From the sequence record SRR31156797_3202: a DNA stretch of 52,220 nucleotides, one strand, 5' to 3'. The notes beneath the pieces are model-generated. The model was not told where the DNA came from and did no database searches. It was given only the letters and a program-made list of their open reading frames with translations. This document shows positions 1 to 52,220 of the stretch, piece after piece (position 1 is the first letter of the stretch; every line of letters begins with the position of its first letter). Position numbers and translations under genes: made by a program.

Positions 1-57
1 GCCACCGACTTGATAGACACCTTTTAGTTAGACAAAATGACTAACAGAGAGGTGCTT

Positions 58-336
58 ATGAGCAGTAAAAGATATCCAGAAGAATTTAAAATTGAAGCAG
101 TAAAACAGATCACTGAAAAAGGTCATAGTGTGGCTGATGTCGCCAACCACTTAGGAACAACGACCCATAGTCTTTATGCTTGGGTGAAGCGCTATGGTCC
201 CGACTCCTCCCAACACCAAGCTCAATCTGATGAAAATGCCGAAATTCGTAGGCTTCGGAAAGAACTTCAAAGAGTCACCGAAGAGCGAGATATACTAAAA
301 AAAGCCGCGGTGTACTTCGCAAGCCAGTCCGACTGA
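58..336 (+). CDS. IS3 transposase OrfA (HTH)
   Basis: MSSKRYPEEFKIEAVKQI...SVADVANHLG...LYAWVKRY...EIRRLRKELQRVTEERDILKKAAVYFA. RBS AGAGG precedes the ATG at 58. Confidence 0.92.
   Translation: MSSKRYPEEFKIEAVKQITEKGHSVADVANHLGTTTHSLYAWVKRYGPDSSQHQAQSDENAEIRRLRKELQRVTEERDILKKAAVYFASQSD
297..304 (+). other. Programmed -1 ribosomal frameshift slippery site A7G
   Basis: CTA AAA AAA GCC near the end of orfA; orfB is in the -1 frame. Confidence 0.8.
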
Positions 337-1208
337 GGTACGCCTTTATTAAAGCCAATCAGTCTGTTTGGCCTGTTCGACGGAGGTCTAACGTCCTTGG
401 GGTTCATCCCAGTGGTTATTATGCCTGGCTAAAACACCCCGACAGCAAACAAGAGAAACGGCGTAAATACCTTCTCGGACTTATCAAACAGTTTTGGCTG
501 GAATCTGGTGGAGTTTATGGCTATCGAAAGATATACAGTGACCTACGAGATGAAGGTGAATCCTGTGGGATCAATCAAGTGCATCGCTTGATGAAACGAG
601 AAGGCTTACAGTCACAACGAGGGTATCGTAAACCCAGAGCTAAAGCAGGCACTGAACATTTCATTTCAGCTAATAAATTAGCCAGAGAGTTCAACCCAAC
701 GGCTCCAAACCAATCGTGGGTGACCGATATTACCTATATAAAAACACATGAAGGTTGGTTGTATCTTGCCGTTGTTGTCGTTCTTTTTTCTAGAAGAGTG
801 ATTGGTTGGTCGATGAAAAGTCGAATAACTAAAGAGTTGGTTTTGGATGCGCTTTTAATGGCTATATGGCGTCGTTCTCAGAGCCAAAAGGTGCTCGTGC
901 ATTCAGATCAAGGCAGTCAGTATACGAGTCACGACTGGAGCAAGTTCTTAAAGCAACATGGACTGGAAGCCAGTATGAGTCGTCGAGGGAATTGTCACGA
1001 TAATGCTGTGGCAGAAAGTTTTTTCCAGTTACTGAAAAGAGAGCGAGTTAAACGAAAAATCTACTCTACGCGGGAAGATGCTCGCATGGATATCTTTGAA
1101 TATATTGAGATGTTCTACAACGTAAAACGCAGGCATGGTCCCAATAATCAATTGTCGCCTGTAGAGTATGAGAAGCAATATGAGAGAAGACTAACTAGTG
1201 TCTACTGA
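300..1208 (+). CDS. IS3 transposase OrfB (DDE integrase core), expressed as OrfAB by -1 frameshift
   Basis: Frame is open from ~300 (KSRGVLRKPVRLRYAFIK...GVYGYRKI) to 1208. Motifs WVTDITY, HSDQGSQY and DNAVAESFF supply D-D-E. Confidence 0.92.
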   Translation, partial: KSRGVLRKPVRLRYAFIKANQSVWPVRRRSNVLGVHPSGYYAWLKHPDSKQEKRRKYLLGLIKQFWLESGGVYGYRKIYSDLRDEGESCGINQVHRLMKREGLQSQRGYRKPRAKAGTEHFISANKLAREFNPTAPNQSWVTDITYIKTHEGWLYLAVVVVLFSRRVIGWSMKSRITKELVLDALLMAIWRRSQSQKVLVHSDQGSQYTSHDWSKFLKQHGLEASMSRRGNCHDNAVAESFFQLLKRERVKRKIYSTREDARMDIFEYIEMFYNVKRRHGPNNQLSPVEYEKQYERRLTSVY

Positions 1209-1359
1209 CTCGGTGGCTATTCAGAATTTGGTAATTATCACAAACTTCCTAACTGATATTTGATCTACATTATTCCATATTGCTACTTCGCTTTATTCTT
1301 TTGACATACTCAATCTCATGTTACTTTATGATTTATCTTCTATACATTTTCTACTATTT

Positions 1360-1713
1360 ATGAACAATCTAAAAAGATCATTACTTTTAGTTATGTACAA
1401 AGACATGGCTTCAAATCTCACAGACTTTGATGGCATAGCTAAATTAGAACTATTTATCAATGAGGTAGAGTCTAAACGCTTACCTCTTTTTAAATTAGCA
1501 CTAGAATCCATATATGTGCTTGTATATATAAGATTTTTACTGCTCTTCGGTCGAAAAGCGAACAGTGTACAATCCGATGAAATAATACCTTTTTGTCTAG
1601 GGCTAAGGACCTCAAGGCTTTCTTTTTTTAATGACTATTATCAATATTTATATAGTTTTGTAACTTTGTATCATAGAACGGAAAATAAAAATGAAAGTTG
1701 CTGTAATAGGTAG
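1360..1713 (+). CDS. Small hypothetical protein; probable partner or split N-terminal domain of the downstream GMC oxidoreductase
   Basis: ORF overlaps the GMC start by 23 nt. C-terminal pattern LLLFGRK...SRLSFFNDYYQYLYSFVTLYH resembles helical domains found N-terminal to or upstream of GMC enzymes. Start uncertain (1318, 1360 or later). Confidence 0.55.
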   Translation: MNNLKRSLLLVMYKDMASNLTDFDGIAKLELFINEVESKRLPLFKLALESIYVLVYIRFLLLFGRKANSVQSDEIIPFCLGLRTSRLSFFNDYYQYLYSFVTLYHRTENKNESCCNR

Positions 1714-3061
1714 TGGGCCAGGTGGAGCCGTAGTCGCTTCTAAACTACTAGAAGCCGGTTATAACATAGACCTTTATGAAAAGGGTGACCTTTATGAGCA
1801 GCATGAACTTGAACCGTTCTCTAAAGATGAGCTGTTAAAAAAATATAATGGGGCAGGCATATCTGTTGCATTAGGAAACCCAAAGATAAAATTTGTTGAA
1901 GGCTCATGCTGGGGAGGAGGCTCCGAAGTAAATGCAGGCCTATATCATGAGATAAATGAGGTAATGATTTCATCATGGGCGGAAGAGTTTTTGATCGAAA
2001 ATTTCTCTAAAGAATCTCTTGCTAAGCACTTTCAGCAAACTAGAGATACTGTGAATGTAGAATACTCTCAACAACCGTTGTCACGAACATCTCTCAAACT
2101 CAAGGAAGGTGCTGAACAACTTGGTTGGAAAGTAATTGAGGTACCTCGCTGGTTTAAAAATGGTGTGAGACAATCTATGACGGAAACTTATCTTACATCA
2201 GAAATACGATCGAAAATCATCAAAGAAAAAGTTATAAGTATCAAAAAAAATGAGCACAGTTGGGTTGTGTCTAGCTCACAAACGACTAGAGCATATGACG
2301 CTGTATTTTTATGCGCTGGAGCAATAGAAACTCCATCTCTTCTTCAAAAAAGTAAGCTATCTAAGAATGCAGGTAAGAAAATCTTTATGCATCCTTCTTT
2401 AAAAATAGTAGCGGAGTATCCTGAAGAAATAAATAGTCTTTCCCCAGCTATTGGAATCCATCAGGTAAAGGAGTTTTCACCGGATATCAGTATGGGTTGC
2501 TCTATTAGCACCCCAGAGTATATTTCACTCGCTTTAAACGAGAATGGCACGTTCCACAACGAAATGTCCCAATCTCGCTTTAAAACAATGGCAATATATT
2601 ATGTCATGATAAATGCTGGGAAAGGCAGCATCACGAACATACCTTTCATCGACAATCCAATCGTAAAATATAAGATGACTAACTGTGAACTTGATAAACT
2701 CCAGCACGGCACAATGAAATTATGTCACCTACTATTTGAATCGGGAGCTAAATCATTGTACCCAGCGATATCGAAAATAGGGAAACTGAGCAACCCAGAT
2801 GAAATTGTTACCTTAAAATCAAGATTTAAGCGTAAAAATCTCAATTTAATGACTATACACTTGATGGGAAGTTGCCCATTTGGTGAGGATATATCTAAAA
2901 CGGTTGCCAACTCATACGGTGAAGTACATTTTCACAAAAACCTATTTATCGCCGATTCCTCTTTGATGTGCTCCGGACTCGGCGTAAACCCACAAGGTAC
3001 AGTTATGGCTCTGGCGAGCAGAGTTGCAGAACATTTTATCAAAAGAAATTCTAAGGACTAA
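1691..3061 (+). CDS. GMC-family FAD oxidoreductase
   Basis: N-terminal VIGSGPGG, GSCWGGGSEVNAG, LCAGAIETPSLLQKS, C-terminal HLMGSCPFG and ADSS...GVNPQGTVMALA. Confidence 0.9.
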   Translation: MKVAVIGSGPGGAVVASKLLEAGYNIDLYEKGDLYEQHELEPFSKDELLKKYNGAGISVALGNPKIKFVEGSCWGGGSEVNAGLYHEINEVMISSWAEEFLIENFSKESLAKHFQQTRDTVNVEYSQQPLSRTSLKLKEGAEQLGWKVIEVPRWFKNGVRQSMTETYLTSEIRSKIIKEKVISIKKNEHSWVVSSSQTTRAYDAVFLCAGAIETPSLLQKSKLSKNAGKKIFMHPSLKIVAEYPEEINSLSPAIGIHQVKEFSPDISMGCSISTPEYISLALNENGTFHNEMSQSRFKTMAIYYVMINAGKGSITNIPFIDNPIVKYKMTNCELDKLQHGTMKLCHLLFESGAKSLYPAISKIGKLSNPDEIVTLKSRFKRKNLNLMTIHLMGSCPFGEDISKTVANSYGEVHFHKNLFIADSSLMCSGLGVNPQGTVMALASRVAEHFIKRNSKD

Positions 3062-3065
3062 GTTC

Positions 3066-4124
3066 ATGTACAAATATGCCATCACTGGTGCTTCTGGCTG
3101 GTTGGGCACAACCTTAATTAAATCTATACTTAACGGTTTAGATGACATTGAAGAAGTTAATCAACTTCCACATAATCAGAAAATTAAATGTTTATTATTG
3201 CCCGGTGAAAGAATAATTGAGCCACTTAACTCAGATAATAGAATTGATATTGTATATGGCGATTTAAGGTCAGAAAAATCCATAAATGACTTTCTTTATA
3301 ACGCCGAAGACGCGGTTCTTATACACACAGCTGGCATAATTCACCCAAACAAAAAAGTCTCTGAGTTCTATGCTATTAACCTAGAGGCAAGTGTTAACCT
3401 AGTCTCAAAAGCAAAACAATATGGCTTAAAGAAAGCTGTTATTTTGTCCTCTAACTCACCAATTGGATGTAATCCCACTAGGGATCATCGTTTCACTGAA
3501 AACTCGCCTTATAACCCATACATGCATTATGGTAGATCAAAAATGCAAATGGAGCAGAGCCTTATATCTCAGTTTTCTGAAGACTTTCCTATAACAATTA
3601 TAAGAGCACCATGGTTTTATGGGCCGCACCAGCCTGAGAGGCAACTTACTTTTTTCCAAATGATACGTGACGGCAAGTGCCCGATTGTGGGGGATGGCAA
3701 TAATGTACGCTCAATGGTTCATATAGAAAACTTGGCTCAAGGAATTCTGCTTTCTGCTCAGAATAAAGCTGCAAACAATGAAATATTCTGGATTGCAGAT
3801 GAGAGAGCCTACACAATGAACGAGATTGTAGATACAATTGAACAATTGCTTGAGGAAAAATTCAATGTTGCTTGCAAGAAAAAAAGGTTACAACTACCAA
3901 GTACAGTATCTGAGATAGCATTTGTGTTGGATTTTTTGATTCAAAAAATAGGGCGCTATCATCAAAAAATACATGTCCTTTCAGAAATGAACAAAAATAT
4001 AGCCTGTGATATATCTAAGGCAAAGAATGTATTGGGATATAAACCGAAGCATAATCTTAGAGAAGGAATTGTCAAATCTATAAAAGAATATTTGGACTCT
4101 AGTAATTATCCACATAATGAATAA
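3066..4124 (+). CDS. Extended SDR, NAD(P)-dependent epimerase/dehydratase/reductase (3-beta-HSD-like)
   Basis: TGASGWLG, HTAGIIH, SSNS, YGRSK (YxxxK), RAPWFYGP. ATG at 3066 lies just after the GMC stop. Confidence 0.88.
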   Translation: MYKYAITGASGWLGTTLIKSILNGLDDIEEVNQLPHNQKIKCLLLPGERIIEPLNSDNRIDIVYGDLRSEKSINDFLYNAEDAVLIHTAGIIHPNKKVSEFYAINLEASVNLVSKAKQYGLKKAVILSSNSPIGCNPTRDHRFTENSPYNPYMHYGRSKMQMEQSLISQFSEDFPITIIRAPWFYGPHQPERQLTFFQMIRDGKCPIVGDGNNVRSMVHIENLAQGILLSAQNKAANNEIFWIADERAYTMNEIVDTIEQLLEEKFNVACKKKRLQLPSTVSEIAFVLDFLIQKIGRYHQKIHVLSEMNKNIACDISKAKNVLGYKPKHNLREGIVKSIKEYLDSSNYPHNE

Positions 4125-4659
4125 AATAATCATTGTAGTACCTGATGGCATTGTAACTAAAGGCGATGAAGTTATTCCATCTTTTGTATACAGGTCCGCA
4201 TTAGATGCGGCGAGTAAATACCATGAAAATTTGCCTATATATTTAGCTCCAGCTAATAAATTTAATACAAAATTTTACGAACAAGAAATTGGAGAGAAAT
4301 ATCTAAGAGAACATGGATGTAAAAAGATAATACACACTCCAACGTTCATTAGTGATAAATATATAGACACCTGGGGAAACGCCATACTATTAAAAGATTA
4401 CTTGGCTAGCACGAAAAACATGAATGTATTAACAACACAAGTAGTACTAGTTAGTGGCTATAAACACATGAGAAGAGCTTTTTATTGCTTTTCTGAAGCT
4501 GGATTTAACATTGTAGAGAAAGTTAGCACATCATATAAAATCATACCAAATGAGAAAATGCCTGTAAGACTATTTTATTACAAGTACAGTCCTTTACATT
4601 GGGTCTATGAATTGTTTGCTTTTGGGTTTGAAATAATAAAAAATTTTTTTAGGAGTTAA
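4117..4659 (+). CDS. YdcF/ElyC/SanA-like DUF218 protein
   Basis: DTWGNAILLK and VVLVSGYKHMRRAFYCF match the DUF218 T.ENA and LVTS..HM.RA motifs. Overlaps the upstream stop. Confidence 0.75.
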   Translation: MNKIIIVVPDGIVTKGDEVIPSFVYRSALDAASKYHENLPIYLAPANKFNTKFYEQEIGEKYLREHGCKKIIHTPTFISDKYIDTWGNAILLKDYLASTKNMNVLTTQVVLVSGYKHMRRAFYCFSEAGFNIVEKVSTSYKIIPNEKMPVRLFYYKYSPLHWVYELFAFGFEIIKNFFRS

Positions 4660-4660
4660 A

Positions 4661-5683
4661 ATGCACTTAGTTACTGGTGGTTCAGGTTTTCTAGGTAACC
4701 TGATAGTACAAAGGTTAGTAGCAGCGGGCGAGAAAGTTCGTGTTTTAGATATTTGGGATTCCCCAGATAGACCAGATGGAGTGGAATATTACGAATGTGA
4801 TATCCGCGACCGAGAAAAGGTAGCGATAGCTATGAAAGGTGTAGAGATCGTGCATCACAACGTTGCACTAGTGCCTCTAACTAAATCCGGAGATAAGTTC
4901 AGGGAAGTAAATGTTAACGGTAGCATGATTGCAGCAGAAGAAGCTGGTAAAGCAGGTGTAAAGGCGTTTATCCATATGAGTTCCAGTGCACTTTATGGTG
5001 TGCCTAAATGTCCGATTACGTCTCAAACCCCTACTCAACCTATAGAGATCTATGGGCAAGGAAAGCTCGATGGAGAACTTGCAGCGGAAGAAGCTTGTAA
5101 ACGTGCAAATGTTCCATTTATTTCAATTCGACCAAGAACAATATTGGGGGAAGGACGACTAGGTATATTTCAAATTTTATTCCAGTGGATTAGCGAAGAT
5201 ATCAACGTTTACACCATTGGCGATGGTAATATAAAGTTCCAGTTTGTTCATGCTCACGATTTGATGGACTTCTATATGCTGGCCTTAGAGAAAAATCAAC
5301 CTGGCAAGTACAATGTCGGTGCAGTCGAGTTCAATACTCTTCGTAATGATCTTGAATGGTTGATAGACGGTGTTAAATCAAAATCGAAAGTTAAGTCACT
5401 TCCGACAAGGTTATCGATTGGTAGTCTTAAATTTTTAGATAAAGTTGGCCTTTCGCCTTTAGCCCCATGGCACTACCTAACTTATCACAAGGAGTTTTAT
5501 TTTGATGTGACTCCTCTGACTGATATGGGCTGGAGGCCTAAATATTCTAATAGAGACATGTTACTTGAGTCATACAAATGGTTCATAGATAATCAGAAAA
5601 ATTATATAGAACAAGATGGTGCTTCCGCTCACAGAAAATCGGTTAAGCAAGGTGTATTAAAGATCATTAAATTTTTCTCGTAA
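4661..5683 (+). CDS. Extended SDR, NAD(P)-dependent epimerase/dehydratase/reductase
   Basis: TGGSGFLG, SSSALYG, YGQGK (YxxxK), IRPRTILG, QFVHAHDL. Confidence 0.88.
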   Translation: MHLVTGGSGFLGNLIVQRLVAAGEKVRVLDIWDSPDRPDGVEYYECDIRDREKVAIAMKGVEIVHHNVALVPLTKSGDKFREVNVNGSMIAAEEAGKAGVKAFIHMSSSALYGVPKCPITSQTPTQPIEIYGQGKLDGELAAEEACKRANVPFISIRPRTILGEGRLGIFQILFQWISEDINVYTIGDGNIKFQFVHAHDLMDFYMLALEKNQPGKYNVGAVEFNTLRNDLEWLIDGVKSKSKVKSLPTRLSIGSLKFLDKVGLSPLAPWHYLTYHKEFYFDVTPLTDMGWRPKYSNRDMLLESYKWFIDNQKNYIEQDGASAHRKSVKQGVLKIIKFFS

Positions 5684-5691
5684 CTTATTCA

Positions 5692-6033
5692 ATGACTATT
5701 AATCCTCTATTATTAGTTCTTTTCGCTGGCATCCTAACAGCTTTAGGTAATATATGCTTGAAGTTATCTAGAGCCGGCGAGACTGACCTGACGTTTATAG
5801 AAAGCCTGTTTAACCCTATGTTTATTCTTGGCTTGGTATTCTACGCAATAAACGTTGTTATTTTCGCAAAGTCCTTAGAAAAACTATCACTTACCGTAGC
5901 GTATCCAATGCTAACTGGAATAGGCTTTCTCCTCGTTTCTACATTTTCAGTTTTTGTATTAAGTGAGACATTAACTGTGGCTCGGATTATCGGAGCTTTA
6001 CTAATTATTATTGGACTAATTTTAATTTCTTAA
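5692..6033 (+). CDS. SMR/DMT-family 4-TM protein, ArnE/ArnF-like lipid-linked sugar flippase candidate
   Basis: 113 aa with four hydrophobic helices, LSLTVAYP and E....RIIGALLIIIG motifs. Lacks the EmrE-type TM1 glutamate. Confidence 0.78.
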   Translation: MTINPLLLVLFAGILTALGNICLKLSRAGETDLTFIESLFNPMFILGLVFYAINVVIFAKSLEKLSLTVAYPMLTGIGFLLVSTFSVFVLSETLTVARIIGALLIIIGLILIS

Positions 6034-6041
6034 GGAAGATA

Positions 6042-6881
6042 ATGTACATATCTGGAATGGTAAAAATAGTACGGCCTAAGCAATGGATTAAAAATATTTT
6101 TGTTTTTTCGCCGCTAATCTTCTCAGGTGAATTTTTATATTTAAGTTCAATCTTGAAGTCTTTAGAAGCATTTTTGTTTTTTGTCATAGCATCTTCAGCA
6201 ACTTATGTTCTTAACGACATTCGAGATATTGATTCTGACAAAAAACATCCTGTAAAGTCTCTTCACCGGCCTTTGGCTAGTGGAGAGCTGCCTCTATCCT
6301 ATGCATATTTTTTATTGTTTTCACTCTATGCATTATTATTATTAAGTATCTATATTAACTTATCGGTTGGCGTAGTTATTATATGCTATTTAGGCCTCAA
6401 TTACTTATACTCATTTTGGTTAAAAAATAAACCTGTATTAGATATCTTTACTATCGCATTTGGTTTCGTACTTAGAGTATATGCGGGAGCTGTTGCTCTA
6501 GAGGTACCGGTGTCATCCTGGATGTTTATAACAACGCTATCACTAACGTTATACCTAGCAACAGTTAAAAGACGCCAAGAGCTGCTCTCATCTGGAAGCA
6601 AAAGTAGAAAAGTACTTCAACTATACACACTTCCTTTGATAGAAAGATACGCTGAAATGGCCGCAACATGCGCTATTATGTTCTATAGCATCTTTGTAAT
6701 GTCTGAACGACCTGAAATGGTCTCTACCATACCACTCGTGCTATTTGGTTTGTTCCGGTACTGGTTTGTTGTAGAAGCAATGAATGGGGGAGAATCCCCT
6801 ACCGATATATTAATATCTGATAAACCACTCGTGCTAACTGTCATATCCTGGATTACATTGTGTGCATACTATATTGTCTAG
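6042..6881 (+). CDS. UbiA-family polyprenyl-phosphate phosphoribosyltransferase (decaprenyl-phosphate phosphoribosyltransferase-like)
   Basis: RPKQWIKNIFVF, YVLNDIRDIDSDKKHPVK..RPLASG, YSFWLK..PVLD, GFVLRVYAG, KRRQEL, GESPTD. No N-terminal HAD domain. Confidence 0.92.
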   Translation: MYISGMVKIVRPKQWIKNIFVFSPLIFSGEFLYLSSILKSLEAFLFFVIASSATYVLNDIRDIDSDKKHPVKSLHRPLASGELPLSYAYFLLFSLYALLLLSIYINLSVGVVIICYLGLNYLYSFWLKNKPVLDIFTIAFGFVLRVYAGAVALEVPVSSWMFITTLSLTLYLATVKRRQELLSSGSKSRKVLQLYTLPLIERYAEMAATCAIMFYSIFVMSERPEMVSTIPLVLFGLFRYWFVVEAMNGGESPTDILISDKPLVLTVISWITLCAYYIV

Positions 6882-7019
6882 GATAATCAATGCAAACTAT
6901 CTCTCTATGATGCATCTCCGTAATTGTCACATAAATGCCTAATAAAGTATTTGGGGGAGTACAATTTAAAATTATTCGTATTAATAATTATTAGCGCTAG
7001 CCAAACTGGACATATGTAT

Positions 7020-7737
7020 TGCTGAGTAGCTATATTTTTAAATACCTTCTCAGCAATTTTCTTCGTTTCTTTATCTTTCGGGTGTATATATACACCATCA
7101 TGCTAAAAACGACTTAGTTCTAAGTTTTAGGTAGGATAAATATCGCCAATATAAACATGTTGCGCATTGTTTTGCTCGCGTAATTATTATAACTTTATCT
7201 ACATGAACGCTCCTCTAGTAAGTAGATAAGCAAAGAACATCAAGTTAAGAATAAGAGAAAGCATTATTAAATAGACCCAGTAATGATTTCTCTAGATCCT
7301 TAGTCTTTCCTATTCGATCTGGAACATTATCACCCATCTGGATAATATTTGTTCTGGTTTTTAGAGTAATTTAATTTCTTAATTATCGATAGAACCTTTG
7401 TAACGGATCTGAATCAATTTCTAAAGGATAGATATTGCTAACGTAAGCTTTATAAGTAGGAATATTTAGCAACTTCAAAAATTGATGAGAATAATCATTA
7501 CTTCTATGTGATGTGACCGCTATCCCATAATCACCAAACCAGCCGATTTTACTCAAGGGAGCATGATAGGTTAAGCTATTTCCAAGCATCAAGATATCAG
7601 GCACAATGTCAGAAGATTCTGGCGATGAAAAGGTTGTTAAAGTTTTCCCTAAATAGTCCATGTGGTTATAATTAGCATACCCAAAAGGAATAAAACTAAT
7701 CATAATTAGTAAACTTAGAATAAATTTAATAAACCAT
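7020..7737 (-). pseudogene. Decayed secreted SGNH/GDSL hydrolase
   Basis: Fragments in shifting frames: signal-like N-terminus, LGNSLTYHAP..IGWFGDYGIA, IIQMGDNV, CLSTY*R, HDGVYIHPKDKETKKIAEKVF. Several stops and frameshifts. Confidence 0.8.
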
Positions 7738-7988
7738 ATGTCCTTACGTTTATATATAAGTCAATATTTAATAGCAGTCAGACTTAGTTAATAAATGTAT
7801 TACTCTGCACATTTATTCCGATTTTAATTACGATAATAATGTATTTGATAAGATGTCCTTTACTTTATAGCCTCGCGACTTTAACTTAGCAACAACTAGT
7901 TCTTCGCAGACTTTCACATCTAGATGACTATTTGAAAACTAGCGAAAAATAAATATCTTACGTTCAACCCATTTTGTAAAAGCTAATA

Positions 7989-8555
7989 TCACACTCGATC
8001 GCCAGCACCTTTACCTAAAACAGTTTGGACAATGTATACGAAGTAGCGCTTAAGCGTCATAGTCTGAATCATATTTTTGTCCCACTCAGCCAAAAGCTCA
8101 GGTGTAGACATGTCAATTTCATTCACTTGAGCCAAGCCAGTGATTCCAGGCCTAACATCGAAGACCCCTTTCTCTTGTCTAGCATCAATAAGTTCTTGCT
8201 GGTTAAACAGGCACGGACGAGGACCAACAAGGCTCATTTCCCCCTTAAGAACATTAATCAACTGTGGAAGTTCATCAAGCTTAGTTTTGCGAAGAAAACC
8301 ACCTAGCTTTGTTACCGAAGCAGCACCGACTAAATGAGTTGCCACTGACTGGGTATCAACTGGCATTGTCCGGAATTTAATCAAGGTGAATGGTTTTTTG
8401 TTTCGCCCTACACGAACCTGCCTAAACACTGGTGAACCAGTGTCAAAATAGCCAATCACAATGATAATGACGAGCAATGGCCAAAGGAACAACAAACCCA
8501 AAAAAGAGAACATAAAATCAAAGAATCTAATCACTAACAACCTCGCCTGAGTCAA
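7989..8555 (-). CDS. Initiating phosphoglycosyl transferase (bacterial sugar transferase, WbfU-like)
   Basis: [49 protein letters not shown]. Start may be a few codons downstream. Confidence 0.92.
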
Positions 8556-9511
8556 CTACTTTTTGTTTTAAGAAAATGAGCCACTGTATCATCGATTCCT
8601 TGCTCAAATGAAACTGGTGGTTTCCAGTCCAAACACTCTACGGTATCACTAATATCAACTTGTAAGTTACCAAACACTCTTTTCGCAACATCGCGCCTTC
8701 CTATAACGCTCGCAGCCTTCTCGATCCATGATGAAGGTATGGCTAACATGCGATTAGGCTTACCCATTGAAACGGCGAGACGACTTAACAATAAAGAAGT
8801 AGAGACATCAAAATTATCAGAAACTAAAAAAACTTGCCCTGAAGCGTTTGGACTAGTACAGCATGTTAAAATCAAATCGGCTAAGTTATCTACGTACACG
8901 AGACTCCTTCGATTTTTTATACCTCCGAGCGGTAATGGAACACCTTTAAATACTAGCTCCATCATTGAGTAAAAGTTAGCCTTAACACCCGGACCATAGA
9001 CTAGTGGTGGGCGTATAACAACAATTTCCAACCCTGTTCTTTTTGATATTTCCATCAAACCCTGTTCAGCTTCATACTTGCTTAGCCCATAAGGATCAGT
9101 TGGAACATTGATATCTTTTGCTGAAAAAGGGTGCCCCAGAGCAGACTGCTCACCATTTACTTTAATGGTGCTCAAAAAAAGGAAACGTTTCACACCTGAC
9201 TCTGCAGCCTTTTGAGCAAGATTTAAAGTCCCTTGTGTATTGGTTGAGCGATATTCTTCAAGCGCATTTTCCGATGAACCTTTCATCTGATGGACTCGCG
9301 CAGCGCAGTGCACCACACACTCGATTCCATCAAATGCTCCAGCCCAATCCGTCTCTCCATCTATACTTGGAACTAAGAATGACTGGGAGTGTAATATGCC
9401 CTCATCTGGTAATGTTCTATAGACCGACTTAACGGTCCAGCCTTGCTTATTGGCTAATTTAACAACTCGACTACCAACAAAACCCGAACTTCCGGTGACC
9501 AATATTTTCAT
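8552..9511 (-). CDS. SDR, WbfT/WbpV-like UDP-4-keto-6-deoxy-HexNAc 4-reductase (often annotated UDP-glucose 4-epimerase family)
   Basis: TGSSGFVG, HCAARVHQM, LSTIKVNGE, YGLSKYEAE, RPPLVYGPGVKANF, NRRSLV. Confidence 0.85.
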   Translation of the reverse strand: MKILVTGSSGFVGSRVVKLANKQGWTVKSVYRTLPDEGILHSQSFLVPSIDGETDWAGAFDGIECVVHCAARVHQMKGSSENALEEYRSTNTQGTLNLAQKAAESGVKRFLFLSTIKVNGEQSALGHPFSAKDINVPTDPYGLSKYEAEQGLMEISKRTGLEIVVIRPPLVYGPGVKANFYSMMELVFKGVPLPLGGIKNRRSLVYVDNLADLILTCCTSPNASGQVFLVSDNFDVSTSLLLSRLAVSMGKPNRMLAIPSSWIEKAASVIGRRDVAKRVFGNLQVDISDTVECLDWKPPVSFEQGIDDTVAHFLKTKSS

Positions 9512-9579
9512 AACAATCCCACATATTGCAATTGTCCCACAACTTTAATTAAGTTTGGAACCTATCACTAGTACTTTAG

Positions 9580-10497
9580 CTAATAACATTTTCTCAAGAT
9601 ATAAGAAGATACAAGTCCTAAAGCCAATGACGGGAGTAACGTTAACGATCTAGTGACTAAAGCAGCTATCGCTGCAGTTTCTGCATCAATACCGACTTGG
9701 GTCAACAACCAACTCATACCTAGCTCAGTCGCTCCTATGCCACTAGGTATAAGTGAAAGAGCCCCTATTAAAAGGCTCAAACAGTATATACTGACAGCTA
9801 AACTCACATCGATGTATGTGTTCATTTCGTTCAATACAATGAAAAGAATAACCCCCTGAAAGAACCAAGCAAACAGGGATATTACACAGACCTTCATCGT
9901 TATCTTATACTTCCATAGCTTTGGCAGTTCTTTTAGAACATAATAAATTTTATAACGCTTAAACAAAGCACTAATTATTAAAATCGATCTTTTTACAACT
10001 ATTGGTAAAGTTATATAGGTAAGTACTATGAAAAATGCATTAAACCACTCAAGTTGTAAATAGAATGCACCTAGTAATAACACGCTTATTATATCAAAAA
10101 ATCTCTCTGAAACAAAACACCCTAAAGAGTACTCAAATGGAATAGAAAGAGGTTTCAGGAAAAATGAACGCATTAACTCTCCGGTCTTTCCTGGCGAAAC
10201 AGTGAAAGCAAACCCTGAAAAATATATCCAAACGTGATGCATTGTGGAGGAGTTTTCATCGTATAGCCTCATATATATCAACCATCGCCATACCCTCAAT
10301 AAGTAGCTTGCGATTATAAGACCAGAACATAAAAAAAGAGAAAAAACAGATATGTTTTGTATAAGGCTAACACTGCGTTCGAGTTCAAAAGACGAAATAT
10401 ATACAGTGACACCAACAAAGATCATAGCAAAAGATATATACAACTTTCGAATATGTGAGGATGCCTTCTCTAAATTCTTAGTTATATTAATCAACAT
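9580..10497 (-). CDS. UPF0104 / lysylphosphatidylglycerol-synthase-TM family flippase-like membrane protein
   Basis: YLLRVWRW, FTVSPGKTGELMR, SERFFD, LIPSGIGATE, TRSLTL. ATG at 10497 overlaps the upstream stop. Confidence 0.82.
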   Translation of the reverse strand: MLINITKNLEKASSHIRKLYISFAMIFVGVTVYISSFELERSVSLIQNISVFSLFLCSGLIIASYLLRVWRWLIYMRLYDENSSTMHHVWIYFSGFAFTVSPGKTGELMRSFFLKPLSIPFEYSLGCFVSERFFDIISVLLLGAFYLQLEWFNAFFIVLTYITLPIVVKRSILIISALFKRYKIYYVLKELPKLWKYKITMKVCVISLFAWFFQGVILFIVLNEMNTYIDVSLAVSIYCLSLLIGALSLIPSGIGATELGMSWLLTQVGIDAETAAIAALVTRSLTLLPSLALGLVSSYILRKCY

Positions 10498-10922
10498 TTT
10501 ATTAGCAAAGTTAGTATTTCTTTTGTCAACCAAGCTGAAAAAGAACCGGCAATAAGACCAGCTGCAATCTCCAATTTAGAGTGCCCTATTCTATCTCTTA
10601 GAGGCTTTTCAAATACACCTCTAACATCAAGCACATTAATTCGATAAGCATGATAACCTACTTGCTTTCTCAGGCTAGATGCATCCAAAGCAACGATGAA
10701 CGTCAATGCAACAGCAACGACAAAAGCTGGATTGCTCAATCCATCCTGTAGGGCTATGGCTGCAGCTGCACTGCTCACTATACTACTATGATTACTCGGC
10801 ATGCCGCCATACCCTATAAGATCAAATGCAAAACGGCCGGATACAATCGAATTAATCGTAAACTTCATTATTCCGGTAAACAACCAAGCCGCAAAAGGAG
10901 TTACCAAATAATAATAATCCAT
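10491..10922 (-). CDS. Divergent PAP2 family protein (DUF212)
   Basis: GGMPSNHSS, VALDASSLRKQVG, LRDRIGHSKLEIAAG. Confidence 0.88.
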   Translation of the reverse strand: MDYYYLVTPFAAWLFTGIMKFTINSIVSGRFAFDLIGYGGMPSNHSSIVSSAAAAIALQDGLSNPAFVVAVALTFIVALDASSLRKQVGYHAYRINVLDVRGVFEKPLRDRIGHSKLEIAAGLIAGSFSAWLTKEILTLLIKC

Positions 10923-10971
10923 ATATTATAAGCCCTTAATCCTCAAATTGGATACTATGATTGTATTTAAA

Positions 10972-12162
10972 CTATTCATCAGAACTTAAATCCACTTTCC
11001 ACATGCGGCTTTCCCATTGAGGATAAATAAGGAGTTCTTTAGTCTTTCCTTCTTTGAAAAGTTGGACCTGTTCACTCCATACACTCCATTCTTTTGAACT
11101 ATAATAACCATCAGCCGCGTTATAATATTTCACATACGAGACGTAAATATTCATGGCAAAGATGCAAATAATAGCAAATGACATATATATATTTTTCCAA
11201 GTAAAAGCCATTCTAGCCAGCATCAGGGAAAGCATTACACAAGTAGGATATGCATAACGTCCACCACCACCACCACCAATGGAAGTATATGACATCAGGA
11301 ATGTCAGAAATACTAGTGGGATGAGATAAAATAAAGCAATATTTCTAGATTCCTTATTTTCGGATGCAAAAAATGCCACAATCATTGCGACTGAGATAAC
11401 CGTAAATAGATCAACAGTCAACGGTGTGTGTGCATGCATATAAAAAAATGACATGCCGATTATCTTCACAAAATAATCATAACTAAGGTAGGCTCCTCGA
11501 GGTACATCAATTTGTATATTCGTTGGTTCAGATGTAACAACAGCAAATAACTGAATAACCGTAGTGAAGACTAAAAGAGAAAATATGGTGATATCAGGTT
11601 TACGCTTATATAAGTAAAATTTCAACAAGAAGAAAGGCGCCAACATATTTACCGGAGGACCAGATAGACCAGCGACCATTACTATAACAAGCCACTTTTT
11701 AGATATTTTTTCTAAGTCAGCAATCAAAAATAAGAATAAAACTATTAATAAATGAAACTGACTTGCCAACGTTTGAGAAAACACTTCAATCGTGAACCCA
11801 GAAAATAAAACTGCCACAAGCATCATTATTTTCGAACTCCACTGTTCAAAAGGCTTAACTTCGGAAAATAAGATGATATATGCCGGCAGCAACTGAATAG
11901 CGAAGGCAATAGCAGTCGTAACTACTGGCGCATATTTCAAATCAACAAATGTAGATAGATAGGTACTAATACTCGGGACAATAGAGTAATAACCTTGATG
12001 AAAACTAAATATAGCACTAACACCATTAAAATATGCATCCTTAAAATAGACGCTTGCCTCTTCAGCCCAAAACCTTGGTTCTATAAACAAGTTTACATCT
12101 TTGTTAATAAGCAGAAAAGCATATACAATAAAGGCGAATATCTTCCAGCTTATATACTTCAT
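10972..12162 (-). CDS. Polytopic membrane protein, probable GT-C glycosyltransferase (Gtr-like)
   Basis: About 10-11 hydrophobic segments. The first periplasmic loop EPRFWAEEASVYF...HQGYYSIVP carries an acidic pair. A late RY motif and a short C-terminal periplasmic tail (IYPQW) follow. Confidence 0.7.
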   Translation of the reverse strand: MKYISWKIFAFIVYAFLLINKDVNLFIEPRFWAEEASVYFKDAYFNGVSAIFSFHQGYYSIVPSISTYLSTFVDLKYAPVVTTAIAFAIQLLPAYIILFSEVKPFEQWSSKIMMLVAVLFSGFTIEVFSQTLASQFHLLIVLFLFLIADLEKISKKWLVIVMVAGLSGPPVNMLAPFFLLKFYLYKRKPDITIFSLLVFTTVIQLFAVVTSEPTNIQIDVPRGAYLSYDYFVKIIGMSFFYMHAHTPLTVDLFTVISVAMIVAFFASENKESRNIALFYLIPLVFLTFLMSYTSIGGGGGGRYAYPTCVMLSLMLARMAFTWKNIYMSFAIICIFAMNIYVSYVKYYNAADGYYSSKEWSVWSEQVQLFKEGKTKELLIYPQWESRMWKVDLSSDE

Positions 12163-12189
12163 TACAATTCCTTTACAACTATCAACTAG

Positions 12190-14094
12190 TTAATTAGTTT
12201 TCCAGACTAAATCTTCAATACCGCTCACTGGCTCAAAATCTGTCGGAGCAGACATCATTATACTTCTAATCTTCTCGTAATCTCGCTCGTGGCAGGCTAT
12301 ATCAAGATTTTTAATTAGTGCCATATACTCGAGCAATGGTAAATACTTCTCCGAAGCTGTCATAATACGGCCATGAGCTGTTGCCTCAACATTTTCGTCA
12401 CCGATTAACAGCTCTTCATATAGCTTTTCGCCTGGCCGCAAACCTGTGTAAATGATTTCTATATCTCCACTAGGATTGTCAGCATTTTTTACCTCCAATC
12501 CTGATAGATGTATCAAATTAGTTGCGAGATCAACAATTTTCACGGGTTCTCCCATATCCAAAACAAAAACATCCCCCCCTTTTCCCATTGATCCTGCTTG
12601 AATAACTAATTGTGCCGCTTCAGGTATCGTCATAAAGTAGCGAGTTATATCTGGATGAGTAACTGTTATAGGTAGTTTTTGAGCTATTTGTTTTTTAAAC
12701 AGTGGTATTACAGATCCCGACGATCCAAGAACATTACCAAACCTTACCATGCAAAAACGTGTTAAATGATTTGGGTATTGATCATTAGTTTCTGATAGAG
12801 CCTGCAAAGCTAGCTCCGCTAATCTCTTTGTCGTACCCATAACGTTCGTCGGTCTCACAGCTTTGTCTGTAGAAATAAGTACAAAAGACTCGACATTTGA
12901 TTCAATAGCAGCTTGTGCAGCATATAAGGTACCAAATACATTATTTCTAACGCCTTCCACAACGTTATTTTCAACTAGTGGCACATGCTTATAGGCTGCG
13001 GCATGATAAACAGTATTGACCTTGAAGTTCTGCATAATAACAATCAGTCGATGCTTTCTCTGAACAGAACCGAGGAATGGGAAAAGGTCTATGTTTAAGT
13101 TTTGACTCTGAATTTCGGACAAAAGTTCTTGATGAATTTTGTACAAATTAAACTCGGACACATCAAACAGTAATAGCGATTTAGGCCTATTCTTGATTAT
13201 CTGTCGGCAAAGTTCCGAACCAATGGATCCGCCAGCTCCAGTCACCAAAACTACTTTGCTTTTTATGTTTTTCTCCAATAGAGACTGCTGAGGTTCGACA
13301 GGTTCTCTTCCAAGTAAATCCTCAATCGCTACCTCTTTAATATCCTGTATCGTAGCTTTACCTTGTGCTATATCATTGATATCAGGGACGGTACGAATAT
13401 CTACAGACAGAGGTGCCAGTTTTTCGAGCACTTCTCTACGTTTTTGTCTTGAGGCATTAGGAATTGCTAGCAAAATAGTTTGAACGTTCTTCAATGAGAT
13501 TAGGTTTGATACTCTAGCTAAATTATGAACGGGTAACCCGAGCATATTCGAGCCACACAATGTTTCGTCGTCATCTATAAAACCTACAACGTTACTATCA
13601 GAAGAATTTTTAAGAGCAAGAGCTAATTGTCGACCAGATGAACCAGCTCCGAAAATTAATACATTAGGTGCACTTCGACCTATGGTCTGAATCACCAATC
13701 CTCTAAATAACAACCTTACTCCACTCAATAGTAAAATTAGTGACACACAATAAATGAAAGGTATAGAACGCGGTAATGAAAACGAAAAATAATATGAGTA
13801 AAGCGCCAAAAAAGAAGAAGAAACTACCGCACCGGAGAAAATAACGATTAAAATCTGATATCCAATATAACGTAAAACAGCTTTATATAAGCCTATCTTA
13901 TTAAAAACAAAAACGCTGGATACTATCAAAAGTAAAATTGTAGCAATACCTTCGAAGCTATTAATAAAAACAATTTCGTCCAATCTAAGCCATAATGAAA
14001 TATGAAAGCAAAGCAATAGTATTATTGTATCAATACATATACTAATAACCTTCTTTTTGAATCGTGACATTACACAGAAGTCGTTCAAGCTCAA
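12190..14094 (-). CDS. Membrane-anchored UDP-GlcNAc 4,6-dehydratase (WbfY/WbpM/PglF family)
   Basis: Four N-terminal TMs, IFGAGSSG, EDLLGREPV, TGAGGSIGSELCRQI, HAAAYKHVP, STDKAVRPTNVMG, RFGNVLGSSGSV, GLRPGEKLYEEL. Confidence 0.93.
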   Translation of the reverse strand: MSLNDFCVMSRFKKKVISICIDTIILLLCFHISLWLRLDEIVFINSFEGIATILLLIVSSVFVFNKIGLYKAVLRYIGYQILIVIFSGAVVSSSFLALYSYYFSFSLPRSIPFIYCVSLILLLSGVRLLFRGLVIQTIGRSAPNVLIFGAGSSGRQLALALKNSSDSNVVGFIDDDETLCGSNMLGLPVHNLARVSNLISLKNVQTILLAIPNASRQKRREVLEKLAPLSVDIRTVPDINDIAQGKATIQDIKEVAIEDLLGREPVEPQQSLLEKNIKSKVVLVTGAGGSIGSELCRQIIKNRPKSLLLFDVSEFNLYKIHQELLSEIQSQNLNIDLFPFLGSVQRKHRLIVIMQNFKVNTVYHAAAYKHVPLVENNVVEGVRNNVFGTLYAAQAAIESNVESFVLISTDKAVRPTNVMGTTKRLAELALQALSETNDQYPNHLTRFCMVRFGNVLGSSGSVIPLFKKQIAQKLPITVTHPDITRYFMTIPEAAQLVIQAGSMGKGGDVFVLDMGEPVKIVDLATNLIHLSGLEVKNADNPSGDIEIIYTGLRPGEKLYEELLIGDENVEATAHGRIMTASEKYLPLLEYMALIKNLDIACHERDYEKIRSIMMSAPTDFEPVSGIEDLVWKTN

Positions 14095-14133
14095 AATTAC
14101 CTACCCACTACTTAGTACAAGCCAAAGTTATCA

Positions 14134-14880
14134 TTACATTCTTTTTATTGGGAATATTAACATTCGACCGAATATAATCAAAGCACCAACAACGAACCCT
14201 AACACGCCACCAGTAAAAATGGATAGCACTTTATTGGGTTTTATCTCGACAGGAGGGTTTGTTGCAGAAACTAGCAAAGATAATATTTTAAATTCACTAT
14301 TTTCAAGTAATGACTCTTTTATCAATAATTTACTTTTAATATCTAAAAAATCTGATTCTATAATATCAGAATCAAGATCTGATGTATTTATCCTTTCTAT
14401 AGCTTTAAGCGCTAAAGTAATTTTTTCTAATTCTCTTTCTTTTATTCCAGCGTTCGCATTGTCGACAAACTGCTTCACTACTTTGTATGGCAAGCCTTTT
14501 TCAATTGAGCTCATGGAAACAGATAGAATTCCATTTCCTTTTTTTGTAATTGTAAGGCCCGAAAATGATGATACATCACTATTCTGATTAGCTACTTTAG
14601 TAAAAAAGGTCGCACTCTTAAGATAATTCAGAATGCTATCGAGATATTCTGGTCCATTTAACTCCTGTAGGCTGTATGGGTCATTAACCACTTCTAGTTC
14701 AGAACTAGATACATACACCGTTGGCTTGTTGTAAACAAGGAATGCCGAAACTGATGAAAACAACAACATAAGAACGAGTAAAATAGTCTTACCATTCCAT
14801 AATGAAAAAATTATTTCTTGTAATCCTATTTCTTGTTCAAGAGATTTTCCATCGAAGGTAGTTTGAGTATTAGCTTTCAC
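14134..14880 (-). CDS. Short Wzz-like polysaccharide co-polymerase
   Basis: EIGLQEIIFSLWNGK before TM1; PPVEIKPNK and GGVLGFVVG around TM2. Confidence 0.75.
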   Translation of the reverse strand: MKANTQTTFDGKSLEQEIGLQEIIFSLWNGKTILLVLMLLFSSVSAFLVYNKPTVYVSSSELEVVNDPYSLQELNGPEYLDSILNYLKSATFFTKVANQNSDVSSFSGLTITKKGNGILSVSMSSIEKGLPYKVVKQFVDNANAGIKERELEKITLALKAIERINTSDLDSDIIESDFLDIKSKLLIKESLLENSEFKILSLLVSATNPPVEIKPNKVLSIFTGGVLGFVVGALIIFGRMLIFPIKRM

Positions 14881-14937
14881 TTTATATCCTATCTAAAATA
14901 TTGAAACCAAAAACGTCGAAAATAAAAGATGTAGATT

Positions 14938-15987
14938 CTAATATAAGTCCACGTACTTTTTCGTAATCACTTTCCATGTATATCTTGTTTCTGCAACCTC
15001 TAGCATTTCATTATTGCTTCCTGAATGACGCTCATTTAAAAGATCACATAGATCATATTCCGAACTAAAATAGAGTGCTTTATGATCAGTTGTATACTTA
15101 TTGAAAACACAGTCAAACGCATAGACTTGCTTCCCAAAGTGCATAATTTCGACTAAAGACGGATTCGTTCCGCCGACAGAGTGGCCATGTATATATCCCT
15201 TACAACCCGAACGATATTTATACAAAACATTTAAATCATAAATAGGGTCAATAATTTCAATATTGTCAAAGTGATTATACTTACTCTTTAGCTCCACTCC
15301 ATAACTACTACTATCCCAATTACCGATAAACTTAATGTTTTCTGAACTTTTTGAAAACGCCTCTAAAACCAAGTGGACATTGTTCTCTGGTTCAATCCTG
15401 CAAACAGATAAAAAATAATCACCTAAAATCTTACTTTCTGAACAATCACTGTTTTTATTTGACAACGCATGCTCACCTCCATAGGCAATCACCTTAGAGT
15501 GTATATTGTATTCACTCTTTACATAGTCATAAATACCCTGATTATCGGTTACGATTAGATCAGAAAATCTAATTGCGATCTTTTCAGAAAATTTTAAGAA
15601 CCTAGATGCGAACTTGCTCCACTTGTCCCTTTTCCATTCAATTCCATCTATATTTGTTATAACTTTTTTATTAGAAACTGCTTTGAAAACCGGTAAAAAA
15701 ACACACCCAGAAACCCCTAAAATTAAAATAGCATCATACTTCTTATAAATACACATTATCAGTGATGTAATATCATAGATAATACTAGATATGCCATTTG
15801 CAGAGAAAGGAAGGTATATTAGCTTTGCTCCGTTGTACTCGCGGTTTTTTTTAGCGTAGGTCTTAGATGAACAAAAAACTGTATATTCATTCTCTTTATC
15901 ATTTTTGACAATATTATCAACCAGTGTTTCCCACCCACCATAACAAGCTGGTAAACCTACGGTACCGACAATAGCTATTTTTTTCAT
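14938..15987 (-). CDS. GT4 glycosyltransferase with DUF1972 domain (WchF/Cps2T-like rhamnosyltransferase)
   Basis: IAIVGTVGLPACYGGWET, NIDGIEWKRDKW, CRIEPENN, HGHSVGGTNPSLVE. ATG at 15987 forms an ATGA overlap with the upstream gene. Confidence 0.85.
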   Translation of the reverse strand: MKKIAIVGTVGLPACYGGWETLVDNIVKNDKENEYTVFCSSKTYAKKNREYNGAKLIYLPFSANGISSIIYDITSLIMCIYKKYDAILILGVSGCVFLPVFKAVSNKKVITNIDGIEWKRDKWSKFASRFLKFSEKIAIRFSDLIVTDNQGIYDYVKSEYNIHSKVIAYGGEHALSNKNSDCSESKILGDYFLSVCRIEPENNVHLVLEAFSKSSENIKFIGNWDSSSYGVELKSKYNHFDNIEIIDPIYDLNVLYKYRSGCKGYIHGHSVGGTNPSLVEIMHFGKQVYAFDCVFNKYTTDHKALYFSSEYDLCDLLNERHSGSNNEMLEVAETRYTWKVITKKYVDLY

Positions 15988-16934
15988 CGACGTCTCTCCT
16001 TTATAGCCATGAGTGGCATAATTATAATTAGTGGCACTGAATAGCGCATAAAAGATGTATAACCAGGCGCCAACATAGAAATAAATCCTAATACAAAATA
16101 TATCTGATAAGGAAACATTAATTTTCGATAAGTAATCAATGACCAAATCTGGCTCATAATTATACCTATCGACACTGCAATATACGCCAAAGCAGGACTC
16201 AGAGCTGAAAATGTTCCAGTCATAGTAATAACCGGCCATATTGATGCTCTAATGAAAGTCCCATACCATCCATACTCTTGAAAAGTGGGTATCTGATCAA
16301 AATCTCTAAAAACCATGTTTGTTGCATTTTGTCTATCAATAAAGTCGAACAGGTGACCACCAAAAAATGGAATAAACAAAACCACAAAAAAAACAAACAT
16401 CCATAAATTCTTGATTTTTCTTAAATTTACAGTAGCAGATATATACATTATTCCTGCCACTCTGAAAAGTATGAGAAACAATAGAACTATATAACGATAA
16501 AAACTACTCCACTTACAAAAAAGAATAACAGTAAAAAATATAATAAACGTATCTTTCAATACGTGTATGGATAAATGTAGCCTATATGGATTAAAAACAA
16601 CAAACACGACAAATAAAATAAAACTTGAAATCGTATATGTGGTATATATGTTTCTATAGTATCTAACCATTATAATATTAGTAATCGCATAAACAAAAAC
16701 GTTTAACGATGTCAAAACCCACAGCGAACCATTAAATAGATAAGCCACTAAATAATAAAAATGATTAACTACAAGATACGGACTCTGAAATATAATTGAA
16801 ACTGTTTCATAATATTTCTGTGTATAAGTAATTGCATCAGGATGAAAATCCCAACCAATTCCAACAACCCTTTCCATTAAAAGAACTGAAAAAGATAAAA
16901 AAACTGAAAGTACAAAAACAGCACTATCTTTCAT
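15984..16934 (-). CDS. Polytopic membrane protein, candidate Wzy-like O-antigen polymerase
   Basis: 316 aa, highly hydrophobic, with first loop GWDFHPDAITY, LKDT and a late RY. Located in a Wzz-containing cluster. Confidence 0.5.
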   Translation of the reverse strand: MKDSAVFVLSVFLSFSVLLMERVVGIGWDFHPDAITYTQKYYETVSIIFQSPYLVVNHFYYLVAYLFNGSLWVLTSLNVFVYAITNIIMVRYYRNIYTTYTISSFILFVVFVVFNPYRLHLSIHVLKDTFIIFFTVILFCKWSSFYRYIVLLFLILFRVAGIMYISATVNLRKIKNLWMFVFFVVLFIPFFGGHLFDFIDRQNATNMVFRDFDQIPTFQEYGWYGTFIRASIWPVITMTGTFSALSPALAYIAVSIGIIMSQIWSLITYRKLMFPYQIYFVLGFISMLAPGYTSFMRYSVPLIIIMPLMAIKERRR

Positions 16935-17724
16935 TAATAAAAGTTCCTTTACTATTCTGGTAACCTAAATAGGCTAATGCTGAAAAACTCACATAGTACA
17001 TAATGACCGCAATAGCATTAAAGTAATACATGCTTATCAACAGAGGTAACGAGAAAGCTCCTAAATATATAAGTAATCCAATTTTCTTTATATTTCCGCT
17101 AACACTACGAACCTCAAAGTCCAATTTTTTCAACACGAGCCCCAAACCAACTTGAGTTATAATAAACCAGTATTTTAGTTCAGTATCTTCAGTAAGCAAG
17201 TAAGGCAGGAGTAATAGTGTACCTGAATAAAAAACATATGTCGTAGCTATCCACTTCACTGGAAAAGATATATCAAGACGTTTTGGTTTTTTATTCTTAA
17301 TCATTAGCCAGAATCCAAAAGTTAAAATAGCAATAACTCTTATTACGATAAAGAATAAAAAATCACCATTTGGATATAAAAAAGGTAATGCTGTAAAAAT
17401 CAAAACCAACCTAAAAGAATACGATATTTTTCCTTCGGCAGCCTGAGTACACAGGTAATCTCCCAATAGTATAGAAAAGGGTAATATTGCCCAGACATAA
17501 TTTTCCCCAGAAAAAACCAAAGCTAATAAAGATATAAAACTAATAAGAATAAAAACATATGCATATTTAATAAGCTTGGTCGAAAAAAAGACCGTAAATG
17601 TTAGGCTGAAAAACACATTAGCCCACATATAAGTCGTTAAAAACTGTGAGACTATATTTTGAGGAATGCTGTGAATGATTACTGGATTTAAAATATAGCT
17701 AAGTAAAAAAAGAAAAAAATTCAT
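16924..17724 (-). CDS. Polytopic membrane protein, candidate small O-unit flippase
   Basis: 266 aa, about 8-9 hydrophobic segments with few loops. Overlaps the downstream Wzy-like gene. Function is inferred from context only. Confidence 0.4.
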   Translation of the reverse strand: MNFFLFLLSYILNPVIIHSIPQNIVSQFLTTYMWANVFFSLTFTVFFSTKLIKYAYVFILISFISLLALVFSGENYVWAILPFSILLGDYLCTQAAEGKISYSFRLVLIFTALPFLYPNGDFLFFIVIRVIAILTFGFWLMIKNKKPKRLDISFPVKWIATTYVFYSGTLLLLPYLLTEDTELKYWFIITQVGLGLVLKKLDFEVRSVSGNIKKIGLLIYLGAFSLPLLISMYYFNAIAVIMYYVSFSALAYLGYQNSKGTFINER

Positions 17725-17758
17725 CGCTAGTTTCCTAAAGTGTCAATTAGAGCATTTT

Positions 17759-18472
17759 TCAAATCTGCCTCCTCTTGACAACCTTACAGGGAATTCCGAA
17801 CGCTATACTATTATCTGGAATACTTTTTGTTACTATGCTACCGGCACCGATAACACTCCCACTTCCAATTGTAACACCTGCTAAAATCGTTACATTTGCT
17901 CCAATCCAGACATTTTTTTCAATTATGACAGAGGATCTTGTAACACCTTGTAGTCTTATTGGCTTTGTACTGTCTTGAAAGTTGTGATTTTCTGACATAA
18001 TTGATACGTTAGGTCCCATAATTACATCATCCCCAATAGATATACCGCCTTGACCGTTCAATATATTAAAAGCGCCTACCCCAACATTGTCTCCAATAAC
18101 AATGCCTTCTCCTAACTCCGTTATAATTCCTGTGCACCTTACTTGAGCATAATTCCCGAAACGTACACAATCTCCAACAACAACCCCTTTTTTCCCTAAA
18201 CAGTCAATACTAACACCAGTTCCCAGAGTCAGTGATCTTCCATAAGTAAATTGGGATTGGTAATTAATGTAACTGTTTCGAGATTTAAATAACATTTTAA
18301 AGCGGAACTTAAACGAGGTAACTTGAAACAAGTAGCCTCGAATCAGCATTAATAGGCGTGTAAAAGTAAACTCTAGTAGCATTCCCATTGAAATTGACTT
18401 ATCTACTGTATAGGAGGGATCCCTCTTTAAATTTCTTGCTACTTTAGTTAATAGAGAATTAAATTTGCTCAA
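17759..18472 (-). CDS. Hexapeptide-repeat (LbH) O-acetyltransferase
   Basis: Repeated IGDNV/IGDDV units, MSENHNF, VWIGANVTILAGVTIGSGSVIGAGSIVTKSIP. Probable TTG start overlaps the rmlC end. Confidence 0.85.
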   Translation of the reverse strand: MSKFNSLLTKVARNLKRDPSYTVDKSISMGMLLEFTFTRLLMLIRGYLFQVTSFKFRFKMLFKSRNSYINYQSQFTYGRSLTLGTGVSIDCLGKKGVVVGDCVRFGNYAQVRCTGIITELGEGIVIGDNVGVGAFNILNGQGGISIGDDVIMGPNVSIMSENHNFQDSTKPIRLQGVTRSSVIIEKNVWIGANVTILAGVTIGSGSVIGAGSIVTKSIPDNSIAFGIPCKVVKRRQI

Positions 18473-19001
18473 AGCATACCCCTTCAAGATCCTTCTTGGA
18501 GAGTATAGGGTTACTGCCGTCAATCAATGGCCAATCAATCCCCAACGTGACATCATTCCAGCGAATAGAAATTTCACTTTCTGGGTCATAAAAATTTGTG
18601 CATTTGTATACGAACTCAGCGACTTCACTCATGACATAGAACCCGTGAGCAAACCCCTCTGGCACCCATAATTGACGTTTATTGTCTTCCGACAAGTAAA
18701 CTCCCACCCACTGACCGTATGTTGGAGATGACTTTCTTATATCAACTGCCACGTCGTATACCTCACCAGAAATTACTCTAACTAACTTCCCCTGAGCATT
18801 TCTAGTCTGGTAATGTAGACCTCTTAAAATGCCGCGCTTTGATTTAGAGTGATTATCTTGTACAAAATTTGTCGGTTTACCTGTAACAAACTCTTCAAAG
18901 CGATTTTGTTGCCATGTTTCCATAAAGAACCCACGTTCATCACCAAATACTGTGGGCTCAATAATTTTTACGTCTGAGATTTTAGTATCAATAACTTTCA
19001 T
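18459..19001 (-). CDS. rfbC: dTDP-4-dehydrorhamnose 3,5-epimerase (RmlC)
   Basis: FGDERGFFME, VQDNHSKS, LRGLHYQ, QGKLVRV, GFAHGF. Confidence 0.96.
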   Translation of the reverse strand: MKVIDTKISDVKIIEPTVFGDERGFFMETWQQNRFEEFVTGKPTNFVQDNHSKSKRGILRGLHYQTRNAQGKLVRVISGEVYDVAVDIRKSSPTYGQWVGVYLSEDNKRQLWVPEGFAHGFYVMSEVAEFVYKCTNFYDPESEISIRWNDVTLGIDWPLIDGSNPILSKKDLEGVCFEQI

Positions 19002-19007
19002 AATGCA

Positions 19008-19880
19008 TTACTTATAAGCTTGAATATTGTCTAACGCTACAGTCCAATCACTGGTCTTAATACCAAATTGATTGTAAATTTTGCTGCAGTCTAGGCAAGA
19101 ATTAGATGGCCGTTTTGCGGGTGTAGGGTAATCGGAAGTTGGTATGGATAAAAGCTTTGGTTTGTGTTTTAGAACCGCTTTACTCTCAGCTGCAGAAAAA
19201 ATTTTATTGGCGAACTCATACCAACTAACGTAAGGCATGCCTGAAAAATGATAAACACCCCAATCTTGTTTGTGGCCTTGCTCTATATGTTCAATCATTG
19301 TGATAAGAGCAGCAGCAATGTCACCTGCGTATGTTGGACCACCAATCTGATCGCCGACGATACTAAGTTCATCTCTCACCTCTGCCAATCTAAGCATAGT
19401 TTTAATAAAGTTATTGCCATGCTCACCAAACACCCAGGCCGTGCGCAAGATCAAATACTGTTCACATGATTCTACTACCGCTTGCTCGCCAGCTAATTTA
19501 CTTTGGCCATAGATCCCCTGAGGATCCACTGCATCGCTTTCTTTATACGGCTTGTTAGCTATCCCATCGAAGACATAGTCTGTCGAGATATGTAGCATCA
19601 CAGCCCCGCAGCTTTCCGCAGCTTCAGCAAGGTACATCGGCCCATCGCGATTAATCGCAAAGGCTAAATCAACTTCTTCTTCCGCCTTATCCACCGCCGT
19701 ATGTGCAGCGGCGTTAATCACATATCTAGGAACAAATTCTGATACAACAGCAAATACTGCTGCTTGGTCGGTAATATCTAGTTGATCTTTGTCTACAGCA
19801 AGGACGTCTGCTTTTCCTTCGAGCTGCTTTACCAAACAATGGCCAACTTGACCATTACACCCTGTGATGAGTATTTTCAT
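19008..19880 (-). CDS. rfbD: dTDP-4-dehydrorhamnose reductase (RmlD)
   Basis: TGCNGQVG, NAAAHTAVDKAE, HISTDYVFDG, YGQSKLAGE, DQIGGPT. Confidence 0.96.
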   Translation of the reverse strand: MKILITGCNGQVGHCLVKQLEGKADVLAVDKDQLDITDQAAVFAVVSEFVPRYVINAAAHTAVDKAEEEVDLAFAINRDGPMYLAEAAESCGAVMLHISTDYVFDGIANKPYKESDAVDPQGIYGQSKLAGEQAVVESCEQYLILRTAWVFGEHGNNFIKTMLRLAEVRDELSIVGDQIGGPTYAGDIAAALITMIEHIEQGHKQDWGVYHFSGMPYVSWYEFANKIFSAAESKAVLKHKPKLLSIPTSDYPTPAKRPSNSCLDCSKIYNQFGIKTSDWTVALDNIQAYK

Positions 19881-19894
19881 GACACTTCCTAGTG

Positions 19895-20758
19895 CTATTT
19901 AATCAAAGACATCAAGTAACGGCCATATTCATTTTTCAGCATTGGGCTCGATAATCGCTCAATATCTCCGTTGCTCAACCAGCCTTGACGCCAAGCAATT
20001 TCTTCTAAACACGCCACTTTTAATCCTTGTACGTGCTCAATAGTTTGTACAAACGAAGAGGCTTCGTGAAGACTTTCATGTGTGCCTGTATCGAGCCAGG
20101 CAAAACCACGCCCTAGCAACTCTACATTAAGTGAACCATCGTTAAGATACATCTCGTTGATAGAGGTGATTTCAAGTTCGCCTCTTGCCGACGGCTGCAC
20201 TTGTTTTGCAAATTCCACAACACGGTTATCGTAAAAATACAAGCCCGTCACTGCGTAATTCGACTTTGGTTGAGCTGGTTTTTCTTCAATCGATACCGCT
20301 TTCATGTCTTCGTCAAACTCTACTACACCAAAACGCTCGGGATCTTTCACTTGGTAGCCAAATACAGTAGCTCCACTTTCTCGTTCACCCACACTCTTTA
20401 GGGTCTTGCTGAATGATTGACCATAGAAAATGTTGTCTCCGAGCACCAAGCATACACTGTCGTCGCCAATAAACTCTTCACCAATAGTAAATGCTTGTGC
20501 TAAGCCATCTGGGCTTGGTTGAATGGCATACTCCAAGTTAATTCCAAAATCACTACCATCTCCTAATAAACGTTTGAAGCCATCATTATCTTCAGGTGTA
20601 GTAATGATCAGGATATCTTTAATACCAGCCAACATCAGGGTTGAGACAGGGTAAAACACCATCGGTTTGTCGTAGATAGGCAACAGCTGCTTAGAAACAC
20701 CACGCGTCAATGGGTAAAGACGGGTGCCTGAGCCTCCGGCCAGTACAATACCTTTCAT
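19895..20758 (-). CDS. rfbA: Glucose-1-phosphate thymidylyltransferase (RmlA)
   Basis: [43 protein letters not shown]. Confidence 0.97.
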
Positions 20759-20761
20759 CGC

Positions 20762-21826
20762 TTACTCCCCTGCCCCTAGACGCTCTAGGCTGTATGAACC
20801 ATCAAGGACTCGACTCCACCATGTTTTGTTGTTCAAATACCACTCTACAGTTTTACGAATCCCAGACTCAAAAGTCTCTTGAGGTGTCCAACCGAGCTCT
20901 CGCTCAATTTTACTTGCATTGATGGCGTAACGAATATCGTGCCCTGGACGATCTTTCACGTAAGTGATCAAATTTTGGTATTGCACCACCCCTTGTGGCT
21001 TACTCGGAACCAACTCTTCCATTAGCGAACAAATGGTTTTTACCACTTCAAGATTGGTTTTTTCGTTATGTCCACCAATGTTGTACGTCTCGCCGACTTT
21101 ACCTTCGGTGACAACTTTGTACAGTGCGCGCGCATGATCCTCCACAAACAGCCAATCGCGAATCTGCATACCATCACCATAGACAGGCAGAGCTTTACCG
21201 TCGAGCGCATTGAGAATCATCAGAGGAATAAGTTTTTCAGGGAAATGGAAAGGACCATAGTTGTTCGAGCAGTTTGTGACAATCGTTGGCAACCCATAAG
21301 TTCTTAGCCATGCGCGCACCAAGTGATCGCTAGACGCTTTGGACGCAGAATACGGACTTGATGGCTCGTAAGAGGTTTGTTCTGTAAACAATTCATCGGT
21401 ACCTTCTAAATCACCATACACTTCGTCTGTAGATATATGGTGGAAGCGAAACGCTTGCTTAGCCGGCTCTTCCAGTTTGTTCCAATAACTGCGAGCGGCT
21501 TCAAGTAGGATGTAAGTACCAACAATATTGGTCTCAATGAATGCCGTTGGGCCATCAATAGACCGGTCAACATGTGACTCAGCAGCAAGGTGCATTACGG
21601 CATCTGGTTTATGTTTGGCAAAAACGCGATCAAGTTCGGCTCGGTTGCATATATCAACTTGCTCAAACGCATAGCGTTGATTATTTTCAATAAGAGTGAG
21701 TGACTCAAGATTACCTGCGTAAGTTAAGGAGTCAAGGTTAACGACGCTGTCCGATGTGTCATTGATGATGTGGCGAACTACAGCCGAACCGATAAAACCG
21801 GCACCGCCAGTGACGAGGATTTTCAT
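20762..21826 (-). CDS. rfbB: dTDP-glucose 4,6-dehydratase (RmlB)
   Basis: [46 protein letters not shown]. Confidence 0.97.
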
Positions 21827-21843
21827 AATTCTTACTCTTTTTT

Positions 21844-21890
21844 ATGCCTAGAAAAAGCGCCAATCCAGTGCGAATTCGCGCTTTTGGCAT
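21844..21890 (-). promoter_or_regulatory. Stem-loop in rmlB leader (terminator-like)
   Basis: Minus strand ATGCC-AAAAGCGC...GCGCTTTT-TCTA-GGCAT, ending 17 nt upstream of the rmlB ATG. Confidence 0.45.
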
Positions 21891-22211
21891 TTATATTTAT
21901 AGAACTTCTATTTATTTAGCTACATATTACTGATTGTCTGGGATTTAGAGACAACCTACACCACTATCTTTTATTGTTCCTTGGATTTGAACTCTTATGG
22001 TTCAACACAGTTTCGCTATAAGAAGGTATCTTCTGTAAATCCGGCTAGAAATTTGACCGAAATATTACATTATTTATCGACACGATGAAACTGGTATGCG
22101 CCAGTAACAATACGATTTATTGTCTCAAATCACTAGAGTACCCATCAAGAGGTTTTATCGCATTCTGCACATATAGATTATCCTGCATTTAGTAAGTGAT
22201 CTTAGTTTTTG

Positions 22212-22247
22212 TATCCTAGCACCTTACAATAGCAATAAAGCTCTCTG
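22212..22247 (-). promoter_or_regulatory. Degenerate JUMPStart/ops-like element
   Basis: Minus strand CAGAGAGCTTTATTGCTATTGTAAGGTGCTAGGATA. GGTGCTAG is a 6/8 match to ops GGCGGTAG, at the expected position upstream of the O-antigen operon. Confidence 0.3.
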
Positions 22248-22799
22248 TGTATGTATTGGAAAAGGCAACGCGAAACTCCCTGCTATGTCGGTCACTTATG
22301 CCATCAATGATATACAAGCCAAATCTCATCTCGATTGGGAGAGCATAATCCCCTTTTAATCGCAATTAATTAGCCCCAATAAAAAGCGTAGTTATTAGTT
22401 TAGTCGCATTTTTAATTGCCCTTCTTTTTATTGATAAATGCTTAGACGCAATGACTAACACAAGAGATGCTATGTGAAAATAAAACCATGTATAAATAGC
22501 CCTTGCTAAGAGCGTTTTTACCTTCTACGCAGGTCTGCGTTTATTGTGTCACTGTTTACTATTATTTAAGTGTTACAACATACAGTGATGGTACTAGAGA
22601 GTACGAATAGATTTTACTGGCAGCAAAACAGAGATATGAACAGCGAAGCATTTGGTTCCCCTGAACTAGCAACAAGTAGCTCATATTCGGCAGGTGCGTG
22701 GATAAGAAGGCTCCACGTTATTAATCTCAGCCCTAGTAGCTATCACCGAATAGCTGATATACTCACGGGAATAAACAGAATATTAGTTAAGGGATAAAT

Positions 22800-23741
22800 A
22801 TGATCATCGTAACTGGCGGAGCTGGCATGATTGGCAGCAATATCGTTAAAGCATTAAATGGAAAAGGCATCAATGACATTTTGATTGTCGACAACCTAAA
22901 GAATGGAAAAAAATTCCAAAATTTGGTCGATCTAGACATTACAGATTACATGGATCGTGACGACTTTCTGACTCAAATCATGGCTGGTGATGATTTAGGA
23001 TCGATTGATGCTGTGTTCCACGAAGGCGCCTGCTCTACTACAACCGAGTGGGATGGCAAGTACATGATGCTTAACAACTATGAATATTCTAAAGAGTTAT
23101 TGCACTACTGCCTGGATCGAGAAATTCCTTTTTTATATGCGTCATCAGCGGCCACTTATGGTGAAACCGATACATTCATTGAAGAACCACAATACGAAGG
23201 TGCACTGAATGTCTATGGTTACTCAAAACAGCAATTTGACAATTATGTCAGACGTTTATTTGCTGATGCTGAGCAGCACGGTGAAAAGCTTTCCCAAGTT
23301 ACTGGTTTCCGCTACTTCAACGTTTACGGCCCGAGAGAGCAACACAAAGGTTCCATGGCTTCGGTCGCCTTCCATTTAAACAATCAAATGAATACGGGTG
23401 AGAACCCAAAACTGTTTTCCGGTAGCGAACAATTTAAACGTGATTTTGTTTATGTAGGTGATGTGGCTGCGGTTAACTTATGGTTTATGGAAAATGGTGT
23501 CTCAGGGATCTTTAACCTTGGTACTGGTAACGCAGAGTCTTTCAATGAAGTGGCTAAAGCTGTGATTGCCTTCCACGGTAAAGGGGAAGTCGAGACGATT
23601 CCATTCCCTGAACACCTCAAGGGCGCATATCAAGAATTTACTCAAGCTGACTTGAATAAGTTACGAGCTGCAGGCTGTGATCACAAGTTTAAGACTGTGG
23701 CTGAAGGTGTGGCTGAGTATATGGCTATTATTAATAAGTGA
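22800..23741 (+). CDS. rfaD: ADP-L-glycero-D-manno-heptose 6-epimerase (GmhD/HldD)
   Basis: [63 protein letters not shown]. Confidence 0.97.
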
Positions 23742-23797
23742 TATATTTAGGGCTGGGTGGTCCATAACGACATTTGGATTCTTTAATATCTAAGCGT

Positions 23798-23913
23798 CGT
23801 CATTCCAACGAGCTATAGCGAGACTAGGAATCTAATAGCAGGACGAGCTTAGCCTTCAAGCGTTTGGTAAATGAGATCTTGAATCACCCTCCTTCGTCGC
23901 TGTTCAGGATGAC
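23798..23913. repeat. Palindromic intergenic repeat (CGTCATTCC...GGATGAC type REP/MITE-like element)
   Basis: Termini GTCATTCC / GGATGAC. Two internal stems: ATTCC..GGAAT and ATCTTGAA..TTCAGGAT. Confidence 0.6.
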
Positions 23914-23944
23914 AGAAGACTAATAATACATATTCGGAGTATTA

Positions 23945-25729
23945 ATGAATATATTAATGGCTCTTTCCCAGTTAGAAATCACAGGGGCAGAGGTATATGC
24001 CACTACGGTTGGAGACAAGCTTACTGAACGTGGCCACAAGGTGTTTTATGTATCAGATACATTAACCAAACCTCATTCAGGGCCATTTTTTTCACTGCGT
24101 TTTAACAAGCGCAGTATTCCTCGCCGCTTCTGGCATGTCGCTTATTTGGTTTATCTGATAAAGAAGCATAAAATTCAGTTGGTCCATGCTCACTCACGAG
24201 CTTCCAGCTGGAGTTGTCATATCGCCTGCAAAATAACAGGCACAACAATGGTAACAACAGTGCATGGCCGCCAGCCTGTTCATACATCGCGTAAGAAATT
24301 TCACGCTATGGGTGATAAAGCTCTGCCAGTATGCGAAGCAATCGAGCAGCAACTAATTGAAGAACTGAATGTACCGAAACCTCAGTTAACCGTCAGTCGC
24401 AATGGTATCGAGACACAATTTTTTTCGCCGACCGAGCCCCCCTGCAATGCTAAACCTACCATCACCATTGTCGGCCGTTTAACCGGCCCTAAAGGTGATT
24501 TGTGTTACCGCTTGCTGGATGAGTGCCTCGATCTTGACAAACATGATGTGCGAGTCTTGACTGCTTCCGCGATGGAAACAAGATTTGAGAAATTTGTCAA
24601 TAAAGTCTCTTTCCCAGGTTATACCAACAACGTTGCTCAGGCTCTACATCAGTCAGATCTGGTAATTGGCGCAGGTAGAGTGGCTATGGAGTCTTTACTT
24701 TGTGGTCGCCCCACATTAGCAATTGGTGAAGCGATTTCAATTGGCATTGTCGATGAACATAATCTAGCCCATGCTATGGCAACTAACTTTGGTGATATAG
24801 GGTCTAGCATCCTCGATATCGATTTTAGCACTATCGCTCAAGAGGTTGAAAAAGGGCTTGCTCATTCGTCATGCGATCGATCCGTAACAGAAATAATTCG
24901 TAACAACTATAATCTCAATAATATCGTCTCTCATGTTGAAACCATTTACCAAGATTTGATCATCAGCAATCTGCAAAAAGAGATGCCAGTCCTGATGTAT
25001 CATCGCTTTATCAACCACGAGTCACAAAGAGGCACACGCGGTCCATATATTGATATTAAGTTATTTGAAAAGCACCTTAAGCTTCTTAAACGATTGGGCT
25101 TTGAGAGCCTCACTTTTGAAGATCTTGCAAATAAAGGTTGTATTGAACGATTAAATCCAAATAAACGTTACTTCATGCTAACAATTGATGATGGCTTCGT
25201 CGATAACTATGAACTGATGCTACCTTTATTAAAGAAGTATGATTTCCGAGCGGTGGTCTATGTCATTACTGGCGAAACATACAACCGCTGGGATGTTGAG
25301 GCAAGCGAAAACCCAGACAAGCCATTTCCGCTAATGAATAATGAGCAGATTAAAGCGATGGCAAATTCTGGCTACATAGAGATTGGTGGACACACACTTA
25401 CTCATCCATTTTTAAGTAAGCTTTCATACGCAGAGCAAAAACGTGAAATTGAACAAAACAAGCTCGAGTTAGAGTCAATTATTGGTAAAAAACTGACTTC
25501 ATTTGCTTATCCCTATGGTGATCTAGACGTTAACTCAAAAACAATCGCTCGTGAGTTAGGCTTTGATTTTGCAGTTGCTACTAATAGCGGTCCTCTCGCT
25601 TTTCATCAAGACTTATACCAAATACGTCGGATTGCTATTTTTCCCAGAACGAATGTCTTTGGACTTTGGCGAAAAATACAAGGTCGGTACTTATTTAGAA
25701 AGTACAGACATTTAACAAAAGATTTATAG
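23945..25729 (+). CDS. wavL: GT4 glycosyltransferase-polysaccharide deacetylase fusion (WavL-like LPS core enzyme)
   Basis: N-terminal GT-B (TGAEVYA, VHAHSR) and C-terminal NodB-type domain (PVLMYHR, TIDDG, HTLTHP, FAYPYG). Adjacent to gmhD. Confidence 0.8.
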   Translation: MNILMALSQLEITGAEVYATTVGDKLTERGHKVFYVSDTLTKPHSGPFFSLRFNKRSIPRRFWHVAYLVYLIKKHKIQLVHAHSRASSWSCHIACKITGTTMVTTVHGRQPVHTSRKKFHAMGDKALPVCEAIEQQLIEELNVPKPQLTVSRNGIETQFFSPTEPPCNAKPTITIVGRLTGPKGDLCYRLLDECLDLDKHDVRVLTASAMETRFEKFVNKVSFPGYTNNVAQALHQSDLVIGAGRVAMESLLCGRPTLAIGEAISIGIVDEHNLAHAMATNFGDIGSSILDIDFSTIAQEVEKGLAHSSCDRSVTEIIRNNYNLNNIVSHVETIYQDLIISNLQKEMPVLMYHRFINHESQRGTRGPYIDIKLFEKHLKLLKRLGFESLTFEDLANKGCIERLNPNKRYFMLTIDDGFVDNYELMLPLLKKYDFRAVVYVITGETYNRWDVEASENPDKPFPLMNNEQIKAMANSGYIEIGGHTLTHPFLSKLSYAEQKREIEQNKLELESIIGKKLTSFAYPYGDLDVNSKTIARELGFDFAVATNSGPLAFHQDLYQIRRIAIFPRTNVFGLWRKIQGRYLFRKYRHLTKDL

Positions 25730-26893
<1,164 letters not shown>

Positions 26894-26901
26894 ATAAAAA
26901 T

Positions 26902-28017
26902 ATGAACAAAGTTGTCCACTACAGTAAACTAATTCGCCCCGGAGGAGGGCCAGCTGGCTACCTCTACAACCTTGAAATCGCTTGTTTCATGTCTAAAAAA
27001 GTAGAAGTAAGGTATGAAGATAAGTTTGATAATAGAACTAAGCCATCTAATTCTAAAGCTCCAAGCAATAATATTTTTAAAGATATACGACGAGCCTTTA
27101 GTGACTTTAAGAAAATCTACAGAAGCAAAACATTTTCAACGTTAAATGATATTACTAACTCCATAATCATCTTTCACGGTGTTGGAGAGGCTTTGTTGTA
27201 TTTAAACCATAAAGACAACTTAAAAAATAACAACAAATGCTATTTAATGATGCATAGCCCAGTGCCTCCATATATTGAGCTAGCGAGTGATACAAGTAAC
27301 ACTCATATTAAAAAGTTTAGGACTTACTTATTAAGCAAAGTCGAGGCTAGATGTTTACAAAAAATAGATGGAATAGTCGTACCTAATATTCATGCTGTCG
27401 ACAATTATTACTTAGATAAACCTAAACTAAGACATCTACTCGACAGCAAAGATTTCAAAGAAGTACCTACTGGCATCAAAGCTATTGATACAACGAGTTT
27501 CTCATCTCGCGAAGAAGTTTTGAGTAGTATAAATGTCGACCCTCAAAATATAGTTGTAGGTTATTTTGGGCGGTTCATTTGGGATAAGGGCTTCGATAAT
27601 TTCAAGAAAATTGTGGAAAATTGTAACATAGAAGATGTTACTTTTATATCCGCTGGTGAAGGTAACTTACCTTTACCTGAGACTTCTAATTATATAAACC
27701 TAGGGTGGCGCTCTGATGTACTAGAACTAATCAATGCTGTTGATTATGTATTAGTCCCAAACAATGTTGCTTATTTCGACCTTATTATTCTTGAAGCCCT
27801 TTCAATGGGAAAACGTGTCATAACTACATATGTGGGTGGAAGTAAAAAGCTTGAAAAAAATTCTGTTTGTTATTTGCATCTAGACATGGACTTATCATTA
27901 CAATTTGACAAAATATTAACTTATAATAACTGGCCCACTAGTCAAGAAATTAAAAAAACACATAAAGAATATTATTCATCCCTGTCATTTAAGAGTGGAT
28001 TTGAACAGCTTTTATAA
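26902..28017 (+). CDS. GT4-family glycosyltransferase
   Basis: PGGGPAGY N-terminus, YFGRFIWDKGF, LGWRSDV, FDLIILEALSMGK. Confidence 0.82.
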   Translation: MNKVVHYSKLIRPGGGPAGYLYNLEIACFMSKKVEVRYEDKFDNRTKPSNSKAPSNNIFKDIRRAFSDFKKIYRSKTFSTLNDITNSIIIFHGVGEALLYLNHKDNLKNNNKCYLMMHSPVPPYIELASDTSNTHIKKFRTYLLSKVEARCLQKIDGIVVPNIHAVDNYYLDKPKLRHLLDSKDFKEVPTGIKAIDTTSFSSREEVLSSINVDPQNIVVGYFGRFIWDKGFDNFKKIVENCNIEDVTFISAGEGNLPLPETSNYINLGWRSDVLELINAVDYVLVPNNVAYFDLIILEALSMGKRVITTYVGGSKKLEKNSVCYLHLDMDLSLQFDKILTYNNWPTSQEIKKTHKEYYSSLSFKSGFEQLL

Positions 28018-28024
28018 CACTTTT

Positions 28025-29272
28025 TTAAAGCCCGGAGACTTTCGGGTTTTCATTTATAACCAACATAACAAAAAAACCGACTAAAAGAAGATAAAAATAA
28101 GTCGTTGCACTATAAATCGTAAACTGTGATTCTAGTTGTGCAGACACTAGAGTAAAAACAACCAGTAGAGGCGAAGTGATTTTTATGACCACCTGCGCTG
28201 ACCGCAACCCCAAAGAGAACAAAAAACACCAAATCAGAGCAAATAAAAAAGCTACTAACCCACCTTTTACCAAAGATTGAATAAATACGTTATGATAGCT
28301 AGGGCGCTCTTGATTTAAAATTGAAAAAGCAATCCTTTCCATTGTGCCATTTTTATGTGAAGCATGAATTGCATTTATCTCGTCTGAAGCATTTACACCT
28401 ATATAAGGCGATAATTTAAATATTTCCCAACCATTTCTCCATATATCAATGCGAGCACCAAAGGATGAATTATAGTCCCCAGCCATTGCTCTATTGTATT
28501 CAACAAATGCATTATTAATTCGTTTTTCGATTAGTTCACAGTTTTTAATTAAAATAAAAGACATTAGAATCGCAGACAATATAATAATCAATGTTCGCCA
28601 ATTTTTACTGAGTACAACACGCGCTAATTGTATCAAAACAACAAATAACAGTGCCAACCAAGCCGTTCTAGTCTGAGTTAATATAACAACTGTAAACAGC
28701 GACAAAGTTAATACAAGAAAAATTAAACTTTGCCGATAGTGGTTTCTAGAAAAACCATCACACACAATACCCGAAGTAACTATTAATATCATTCCGATGA
28801 CATAAGCATAAGGTCCAGAGTTAACGACAAATCCAACTCTAGGTATATGCATTCTAAAAAATTGATACCAAGCAACCAAACAAATAATTATTGAAGATAT
28901 AGCAATTAGATATAGAAACCTTTTTTTAGTAAAGACAGATTTAGGTATAAAAAGAAAATAAAAGAACACTGACCATATAACCCTGGCGAAATCAAAATGC
29001 CCAGAATTAAAAAAATGAAGAAAAGTGTATAGTAGAGCAATAGATAAACAAAAAACCATAAACAATCTAAATGTTATGTTGCTAAGCTTATCTTTTATTT
29101 CATGGCGATAAAAAAACAAACAGTACAATGATATTATCGCCATAAGCCTAGACAAAACATGTTTCGTATCAGGGAAATTAAATACCACTCCCCAAGTCCA
29201 AAAAAACGGACTCAACAAAAAAATGGCTTCCAAGTTTTGCTTAATTTTTGATGGTAGTATCATTTTTATCAC
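28025..29272 (-). CDS. waaL: O-antigen ligase
   Basis: Polytopic protein with LTQTRTAWLA, SSFGARIDIW..G......PYIG and YHNVFIQSLVKGG. Divergent from waaF. Confidence 0.85.
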   Translation of the reverse strand: MIKMILPSKIKQNLEAIFLLSPFFWTWGVVFNFPDTKHVLSRLMAIISLYCLFFYRHEIKDKLSNITFRLFMVFCLSIALLYTFLHFFNSGHFDFARVIWSVFFYFLFIPKSVFTKKRFLYLIAISSIIICLVAWYQFFRMHIPRVGFVVNSGPYAYVIGMILIVTSGIVCDGFSRNHYRQSLIFLVLTLSLFTVVILTQTRTAWLALLFVVLIQLARVVLSKNWRTLIIILSAILMSFILIKNCELIEKRINNAFVEYNRAMAGDYNSSFGARIDIWRNGWEIFKLSPYIGVNASDEINAIHASHKNGTMERIAFSILNQERPSYHNVFIQSLVKGGLVAFLFALIWCFLFSLGLRSAQVVIKITSPLLVVFTLVSAQLESQFTIYSATTYFYLLLVGFFVMLVINENPKVSGL

Positions 29273-29422
29273 GGTAGGTTCAATTACTTTTCAAGGTCTC
29301 AACAAAGAGAGGCGAGATTTAACCATACTTTATGCCTATGTTAAACATCTTTATCTTGCAATATGTCAACCACCTACCAATGTGTTAGTATACTTTGGCC
29401 TCTTCAACTATAAAAAAGCTAT

Positions 29423-30448
29423 ATGAAAATACTAGTCATAGGCCCTTCTTGGGTAGGAGACATGGTGATGTCTCAAAGCCTCTATAAGACATTAAAGCAA
29501 CACAATCCAAATTCAGAACTGCATGTATTGGCGCCCGCTTGGTGCAGGCCTATTCTATCTCGGATGCCGGAAGTCGACCGAACAATAGAGATGCCTTTGG
29601 GGCACGGTACATTTGATCTAAAAACCAGGTATAAGATGGGCGCCTCTTTGCGCAACGAAATATACACACATGCTTACGTCCTCCCAAACTCAGCAAAGTC
29701 GGCCCTTATACCTTTGTTTGCGAAGATCCCAAGTCGAACAGGCTGGAAAGGTGAGTTCCGTTATGGACTACTTAATGACCTTCGTCCCGACAAGAAAGCA
29801 TTTCAGTTTATGGTCGAGCGCTATGTCGCGCTAGCATTTGATAAGCAATTGATGGAACATACTGTCAAGTTTGAGAACTGTCCAGTACCTGAACTTTCTA
29901 TTGATGCTGAAAGCCAAAGCAATGTAATGAATAGACTCGGGTTAGATTCCACTCGCCCAATATTTGGTCTTTGCCCTGGCGCAGAGTTTGGTCCCGCCAA
30001 ACGCTGGCCTGATAAATACTACGCCGAAGTAGCAAAACACATAATCGAAAATGGTGGTCAAGTATGGACGTTTGGCTCACTAAAAGACCGAGAAGTCACT
30101 CAATCGATACGTAATGCATTGTCTCCTGCTCTTCAGGAATTTTGTTTTGACCTTGCAGGATATACGTCTTTAATCGAAGCGGTAGATTTACTTGCACTAT
30201 GTAAGGCGGTAGTTACCAATGATTCCGGACTTATGCATGTTTCAGCTTCTGTAGGAGCTCACGTTATTGCAATTTATGGCTCTAGCTCTCCAACTTATAC
30301 CCCACCTTTAACCCAAAAGTTGGATATACTAAACACCAATATTTCGTGCCGCCCATGTTTCAAACGTGAATGTCCGTTAGGTCATTTAGAGTGTTTGACT
30401 AAGCTGTCTCCTGAACAAGTAATTAAAGCGCTAGACGCATTAGATTGA
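29423..30448 (+). CDS. waaF: ADP-heptose:LPS heptosyltransferase II
   Basis: MKILVIGPSWVGDMVMSQSL, LPNSAKSAL, CPGAEFGPAKRWP, NDSGLMHV. Confidence 0.96.
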   Translation: MKILVIGPSWVGDMVMSQSLYKTLKQHNPNSELHVLAPAWCRPILSRMPEVDRTIEMPLGHGTFDLKTRYKMGASLRNEIYTHAYVLPNSAKSALIPLFAKIPSRTGWKGEFRYGLLNDLRPDKKAFQFMVERYVALAFDKQLMEHTVKFENCPVPELSIDAESQSNVMNRLGLDSTRPIFGLCPGAEFGPAKRWPDKYYAEVAKHIIENGGQVWTFGSLKDREVTQSIRNALSPALQEFCFDLAGYTSLIEAVDLLALCKAVVTNDSGLMHVSASVGAHVIAIYGSSSPTYTPPLTQKLDILNTNISCRPCFKRECPLGHLECLTKLSPEQVIKALDALD

Positions 30449-30449
30449 T

Positions 30450-31238
30450 ATGAATAACTTTGGACTGGTTGTTAGCAACCGACTGATTCGACTTACTGGT
30501 AATATTGTTAAAACTCTTTCTTATCCATTCCATTTTGTCTTTAAACATAAGCGGTTCATTATTCCAGAATACTCTGCTGCAAAAGTAAAGCCTTCTTCAA
30601 GCTCGCAAATTCCTCGAGTAATTTGGCAAACAAACTATTCCAACAAATGCGCTTTGCCGGTTTATTTAAACTACCTATTTAACCGGTTATGTAGTCTTAG
30701 CTATGATTATCGCTACGTTAGCACAGAGGCTCGTAAACAGTATTTGAAAGAGAATGCGCCTGAAAAATGGTATAAAACATACTGTCGATTAACTGATGGT
30801 GCAGCCCAGGCGGATCTTTGGCGGCTGTTTGTTCTGTATCAAGAAGGCGGTATCTATATGGACATAGACGCGACCTTGGTATGGAACCTTGATACGCTGA
30901 TCGACAATGAACAGTCCCTATATATCCGAGTTAGCAATAACACAGAAATAACCAACTATTTTATTGCTTCAAAACCAGGTAATAGCTACCTTGAAGAGTG
31001 CTTAGATCTTATTGTTAGTAATGTTCAAAACTATGACCCAGAAATGGGGGTTTACCACTCAACAGGACCAACAGTTCTAAATAAAGTACTCAAAGGTAAA
31101 ACAATCAATGCCAGAGATCGTAAGTATGTGTGTATCCAGGGTACATTTACAAACGAGCATTTCCAGTACTTAGATAAGCCTCGTGGTAAATGGGTACACA
31201 TGGACACTCGCGATCTTGTAAAAAAAGACCATGATTAG
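30450..31238 (+). CDS. GT32 (OCH1-like DxD) glycosyltransferase
   Basis: IPRVIWQT, AAQADLWR, EGGIYMDID, STGP. Confidence 0.85.
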   Translation: MNNFGLVVSNRLIRLTGNIVKTLSYPFHFVFKHKRFIIPEYSAAKVKPSSSSQIPRVIWQTNYSNKCALPVYLNYLFNRLCSLSYDYRYVSTEARKQYLKENAPEKWYKTYCRLTDGAAQADLWRLFVLYQEGGIYMDIDATLVWNLDTLIDNEQSLYIRVSNNTEITNYFIASKPGNSYLEECLDLIVSNVQNYDPEMGVYHSTGPTVLNKVLKGKTINARDRKYVCIQGTFTNEHFQYLDKPRGKWVHMDTRDLVKKDHD

Positions 31239-32517
31239 AATCATGCTAGCATTATACTCTCTAGCCCTTTATCTAGCTGCCCCTATCGCTCTGATATTTC
31301 TAACCAGAAAGCGAAAAAACAAGCCACTCATCGGTACGAGATGGAAAGAGTATTTTGGGGTACCAAGCATAGTTAAAAGCAATGAGCACTCTATTTGGGT
31401 TCATACGGTATCTGTTGGGGAAGTTATTGCTGCTTCTCGAGTGATCAAAGAGCTTAGGAGCTCATACCCTAATACACCTATTATAGTAACCACCACTACA
31501 ACAACGGGCGCCGAAAGAGTAGCAAGCCTAGGTATTGATGTGACCCATCAATACATGCCATTTGACTTTACTTGGGCAGTAAAAAAGTTCATCAAGCACC
31601 ATAACCCTGCCTATTTAATCATTATGGAGACTGAACTTTGGCCAAATACTCTAATGACTGCACGCAAAATGAATGTAGATGTTGCAATTTTGAATGCTCG
31701 TCTGTCTGAGAAGTCGTATAATAACTATGCAAAATTTCACACCATATTTAGTAAGCTCATGTCTGGCGTTTCTCTTGTTCTTTGCCAAAATAATCAAGAC
31801 AAACAACGATTTTCTAAACTAGGTGTTAACTCACACTCACTACACACCACTGGTTCGATCAAATACGATTTCCAAGTTTCTCAAACGAAAATCAACGAGG
31901 CAGTTCGCTTTCGACAACAGCTCAGTAGTAATAAGTTCTGCTGGATCGCCTCAAGTACACATAAAGGAGAAGATGACATTGTATTAAAAATACATAAGTC
32001 TCTTCTCACTAAATATCCAAGCCTATTGCTTATCATCGTTCCTCGTCACCCAGAGCGCTTTGATGATGTTTATGAAATGAGTTGTAAATACGGATTCAAT
32101 TCGATAAAGCGTAGTTGTATTAGCGAATCCACCTCCCCACAAGTCAATGTGTTAATTGGTGACTCAATGGGAGAGATGCAAATGTATCTAGCAATGTCTG
32201 ATATCTGCTTTATGGGTGGCAGCATGTTGGGGGATGCGGTTGGAGGCCATAACGTTTTGGAACCCGCAGCACTAGGCATCCCGACAATAACAGGTCCGAG
32301 CTATTTCAATTTTAAAGAAATTACCGATAACCTTGCTCAAAACAGTGGATTATTCATTGCCAATAATGCTGACGATATACTCAACTATGTCGAGTCTCTT
32401 TTAGCAGATGAATCCAAAAGAATATCAGTTGGTCGTAACGCAAACGACGTGTTTAAATCAAATCAAGGTTCAACTAGGAAAGCTGTTAACCTTCTTCGGA
32501 GTCAAATAAATCTATGA
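31231..32517 (+). CDS. waaA: Kdo transferase
   Basis: IWVHTVSVGE, METELWPN, NARLSEKS, ASSTHKGE, VPRHPERF, GGHNVLEPA. Confidence 0.96.
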   Translation: MIRIMLALYSLALYLAAPIALIFLTRKRKNKPLIGTRWKEYFGVPSIVKSNEHSIWVHTVSVGEVIAASRVIKELRSSYPNTPIIVTTTTTTGAERVASLGIDVTHQYMPFDFTWAVKKFIKHHNPAYLIIMETELWPNTLMTARKMNVDVAILNARLSEKSYNNYAKFHTIFSKLMSGVSLVLCQNNQDKQRFSKLGVNSHSLHTTGSIKYDFQVSQTKINEAVRFRQQLSSNKFCWIASSTHKGEDDIVLKIHKSLLTKYPSLLLIIVPRHPERFDDVYEMSCKYGFNSIKRSCISESTSPQVNVLIGDSMGEMQMYLAMSDICFMGGSMLGDAVGGHNVLEPAALGIPTITGPSYFNFKEITDNLAQNSGLFIANNADDILNYVESLLADESKRISVGRNANDVFKSNQGSTRKAVNLLRSQINL

Positions 32518-33551
32518 AGAACTTCCTTTTTATCATCGACGATTTATATGGTGGCGGAGCAGAAAAAGTACTACTTACAGTAGCTAGCGGCTTAGCCTCT
32601 AGAGGACATCGTGTAAAAGTTTGGTTACTCCGTGATAAAATTGAACATGAAGTTCCACAAAATATCGAACTTGAAGTTCTCAATATTATCACACCTTTTA
32701 CTAAAGCAATCCGTGCAAAACTTGTTCGTATTTACCAAGCAAAGCAAGTTCAATTTAAACTCGACAAACTACAAATTGACACTTTAATCTGTTGCTCTAG
32801 CGAAAACGTAACATCTTTAGTTAAACATCCTAATCAGTACTTTTGGCTACACGCAAACTATGAGCGGACCAAACAAAAGCACCTCAAGAAACTTCATGAA
32901 CGATATACAGATAGAAACATTATCTCCGTGTCGAAAGGAGTTGAAAAGAGCTTACTCGATTTAGGTATCGAGCCTGCAACAAGCCAGGTATTTTGGAACC
33001 CTATAGATTTTGATGGTATTCACTCTAAAGCTGAGGAGCTGACATCGCCACATAACAAAGACTATTTTGTATGCGTTGCGGCTTTAGAGGAACGAAAAGG
33101 GCACCACCAACTACTAAAAGCTTTTGCCCAAAGTGGTTGCTCTGATGATTTACTATTGCTGGGAAAAGGCTCAGAAGAAGATAACTTAAAACAGTTAGCA
33201 ATCGAATTAGAGCTAACAGATCAAGTACATTTCTTAGGCTTTCAAAAAAATCCGTACCCTTATATTAAACATGCAAAAGCTCTACTTCTAACATCAAAGA
33301 ACGAAGGAGCACCATTAGTGTTAGTTGAAGCATTAATGTTAGGTACAGCGATCTCTGCAATGGACTGTCCTTCAGGACCTAGTGAAATTCTTGGCTATGC
33401 AAAATTAGAAGAGTATTTGGTTGGGCTTGGTGATACCAAACATTTTTCTGAATGTATAAAAAGACTAAGTAATAGTCAGCCTGCAATAGAGCGCTCTCAG
33501 TATGAAAAGTTCTTACCAGAAAACGCTCTAACGCAATTTGAAAGTCTATAA
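32514..33551 (+). CDS. GT4-family glycosyltransferase (LPS core)
   Basis: GGGAEKV, ERKGH, GFQKNPYPYI, EGAPLVLVEAL, DCPSGPSEIL. Confidence 0.88.
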   Translation: MKNFLFIIDDLYGGGAEKVLLTVASGLASRGHRVKVWLLRDKIEHEVPQNIELEVLNIITPFTKAIRAKLVRIYQAKQVQFKLDKLQIDTLICCSSENVTSLVKHPNQYFWLHANYERTKQKHLKKLHERYTDRNIISVSKGVEKSLLDLGIEPATSQVFWNPIDFDGIHSKAEELTSPHNKDYFVCVAALEERKGHHQLLKAFAQSGCSDDLLLLGKGSEEDNLKQLAIELELTDQVHFLGFQKNPYPYIKHAKALLLTSKNEGAPLVLVEALMLGTAISAMDCPSGPSEILGYAKLEEYLVGLGDTKHFSECIKRLSNSQPAIERSQYEKFLPENALTQFESL

Positions 33552-34427
33552 TTTACCCGTTAGCTTATTATATCTCTTTGCAATACTGTTCTTATACTTT
33601 TCAAGCTTCGTTTCTTTTACGACATCCGGAAGATCGTGAGACTGAAGCTTGAACAATGCTACCGCTTCATCAAAAGACATCCCCTTCAAAAATACACGAG
33701 TAAAAAACTCGGTAATCAAGTTATCCCATTGAGGTTTATTCCCCCAATAATGCCTAATGCAACTTTCAGCATCAGATATATTATTCGCTTGTAAAGCTAG
33801 AGATAAAGAGAACTGCTCTATTAACTTGCGCTCCATTCCATCATTACACATTGAATCACAAGCTGTCAGTGCACGTTCAAGCGTTTGTACTGGGTTATTT
33901 TTTGCGGAAATAGCTACTACCCCCGCATTCCACATTGCACTTTGATTAGTCAGCGAGAACTCCCCATAAGTTTTCCCTAAACCATGAGTTTTCATTTTTT
34001 TACCAGTACGCCCCTTAGTGGATTCAAACTCAAACTCTTTTACATGCATGTGGTTAACACCATTATCAAGGGCATCATACAAGTAACTAAGGTCGTCATA
34101 CGCAATAGTGTCGGTATCAAAGTAAACACAATGATGATCACTATTTTTTTTGGCTACAGATAAAATAGCTTCGATTTTTATTCTCCAAAAGAAATCAAAT
34201 GGCCCGCGCCACTCTGCGAGAGTATTCTCCTCAACTTTAACAACCGTAAAAAGGTCACCGTCAAGCCATTTATAAAATTCAGGGTTATCAGTCACAATTG
34301 TAAAATGATAAGGACGTTCTAGTGGAGTATGCGCAACTAGACTTATCATCGAATAAATCAGTTGACTATGATAATGAGTTCTTTCACCAAAAGTTAGAAA
34401 GACAAATTCAATAGGCGTTTTAGACAT
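33546..34427 (-). CDS. Putative GT-A fold glycosyltransferase (GT8-like)
   Basis: YFDTDT (DxD), MWNAGVV, EQFSLS, IRHYWG. Confidence 0.55.
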   Translation of the reverse strand: MSKTPIEFVFLTFGERTHYHSQLIYSMISLVAHTPLERPYHFTIVTDNPEFYKWLDGDLFTVVKVEENTLAEWRGPFDFFWRIKIEAILSVAKKNSDHHCVYFDTDTIAYDDLSYLYDALDNGVNHMHVKEFEFESTKGRTGKKMKTHGLGKTYGEFSLTNQSAMWNAGVVAISAKNNPVQTLERALTACDSMCNDGMERKLIEQFSLSLALQANNISDAESCIRHYWGNKPQWDNLITEFFTRVFLKGMSFDEAVALFKLQSHDLPDVVKETKLEKYKNSIAKRYNKLTGKL

Positions 34428-34442
34428 TATTTAAATCTTCAA

Positions 34443-34976
34443 TTAGGTCATGTAATTATTCCAAGAGTAGCTGTGCCATTCTTTCGCTTCAGCTAACTTC
34501 TTGTAATGTTCTTCATCTCTATAAGAAAATACTTTCGCAGGATGACCACCAGCGATTGCTAGTGGAGGTATTTTACCCGTAACAACACTTCTTGCCTGGA
34601 TAACCGCGCCATCACCAATTTCAGCACCACCTAAAATCAAAACGTCTTCGCCAATCCAAACATTGTCACCAATAGTGACATCTTTTGAAATCCAACCTTC
34701 ATCGAAAGGAAGTTTTTGCCCTTCGTAATCATGCCAAGATGAAACGATTGTCAGACCTGTTGCTGCATGGAAATTATCACCAATCGTGATTCTTCCTTCC
34801 CCACCCAGCTCAGCGCCATCAAAGCAGACATTGTCACCTAAGTAAGTATTTTTGCTCACTTTAACTTTTTTATTACACCAAATCCTACCTTTGATATAAG
34901 CAGCCTTTCGACGAACACGTTTTTCGTAGTATTGTCTTCTCAACTGCTTTTTCTTTAAATTAAGGTATTTAAGCAT
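34443..34976 (-). CDS. Hexapeptide-repeat (LbH) acetyltransferase
   Basis: IGDNFH, VTIGDNVWIG, IGDGAVIQARSVV, GGHPAKV. Confidence 0.88.
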   Translation of the reverse strand: MLKYLNLKKKQLRRQYYEKRVRRKAAYIKGRIWCNKKVKVSKNTYLGDNVCFDGAELGGEGRITIGDNFHAATGLTIVSSWHDYEGQKLPFDEGWISKDVTIGDNVWIGEDVLILGGAEIGDGAVIQARSVVTGKIPPLAIAGGHPAKVFSYRDEEHYKKLAEAKEWHSYSWNNYMT

Positions 34977-36011
34977 TTAGTCCTCTCGAACCTGTAATGT
35001 TTCATCGATAGCACGTATTGCTTCTGCCTCAACTTGCTCTACCGAAGCGATACTTTTATCCGGGTTATACACTATATAATGTGACTCATACGTAGGCAGA
35101 TAACGGAAAGGTACAGTACCAATGAATAACCCCAGTGTTGGTGTGTGTGTAGCTATGGCTGCGTTCCGAATGCCAGTGTCATTAGATATAACTAAGGTTG
35201 CTTTAGACAAAAAATCAACCACATCATCAATAGGCAGCTTTTCTTGGTATGTCACGTTCGAATGTTCATTAAAGACACTTAACCATGACTCGTGTGACTC
35301 CTCAGCTTTTACCCCTTCCAACAATATAAATCTCAGTTGAGGGTAACGCTTAGCTAATCGCGTGATAACTTCTTTATACTGTTCCATTGGGTAGCATTTG
35401 CTTGGCGCAGCAGAACCCGTAAAAAAAGCGACATAAGGCTGTTCTTTATTTTGTACGTCACGATTGTCAGGTAAACCAAATTCCAGAGGTACTGATGGTC
35501 GGTGACCAAAAAACATCAGCATTTGAAGCATAATTTCCGCTTCACATGAAAACGAACTGCGTTTTAAAGCAACATCGTAAAGCAACCTAGCTTGATGATC
35601 TCGATGCGGATAGCTTACTTTAAGTTTTGCTTTGGTCAGCAACGTGACATAGCTAGAACGGTTCGTACACACTAAATCAAAGATAATATCCTGAGGTGGA
35701 AGAGATGACATCTCTTTAAAACGGCTAACCAAGCTTTCTCTACGCCTATCTTTACCTGGTACAATATGAACACTATCAGCCAAATCTACGGGAGCCCCCA
35801 GTAGAGAATCGGATGTTGTACTTAAAGTAATATGGGCATTTGGAAAGAACTTTCTGACTTCTATCATAAATGGACGAGTGACGATCATATCGCCCAAAGC
35901 TGCTTGACGAATAATAGTAACTCTTTTTACTTCATTAGGGTGAAACTCATTTAGGTACTTTTGCGCTTTTTTACTAATATAAACGCCGTCATCATTCCAA
36001 AAATAGGGCAT
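34977..36011 (-). CDS. GT9-family (heptosyltransferase-like) glycosyltransferase
   Basis: RQAALGDM, KCYP, ISNDTGIRNAAIA. Confidence 0.85.
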   Translation of the reverse strand: MPYFWNDDGVYISKKAQKYLNEFHPNEVKRVTIIRQAALGDMIVTRPFMIEVRKFFPNAHITLSTTSDSLLGAPVDLADSVHIVPGKDRRRESLVSRFKEMSSLPPQDIIFDLVCTNRSSYVTLLTKAKLKVSYPHRDHQARLLYDVALKRSSFSCEAEIMLQMLMFFGHRPSVPLEFGLPDNRDVQNKEQPYVAFFTGSAAPSKCYPMEQYKEVITRLAKRYPQLRFILLEGVKAEESHESWLSVFNEHSNVTYQEKLPIDDVVDFLSKATLVISNDTGIRNAAIATHTPTLGLFIGTVPFRYLPTYESHYIVYNPDKSIASVEQVEAEAIRAIDETLQVRED

Positions 36012-36059
36012 ACGTTACTCTATAGCTTAAATTTAAATACTGAATTAATAAAAATGAAA

Positions 36060-36770
36060 CTAACACTTCTCATCTCTATATGCACTTTCAATTAACTCAA
36101 AATCTGTTAATTGCCAATGAATGTGGTACCGAGATACTTCCTTAATAAAAGATCGCTTCAATCGTTCCAGATTACCTTGTTTCCAGTCATCGCCAGTTTG
36201 CTGGTAACATTTATCGAAATCGATGATCCAAACCTGCTGTTGGTCATCAATCAGGATATTGTGAATATTGAGGTCAGTGTGATTGACTTGTACGTTGTGC
36301 ATTTTCCTAATTTCTTGACCAATCTTTTGGTACATTCCTGTTCTTAGCGACGTTTGTTGCAAAATCGCAACTAAGTCGCGTGCGTTAGCGACTTTTTCAC
36401 TCAATAGGTCTGCGCGATAAGTCAACCCCTTACGGATCGCACATGCAGCTATTGGCCTTGGCACATTAACGCCGGAGCTCCTAAGTTGCTGCAATAGTCG
36501 AAACTCCTGATAACTGCGAGTCTTCTCCCAGCCGCTAAACCAGTAGCTATCCGAAACCAATTTACCAAACAGGCCACCACGACGATAATGACGTAATGCG
36601 GCACCGATGGTCTGCGTTTGCACAAACCAAGTCGTCCCCCGCCCCGTTGCACTACCAATAACTTTTCCAGTTTTCTGCCAATACTCGGCATCAAAGGCTT
36701 TTTCTACAGGCTCTTTCAACAGCTGTTCATCATACCAAAACGATTGGTTGTTCTCGGTGATACACTTCAT
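36060..36770 (-). CDS. kdkA: Kdo kinase
   Basis: GSATGRGTTWF, LRHYRRGGL, HTDLNIHNIL, IIDFDK, NLERLKRS. Confidence 0.93.
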   Translation of the reverse strand: MKCITENNQSFWYDEQLLKEPVEKAFDAEYWQKTGKVIGSATGRGTTWFVQTQTIGAALRHYRRGGLFGKLVSDSYWFSGWEKTRSYQEFRLLQQLRSSGVNVPRPIAACAIRKGLTYRADLLSEKVANARDLVAILQQTSLRTGMYQKIGQEIRKMHNVQVNHTDLNIHNILIDDQQQVWIIDFDKCYQQTGDDWKQGNLERLKRSFIKEVSRYHIHWQLTDFELIESAYRDEKC

Positions 36771-36875
36771 TGTAATTAGCAACGCGACCTAAATTTGGTT
36801 GAAATCGGTTCTATTTTACATTTATTCGTTAGCTCTGCATAATTCGATATCACTAACAATAAGCTACTCGACACC

Positions 36876-37931
36876 ATGGTCCTATTTGATACCGCTCCAC
36901 AATCTCTATGTATACTGCGCCTTTCTGCGATTGGTGATGTGTGTAATACCATCGCAGCGGTTCAGGTCATTCAAAAGCAGTGGCCAGATACTAAAATAAC
37001 TTGGATAACAGGAGCACTAGAAGCAAAGTTGCTTGAGAGTATCGACGGGGTTGAACTGATTGTTTTTGATAAAAAACAGGGCTGGCGCGCATACCAACAG
37101 CTTTGGTCAAAACTCAAGGGCTGTCAGTTTGATGCTCTACTTCACATGCAGTATGCCTTTCGAGCTAGTATCGCGACGTTGGGGATCAAAGCGAGGTACA
37201 AACTAGGCTTTGATGCAAAACGTAGCCAAGATTTCCAAACCCTGTTTACCAATGTCAAAGTGCCCTCTCCGAGCAAGCCTCATGTCCTTGATGGGTTAAT
37301 GGCTTTTGCTGATCAACTTGGTATTACTGATATAGCGCCACAATGGCGTTTAAGTTACTCAGACCAAGATAGCTCATGGGCTCAGGGCCAACTGAATACA
37401 ATAAAACGAAATCTTGTATTGGTACCCGGAGCGAGCAAGTCATATAAAAACTGGCATGCGCAAGGCTATAGCGAACTAATTGAGTATGCGCAAAGTAAAG
37501 GTTGGAATGTAATCTTAGCAGGCAGTCCGGCCAAAGTTGAAACAGACTTGGCTGAACAAGTTGTTGAGCTGTGCCACCATGATGTGACCAATCTGGTCGG
37601 ACAAAGCTCATTGATGCAGATGCTCGCTTTATTAGACAAATGTGACTTGGTGATCGCCCCTGATACCGGCCCTGCACATATGGCGAATGCGATGAACACT
37701 CCCGTGATTGGTTTGTACGCACACCATAATCCGCAGCGCACAGGTCCATATCAATATCTCGACTATGTTGTAAGTGTCTGGCAACAGGCGATCGAAGAGC
37801 AAACAGGACAATCTGCCGAACAACTGAGTTGGCGTTCGCGAGTCAAAGACAAACAAGCCATGAACAGAATTACTTCTGATCAAGTCATCACCATGTTCGA
37901 CTTGGTCTGTGAAAAAGAGTCACTATTATGA
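36876..37931 (+). CDS. GT9 heptosyltransferase I (OpsX/WaaC-type, acts on Kdo-phosphate)
   Basis: [30 protein letters not shown]. Divergent from kdkA. Confidence 0.85.
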
Positions 37932-38713
37932 ATTCAGCCAGTCAAAACAGAGCGACTATTGCCGCCGTCATCATCACTAAGAATGAACAGGACAGTTTAC
38001 GCGACTGTCTGGAGAGCTTATGTTGGGTCGATGAAATCATCATTGTCGACTCGGGCAGTACCGACAATACGGAAGCGATAGCCCGTGAATATACCGATCA
38101 CTTTTATGTAAATGCTCAGTGGCCAGGATTTGGTAAGCAAAAGCAGTTAGCGCAAAGCTACGCCAAAAGCGACTGGATATTGGCCGTCGACGCCGATGAA
38201 CGTATTGACGATACTTTGCGTGAAAACATTCTCGCGATGTTGGAAAACCCACCGAAAAACACCGTTTATAACCTAAATGAGCTGACATGGGTATTTGGCC
38301 GCTTTCTTAAACACTCTGGCTGGTACTACCGTCATGTGCGCCTCTACCCAAACAATCTGACTCAATACAATGATAATTTAGTCCATGAGTCAGTCATCAT
38401 TCCGCAAGGCTGTCAGGTAGCGGAGCTGGATGGCGATATCCTCCACTACTCCTATCAGAATTTAAATCACTACTTAGTTAAGTCAGCAGGCTATGCTAAG
38501 GCCTGGGCCGATCAACGCCAGGCACGCGGTAAGAAAGCCTCTCTATCACAAGGAATTATTCATGCTTTCGGCTGCTTCCTAAAAATGTACTTACTTAAGC
38601 GTGGTTTTCTCGATGGGAAACAAGGTTTCCTTATCGCACTGCTTTCTGCTCACTCTACTTTTGTTAAGTATGCAGATCTGTGGGCTCGAGAGAATGATCC
38701 ACATTACAAATAA
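37928..38713 (+). CDS. GT2 beta-1,4-glucosyltransferase (WaaE/LgtF/KdtX-like)
   Basis: [39 protein letters not shown]. Confidence 0.88.
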
Positions 38714-38732
38714 TAAAAACACTCACAGCCCG

Positions 38733-38756
38733 AAAAAGGCTCGTCTGAGCCTTTTC
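38733..38756. terminator. Bidirectional intrinsic terminator
   Basis: AAAAGGCTC-GTCT-GAGCCTTTT between convergent genes. Confidence 0.65.
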
Positions 38757-39789
38757 ATCTTAGAATTTTCCGCAACCAAGGATTAACCTGCCCAACAACC
38801 ATTGCAATATCTATTCGGGTCATGTTTTCCTGACTTTGCTTATCTTCTGCCTGAGGTGGACAGAAAGCGATATGACGACCTTCTGAATTTAACGGTCTCC
38901 AACGCAACGGTGTTGCCGAGCGCTTAGCCGGGAAGAAACCGACTGTCGGAACATCTAGTGTTGCTGCGATATGCAGTGGCCCAGTAGAACCTGCAATAAA
39001 CAACTGAGCACAAGCAATAGAACGAGTGAAATCCACTAAGCCATCGTTCTTATCATACAAAGCTGCCTTTCCACCGCGTTCTTCAATTAGTGATTTGAGT
39101 TCAGCCGCCTTCTCTTCTTCACCCGGTCCAGCGGTTAACACGACTTCATGCTCACTTTCCAGGCCTTGAATCAAGTTTGCATACTGCTCTAGAGTTAAGT
39201 TATTTGCCGAACCACCACTACCTGCATGAATAAATACCCACGGTTTAGCAGCATCAATGACCAACTGTTGCGCCAGCTTATCTCTCTGCTCCTTAAGGGT
39301 TTGCTCTTCAAACACTAAATATGGCGCTTGTGGTTCAACGGCCGTTTTACCAATGTCACTTAAGAAAGCTCTGACCAAATCCAAATTGTACTCATACTCC
39401 GGCTTCGCCGATTGAGAACGCTTTTGCTTGATACGCTTGTTATAAAAAATCTGAGCTAACTTGGTCGCAGGAGCTAAACGGTAACGAATTCCCGCTTTCC
39501 ACACTAATAGAGCGTTATACGTGGTCGAAAACAAGTTAATCGAAGCATCAAAGTTTTGCGCTTTTAACTGTTGAATGAGGGCTTTTTGAGTACTTTTATC
39601 GGCCTTCTCGGTCGGATCAATCATCACCTCATCAATCCAAGGGCATAACTCAGCCAATGCCACGGTGTACTTAGGCACGAGAGCCGTAATATGGCATTCA
39701 GGCATCGACGCTTTTAGCATTGCAAAGCTTGGCCACGCCAACATAAAGTCGCCAATCTTATCGTTGCGAATAACAAGTAACTTTTTCAT
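38755..39789 (-). CDS. GT9-family heptosyltransferase (WavA-like)
   Basis: VIRNDKIGDF, HAGSGGSA, STGPLHIAA. Confidence 0.87.
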   Translation of the reverse strand: MKKLLVIRNDKIGDFMLAWPSFAMLKASMPECHITALVPKYTVALAELCPWIDEVMIDPTEKADKSTQKALIQQLKAQNFDASINLFSTTYNALLVWKAGIRYRLAPATKLAQIFYNKRIKQKRSQSAKPEYEYNLDLVRAFLSDIGKTAVEPQAPYLVFEEQTLKEQRDKLAQQLVIDAAKPWVFIHAGSGGSANNLTLEQYANLIQGLESEHEVVLTAGPGEEEKAAELKSLIEERGGKAALYDKNDGLVDFTRSIACAQLFIAGSTGPLHIAATLDVPTVGFFPAKRSATPLRWRPLNSEGRHIAFCPPQAEDKQSQENMTRIDIAMVVGQVNPWLRKILR

Positions 39790-39886
39790 TCTGTTCTGTT
39801 TATACTCAAATTAACTGGTTCAATCATACCGACTTCAAGACCTTTTTGTTAGTATGACGACCATTCCGTTCACCAAAGAGCAATAG

Positions 39887-40384
<498 letters not shown>

Positions 40385-40391
40385 TGGAAAT

Positions 40392-40423
40392 AACAAAGGG
40401 CAGTATAACTGCCCTTTGTTTTT
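40392..40423. terminator. Intrinsic terminator after coaD (likely bidirectional)
   Basis: AACAAAGGGCAGT-ATA-ACTGCCCTTTGTT followed by TTT. Confidence 0.8.
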
Positions 40424-40444
40424 CATATTCCGAGTAAAAGCCTA

Positions 40445-41449
40445 CTATTTTGAGTAAAACGTTTTGTACCAATCAACAAAATTGGCGACACCTCTTTCTA
40501 CGTCCACTTGAGGTTTATACTGCGTGATATTAAACAGGTCTTCAGTATCTGCGTAGGTAATATACACATCTCCGGGCTGCATAGGTAACATGTTTTTGTT
40601 CGCTTCCACACCCAATGCTTTTTCTAATGCTTGAACAAAATCCATCAATTTCACCGGGCTACCGTGACCAATGTTATAGACTCGATAAGGTGCAGAGCTA
40701 GTGGCAGGTGTCCCTTGTTCAACGCTCCAATCGTTATTAGGTCCAGGGATTACGTCTTTAATCCGCATAACTCCTTCAACAATGTCATCAATGTAAGTGA
40801 AATCTCGCTGCATATCGCCTTGATTATAGATGTCGATAGACTCGCCGCTGATAATTGCTTTAGTAAACTTGAATAGAGCCATATCTGGGCGTCCCCAAGG
40901 ACCATACACCGTAAAGAAACGTAAGCCCGTTGTTGGAATGCCATAAAGGTGAGAATAGGTGTGCGCCATCAACTCATTAGATTTCTTCGTTGCTGCGTAT
41001 AGAGATATTGGATGATCAACACTATCTGAGGTTTCAAAAGGGGTTTTACGGTTCAAACCGTACACCGAGCTTGAAGAGGCATACACCAAGTGCTTCACCT
41101 TGTTGTGGCGGCAGCCTTCTAAAATGGTCAAATGCCCTATCAAATTACTGTCAGCATACGCCATAGGGTTATCGATTGAATAACGAACCCCGGCTTGAGC
41201 AGCCAAGTGAATGACCTTATCAAATTGCTCTGCGGCAAAAAGATCGGAAACCGCCTCTCTATCAGCAATATCCATTTCTATAAATGAGAAATTTTCGTGA
41301 GCCGCCCGATCCAAACGAGCATCTTTCAGTGCCACATCATAGTAATCATTGAGATTATCGATCCCGACAACTTCGTGTCTTTCGGCGCAAAGGCGTTCTA
41401 CAACTGCTGAACCAATAAATCCAGCCGCCCCAGTAACTAAGTATTTCAT
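40445..41449 (-). CDS. UDP-glucuronate 4-epimerase-type NAD-dependent epimerase
   Basis: TGAAGFIG, HLAAQAGVRYS, ASSSSVYG, YAATKKSNELMAHTY, RFFTVYGPWGRPDMA, MQPGDV. Confidence 0.9.
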   Translation of the reverse strand: MKYLVTGAAGFIGSAVVERLCAERHEVVGIDNLNDYYDVALKDARLDRAAHENFSFIEMDIADREAVSDLFAAEQFDKVIHLAAQAGVRYSIDNPMAYADSNLIGHLTILEGCRHNKVKHLVYASSSSVYGLNRKTPFETSDSVDHPISLYAATKKSNELMAHTYSHLYGIPTTGLRFFTVYGPWGRPDMALFKFTKAIISGESIDIYNQGDMQRDFTYIDDIVEGVMRIKDVIPGPNNDWSVEQGTPATSSAPYRVYNIGHGSPVKLMDFVQALEKALGVEANKNMLPMQPGDVYITYADTEDLFNITQYKPQVDVERGVANFVDWYKTFYSK

Positions 41450-41498
41450 CCATGTACTCTCAGAATTAACTGATTAAAATATATACCATATTTTAATG

Positions 41499-42320
41499 TT
41501 ATTCTGATTGTAATGGCTGACACTCTTGGCAGAAGAAGGTGTTTCTTTGCCCTATTTTCATTTCTGAGATAGGTGAACCACAAAGAGGGCACTTTTGCTT
41601 TGCTTTACCATACACTTGTAACTCTTGAGCAAAGTAGCCAGGTTTGCCATCCGCTTGAGCAAAATCTTTCAGCGTTGTTCCGCCTTGAGCGATCGCGATA
41701 CTCAGCACTGACTTAATGTCTGCCACCAGCGTTTTCCAGTCATCCAAAGTTAACGAGTTAGCAGGTCGTTGTGGGTGAATTCGAGAGCTGAACAAAGATT
41801 CATTCGCGTAGATATTCCCTACTCCAACAACAACTTTGTTGTCCATAATAAACTGCTTTACCGCAACGCGTTTGTTGTTAGCTTTTTCATCAATGTACTC
41901 CGCACTAAACGCATCGGTTAACGGCTCTGGTCCAATATTGGCTAATACAGCATGAGATTCCCCAGCAGGGCACCATAGCCAGCACCCAAAGCGACGCGGA
42001 TCGTTGTAGCGTAACACCTTACCATTCTCTAAAGTCAGATCCACATGATCGTGTTTCCCTTCAGAAATAAAACCATCAAGCACCCGCAGTGAACCCGACA
42101 TACCCAAGTGCACAATCGCTGAGCCTTTATCGGTTTCGATCAATAGATATTTGGCTCGCCTAGAGATAGAGCGTATCACTAACCCTTCCATCTGCTTTAG
42201 CTCAGCAGGAATATCCCAACGCAGCTTCGGTGTGCGAAAAACAATCGACTTCACCTTTTGCCCCACAAGGTGAGGTGAGATCCCCATCCGGCTAACTTCT
42301 ACTTCTGGTAGCTCTGGCAT
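41499..42320 (-). CDS. mutM: Formamidopyrimidine-DNA glycosylase
   Basis: [24 protein letters not shown]-terminal C4 zinc finger. Confidence 0.97.
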
Positions 42321-42353
42321 AACATTCCCTAACTAAAATATTGAAAACTGATA

Positions 42354-42833
42354 TTAATCACTCGGCAATAAGTAATCTTTTTCCACTGAGACCGCTATCC
42401 ACTTCTCTTGCCAGTTCTTAAACAACCAAAAACGTGGCGTTTGATAAAAAGTGACCCTCTGCGGCTCTTCACGATCGGCATACCATACTTCAACAGTTTG
42501 AGGCGTGCGCAGGATAGGTTGGAAAGATTGATAAGTTTCTTCATCCACCTCAGTACCCACAAGCGCTTTCCACCGCCCGACAAGCTCTTCAGGAGCCACA
42601 TTGATCGGAGGCGTGGCTCTCCAACGTCCTTGGTTTTTTTCTAGTGACAGTTCAGGAAAGTGTAGCGCTTGTAATTCCCATTGCGGATTCAACAAAGTAG
42701 GGAATGTAGAGATTGGCGATTCGATCAAATAGCTTTTAATCACCGTGGGTAAGTTCAACACCCCGATAAATAGAATGACCGCAAGAATGAGAAGATTATT
42801 CCACCGACGACGGCGACTGGGAGAAACACGCAT
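42354..42833 (-). CDS. Hypothetical membrane-anchored protein between rpmG and mutM
   Basis: 159 aa ORF with basic N-terminus and one TM (WNNLLILAVILFIGVLNLP). RBS AAGGA upstream. Confidence 0.75.
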   Translation of the reverse strand: MRVSPSRRRRWNNLLILAVILFIGVLNLPTVIKSYLIESPISTFPTLLNPQWELQALHFPELSLEKNQGRWRATPPINVAPEELVGRWKALVGTEVDEETYQSFQPILRTPQTVEVWYADREEPQRVTFYQTPRFWLFKNWQEKWIAVSVEKDYLLPSD

Positions 42834-42940
42834 GGAGCTATCCTTATGAGCCTAAAAAGCGTGAATGTAGATTAACAGGAAGAAAAATCAGATCCTAGTC
42901 AGGAACTGAATAACAGTGATTCGATAAGAAGCTAGAACCC

Positions 42941-42978
42941 AAAAAAGAAAAAACCCAACCATATAGGCTGGGTTTTCT
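42941..42978 (-). terminator. Intrinsic terminator after rpmG
   Basis: Minus strand AAAACCCAGCC-TATAT-GGTTGGGTTTT followed by a T-rich tract. Confidence 0.75.
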
Positions 42979-43002
42979 TACTACTTACAAGAAGGAAATC
43001 AA

Positions 43003-43170
43003 TTACTTGATTTTAGCTTCTTTGTACACAACGTGTTGGCGAACTACTGGATCAAACTTTTTGATCTCGAATTTGCCTGGCATGTTGCGCTTGTTTTTGT
43101 CAGTAGTGTAGAAGTGACCAGTACCAGCAGATGATACTAGACGAATTTTCTCACGAATGCCTTTAGCCAT
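43003..43170 (-). CDS. rpmG: 50S ribosomal protein L33 (not in the supplied ORF track)
   Basis: Translated manually: [55 protein letters not shown]. Confidence 0.97.
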
Positions 43171-43183
43171 TGCTCAATTCCTC

Positions 43184-43420
43184 TTAAACGTTTTCGCCAC
43201 GTGCACGGATGTCAACAAGAACAGCATCGATGCCTTTCTTGTCGATAATACGCATGCCTTTAGCAGTTAGACGTAGTTTAACAAAACGTTTTTCGCTCTC
43301 TACCCAGAAACGATGAGTTTGTAGGTTCGGCAGAAAACGACGCTTAGTAGCATTTCGTGCGTGTGAACGGTTGTTACCCGTTACTGGACGCTTACCAGTT
43401 ACTTGGCATACTCGGGACAT
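43184..43420 (-). CDS. rpmB: 50S ribosomal protein L28
   Basis: [33 protein letters not shown]. Confidence 0.98.
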
Positions 43421-43922
43421 GAATGTCTTCTCCAAATCGTTTCAGCTCGATATCAACCTTGCTGGCTGAACCTCTTATCATTCAATAATGAATGGAGGTA
43501 AAAACCGCTATGGAAAATCCACACAAGGCTATCAAAGGTCGCGCATTATACTAACTTGATATCCATTGCTCAAGACCCGAACAGATCCTTTTTGCAGGAT
43601 TAGCTGATCTTTTTTCTCTGGCGAGCTGAATTAGTGTCAAAAAATGTGTGCGAATCATACCAGAAAACGACAGAAAGCTAAGCATTTTTTACGCATTAAG
43701 ACGAATTCATAACCAAGATAGTGAAAAGGAAGATGATAAAAACGCTGAACACCCTCCCAATGTCATTGTATTTTCTAGATTGTTTGAAATTTAAACGCAA
43801 AAAATAACGAACGGAGTAAGGGTAATTTTGATAAAAATAGTCCGGGAAAATCATCAATACGACTTAAACAAACTGTGATTTAGTGGTGCAGATCCTTTTA
43901 AAACAGCAGATAAGGAAAATAT

Positions 43923-44597
43923 TTATATCCACCCTCTTTGAGAAAAAGAGACAATTTCTCCATCTCCAACAACAAAGTGGTCCAATACCCGGATATCAAC
44001 CAGTGCAAGAGCATCTGACAAACGTCGAGTGATCCTTCTATCGGATTGACTCGGCTCTGCCACCCCCGACGGGTGATTATGCGCCAAAATTAATGCAGCA
44101 GCATTGTGGTGGAGTGCTCTCTTCACAACTTCTCTGGGGTAAACGCTGGCAGCATCGATTGTTCCTTCAAATAAAATTTCATCCCGAATCACTCGATTCT
44201 GATTATCAAGGAACAGGATATAGAACGCCTCTCTTTGCCTATCTCTTAGCACACTCGATAAATAGAGCTGCGTCTGTTGAGGGCTAGTCAGCGCATCGCC
44301 ACGCTTTAGCGTCTCGGCCAAAAAGCGCTGGGTGATCTCCAGTGAAGCCTGCAGTTGAACGTATTTTGCTTCACCCAGCCCTTTATGCTGGCAAAAATGA
44401 TCTTTGTTGGAAGAGAACAAGGCTCGTAACGAACCAAACTCCTTAATCAGGAAATCGGCTAACTCGATAACATTCATGCCTTGAGTGCCGGTTCTCAACA
44501 ATATCGCCAGCAACTCAGCATCGGAAAGCGATTGTGGACCACGAGAAAGTAACTTCTCACGAGGCATTGAATCATTGGGAAGAAATTTACGCTTCAT
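43923..44597 (-). CDS. radC: RadC/YicR JAB-domain protein
   Basis: [46 protein letters not shown]. Confidence 0.95.
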
Positions 44598-44630
44598 ATT
44601 CGCTCCTGTATGTTTGACATACAGAAACGA

Positions 44631-44668
44631 AAAAATCCTCAAGGCCGCAAGTGGCTTTGAGGATTTTT
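44631..44668. terminator. Intrinsic terminator downstream of the MCP gene
   Basis: AAAAATCCTCAAGGCC-GCAAGT-GGCTTTGAGGATTTTT. Confidence 0.75.
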
Positions 44669-44705
44669 AGACAAGTTTCAGTATTAAGTGAAATTTAAGT
44701 GTTGA

Positions 44706-46385
44706 TTAAACCTTAAAGTGACCAACCAAGCTTCCCACTTTTTCACCAGACTGAGTGAGCCGATTACTGATCGATTCTGAGTAGCGTAAGTTTTCACTTA
44801 ACTCATTCACAATATGCTGAATGGTCACTAAGTTTTGGTTAATCTCTTCAGATACCACACTTTGCTGCTCTGCCGCTGATGCAGTTTGAGTGCCCATATC
44901 CTGAATCATCGCCACCGCTTCCGAAATGCCAGAAAGCGTTTCTTTGATTTGAACAGACTCCATGGCCGTCTTCTCACCGCGCTCCTGGCTGACGCTCATA
45001 CTGCTTACCGCTTTGCTTACACCTTGATGCAATGCATCCAGCATATCACTGATTTCTTTGGTGCTGTTCTGGGTACGGCTCGCTAAAGAACGAACTTCAT
45101 CAGCAACGACGGCGAAACCACGGCCTTGCTCGCCAGCGCGTGCCGCTTCAATCGCAGCATTGAGAGCCAGTAAGTTGGTTTGATCTGCGATATCACCGAT
45201 CACTTTCAGAACCTGTGTAATTTGCCCGGTCTGCTGACTGAGTTCCTGAATCGCATCCGACGTAATATCGACTTCGTTAACCAGAGCGCCAATACCTTCA
45301 ATGGCTACGTTGACTTCTCTTTGTGCTTCGATAATCTGCTGGTTGGCAGATTCAATCGCCTGAGCCGTTGAGTTAGTGTTGTTTGCTACTTCTCTTGCCG
45401 TTGCGCTCATTTCTGTCACAGCGGTGACCACTTTATCGGTTTCCAAACAGTGATCGTTCATCTGCTGGCTGGATTTCGAGGTCTGCTTATCCAGCTCTAG
45501 CGCCGCATTACTCACTTCATCAGCAGAAAGACGAATGTCTGCAATCATAGGGTGTAGCTTATCCATAAAGTCATTGAAAGCAGAAGCAACCTCGCCCACT
45601 TCATCACGGCTTTCTACTTTTAAACGCGCAGTTAAATCTCCACCACCCGCGGCAACATCTTTTAATGACACAACAATATGTTGCAGAGGTGCTACTCCTC
45701 GGGCCACCAGCAAGCTCACAATAATGCCCGTAATGACCAATCCAAGAAATGACAAACCCACTGCAATAACCGTTTGGTCATGCAGAACCGTTAATCGCTG
45801 CTTTTCAAACTCGGCAACCTGAACATCAATATCATCAATATAAATTCCAGTACCTAATACCCAATCCCATTTAGGTAGGTACTCTGCATAACCCAGTTTC
45901 GGTGCTTGCGCTTTGATAGAAGGTTTCATCCACGAGAAATAGAGGAAGCCATCACCCGTTTTTGCCGCATCAATTAACCCGGCAATAACAGGCACGCCAT
46001 TATCATCTTTTAAGCCATACAGGTTTTTACCTTCCAGCGCAGGATTCATTGCATGCAAGGTATTCACACCTTTGGAATCATACGCGAAAAAGTATCCATC
46101 ACTTTCAAAACGCATCGATTTTAAAATGTCTTTGGCTAATGCTTTATTTTGTTCGCTGTTATCAGCCTCATAAAGGGACTTAACCGAAGTCACCCCCATC
46201 ATCAGATAAGCTTTCAACTCCTGCTTACGACTATCAACTAACTGCTCACGATATTGGACCAATTCTTGTTGTAAACTGTTCTTCCCTATCCAGTAGTACA
46301 CCACAGAACTGGCGGCGGTTATGACTACCAACGGAATAACCGTTAATAGTAGTAACTTGGTACGACTTCTAATAGAACGTAACAT
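44706..46385 (-). CDS. Methyl-accepting chemotaxis protein with sCache_2 sensor domain
   Basis: Two TMs, GYFFAYD...[17 protein letters not shown] domain, [31 protein letters not shown]. Confidence 0.95.
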
Positions 46386-46587
46386 AAATGGCTCCAATGC
46401 TAATATATTGGCTTTATTAATATACTTAATATTATCGTCTGATAGTAATGCGATCCAAAAGGGTATTTCCCTAAATTGTTGGTGTTATCTCATATATTTA
46501 AGTAGTGCAAATACTCAATTTGACACTGCTCATACATATTTAGGGAGTTGTGCTAACATAGCCTGCAGAATTTTTGAGGAATCCCGA

Positions 46588-47787
46588 ATGCAAACTTTGG
46601 CAGGAAAAAAAATTCTGCTTGGTATTAGCGGTGGTATCGCCGCGTACAAATGCGCAGAATTGACAAGACGTCTTATTGAACGTGGTGCACAAGTGCAAGT
46701 CGTCATGACCGATGCAGCAAAAGAGTTTATTACACCTCTGACTATGCAAGCCGTGTCCGGCAATCCAGTCTCATACAGCTTACTCGACCCAAGTGCAGAA
46801 GCATCGATGAGCCATATCGAACTGGCGAAATGGGCAGATTTAGTACTTTTGGCTCCAGCAACCGCCGATCTCATTGCACGAATGGCTGCGGGTATGGGGA
46901 ATGACTTACTGACTACATTAGTTCTGGCCACAGATGCGCCAATTGCAGTGTCTCCAGCCATGAACCAGCAGATGTACAATAATCTTGCGACTCAAGAAAA
47001 TATCGCAACACTTGCTCGCCGTGGCGCGGAGATTTGGGGGCCTGCATCAGGTGAACAAGCGTGTGGCGATGTCGGTAAAGGCCGAATGCTGGAGCCAATG
47101 GATTTGGTTCACCATTGTGAAGCTTTCTTTGGCCCTAAACCACTTGAAGGTAAACGCGTACTGCTAACAGCAGGACCAACACGAGAAGCACTTGACCCCG
47201 TTCGTTATGTCACCAACCACAGTTCTGGAAAAATGGGCTTTGCGATTGCCGAAGCGGCTGCAAAAATGGGCGCACACGTTACGCTTGTTGCTGGGCCTGT
47301 TAGCCTCGCAACGCCTGCGTTGGTTGAGCGTATTAACGTCGAAAGTGCGGTAGATATGCATAATGCTGTCATGGCGTCAGCTTCCCAGCACGATGTCTTT
47401 ATTGCCTGTGCTGCCGTTGCTGATTATCGCCCTGAGTGCGTCGCAGAACAAAAAATCAAAAAGACGGGTGATAACGACACGTTAACCATCACCATGGTAA
47501 AAAACCCTGATATCGTCGCATCCGTTGCTGCAATGAAACAGAATCGACCATTTACTGTTGGCTTTGCAGCGGAGACACAAAACGTTGAACAGTATGCCCG
47601 AGGAAAACTAACCAATAAAAACCTCGATATGATCTGCGCCAACGATGTATCCGTTGCAGGCCAAGGTTTTAATAGTGATGACAATGCAGTAACCGTGTAT
47701 TGGCCACAAGGAGAGCAATCACTTCCGCTCGCAAGTAAAACGGAACTGGCTCGCTCTTTAATGTTATTAATTAATGAACAACTGTAG
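46588..47787 (+). CDS. coaBC: Phosphopantothenoylcysteine decarboxylase/ligase
   Basis: [57 protein letters not shown] precedes the ATG at 46588. Confidence 0.97.
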
Positions 47788-47902
47788 GTAGCTTTCGCCG
47801 TCTACTTTTCTAATTTTGATCTCACTAGCAAGAGAGGGTGTCTATTCCTCGCTAACCGTCTCTTTGCTATTAACAGTGATAACCAGAAGGAAAATACGGG
47901 TT

Positions 47903-48493
47903 ATGGCCGGCAATAAAAAATCTAACCGCCGCGAAGAAATTCTCCAAGCTTTGGCTGAGATGCTAGAGTCTAATGAAGGAGCCTCACGCATTACAACCGC
48001 AAAGCTTGCGAAGCAAGTTGGTGTATCCGAAGCCGCTTTGTATCGCCACTTCCCAAGCAAAGCCCGTATGTTTGAAGGGCTCATCGAGTTTATCGAAGAA
48101 TCATTAATGTCTCGTATTAACCGAATCATTAATGAAGAGAAAGATACCCTCAACCGAATTCGACTCGTGTTGCAGCTAATCTTGGTTTTTTCAGAACGTA
48201 ACCCTGGCCTGACACGAATTCTATCTGGGCATGCTTTAATGTTTGAAAATGAACGCTTACGCGATCGAATCAACCAGCTATTTGAACGCATTGAAACTTC
48301 TTTACGCCAAATACTGCGCGAGCGTAAAATTCGCGAAGGCAAGTCATTCCCAGTTGACGAAAGTATTTTATCCGCCCAGTTACTTGGCCAAGTTGAAGGC
48401 AGTCTGAACCGTTTTGTGCGTTCTGACTTTAAATATCAGCCAACGGCTAACTTTGAAGAGTACTGGGCACTACTCAGCGCACAAATAAAGTAA
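47903..48493 (+). CDS. slmA: Nucleoid occlusion factor SlmA
   Basis: Tet[37 protein letters not shown]. Confidence 0.96.
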
Positions 48494-48497
48494 AACT

Positions 48498-49445
48498 ATG
48501 AGCACAAAAAGACCCGGTAAACCAGAATTTTCTCTATCACTGCTGCACCCTAAACATTGGGGAGTTTGGCTTGGATTTGGTTTGCTGGCATTAACGGTCA
48601 ATTTATTACCTTACCGCCTATTGTTAAAACTCGGTCACCGCATTGGGGCCTTTGGCATGCGCTTTGGTAAAAAACGCGTGGCTATCGCGAGAAGAAACTT
48701 AGAACTGGCTTTTCCTGATATGTCTCAGGAACATATTGAGAATATTGTCATTGAGAACTTCAAAAATACCGGGATGGCCCTAATAGAAACAGGTATCACC
48801 TGGTTTTGGCCGACGTGGCGCTTCAAACGTATTCTGGTGGAAAAAGACGTCGCCGTCATGCGTAAGCATGCCGAAAATGGTAAGGGCGTTTTACTCTGCT
48901 GCGTACACGCATTAAACCTAGAAATTACCGCGCGTGCTTTCGCAGTATTAGGGTTAGGCGGTTATGGGGCTTACCGTCCACACAGCAATCCTGCGTACGA
49001 GTTTATTCAATACCGAGGCCGCACTCGCAACGGCAACCAATTGATTTACCGTACCGATCTTAAAAAGATGATCCGTGTGCTTCGCCAAGGTGAACGTTTA
49101 TTTTATCTACCCGATCAGGACTATGGGCATAATAAATCCGTATTTGTGCCCTTTTTCGCGGTGGAGGAAGCTTGTACCACAACGGGTACCAGTATTCTGG
49201 CTTACACCAGTAAATGCGCCATCGTCCCGGGTTCCGGTTTTAGAAACGCACAAGGTAAATACGAAATAATCGCAGACCAGTCGATTGAAGAACACTATCC
49301 TCAAAAAGATGAAAAAGCCGCAGCTGCCTACATGAATAAGTTTGTAGAAGAGATTATACTGCGCGCCCCAGAACAGTGGATGTGGCTTCACAAGCGTTTT
49401 AAATCGCTGCCCGATGAAACCCAGACCAATGCTCGATATCTATAA
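48498..49445 (+). CDS. lpxL: Lipid A lauroyl acyltransferase (HtrB)
   Basis: LLHPKHWGVW, HALNLE (H-x4-E), YLPDQDYG, PEQWMWLHKRFK. Confidence 0.88.
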   Translation: MSTKRPGKPEFSLSLLHPKHWGVWLGFGLLALTVNLLPYRLLLKLGHRIGAFGMRFGKKRVAIARRNLELAFPDMSQEHIENIVIENFKNTGMALIETGITWFWPTWRFKRILVEKDVAVMRKHAENGKGVLLCCVHALNLEITARAFAVLGLGGYGAYRPHSNPAYEFIQYRGRTRNGNQLIYRTDLKKMIRVLRQGERLFYLPDQDYGHNKSVFVPFFAVEEACTTTGTSILAYTSKCAIVPGSGFRNAQGKYEIIADQSIEEHYPQKDEKAAAAYMNKFVEEIILRAPEQWMWLHKRFKSLPDETQTNARYL

Positions 49446-49463
49446 ATACAAAGGTTTTTTCTT

Positions 49464-50465
49464 GTGAGCGACAACGATAACAGCATCAAAAAATACTTAC
49501 ATAATCCAACGTTTGAGTGGTCATTCCTTCATCCTAAACATTGGGGTACTTGGATTGGTATCGCTTTCGCAGCTCTATTTGCGTTTATGCCTGTGACCTT
49601 TCGTGACGGATTAGCACGAAAATTGTCACGCTTTGCAATAAAGAAGAATGGCCGTGTCGTGCGTCGCGCGCGAGTCAACTTGGCCTACTGTTTTCCTGAG
49701 AAATCAGAACAAGAACGCCAGGAGATTCTCGAAGAAACATTCGTGAAAGCGGCTCAGTATATGCTCGGCTATTCCGAATTCTTGGCGCGTTCAACCAAGC
49801 ACAATCAAAACCGTGGCGTAATGATTGGGGAAGAGAATCTGTTACCACTACTCGATGCGGGTGAAAAAGTCATTATCCTTGCACCACATGCCTGGGCGGT
49901 GGATTACCCAGCAGTGATGCTGGCTGCGAAAGGTTACAAAGTGACAACCATTATGAAGCCGCAACGAAATCCTATCGGTGATTGGCTGATGCAGGTACAA
50001 CGCATGCAGTATGGTGGACGGATCTTTGCTCGGGATGCGGGGGTAAAGCCGTTTGTTCGCTCAATTAAAGATGGCTATTTAGGCTACTGGCTACCTGACG
50101 AAGATTTTGGTGCCGCCAACTCGGTATTTGTCCCCTTCTTCGGTACCGAAAAGGCAACATTAAAAGGCTTTGGTAAAATGGCTCGCCTGTCTAAGGCAAA
50201 AGTCGTTCCGGTTTTACCCGCATACAATGACAAGACTCAGAAATATGAAGTGCATATTTTGCCAGCACTAGAGAATTTCCCAAGCGGTGATGAAGAAACC
50301 GATGCACGTGCGATGAACAAAGCAATTGAAGATCTCCTTCGCCCGCACCCAGAACAGTACATGTGGCAGTTATCCTTGTTGAAAACGCGTCGTGATGGTA
50401 TTGGGATATATGACAACTCAGATCGCGGTGATGAAGAGAAACCGTTACCGCCAAGTCAAAACTAA
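49464..50465 (+). CDS. lpxM: Lipid A secondary acyltransferase (MsbB/LpxM; Vibrio LpxN-type)
   Basis: HAWAVD (H-x4-D), WLPDED, KATL, PEQYMWQL.LLKTR. Confidence 0.85.
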   Translation: MSDNDNSIKKYLHNPTFEWSFLHPKHWGTWIGIAFAALFAFMPVTFRDGLARKLSRFAIKKNGRVVRRARVNLAYCFPEKSEQERQEILEETFVKAAQYMLGYSEFLARSTKHNQNRGVMIGEENLLPLLDAGEKVIILAPHAWAVDYPAVMLAAKGYKVTTIMKPQRNPIGDWLMQVQRMQYGGRIFARDAGVKPFVRSIKDGYLGYWLPDEDFGAANSVFVPFFGTEKATLKGFGKMARLSKAKVVPVLPAYNDKTQKYEVHILPALENFPSGDEETDARAMNKAIEDLLRPHPEQYMWQLSLLKTRRDGIGIYDNSDRGDEEKPLPPSQN

Positions 50466-50489
50466 AAAAAGCCCCGCAAGGGGCTTTTT
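50464..50489. terminator. Bidirectional intrinsic terminator
   Basis: AAAAAAAGCCCC-GCAA-GGGGCTTTTT between convergent lpxM and pyrE. Confidence 0.9.
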
Positions 50490-50507
50490 GTCATCTAAAG
50501 ATAACAA

Positions 50508-51155
50508 TTAAGCACTGATACCATACTCGGCACGGTACGCTTTCACCGCTTCTAAATGCTCGCTGTTGGTCCCTTTTTCTTCAAGGTAAGTAATTAAGTC
50601 AGTCAGGCTAACAATTGAAACCACAGCACAACCAAAGTCACGCTCAACTTCCTGAATCGCTGAAAGCTCGCCTTTCCCTTTTTCTTGGCGGTCAATAGCA
50701 ACTAATACACCCGCTAAGTCAGCACCGTTCGCTTTAATGATTTCCATAGACTCACGAATTGCGGTACCTGCGGTAATCACATCATCCACCAGCATAATAC
50801 GACCTTCCAGTGCGCTACCCACCAGGTTGCCACCTTCACCGTGATCTTTCGCTTCTTTACGGTTAAAGCAGTATGGTGTATCCACTTCATGGTGATCAGC
50901 CAGAGCTACTGCTGTCGTAGTCGCAATTGGAATGCCTTTATATGCTGGGCCAAACAGCACATCGTAATCAATGCCTGAGTCCACTAAAGCTGCTGCATAA
51001 AAACGACCTAAGCGTGCTAAATCACGACCAGTGTTAAACAGACCAGCATTAAAAAAATATGGGCTCTTACGGCCTGATTTCAAAGTAAACTCACCAAATT
51101 TCAACACCTCTTTCTCAAGGGCAAACTCTATAAATTCACGCTGGTATGCTTTCAT
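50508..51155 (-). CDS. pyrE: Orotate phosphoribosyltransferase
   Basis: [42 protein letters not shown]. Confidence 0.98.
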
Positions 51156-51188
51156 TTTTCTCTCTCTATCTTCTTTAGGGGCTGCTAA

Positions 51189-51295
51189 CTCAAAGGTGCT
51201 AGTACAAGGCAGCCAGCTAATTCGGCTTCGGGAGCTTACTCAAGTAAGTGACCGATACGAATTTGCGAAGCTAACACAGGAGTAGCGTCTTTGAG
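51189..51295. repeat. ERIC-like palindromic repeat
   Basis: Core GGAGCTTACTCAAGTAAGTGAC with AAGGCAGC and AAGCTAACACA arms as in ERIC. Outer stem CTCAAAGGTGCTA / TAGCGTCTTTGAG. Confidence 0.7.
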
Positions 51296-51312
51296 GACAC
51301 AGAAAAATCCAC

Positions 51313-51340
51313 AAAAAAATAGCTTCCTAATGGAAGCTAT
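51313..51340 (-). terminator. rph-pyrE attenuator-type terminator
   Basis: Minus strand ATAGCTTCC-ATTA-GGAAGCTAT followed by TTTTTT, 7 nt after the rph stop. Confidence 0.75.
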
Positions 51341-51347
51341 CATCAAA

Positions 51348-52064
51348 TCAATTAGCTAAAGCCGCCTTCTGGACTTCAACAATATCGGCAATGCCTTTCT
51401 GAGCAACGGCTAATAAATCCAGTAACTGTTCGTGGCTAAACGGTTCGCCTTCTGCGGTACCCTGCACTTCGATCATCTTACCTTCTTCTGTCATCACTAC
51501 GTTCATATCTGTATCAGCGGCTGAGTCTTCTACGTATTCAAGGTCACATAGAATGTCTTCACCTAAGATACCCACAGAAACGGCAGCAACATGGCCTTTC
51601 ATTGGGTTCTTCTTCAAACGACCATCCGCAACCAATTTTGCAAAAGCATCTGCCAGTGCCACACTTGCACCAGTAATAGAAGCAGTACGAGTACCACCGT
51701 CAGCCTGAATCACATCACAATCGACCGTGATCATTACTTCTGGCATAGCTTCTAAGTCCACAACTGCGCGTAAGCTACGGGCAATCAGGCGTTGAATTTC
51801 CATGGTACGGCCACCTTGTTTACCACTTGCGGCTTCACGACGAGTACGCGAGTGAGTCGCACGAGGTAACATACCGTATTCCGCTGTTACCCAGCCTTTA
51901 CCTTGACCTTTCAGCCAACGAGGCACACCTTCTTCAACACTGGCGTTACACAAAACTTTGGTATTACCAAATTCTACCAATACAGAACCTTCTGCATACG
52001 CAGTGTACTGACGAGTAATTTTAATTGGACGAACTTGATCTGCAGGACGGTTGTCTGGACGCAT
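51348..52064 (-). CDS. rph: Ribonuclease PH
   Basis: [49 protein letters not shown]. Confidence 0.98.
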
Positions 52065-52161
52065 AAGGTATCTACCTGTGTTGAGGAAACCAATCTTTAT
52101 AGTACTGTGGGTAACCGAAATTTATTGGGCGTGGATTATATAGGAAATCCCATCACGTTTA

Positions 52162-52220
52162 TATACCTAAGTAACCTCAAGATGCTGGTGCAGCGAGAAT
52201 TTATTCGCTCTTAGGCAAGG
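52162..52220. repeat. Left end of a Vibrio intergenic MITE-like repeat (truncated by window edge)
   Basis: TATACCTAAGTAACCTCAAGATGCTG...CAGCGAGAAT...AGGCAAGG has an ERIC-like TATACC terminus. Recognised from memory as a repeated Vibrio element; the other end is not visible. Confidence 0.5.

Follow-up and report, generated by a model that had tools for sequence, protein, structure and literature searches.

A candidate lipid-linked pentofuranose system for O-antigen glycosylation, with a GMC oxidoreductase and two SDRs in place of DprE1/DprE2

How might a lipid-linked pentofuranose be tailored and attached to an O antigen where DprE1 and DprE2 are both missing? The question is raised by ten genes located where a Vibrio-like O-antigen locus ends, in a 52,220-nucleotide stretch of DNA (SRR31156797_3202; here, the window). 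We consider it probable that they constitute a periplasmic O-antigen side-chain glycosylation system in which a GMC oxidoreductase, its small subunit, and two SDRs replace DprE1/DprE2; this judgment applies to the pathway as a whole and not to the identity of the sugar.

All ten open reading frames are present and intact, and ORF and family searches bore out the families assigned in an earlier note on this DNA. The plus strand carries a small ORF of 117 aa without a Pfam family (positions 1360 to 1713), the GMC oxidoreductase (1691 to 3061; PF00732/PF05199), the extended SDR termed SDR-A (3066 to 4124; PF01370), a DUF218 protein (4117 to 4659; PF02698), a second SDR, SDR-B (4661 to 5683), an SMR-family protein (5692 to 6033; PF00893), and a UbiA-type phosphoribosyltransferase without a HAD domain (6042 to 6881). 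The gaps from the small ORF to UbiA are −23, 4, −8, 1, 8, and 8 nt, and the run therefore reads as one operon; it adjoins an IS3 element (37 to 1208) at the left edge of the window. The minus-strand trio comprises a UPF0104/LPG_synthase_TM flippase-like protein (9580 to 10494; PF03706), a divergent PAP2 protein of the DUF212 family (10491 to 10922; PF02681), and a 396-aa membrane protein with a modeled GT-C fold (10972 to 12162). The earlier note had the two blocks facing each other inside the O-antigen operon. This holds for the trio, which lies in that operon after wzz and wbpM, but the plus-strand operon lies past its end, and 2.7 kb separates the blocks, containing a phosphoglycosyl transferase (7989 to 8555), a WbpV-like epimerase (8552 to 9511), and a 1.1-kb stretch with an orphan ORF of 106 aa. 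Searches of the window with Pfam and with the DprE1 and DprE2 of locus L135 found no DprE1, DprE2, GtrA, or HAD gene, in agreement with the note on DprE1/DprE2 and HAD. Promoter and terminator scans of the window were at chance (45 versus 42.2 and 6 versus 6.7, respectively). Positions 1 to 18000 are covered with zero differences by one contig, which is probably the source of this DNA.

The UbiA-type protein scores 205.9 bits against NF008978, ∼1 bit under the cut-off of 207, and matches PDB entry 8j8j (E value of 1.6e-37). Its N58, D59, D62, D66, R177, and E180 correspond to the ORF15 residues tested by Kelly (2024; PMC11127046), with NDxxDxxxD and RxxE kept. Residues and match together support the proposal of PRPP-dependent lipid-linked pentofuranose synthesis and strongly suggest a polyprenyl-phosphate phosphoribosyltransferase, which would begin the pathway by joining the ribose-5-P of PRPP to Und-P. 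The DUF212 protein would then take off the 5-phosphate. Its gene follows UbiA in all nine close relatives, and among 82 UbiA loci, 49 have HAD only, 13 have DUF212 only, 20 have neither, and none has both, an exclusion that counts as one event because it is confined to one UbiA clade. A search of 59 genomes from three genera turned up no HAD-UbiA, and a search for DUF212 in the PDB gave no sequence match and no solved relative. Gene context thus agrees with the earlier note in making DUF212 a likely 5-phosphatase that would stand in for HAD; if PsPA7_6245 is a DUF212 protein, this role is already in print. The DUF212-linked UbiAs in the tree, that of the window among them, form one clade (support of 1.0) whose members have DprE1/2, GMC, or no redox genes, and the redox module is therefore exchangeable.

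In the window, the GMC enzyme is predicted to oxidize a hydroxyl of the lipid-linked pentose. Its H390 and N433, presumably the catalytic pair of the family, are invariant across 36 sequences. Homologues number 1,911 at an E value of ≤1e-40, and even the closest solved sequences, cholesterol oxidase (E value of 2e-21) and cellobiose dehydrogenase, are remote; a single GMC query returned one irrelevant locus from genome contigs and one weak match from viral contigs. The small-ORF family lies directly upstream of GMC, or is fused to it, in 68 of 81 loci, and 39 of the 120 GMC homologues listed carry it as an N-terminal fusion. One family member resembles gluconate 2-dehydrogenase subunit 3 (PF13618; feature score of 0.92, TM of 0.70 to 0.74). 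The small ORF of the window, which has an 88% identical homologue of equal length, matches its own family weakly (8.6 bits, with 0 of 1,000 shuffles as high; hhalign probability of 8.5%) and likely serves the GMC enzyme as its helical small subunit.

Oxidation could also be the end of the matter: the GMC enzyme may oxidize C5 or a different carbon with no reduction afterward, and an altered pentose (a uronic acid, ketose, or deoxy sugar) would be transferred. Oxidation of primary alcohols is frequent among GMC enzymes, the PDB matches include choline, alcohol, and HMF oxidases, and SDR-A has dTDP-glucose 4,6-dehydratases as its best PDB matches. However, the PDB matches are all distant, the small subunit has its likeness in gluconate 2-dehydrogenase-type sugar dehydrogenases, and SDR-B keeps Asp30, which we take to be typical of NAD-bound epimerases. 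We regard an altered pentose as quite unlikely and favor a third step in which the GMC enzyme and its small subunit would oxidize a ring hydroxyl and the two SDRs would epimerize or reduce the product.

SDR-A, an extended SDR, belongs to the GMC module alone. Its S129, Y155, and K159 are invariant in 58 homologues, it forms its own clade (support of 1.0), and it occurs on 9 plasmids and in 3 of 301 genomes, with GMC and SDR-B present in all 12 cases. SDR-B, with invariant S108, Y131, and K135, was compared with ORF13 through the Escherichia coli O99 orthologue rather than the Citrobacter youngae protein itself, and shares 31% identity with it over 324 aa (E value of 2e-41), compared to 23% for SDR-A. 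SDR-B and ORF13 fall in one clade (local support of 0.99), with SDR-B in a sister subgroup. Alignment and tree make SDR-B distantly related to the Und-P-ribose C3/xylofuranose epimerase ORF13, and it may, like ORF13, set the xylo configuration at C3. More distant SDR-B relatives lie beside UbiA without GMC in the three plasmid loci examined, and neither 401 enterobacterial genomes nor, by DNA search, E. coli yielded SDR-B. The active-site strands differ (SSSALY in SDR-B versus STDMTY in ORF13), which, with an identity of only 31%, counts against an ORF13-like SDR-B.

Would one SDR be enough? The same pathway with one carbon inverted, in which GMC oxidizes and one SDR reduces, would yield D-Araf, as with DprE1/DprE2, or D-Xylf, leaving the other SDR accessory. 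Within one UbiA clade, the module does stand where DprE1/2 otherwise would, a single GT-C family goes with either, and draft genomes G073 and G211 have GMC and SDR-B without SDR-A, which also counts against our main reading, as either SDR may be the partner of GMC. Conversely, 21 of 24 GMC loci with ≥3 kb on both sides retain UbiA together with both SDRs, SDR-A never occurs without GMC and SDR-B (12 of 12), and a single SDR is already enough for Xylf, with a GT-C enzyme that takes either pentose (Kelly 2024, PMC11127046). Inversion of a single carbon is in our view unlikely. Inversion of two is our best guess, held with somewhat less than even confidence; the second would give D-lyxofuranose if at C2 and L-arabinofuranose if at C4. 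Lyxf is reported from no solved glycan, and multi-epimerase loci were left open (Kelly 2024, PMC11127046); for a module this common, the absence of Lyxf is strange and counts against our guess. Apiose was rejected as a product by reasoning, because it would require carbon migration from a furanose. Two alterations of lipid-linked ribose are known, to Xylf by one SDR and to Araf by DprE1/2 (Kelly 2024, PMC11127046). Tentatively, and with more doubt than belief, we suggest a widespread third route, in which a two-subunit GMC enzyme and two SDRs invert two carbons and so bring D-lyxofuranose or PRPP-derived L-arabinofuranose to the bacterial surface, with a DUF212 phosphatase, an unnamed GT-C, and a cytoplasmic Upr-like hydrolase.

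Do the two blocks belong together? They may be unrelated passengers, or the acceptor may not be the O antigen: the plus-strand operon would have arrived beside IS3 and would feed another glycan, lipid A-core, or a protein, and the trio would be what remains of a DprE1/2 cassette since lost. The blocks lie on opposite strands 2.7 kb apart with IS3 at the left edge, and none of 108 further loci that were examined has the exact ten-gene set, which indicates a local mix of two modules and led us to reject a conserved ten-gene unit. Nevertheless, the window UbiA belongs to the DUF212-linked clade, no frame is broken, loci L013 and L015 join SDR-B, SMR, UbiA, DUF212, the small ORF, GMC, and SDR-A in a single run, and sequencing runs X2 and X6 each contain fragments of both blocks, though not on one contig. 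We regard unrelated blocks, or another acceptor, as very unlikely. The co-occurrence expected by the earlier note was found for UbiA with the trio in close relatives and, widely, for UbiA, GMC, and both SDRs, but not for the whole set. The system looks like a chimera of the UbiA-DUF212-UPF0104 cassette, which belongs to the bacterial family of the window itself, and a module of small subunit, GMC, SDR-A, and SDR-B that likely replaces DprE1/2 here. DprE1 occurs in seven of nine close relatives and GMC in 0 of 16, and GMC and DprE1 occur together in 0 of 109 loci, a count biased by the choice of loci. The module ranges over rhizobial symbiosis plasmids, cyanobacteria, and, in one phylum, 3 to 5 of 301 sampled genomes. 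Some observations speak against the whole pathway: in L078, GMC and the two SDRs have a GT2 and a GT-C-like protein as neighbors, but about 10 kb in each direction contains no UbiA, L008 and L081 have UbiA and GMC without an SDR nearby, and UbiA and the trio of the window are in different operons.

The SMR protein, with weak, below-cut-off ArnE/ArnF matches and 30% identity to the ORF14 orthologue over 67 aa, is the likely flippase that would move the donor across the membrane (step 4). It was found in 8, and DUF218 in 5, of the best 80 of 558 GMC loci, near-duplicates included. UPF0104 follows UbiA-DUF212 in seven of nine close relatives; it was rejected as a needed flippase because it is absent from nearly all GMC loci (0 of 80 metagenomic loci by tblastn, with one partial copy in L068 by Pfam). 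In DUF218, T85, H117, R120, and E165 are invariant in all six module-linked copies and match, by spacing and conservation rather than by direct alignment with UprA/B/C, the Thr-His-Arg-Glu cluster described in a preprint on Upr-like glycan release factors (bioRxiv 10.64898/2026.10.14.759067). A simple scan detected no hydrophobic segment, and DUF218 is thus probably cytoplasmic. It may be an Upr-like soluble hydrolase clearing lipid-linked intermediates, which would hydrolyze stalled Und-P-pentose and free the carrier (step 6). Of the parts that the earlier note could not place, the small ORF, second SDR, and DUF218 hence acquire likely places as GMC subunit, ORF13 relative, and Upr-like hydrolase, but UPF0104 does not.

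Transfer to the O chain (step 5) would fall to the 396-aa protein. Its model reached a pLDDT of 90.9 (the single-sequence fold was poor, at 44), and the top 14 VIA rows in a structure comparison were all GT-C enzymes (Z of 13.8 to 8.9, rmsd of about 5), with 317 to 349 residues aligned in the top five. PRFWAEE (29 to 35) and R302/Y303 are conserved across 120 sequences, and L135 has a 39% orthologue directly behind DprE1-DprE2. The 120-sequence profile had no PDB sequence match, and comparison with the E. coli O99 ORF12 orthologue ruled out membership of GT136 (probability of 0.2, E value of 0.28). The modeled fold identifies a GT-C-fold glycosyltransferase of an unnamed family, supporting the transfer role claimed earlier; gene position suggests that it likely transfers the pentose to the O antigen.

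A literature search found no characterization of the GMC-SDR module, but the earlier claim of novelty was overstated, as the core set of UbiA, GMC, small ORF, two SDRs, SMR, and GT-C is already drawn as a Rhizobium candidate for an unknown glycan, with GMC labeled merely “choline dehydrogenase” (Kelly 2024, PMC11127046, Fig. S12). Our sequence comparisons add the kinship of SDR-B and ORF13, the exclusion of DUF212 and HAD, the Upr tetrad of DUF218, and the likeness of the small ORF to gluconate-dehydrogenase subunit 3. The window offers a compact, intact copy of the module in a probably culturable marine-type host, and DUF212, a DUF218 subgroup, and an unnamed GT-C family gain testable roles.

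As a variant, the window system belongs to the three-component pentofuranose pathway of Kelly (2024; PMC11127046), where the C. youngae systems mentioned in the earlier note are indeed described. C. youngae O1/O2, with the PRP-PPPRS ORF15, ORF14, ORF13, and the GT136 enzyme ORF12, shares with the window the UbiA catalytic residues, an SMR-like transporter, a GT-C, an ORF13-related SDR, and location in an O-antigen locus. Unlike it, the window has DUF212 instead of a HAD domain, a GT-C without a GT136 match, and additional GMC, small subunit, SDR-A, DUF218, and UPF0104 genes, and its host locus appears to be of the Wzz/Wzy type and not of the ABC-transporter type. Rhizobium sp. CCGE531 (Fig. 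S12) and the matching Sinorhizobium fredii NGR234 plasmid pNGR234a share SDR-B, SMR, the small ORF, GMC, SDR-A, and UbiA at 26 to 50% identity and also have a large membrane protein, but their HAD is fused to UbiA, DUF212, DUF218, and UPF0104 are absent, and the membrane protein (658 aa) is unrelated to the window GT-C by BLAST. Upr-like factors share the DUF218 tetrad; they are periplasmic, membrane anchored, and cleave C55-PP-glycans, whereas the window protein has no visible anchor and its presumed substrate is a monophosphate-linked monosaccharide, not an undecaprenyl-diphosphate glycan. Finally, the DprE1/DprE2 pathway to D-arabinofuranose (mycobacteria, Pseudomonas PsPA7_6245-6251, and L127-L135) shares the entry step and the logic of a flavoprotein with an SDR, but DprE1 belongs to the FAD_binding_4 enzymes and DprE2 to the classical SDRs, and the window lacks both as well as GtrA. 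The L127-L135 cassettes, of the window's own family, share UbiA (54 to 61%), DUF212, UPF0104, and, once, the GT-C family, and these sister cassettes with DprE1/2 provide controls for the window system.

All ten ORFs that the earlier note had assigned to a candidate pentofuranose system are present in the window with the families claimed. The seven + strand genes (small ORF, GMC oxidoreductase, SDR-A, DUF218, SDR-B, SMR, and UbiA) are separated by −23 to 8 nt, and their operon starts 150 nt past an IS3-family element (orfA and orfB; 37 to 1208), which may have mobilized the operon or may influence its expression. The operon does converge on the − strand trio (a 396-aa GT-C-like protein, DUF212, and UPF0104), but the two blocks lie 2.7 kb apart. 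A 1.1-kb low-GC gap holds a 106-aa orphan ORF (7383 to 7703, − strand) with no Pfam match, possibly a gene remnant, whose GNSLT stretch resembles an SGNH hydrolase fragment. The trio lies, as proposed, within the O-antigen operon, with rmlBADC, a rhamnosyltransferase-like glycosyltransferase, and wzz, and is flanked by wbpM on one side and by a WbpV-like epimerase and a phosphoglycosyl transferase on the other. Two further − strand ORFs of this operon (15984 to 17724) belong to no family: a 266-aa ORF and a membrane-rich 316-aa ORF that is a probable Wzy; no Wzx or Wzm/Wzt was recognized in the 53 ORFs scanned. The GC content of both blocks is 0.31 to 0.40, compared with 0.46 to 0.47 for rmlB and rph. 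The host is presumably Vibrio-like, judging by its gene order and by the 77 to 84% DNA identity of rph-pyrE to four genomes.

UbiA of this type occurs in 16 of 351 genomes of the apparent host family, nine of them with 54 to 61% identity to the window enzyme. In these nine, DUF212 always lies directly behind UbiA, and UPF0104 and DprE1 are each present in seven; GMC was found in none of the 16 within the 20 kb fetched. One relative (L135) carries a 39% orthologue of the window GT-C directly behind DprE1-DprE2. In two relatives (L135:9432-10294 and L128:7926-12168), copies of the UbiA/DprE cassette are broken, with a frameshifted ubiA and fragmented neighbors. Across 82 UbiA loci, a HAD only was present in 49, the candidate phosphatase DUF212 only in 13, both in none, and neither in 20; in haloarchaeal and Streptomyces loci, different phosphatase-like genes occupy this position. 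In a tree of 47 of 78 UbiA sequences, the DUF212-linked enzymes, including that of the window, form one clade (support, 1.0), and the mutual exclusion of HAD and DUF212 counts as one evolutionary event, not 13. No DprE1, DprE2, or HAD gene was found across the window, in agreement with the earlier note, nor was GtrA. Since the redox genes of the DUF212-linked clade vary (DprE1/2, the GMC module, or none), the preferred reading of the window is a UbiA-DUF212-UPF0104-GT-C cassette, of the kind typical for the family, in which the redox module has been exchanged.

This GMC module (small ORF, GMC, SDR-A, and SDR-B) recurs elsewhere. Among the best 80 of 558 metagenomic GMC loci, some near-duplicates and many short, SDR-A was found in 58, UbiA in 55, SDR-B in 46, SMR in 8, DUF218 in 5, and DUF212 in 3. 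Where at least 3 kb was available on each side (n = 24), UbiA and both SDRs accompanied GMC in 21; L008 and L081 lacked an SDR and L078 lacked UbiA. Two sets of parts travel together, UbiA with DUF212 in the close relatives and UbiA, GMC, and both SDRs in the metagenomic loci; the complete ten-gene set was found in 0 of 108 other loci. In L078 (7580-13505), GMC, the small ORF, and both SDRs adjoin genes for a GT2 polyprenyl-P-sugar synthase-like protein and a PIG-V/PMT-like (GT-C-like) protein, with no UbiA nearby, and a lipid-linked hexose may be a further substrate of the module. In seven loci (L023, L026, L032, L038, L048, L052, and L053), an apolipoprotein N-acyltransferase follows SDR-B, which may reflect lineage synteny or hint at lipoprotein glycosylation. 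Nine rhizobial plasmids (H1 to H9; loci L002 and L147) also bear the module, ∼6.6 kb from nodS in NGR234; a Nod factor or surface glycan is a candidate acceptor there.

Of the parts that had seemed unplaceable, the small ORF, the second SDR, and DUF218 now have candidate places by family, motif, or context, while UPF0104 has none. The small-ORF family lies upstream of, or is fused to, GMC in 68 of 81 loci, and in 9 of the 13 misses GMC is <1.2 kb from a contig edge; for one member a resemblance to gluconate 2-dehydrogenase subunit 3 was seen, and the window's own small ORF matches its family weakly. The orf15-14-13-12 cassette of Kelly 2024 (PMC11127046) was located in E. coli O99, where the start of orf13 is nearly identical to the published orf13 primer. 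It is intact in O99:H6 CU42ET-1 (L159:10730-15572) and five other E. coli genomes, so Xylf side chains are predicted for them. SDR-B has 31% full-length identity to O99 ORF13 and groups with it (support, 0.99; tree of 49 of 135 sequences, 86 having been removed at random). SDR-A forms a separate clade seen only alongside GMC and SDR-B (nine plasmids, 3 of 301 genomes); two draft genomes have GMC and SDR-B without it. E. coli DUF218 proteins were shown in a 2026 preprint (bioRxiv 10.64898/2026.10.14.759067) to hydrolyze undecaprenyl-diphosphate glycans with a Thr-His-Arg-Glu cluster, and T85, H117, R120, and E165 are invariant in all six module-linked copies.

The window UbiA scores 205.9 bits on NF008978 (cutoff, 207), matches the mycobacterial enzyme 8j8j (E = 1.6e-37), and retains N58, D59, D62, D66, R177, and E180, the counterparts of ORF15 residues mutated by Kelly (PMC11127046). 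The 396-aa protein matched no Pfam family and, when tried as a GT136 member, did not match GT136. Its fold predicted with 120 homologues (pLDDT, 90.9) has GT-C enzymes as all of its best 14 structural matches, led by AglB (Z, 13.8), Pmt1/2 (13.6), ALG12 (13.6), AftA (13.4), and ArnT (13.2); acidic E34 and E35 follow helix 1, and R302 is invariant.

Gene content, motifs, and co-occurrence are established and the GT-C fold is predicted; every enzyme activity in the pathway we infer. As in characterized systems, Und-P-ribose would be formed, flipped, and transferred, and this whole path, with the O antigen as acceptor, is probable by analogy. One SDR is enough for Xylf (Kelly 2024, PMC11127046); for that reason, three retained redox enzymes suggest more than one change to the sugar. 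A double inversion of the pentose, with C2 (D-Lyxf) or C4 (L-Araf) as the second carbon, both compatible with the data, is put forward tentatively, at somewhat under even chances. A single inversion is unlikely, and an oxidized or otherwise altered sugar is the least probable of these outcomes.

Other loci combine related parts. L141 (8903-16109), which holds HAD-UbiA, DprE1, DprE2, GtrA, UPF0104, and, as a further pair, an amine-oxidase-like FAD protein with an SDR, would be another multistep pentose-tailoring set. On an Azospirillum B510 plasmid (L146:6995-11936), a close ORF13 relative faces another kind of GMC, one bearing a weak 4Fe-4S motif, together with GT9 and UPF0104. A candidate for an archaeal pentofuranose system lies on a haloarchaeal plasmid (L145:3978-9547), where UbiA and UPF0104 are accompanied by a GT-C-like gene, an SDR-B relative, and a gene resembling PHP phosphatases.

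The available parts of Kelly 2024 (PMC11127046) label genes of Rhizobium sp. CCGE531 in Fig. S12 as “Choline dehydrogenase,” “Hypothetical,” epimerases, PRP-PPPRS, and GT-C and give the GMC module no function; the CCGE531 plasmid carries this module, as does pNGR234a near nodS. No characterization of the module was found in the literature searched, which took in few subscription papers and, in part, PMC11194591, PMC12369383, and the TfpW preprint (10.1101/2020.04.19.049825). The locus is real and intact and represents a variant of a pathway already known; its redox module is uncharacterized, widespread, and glimpsed in print before.
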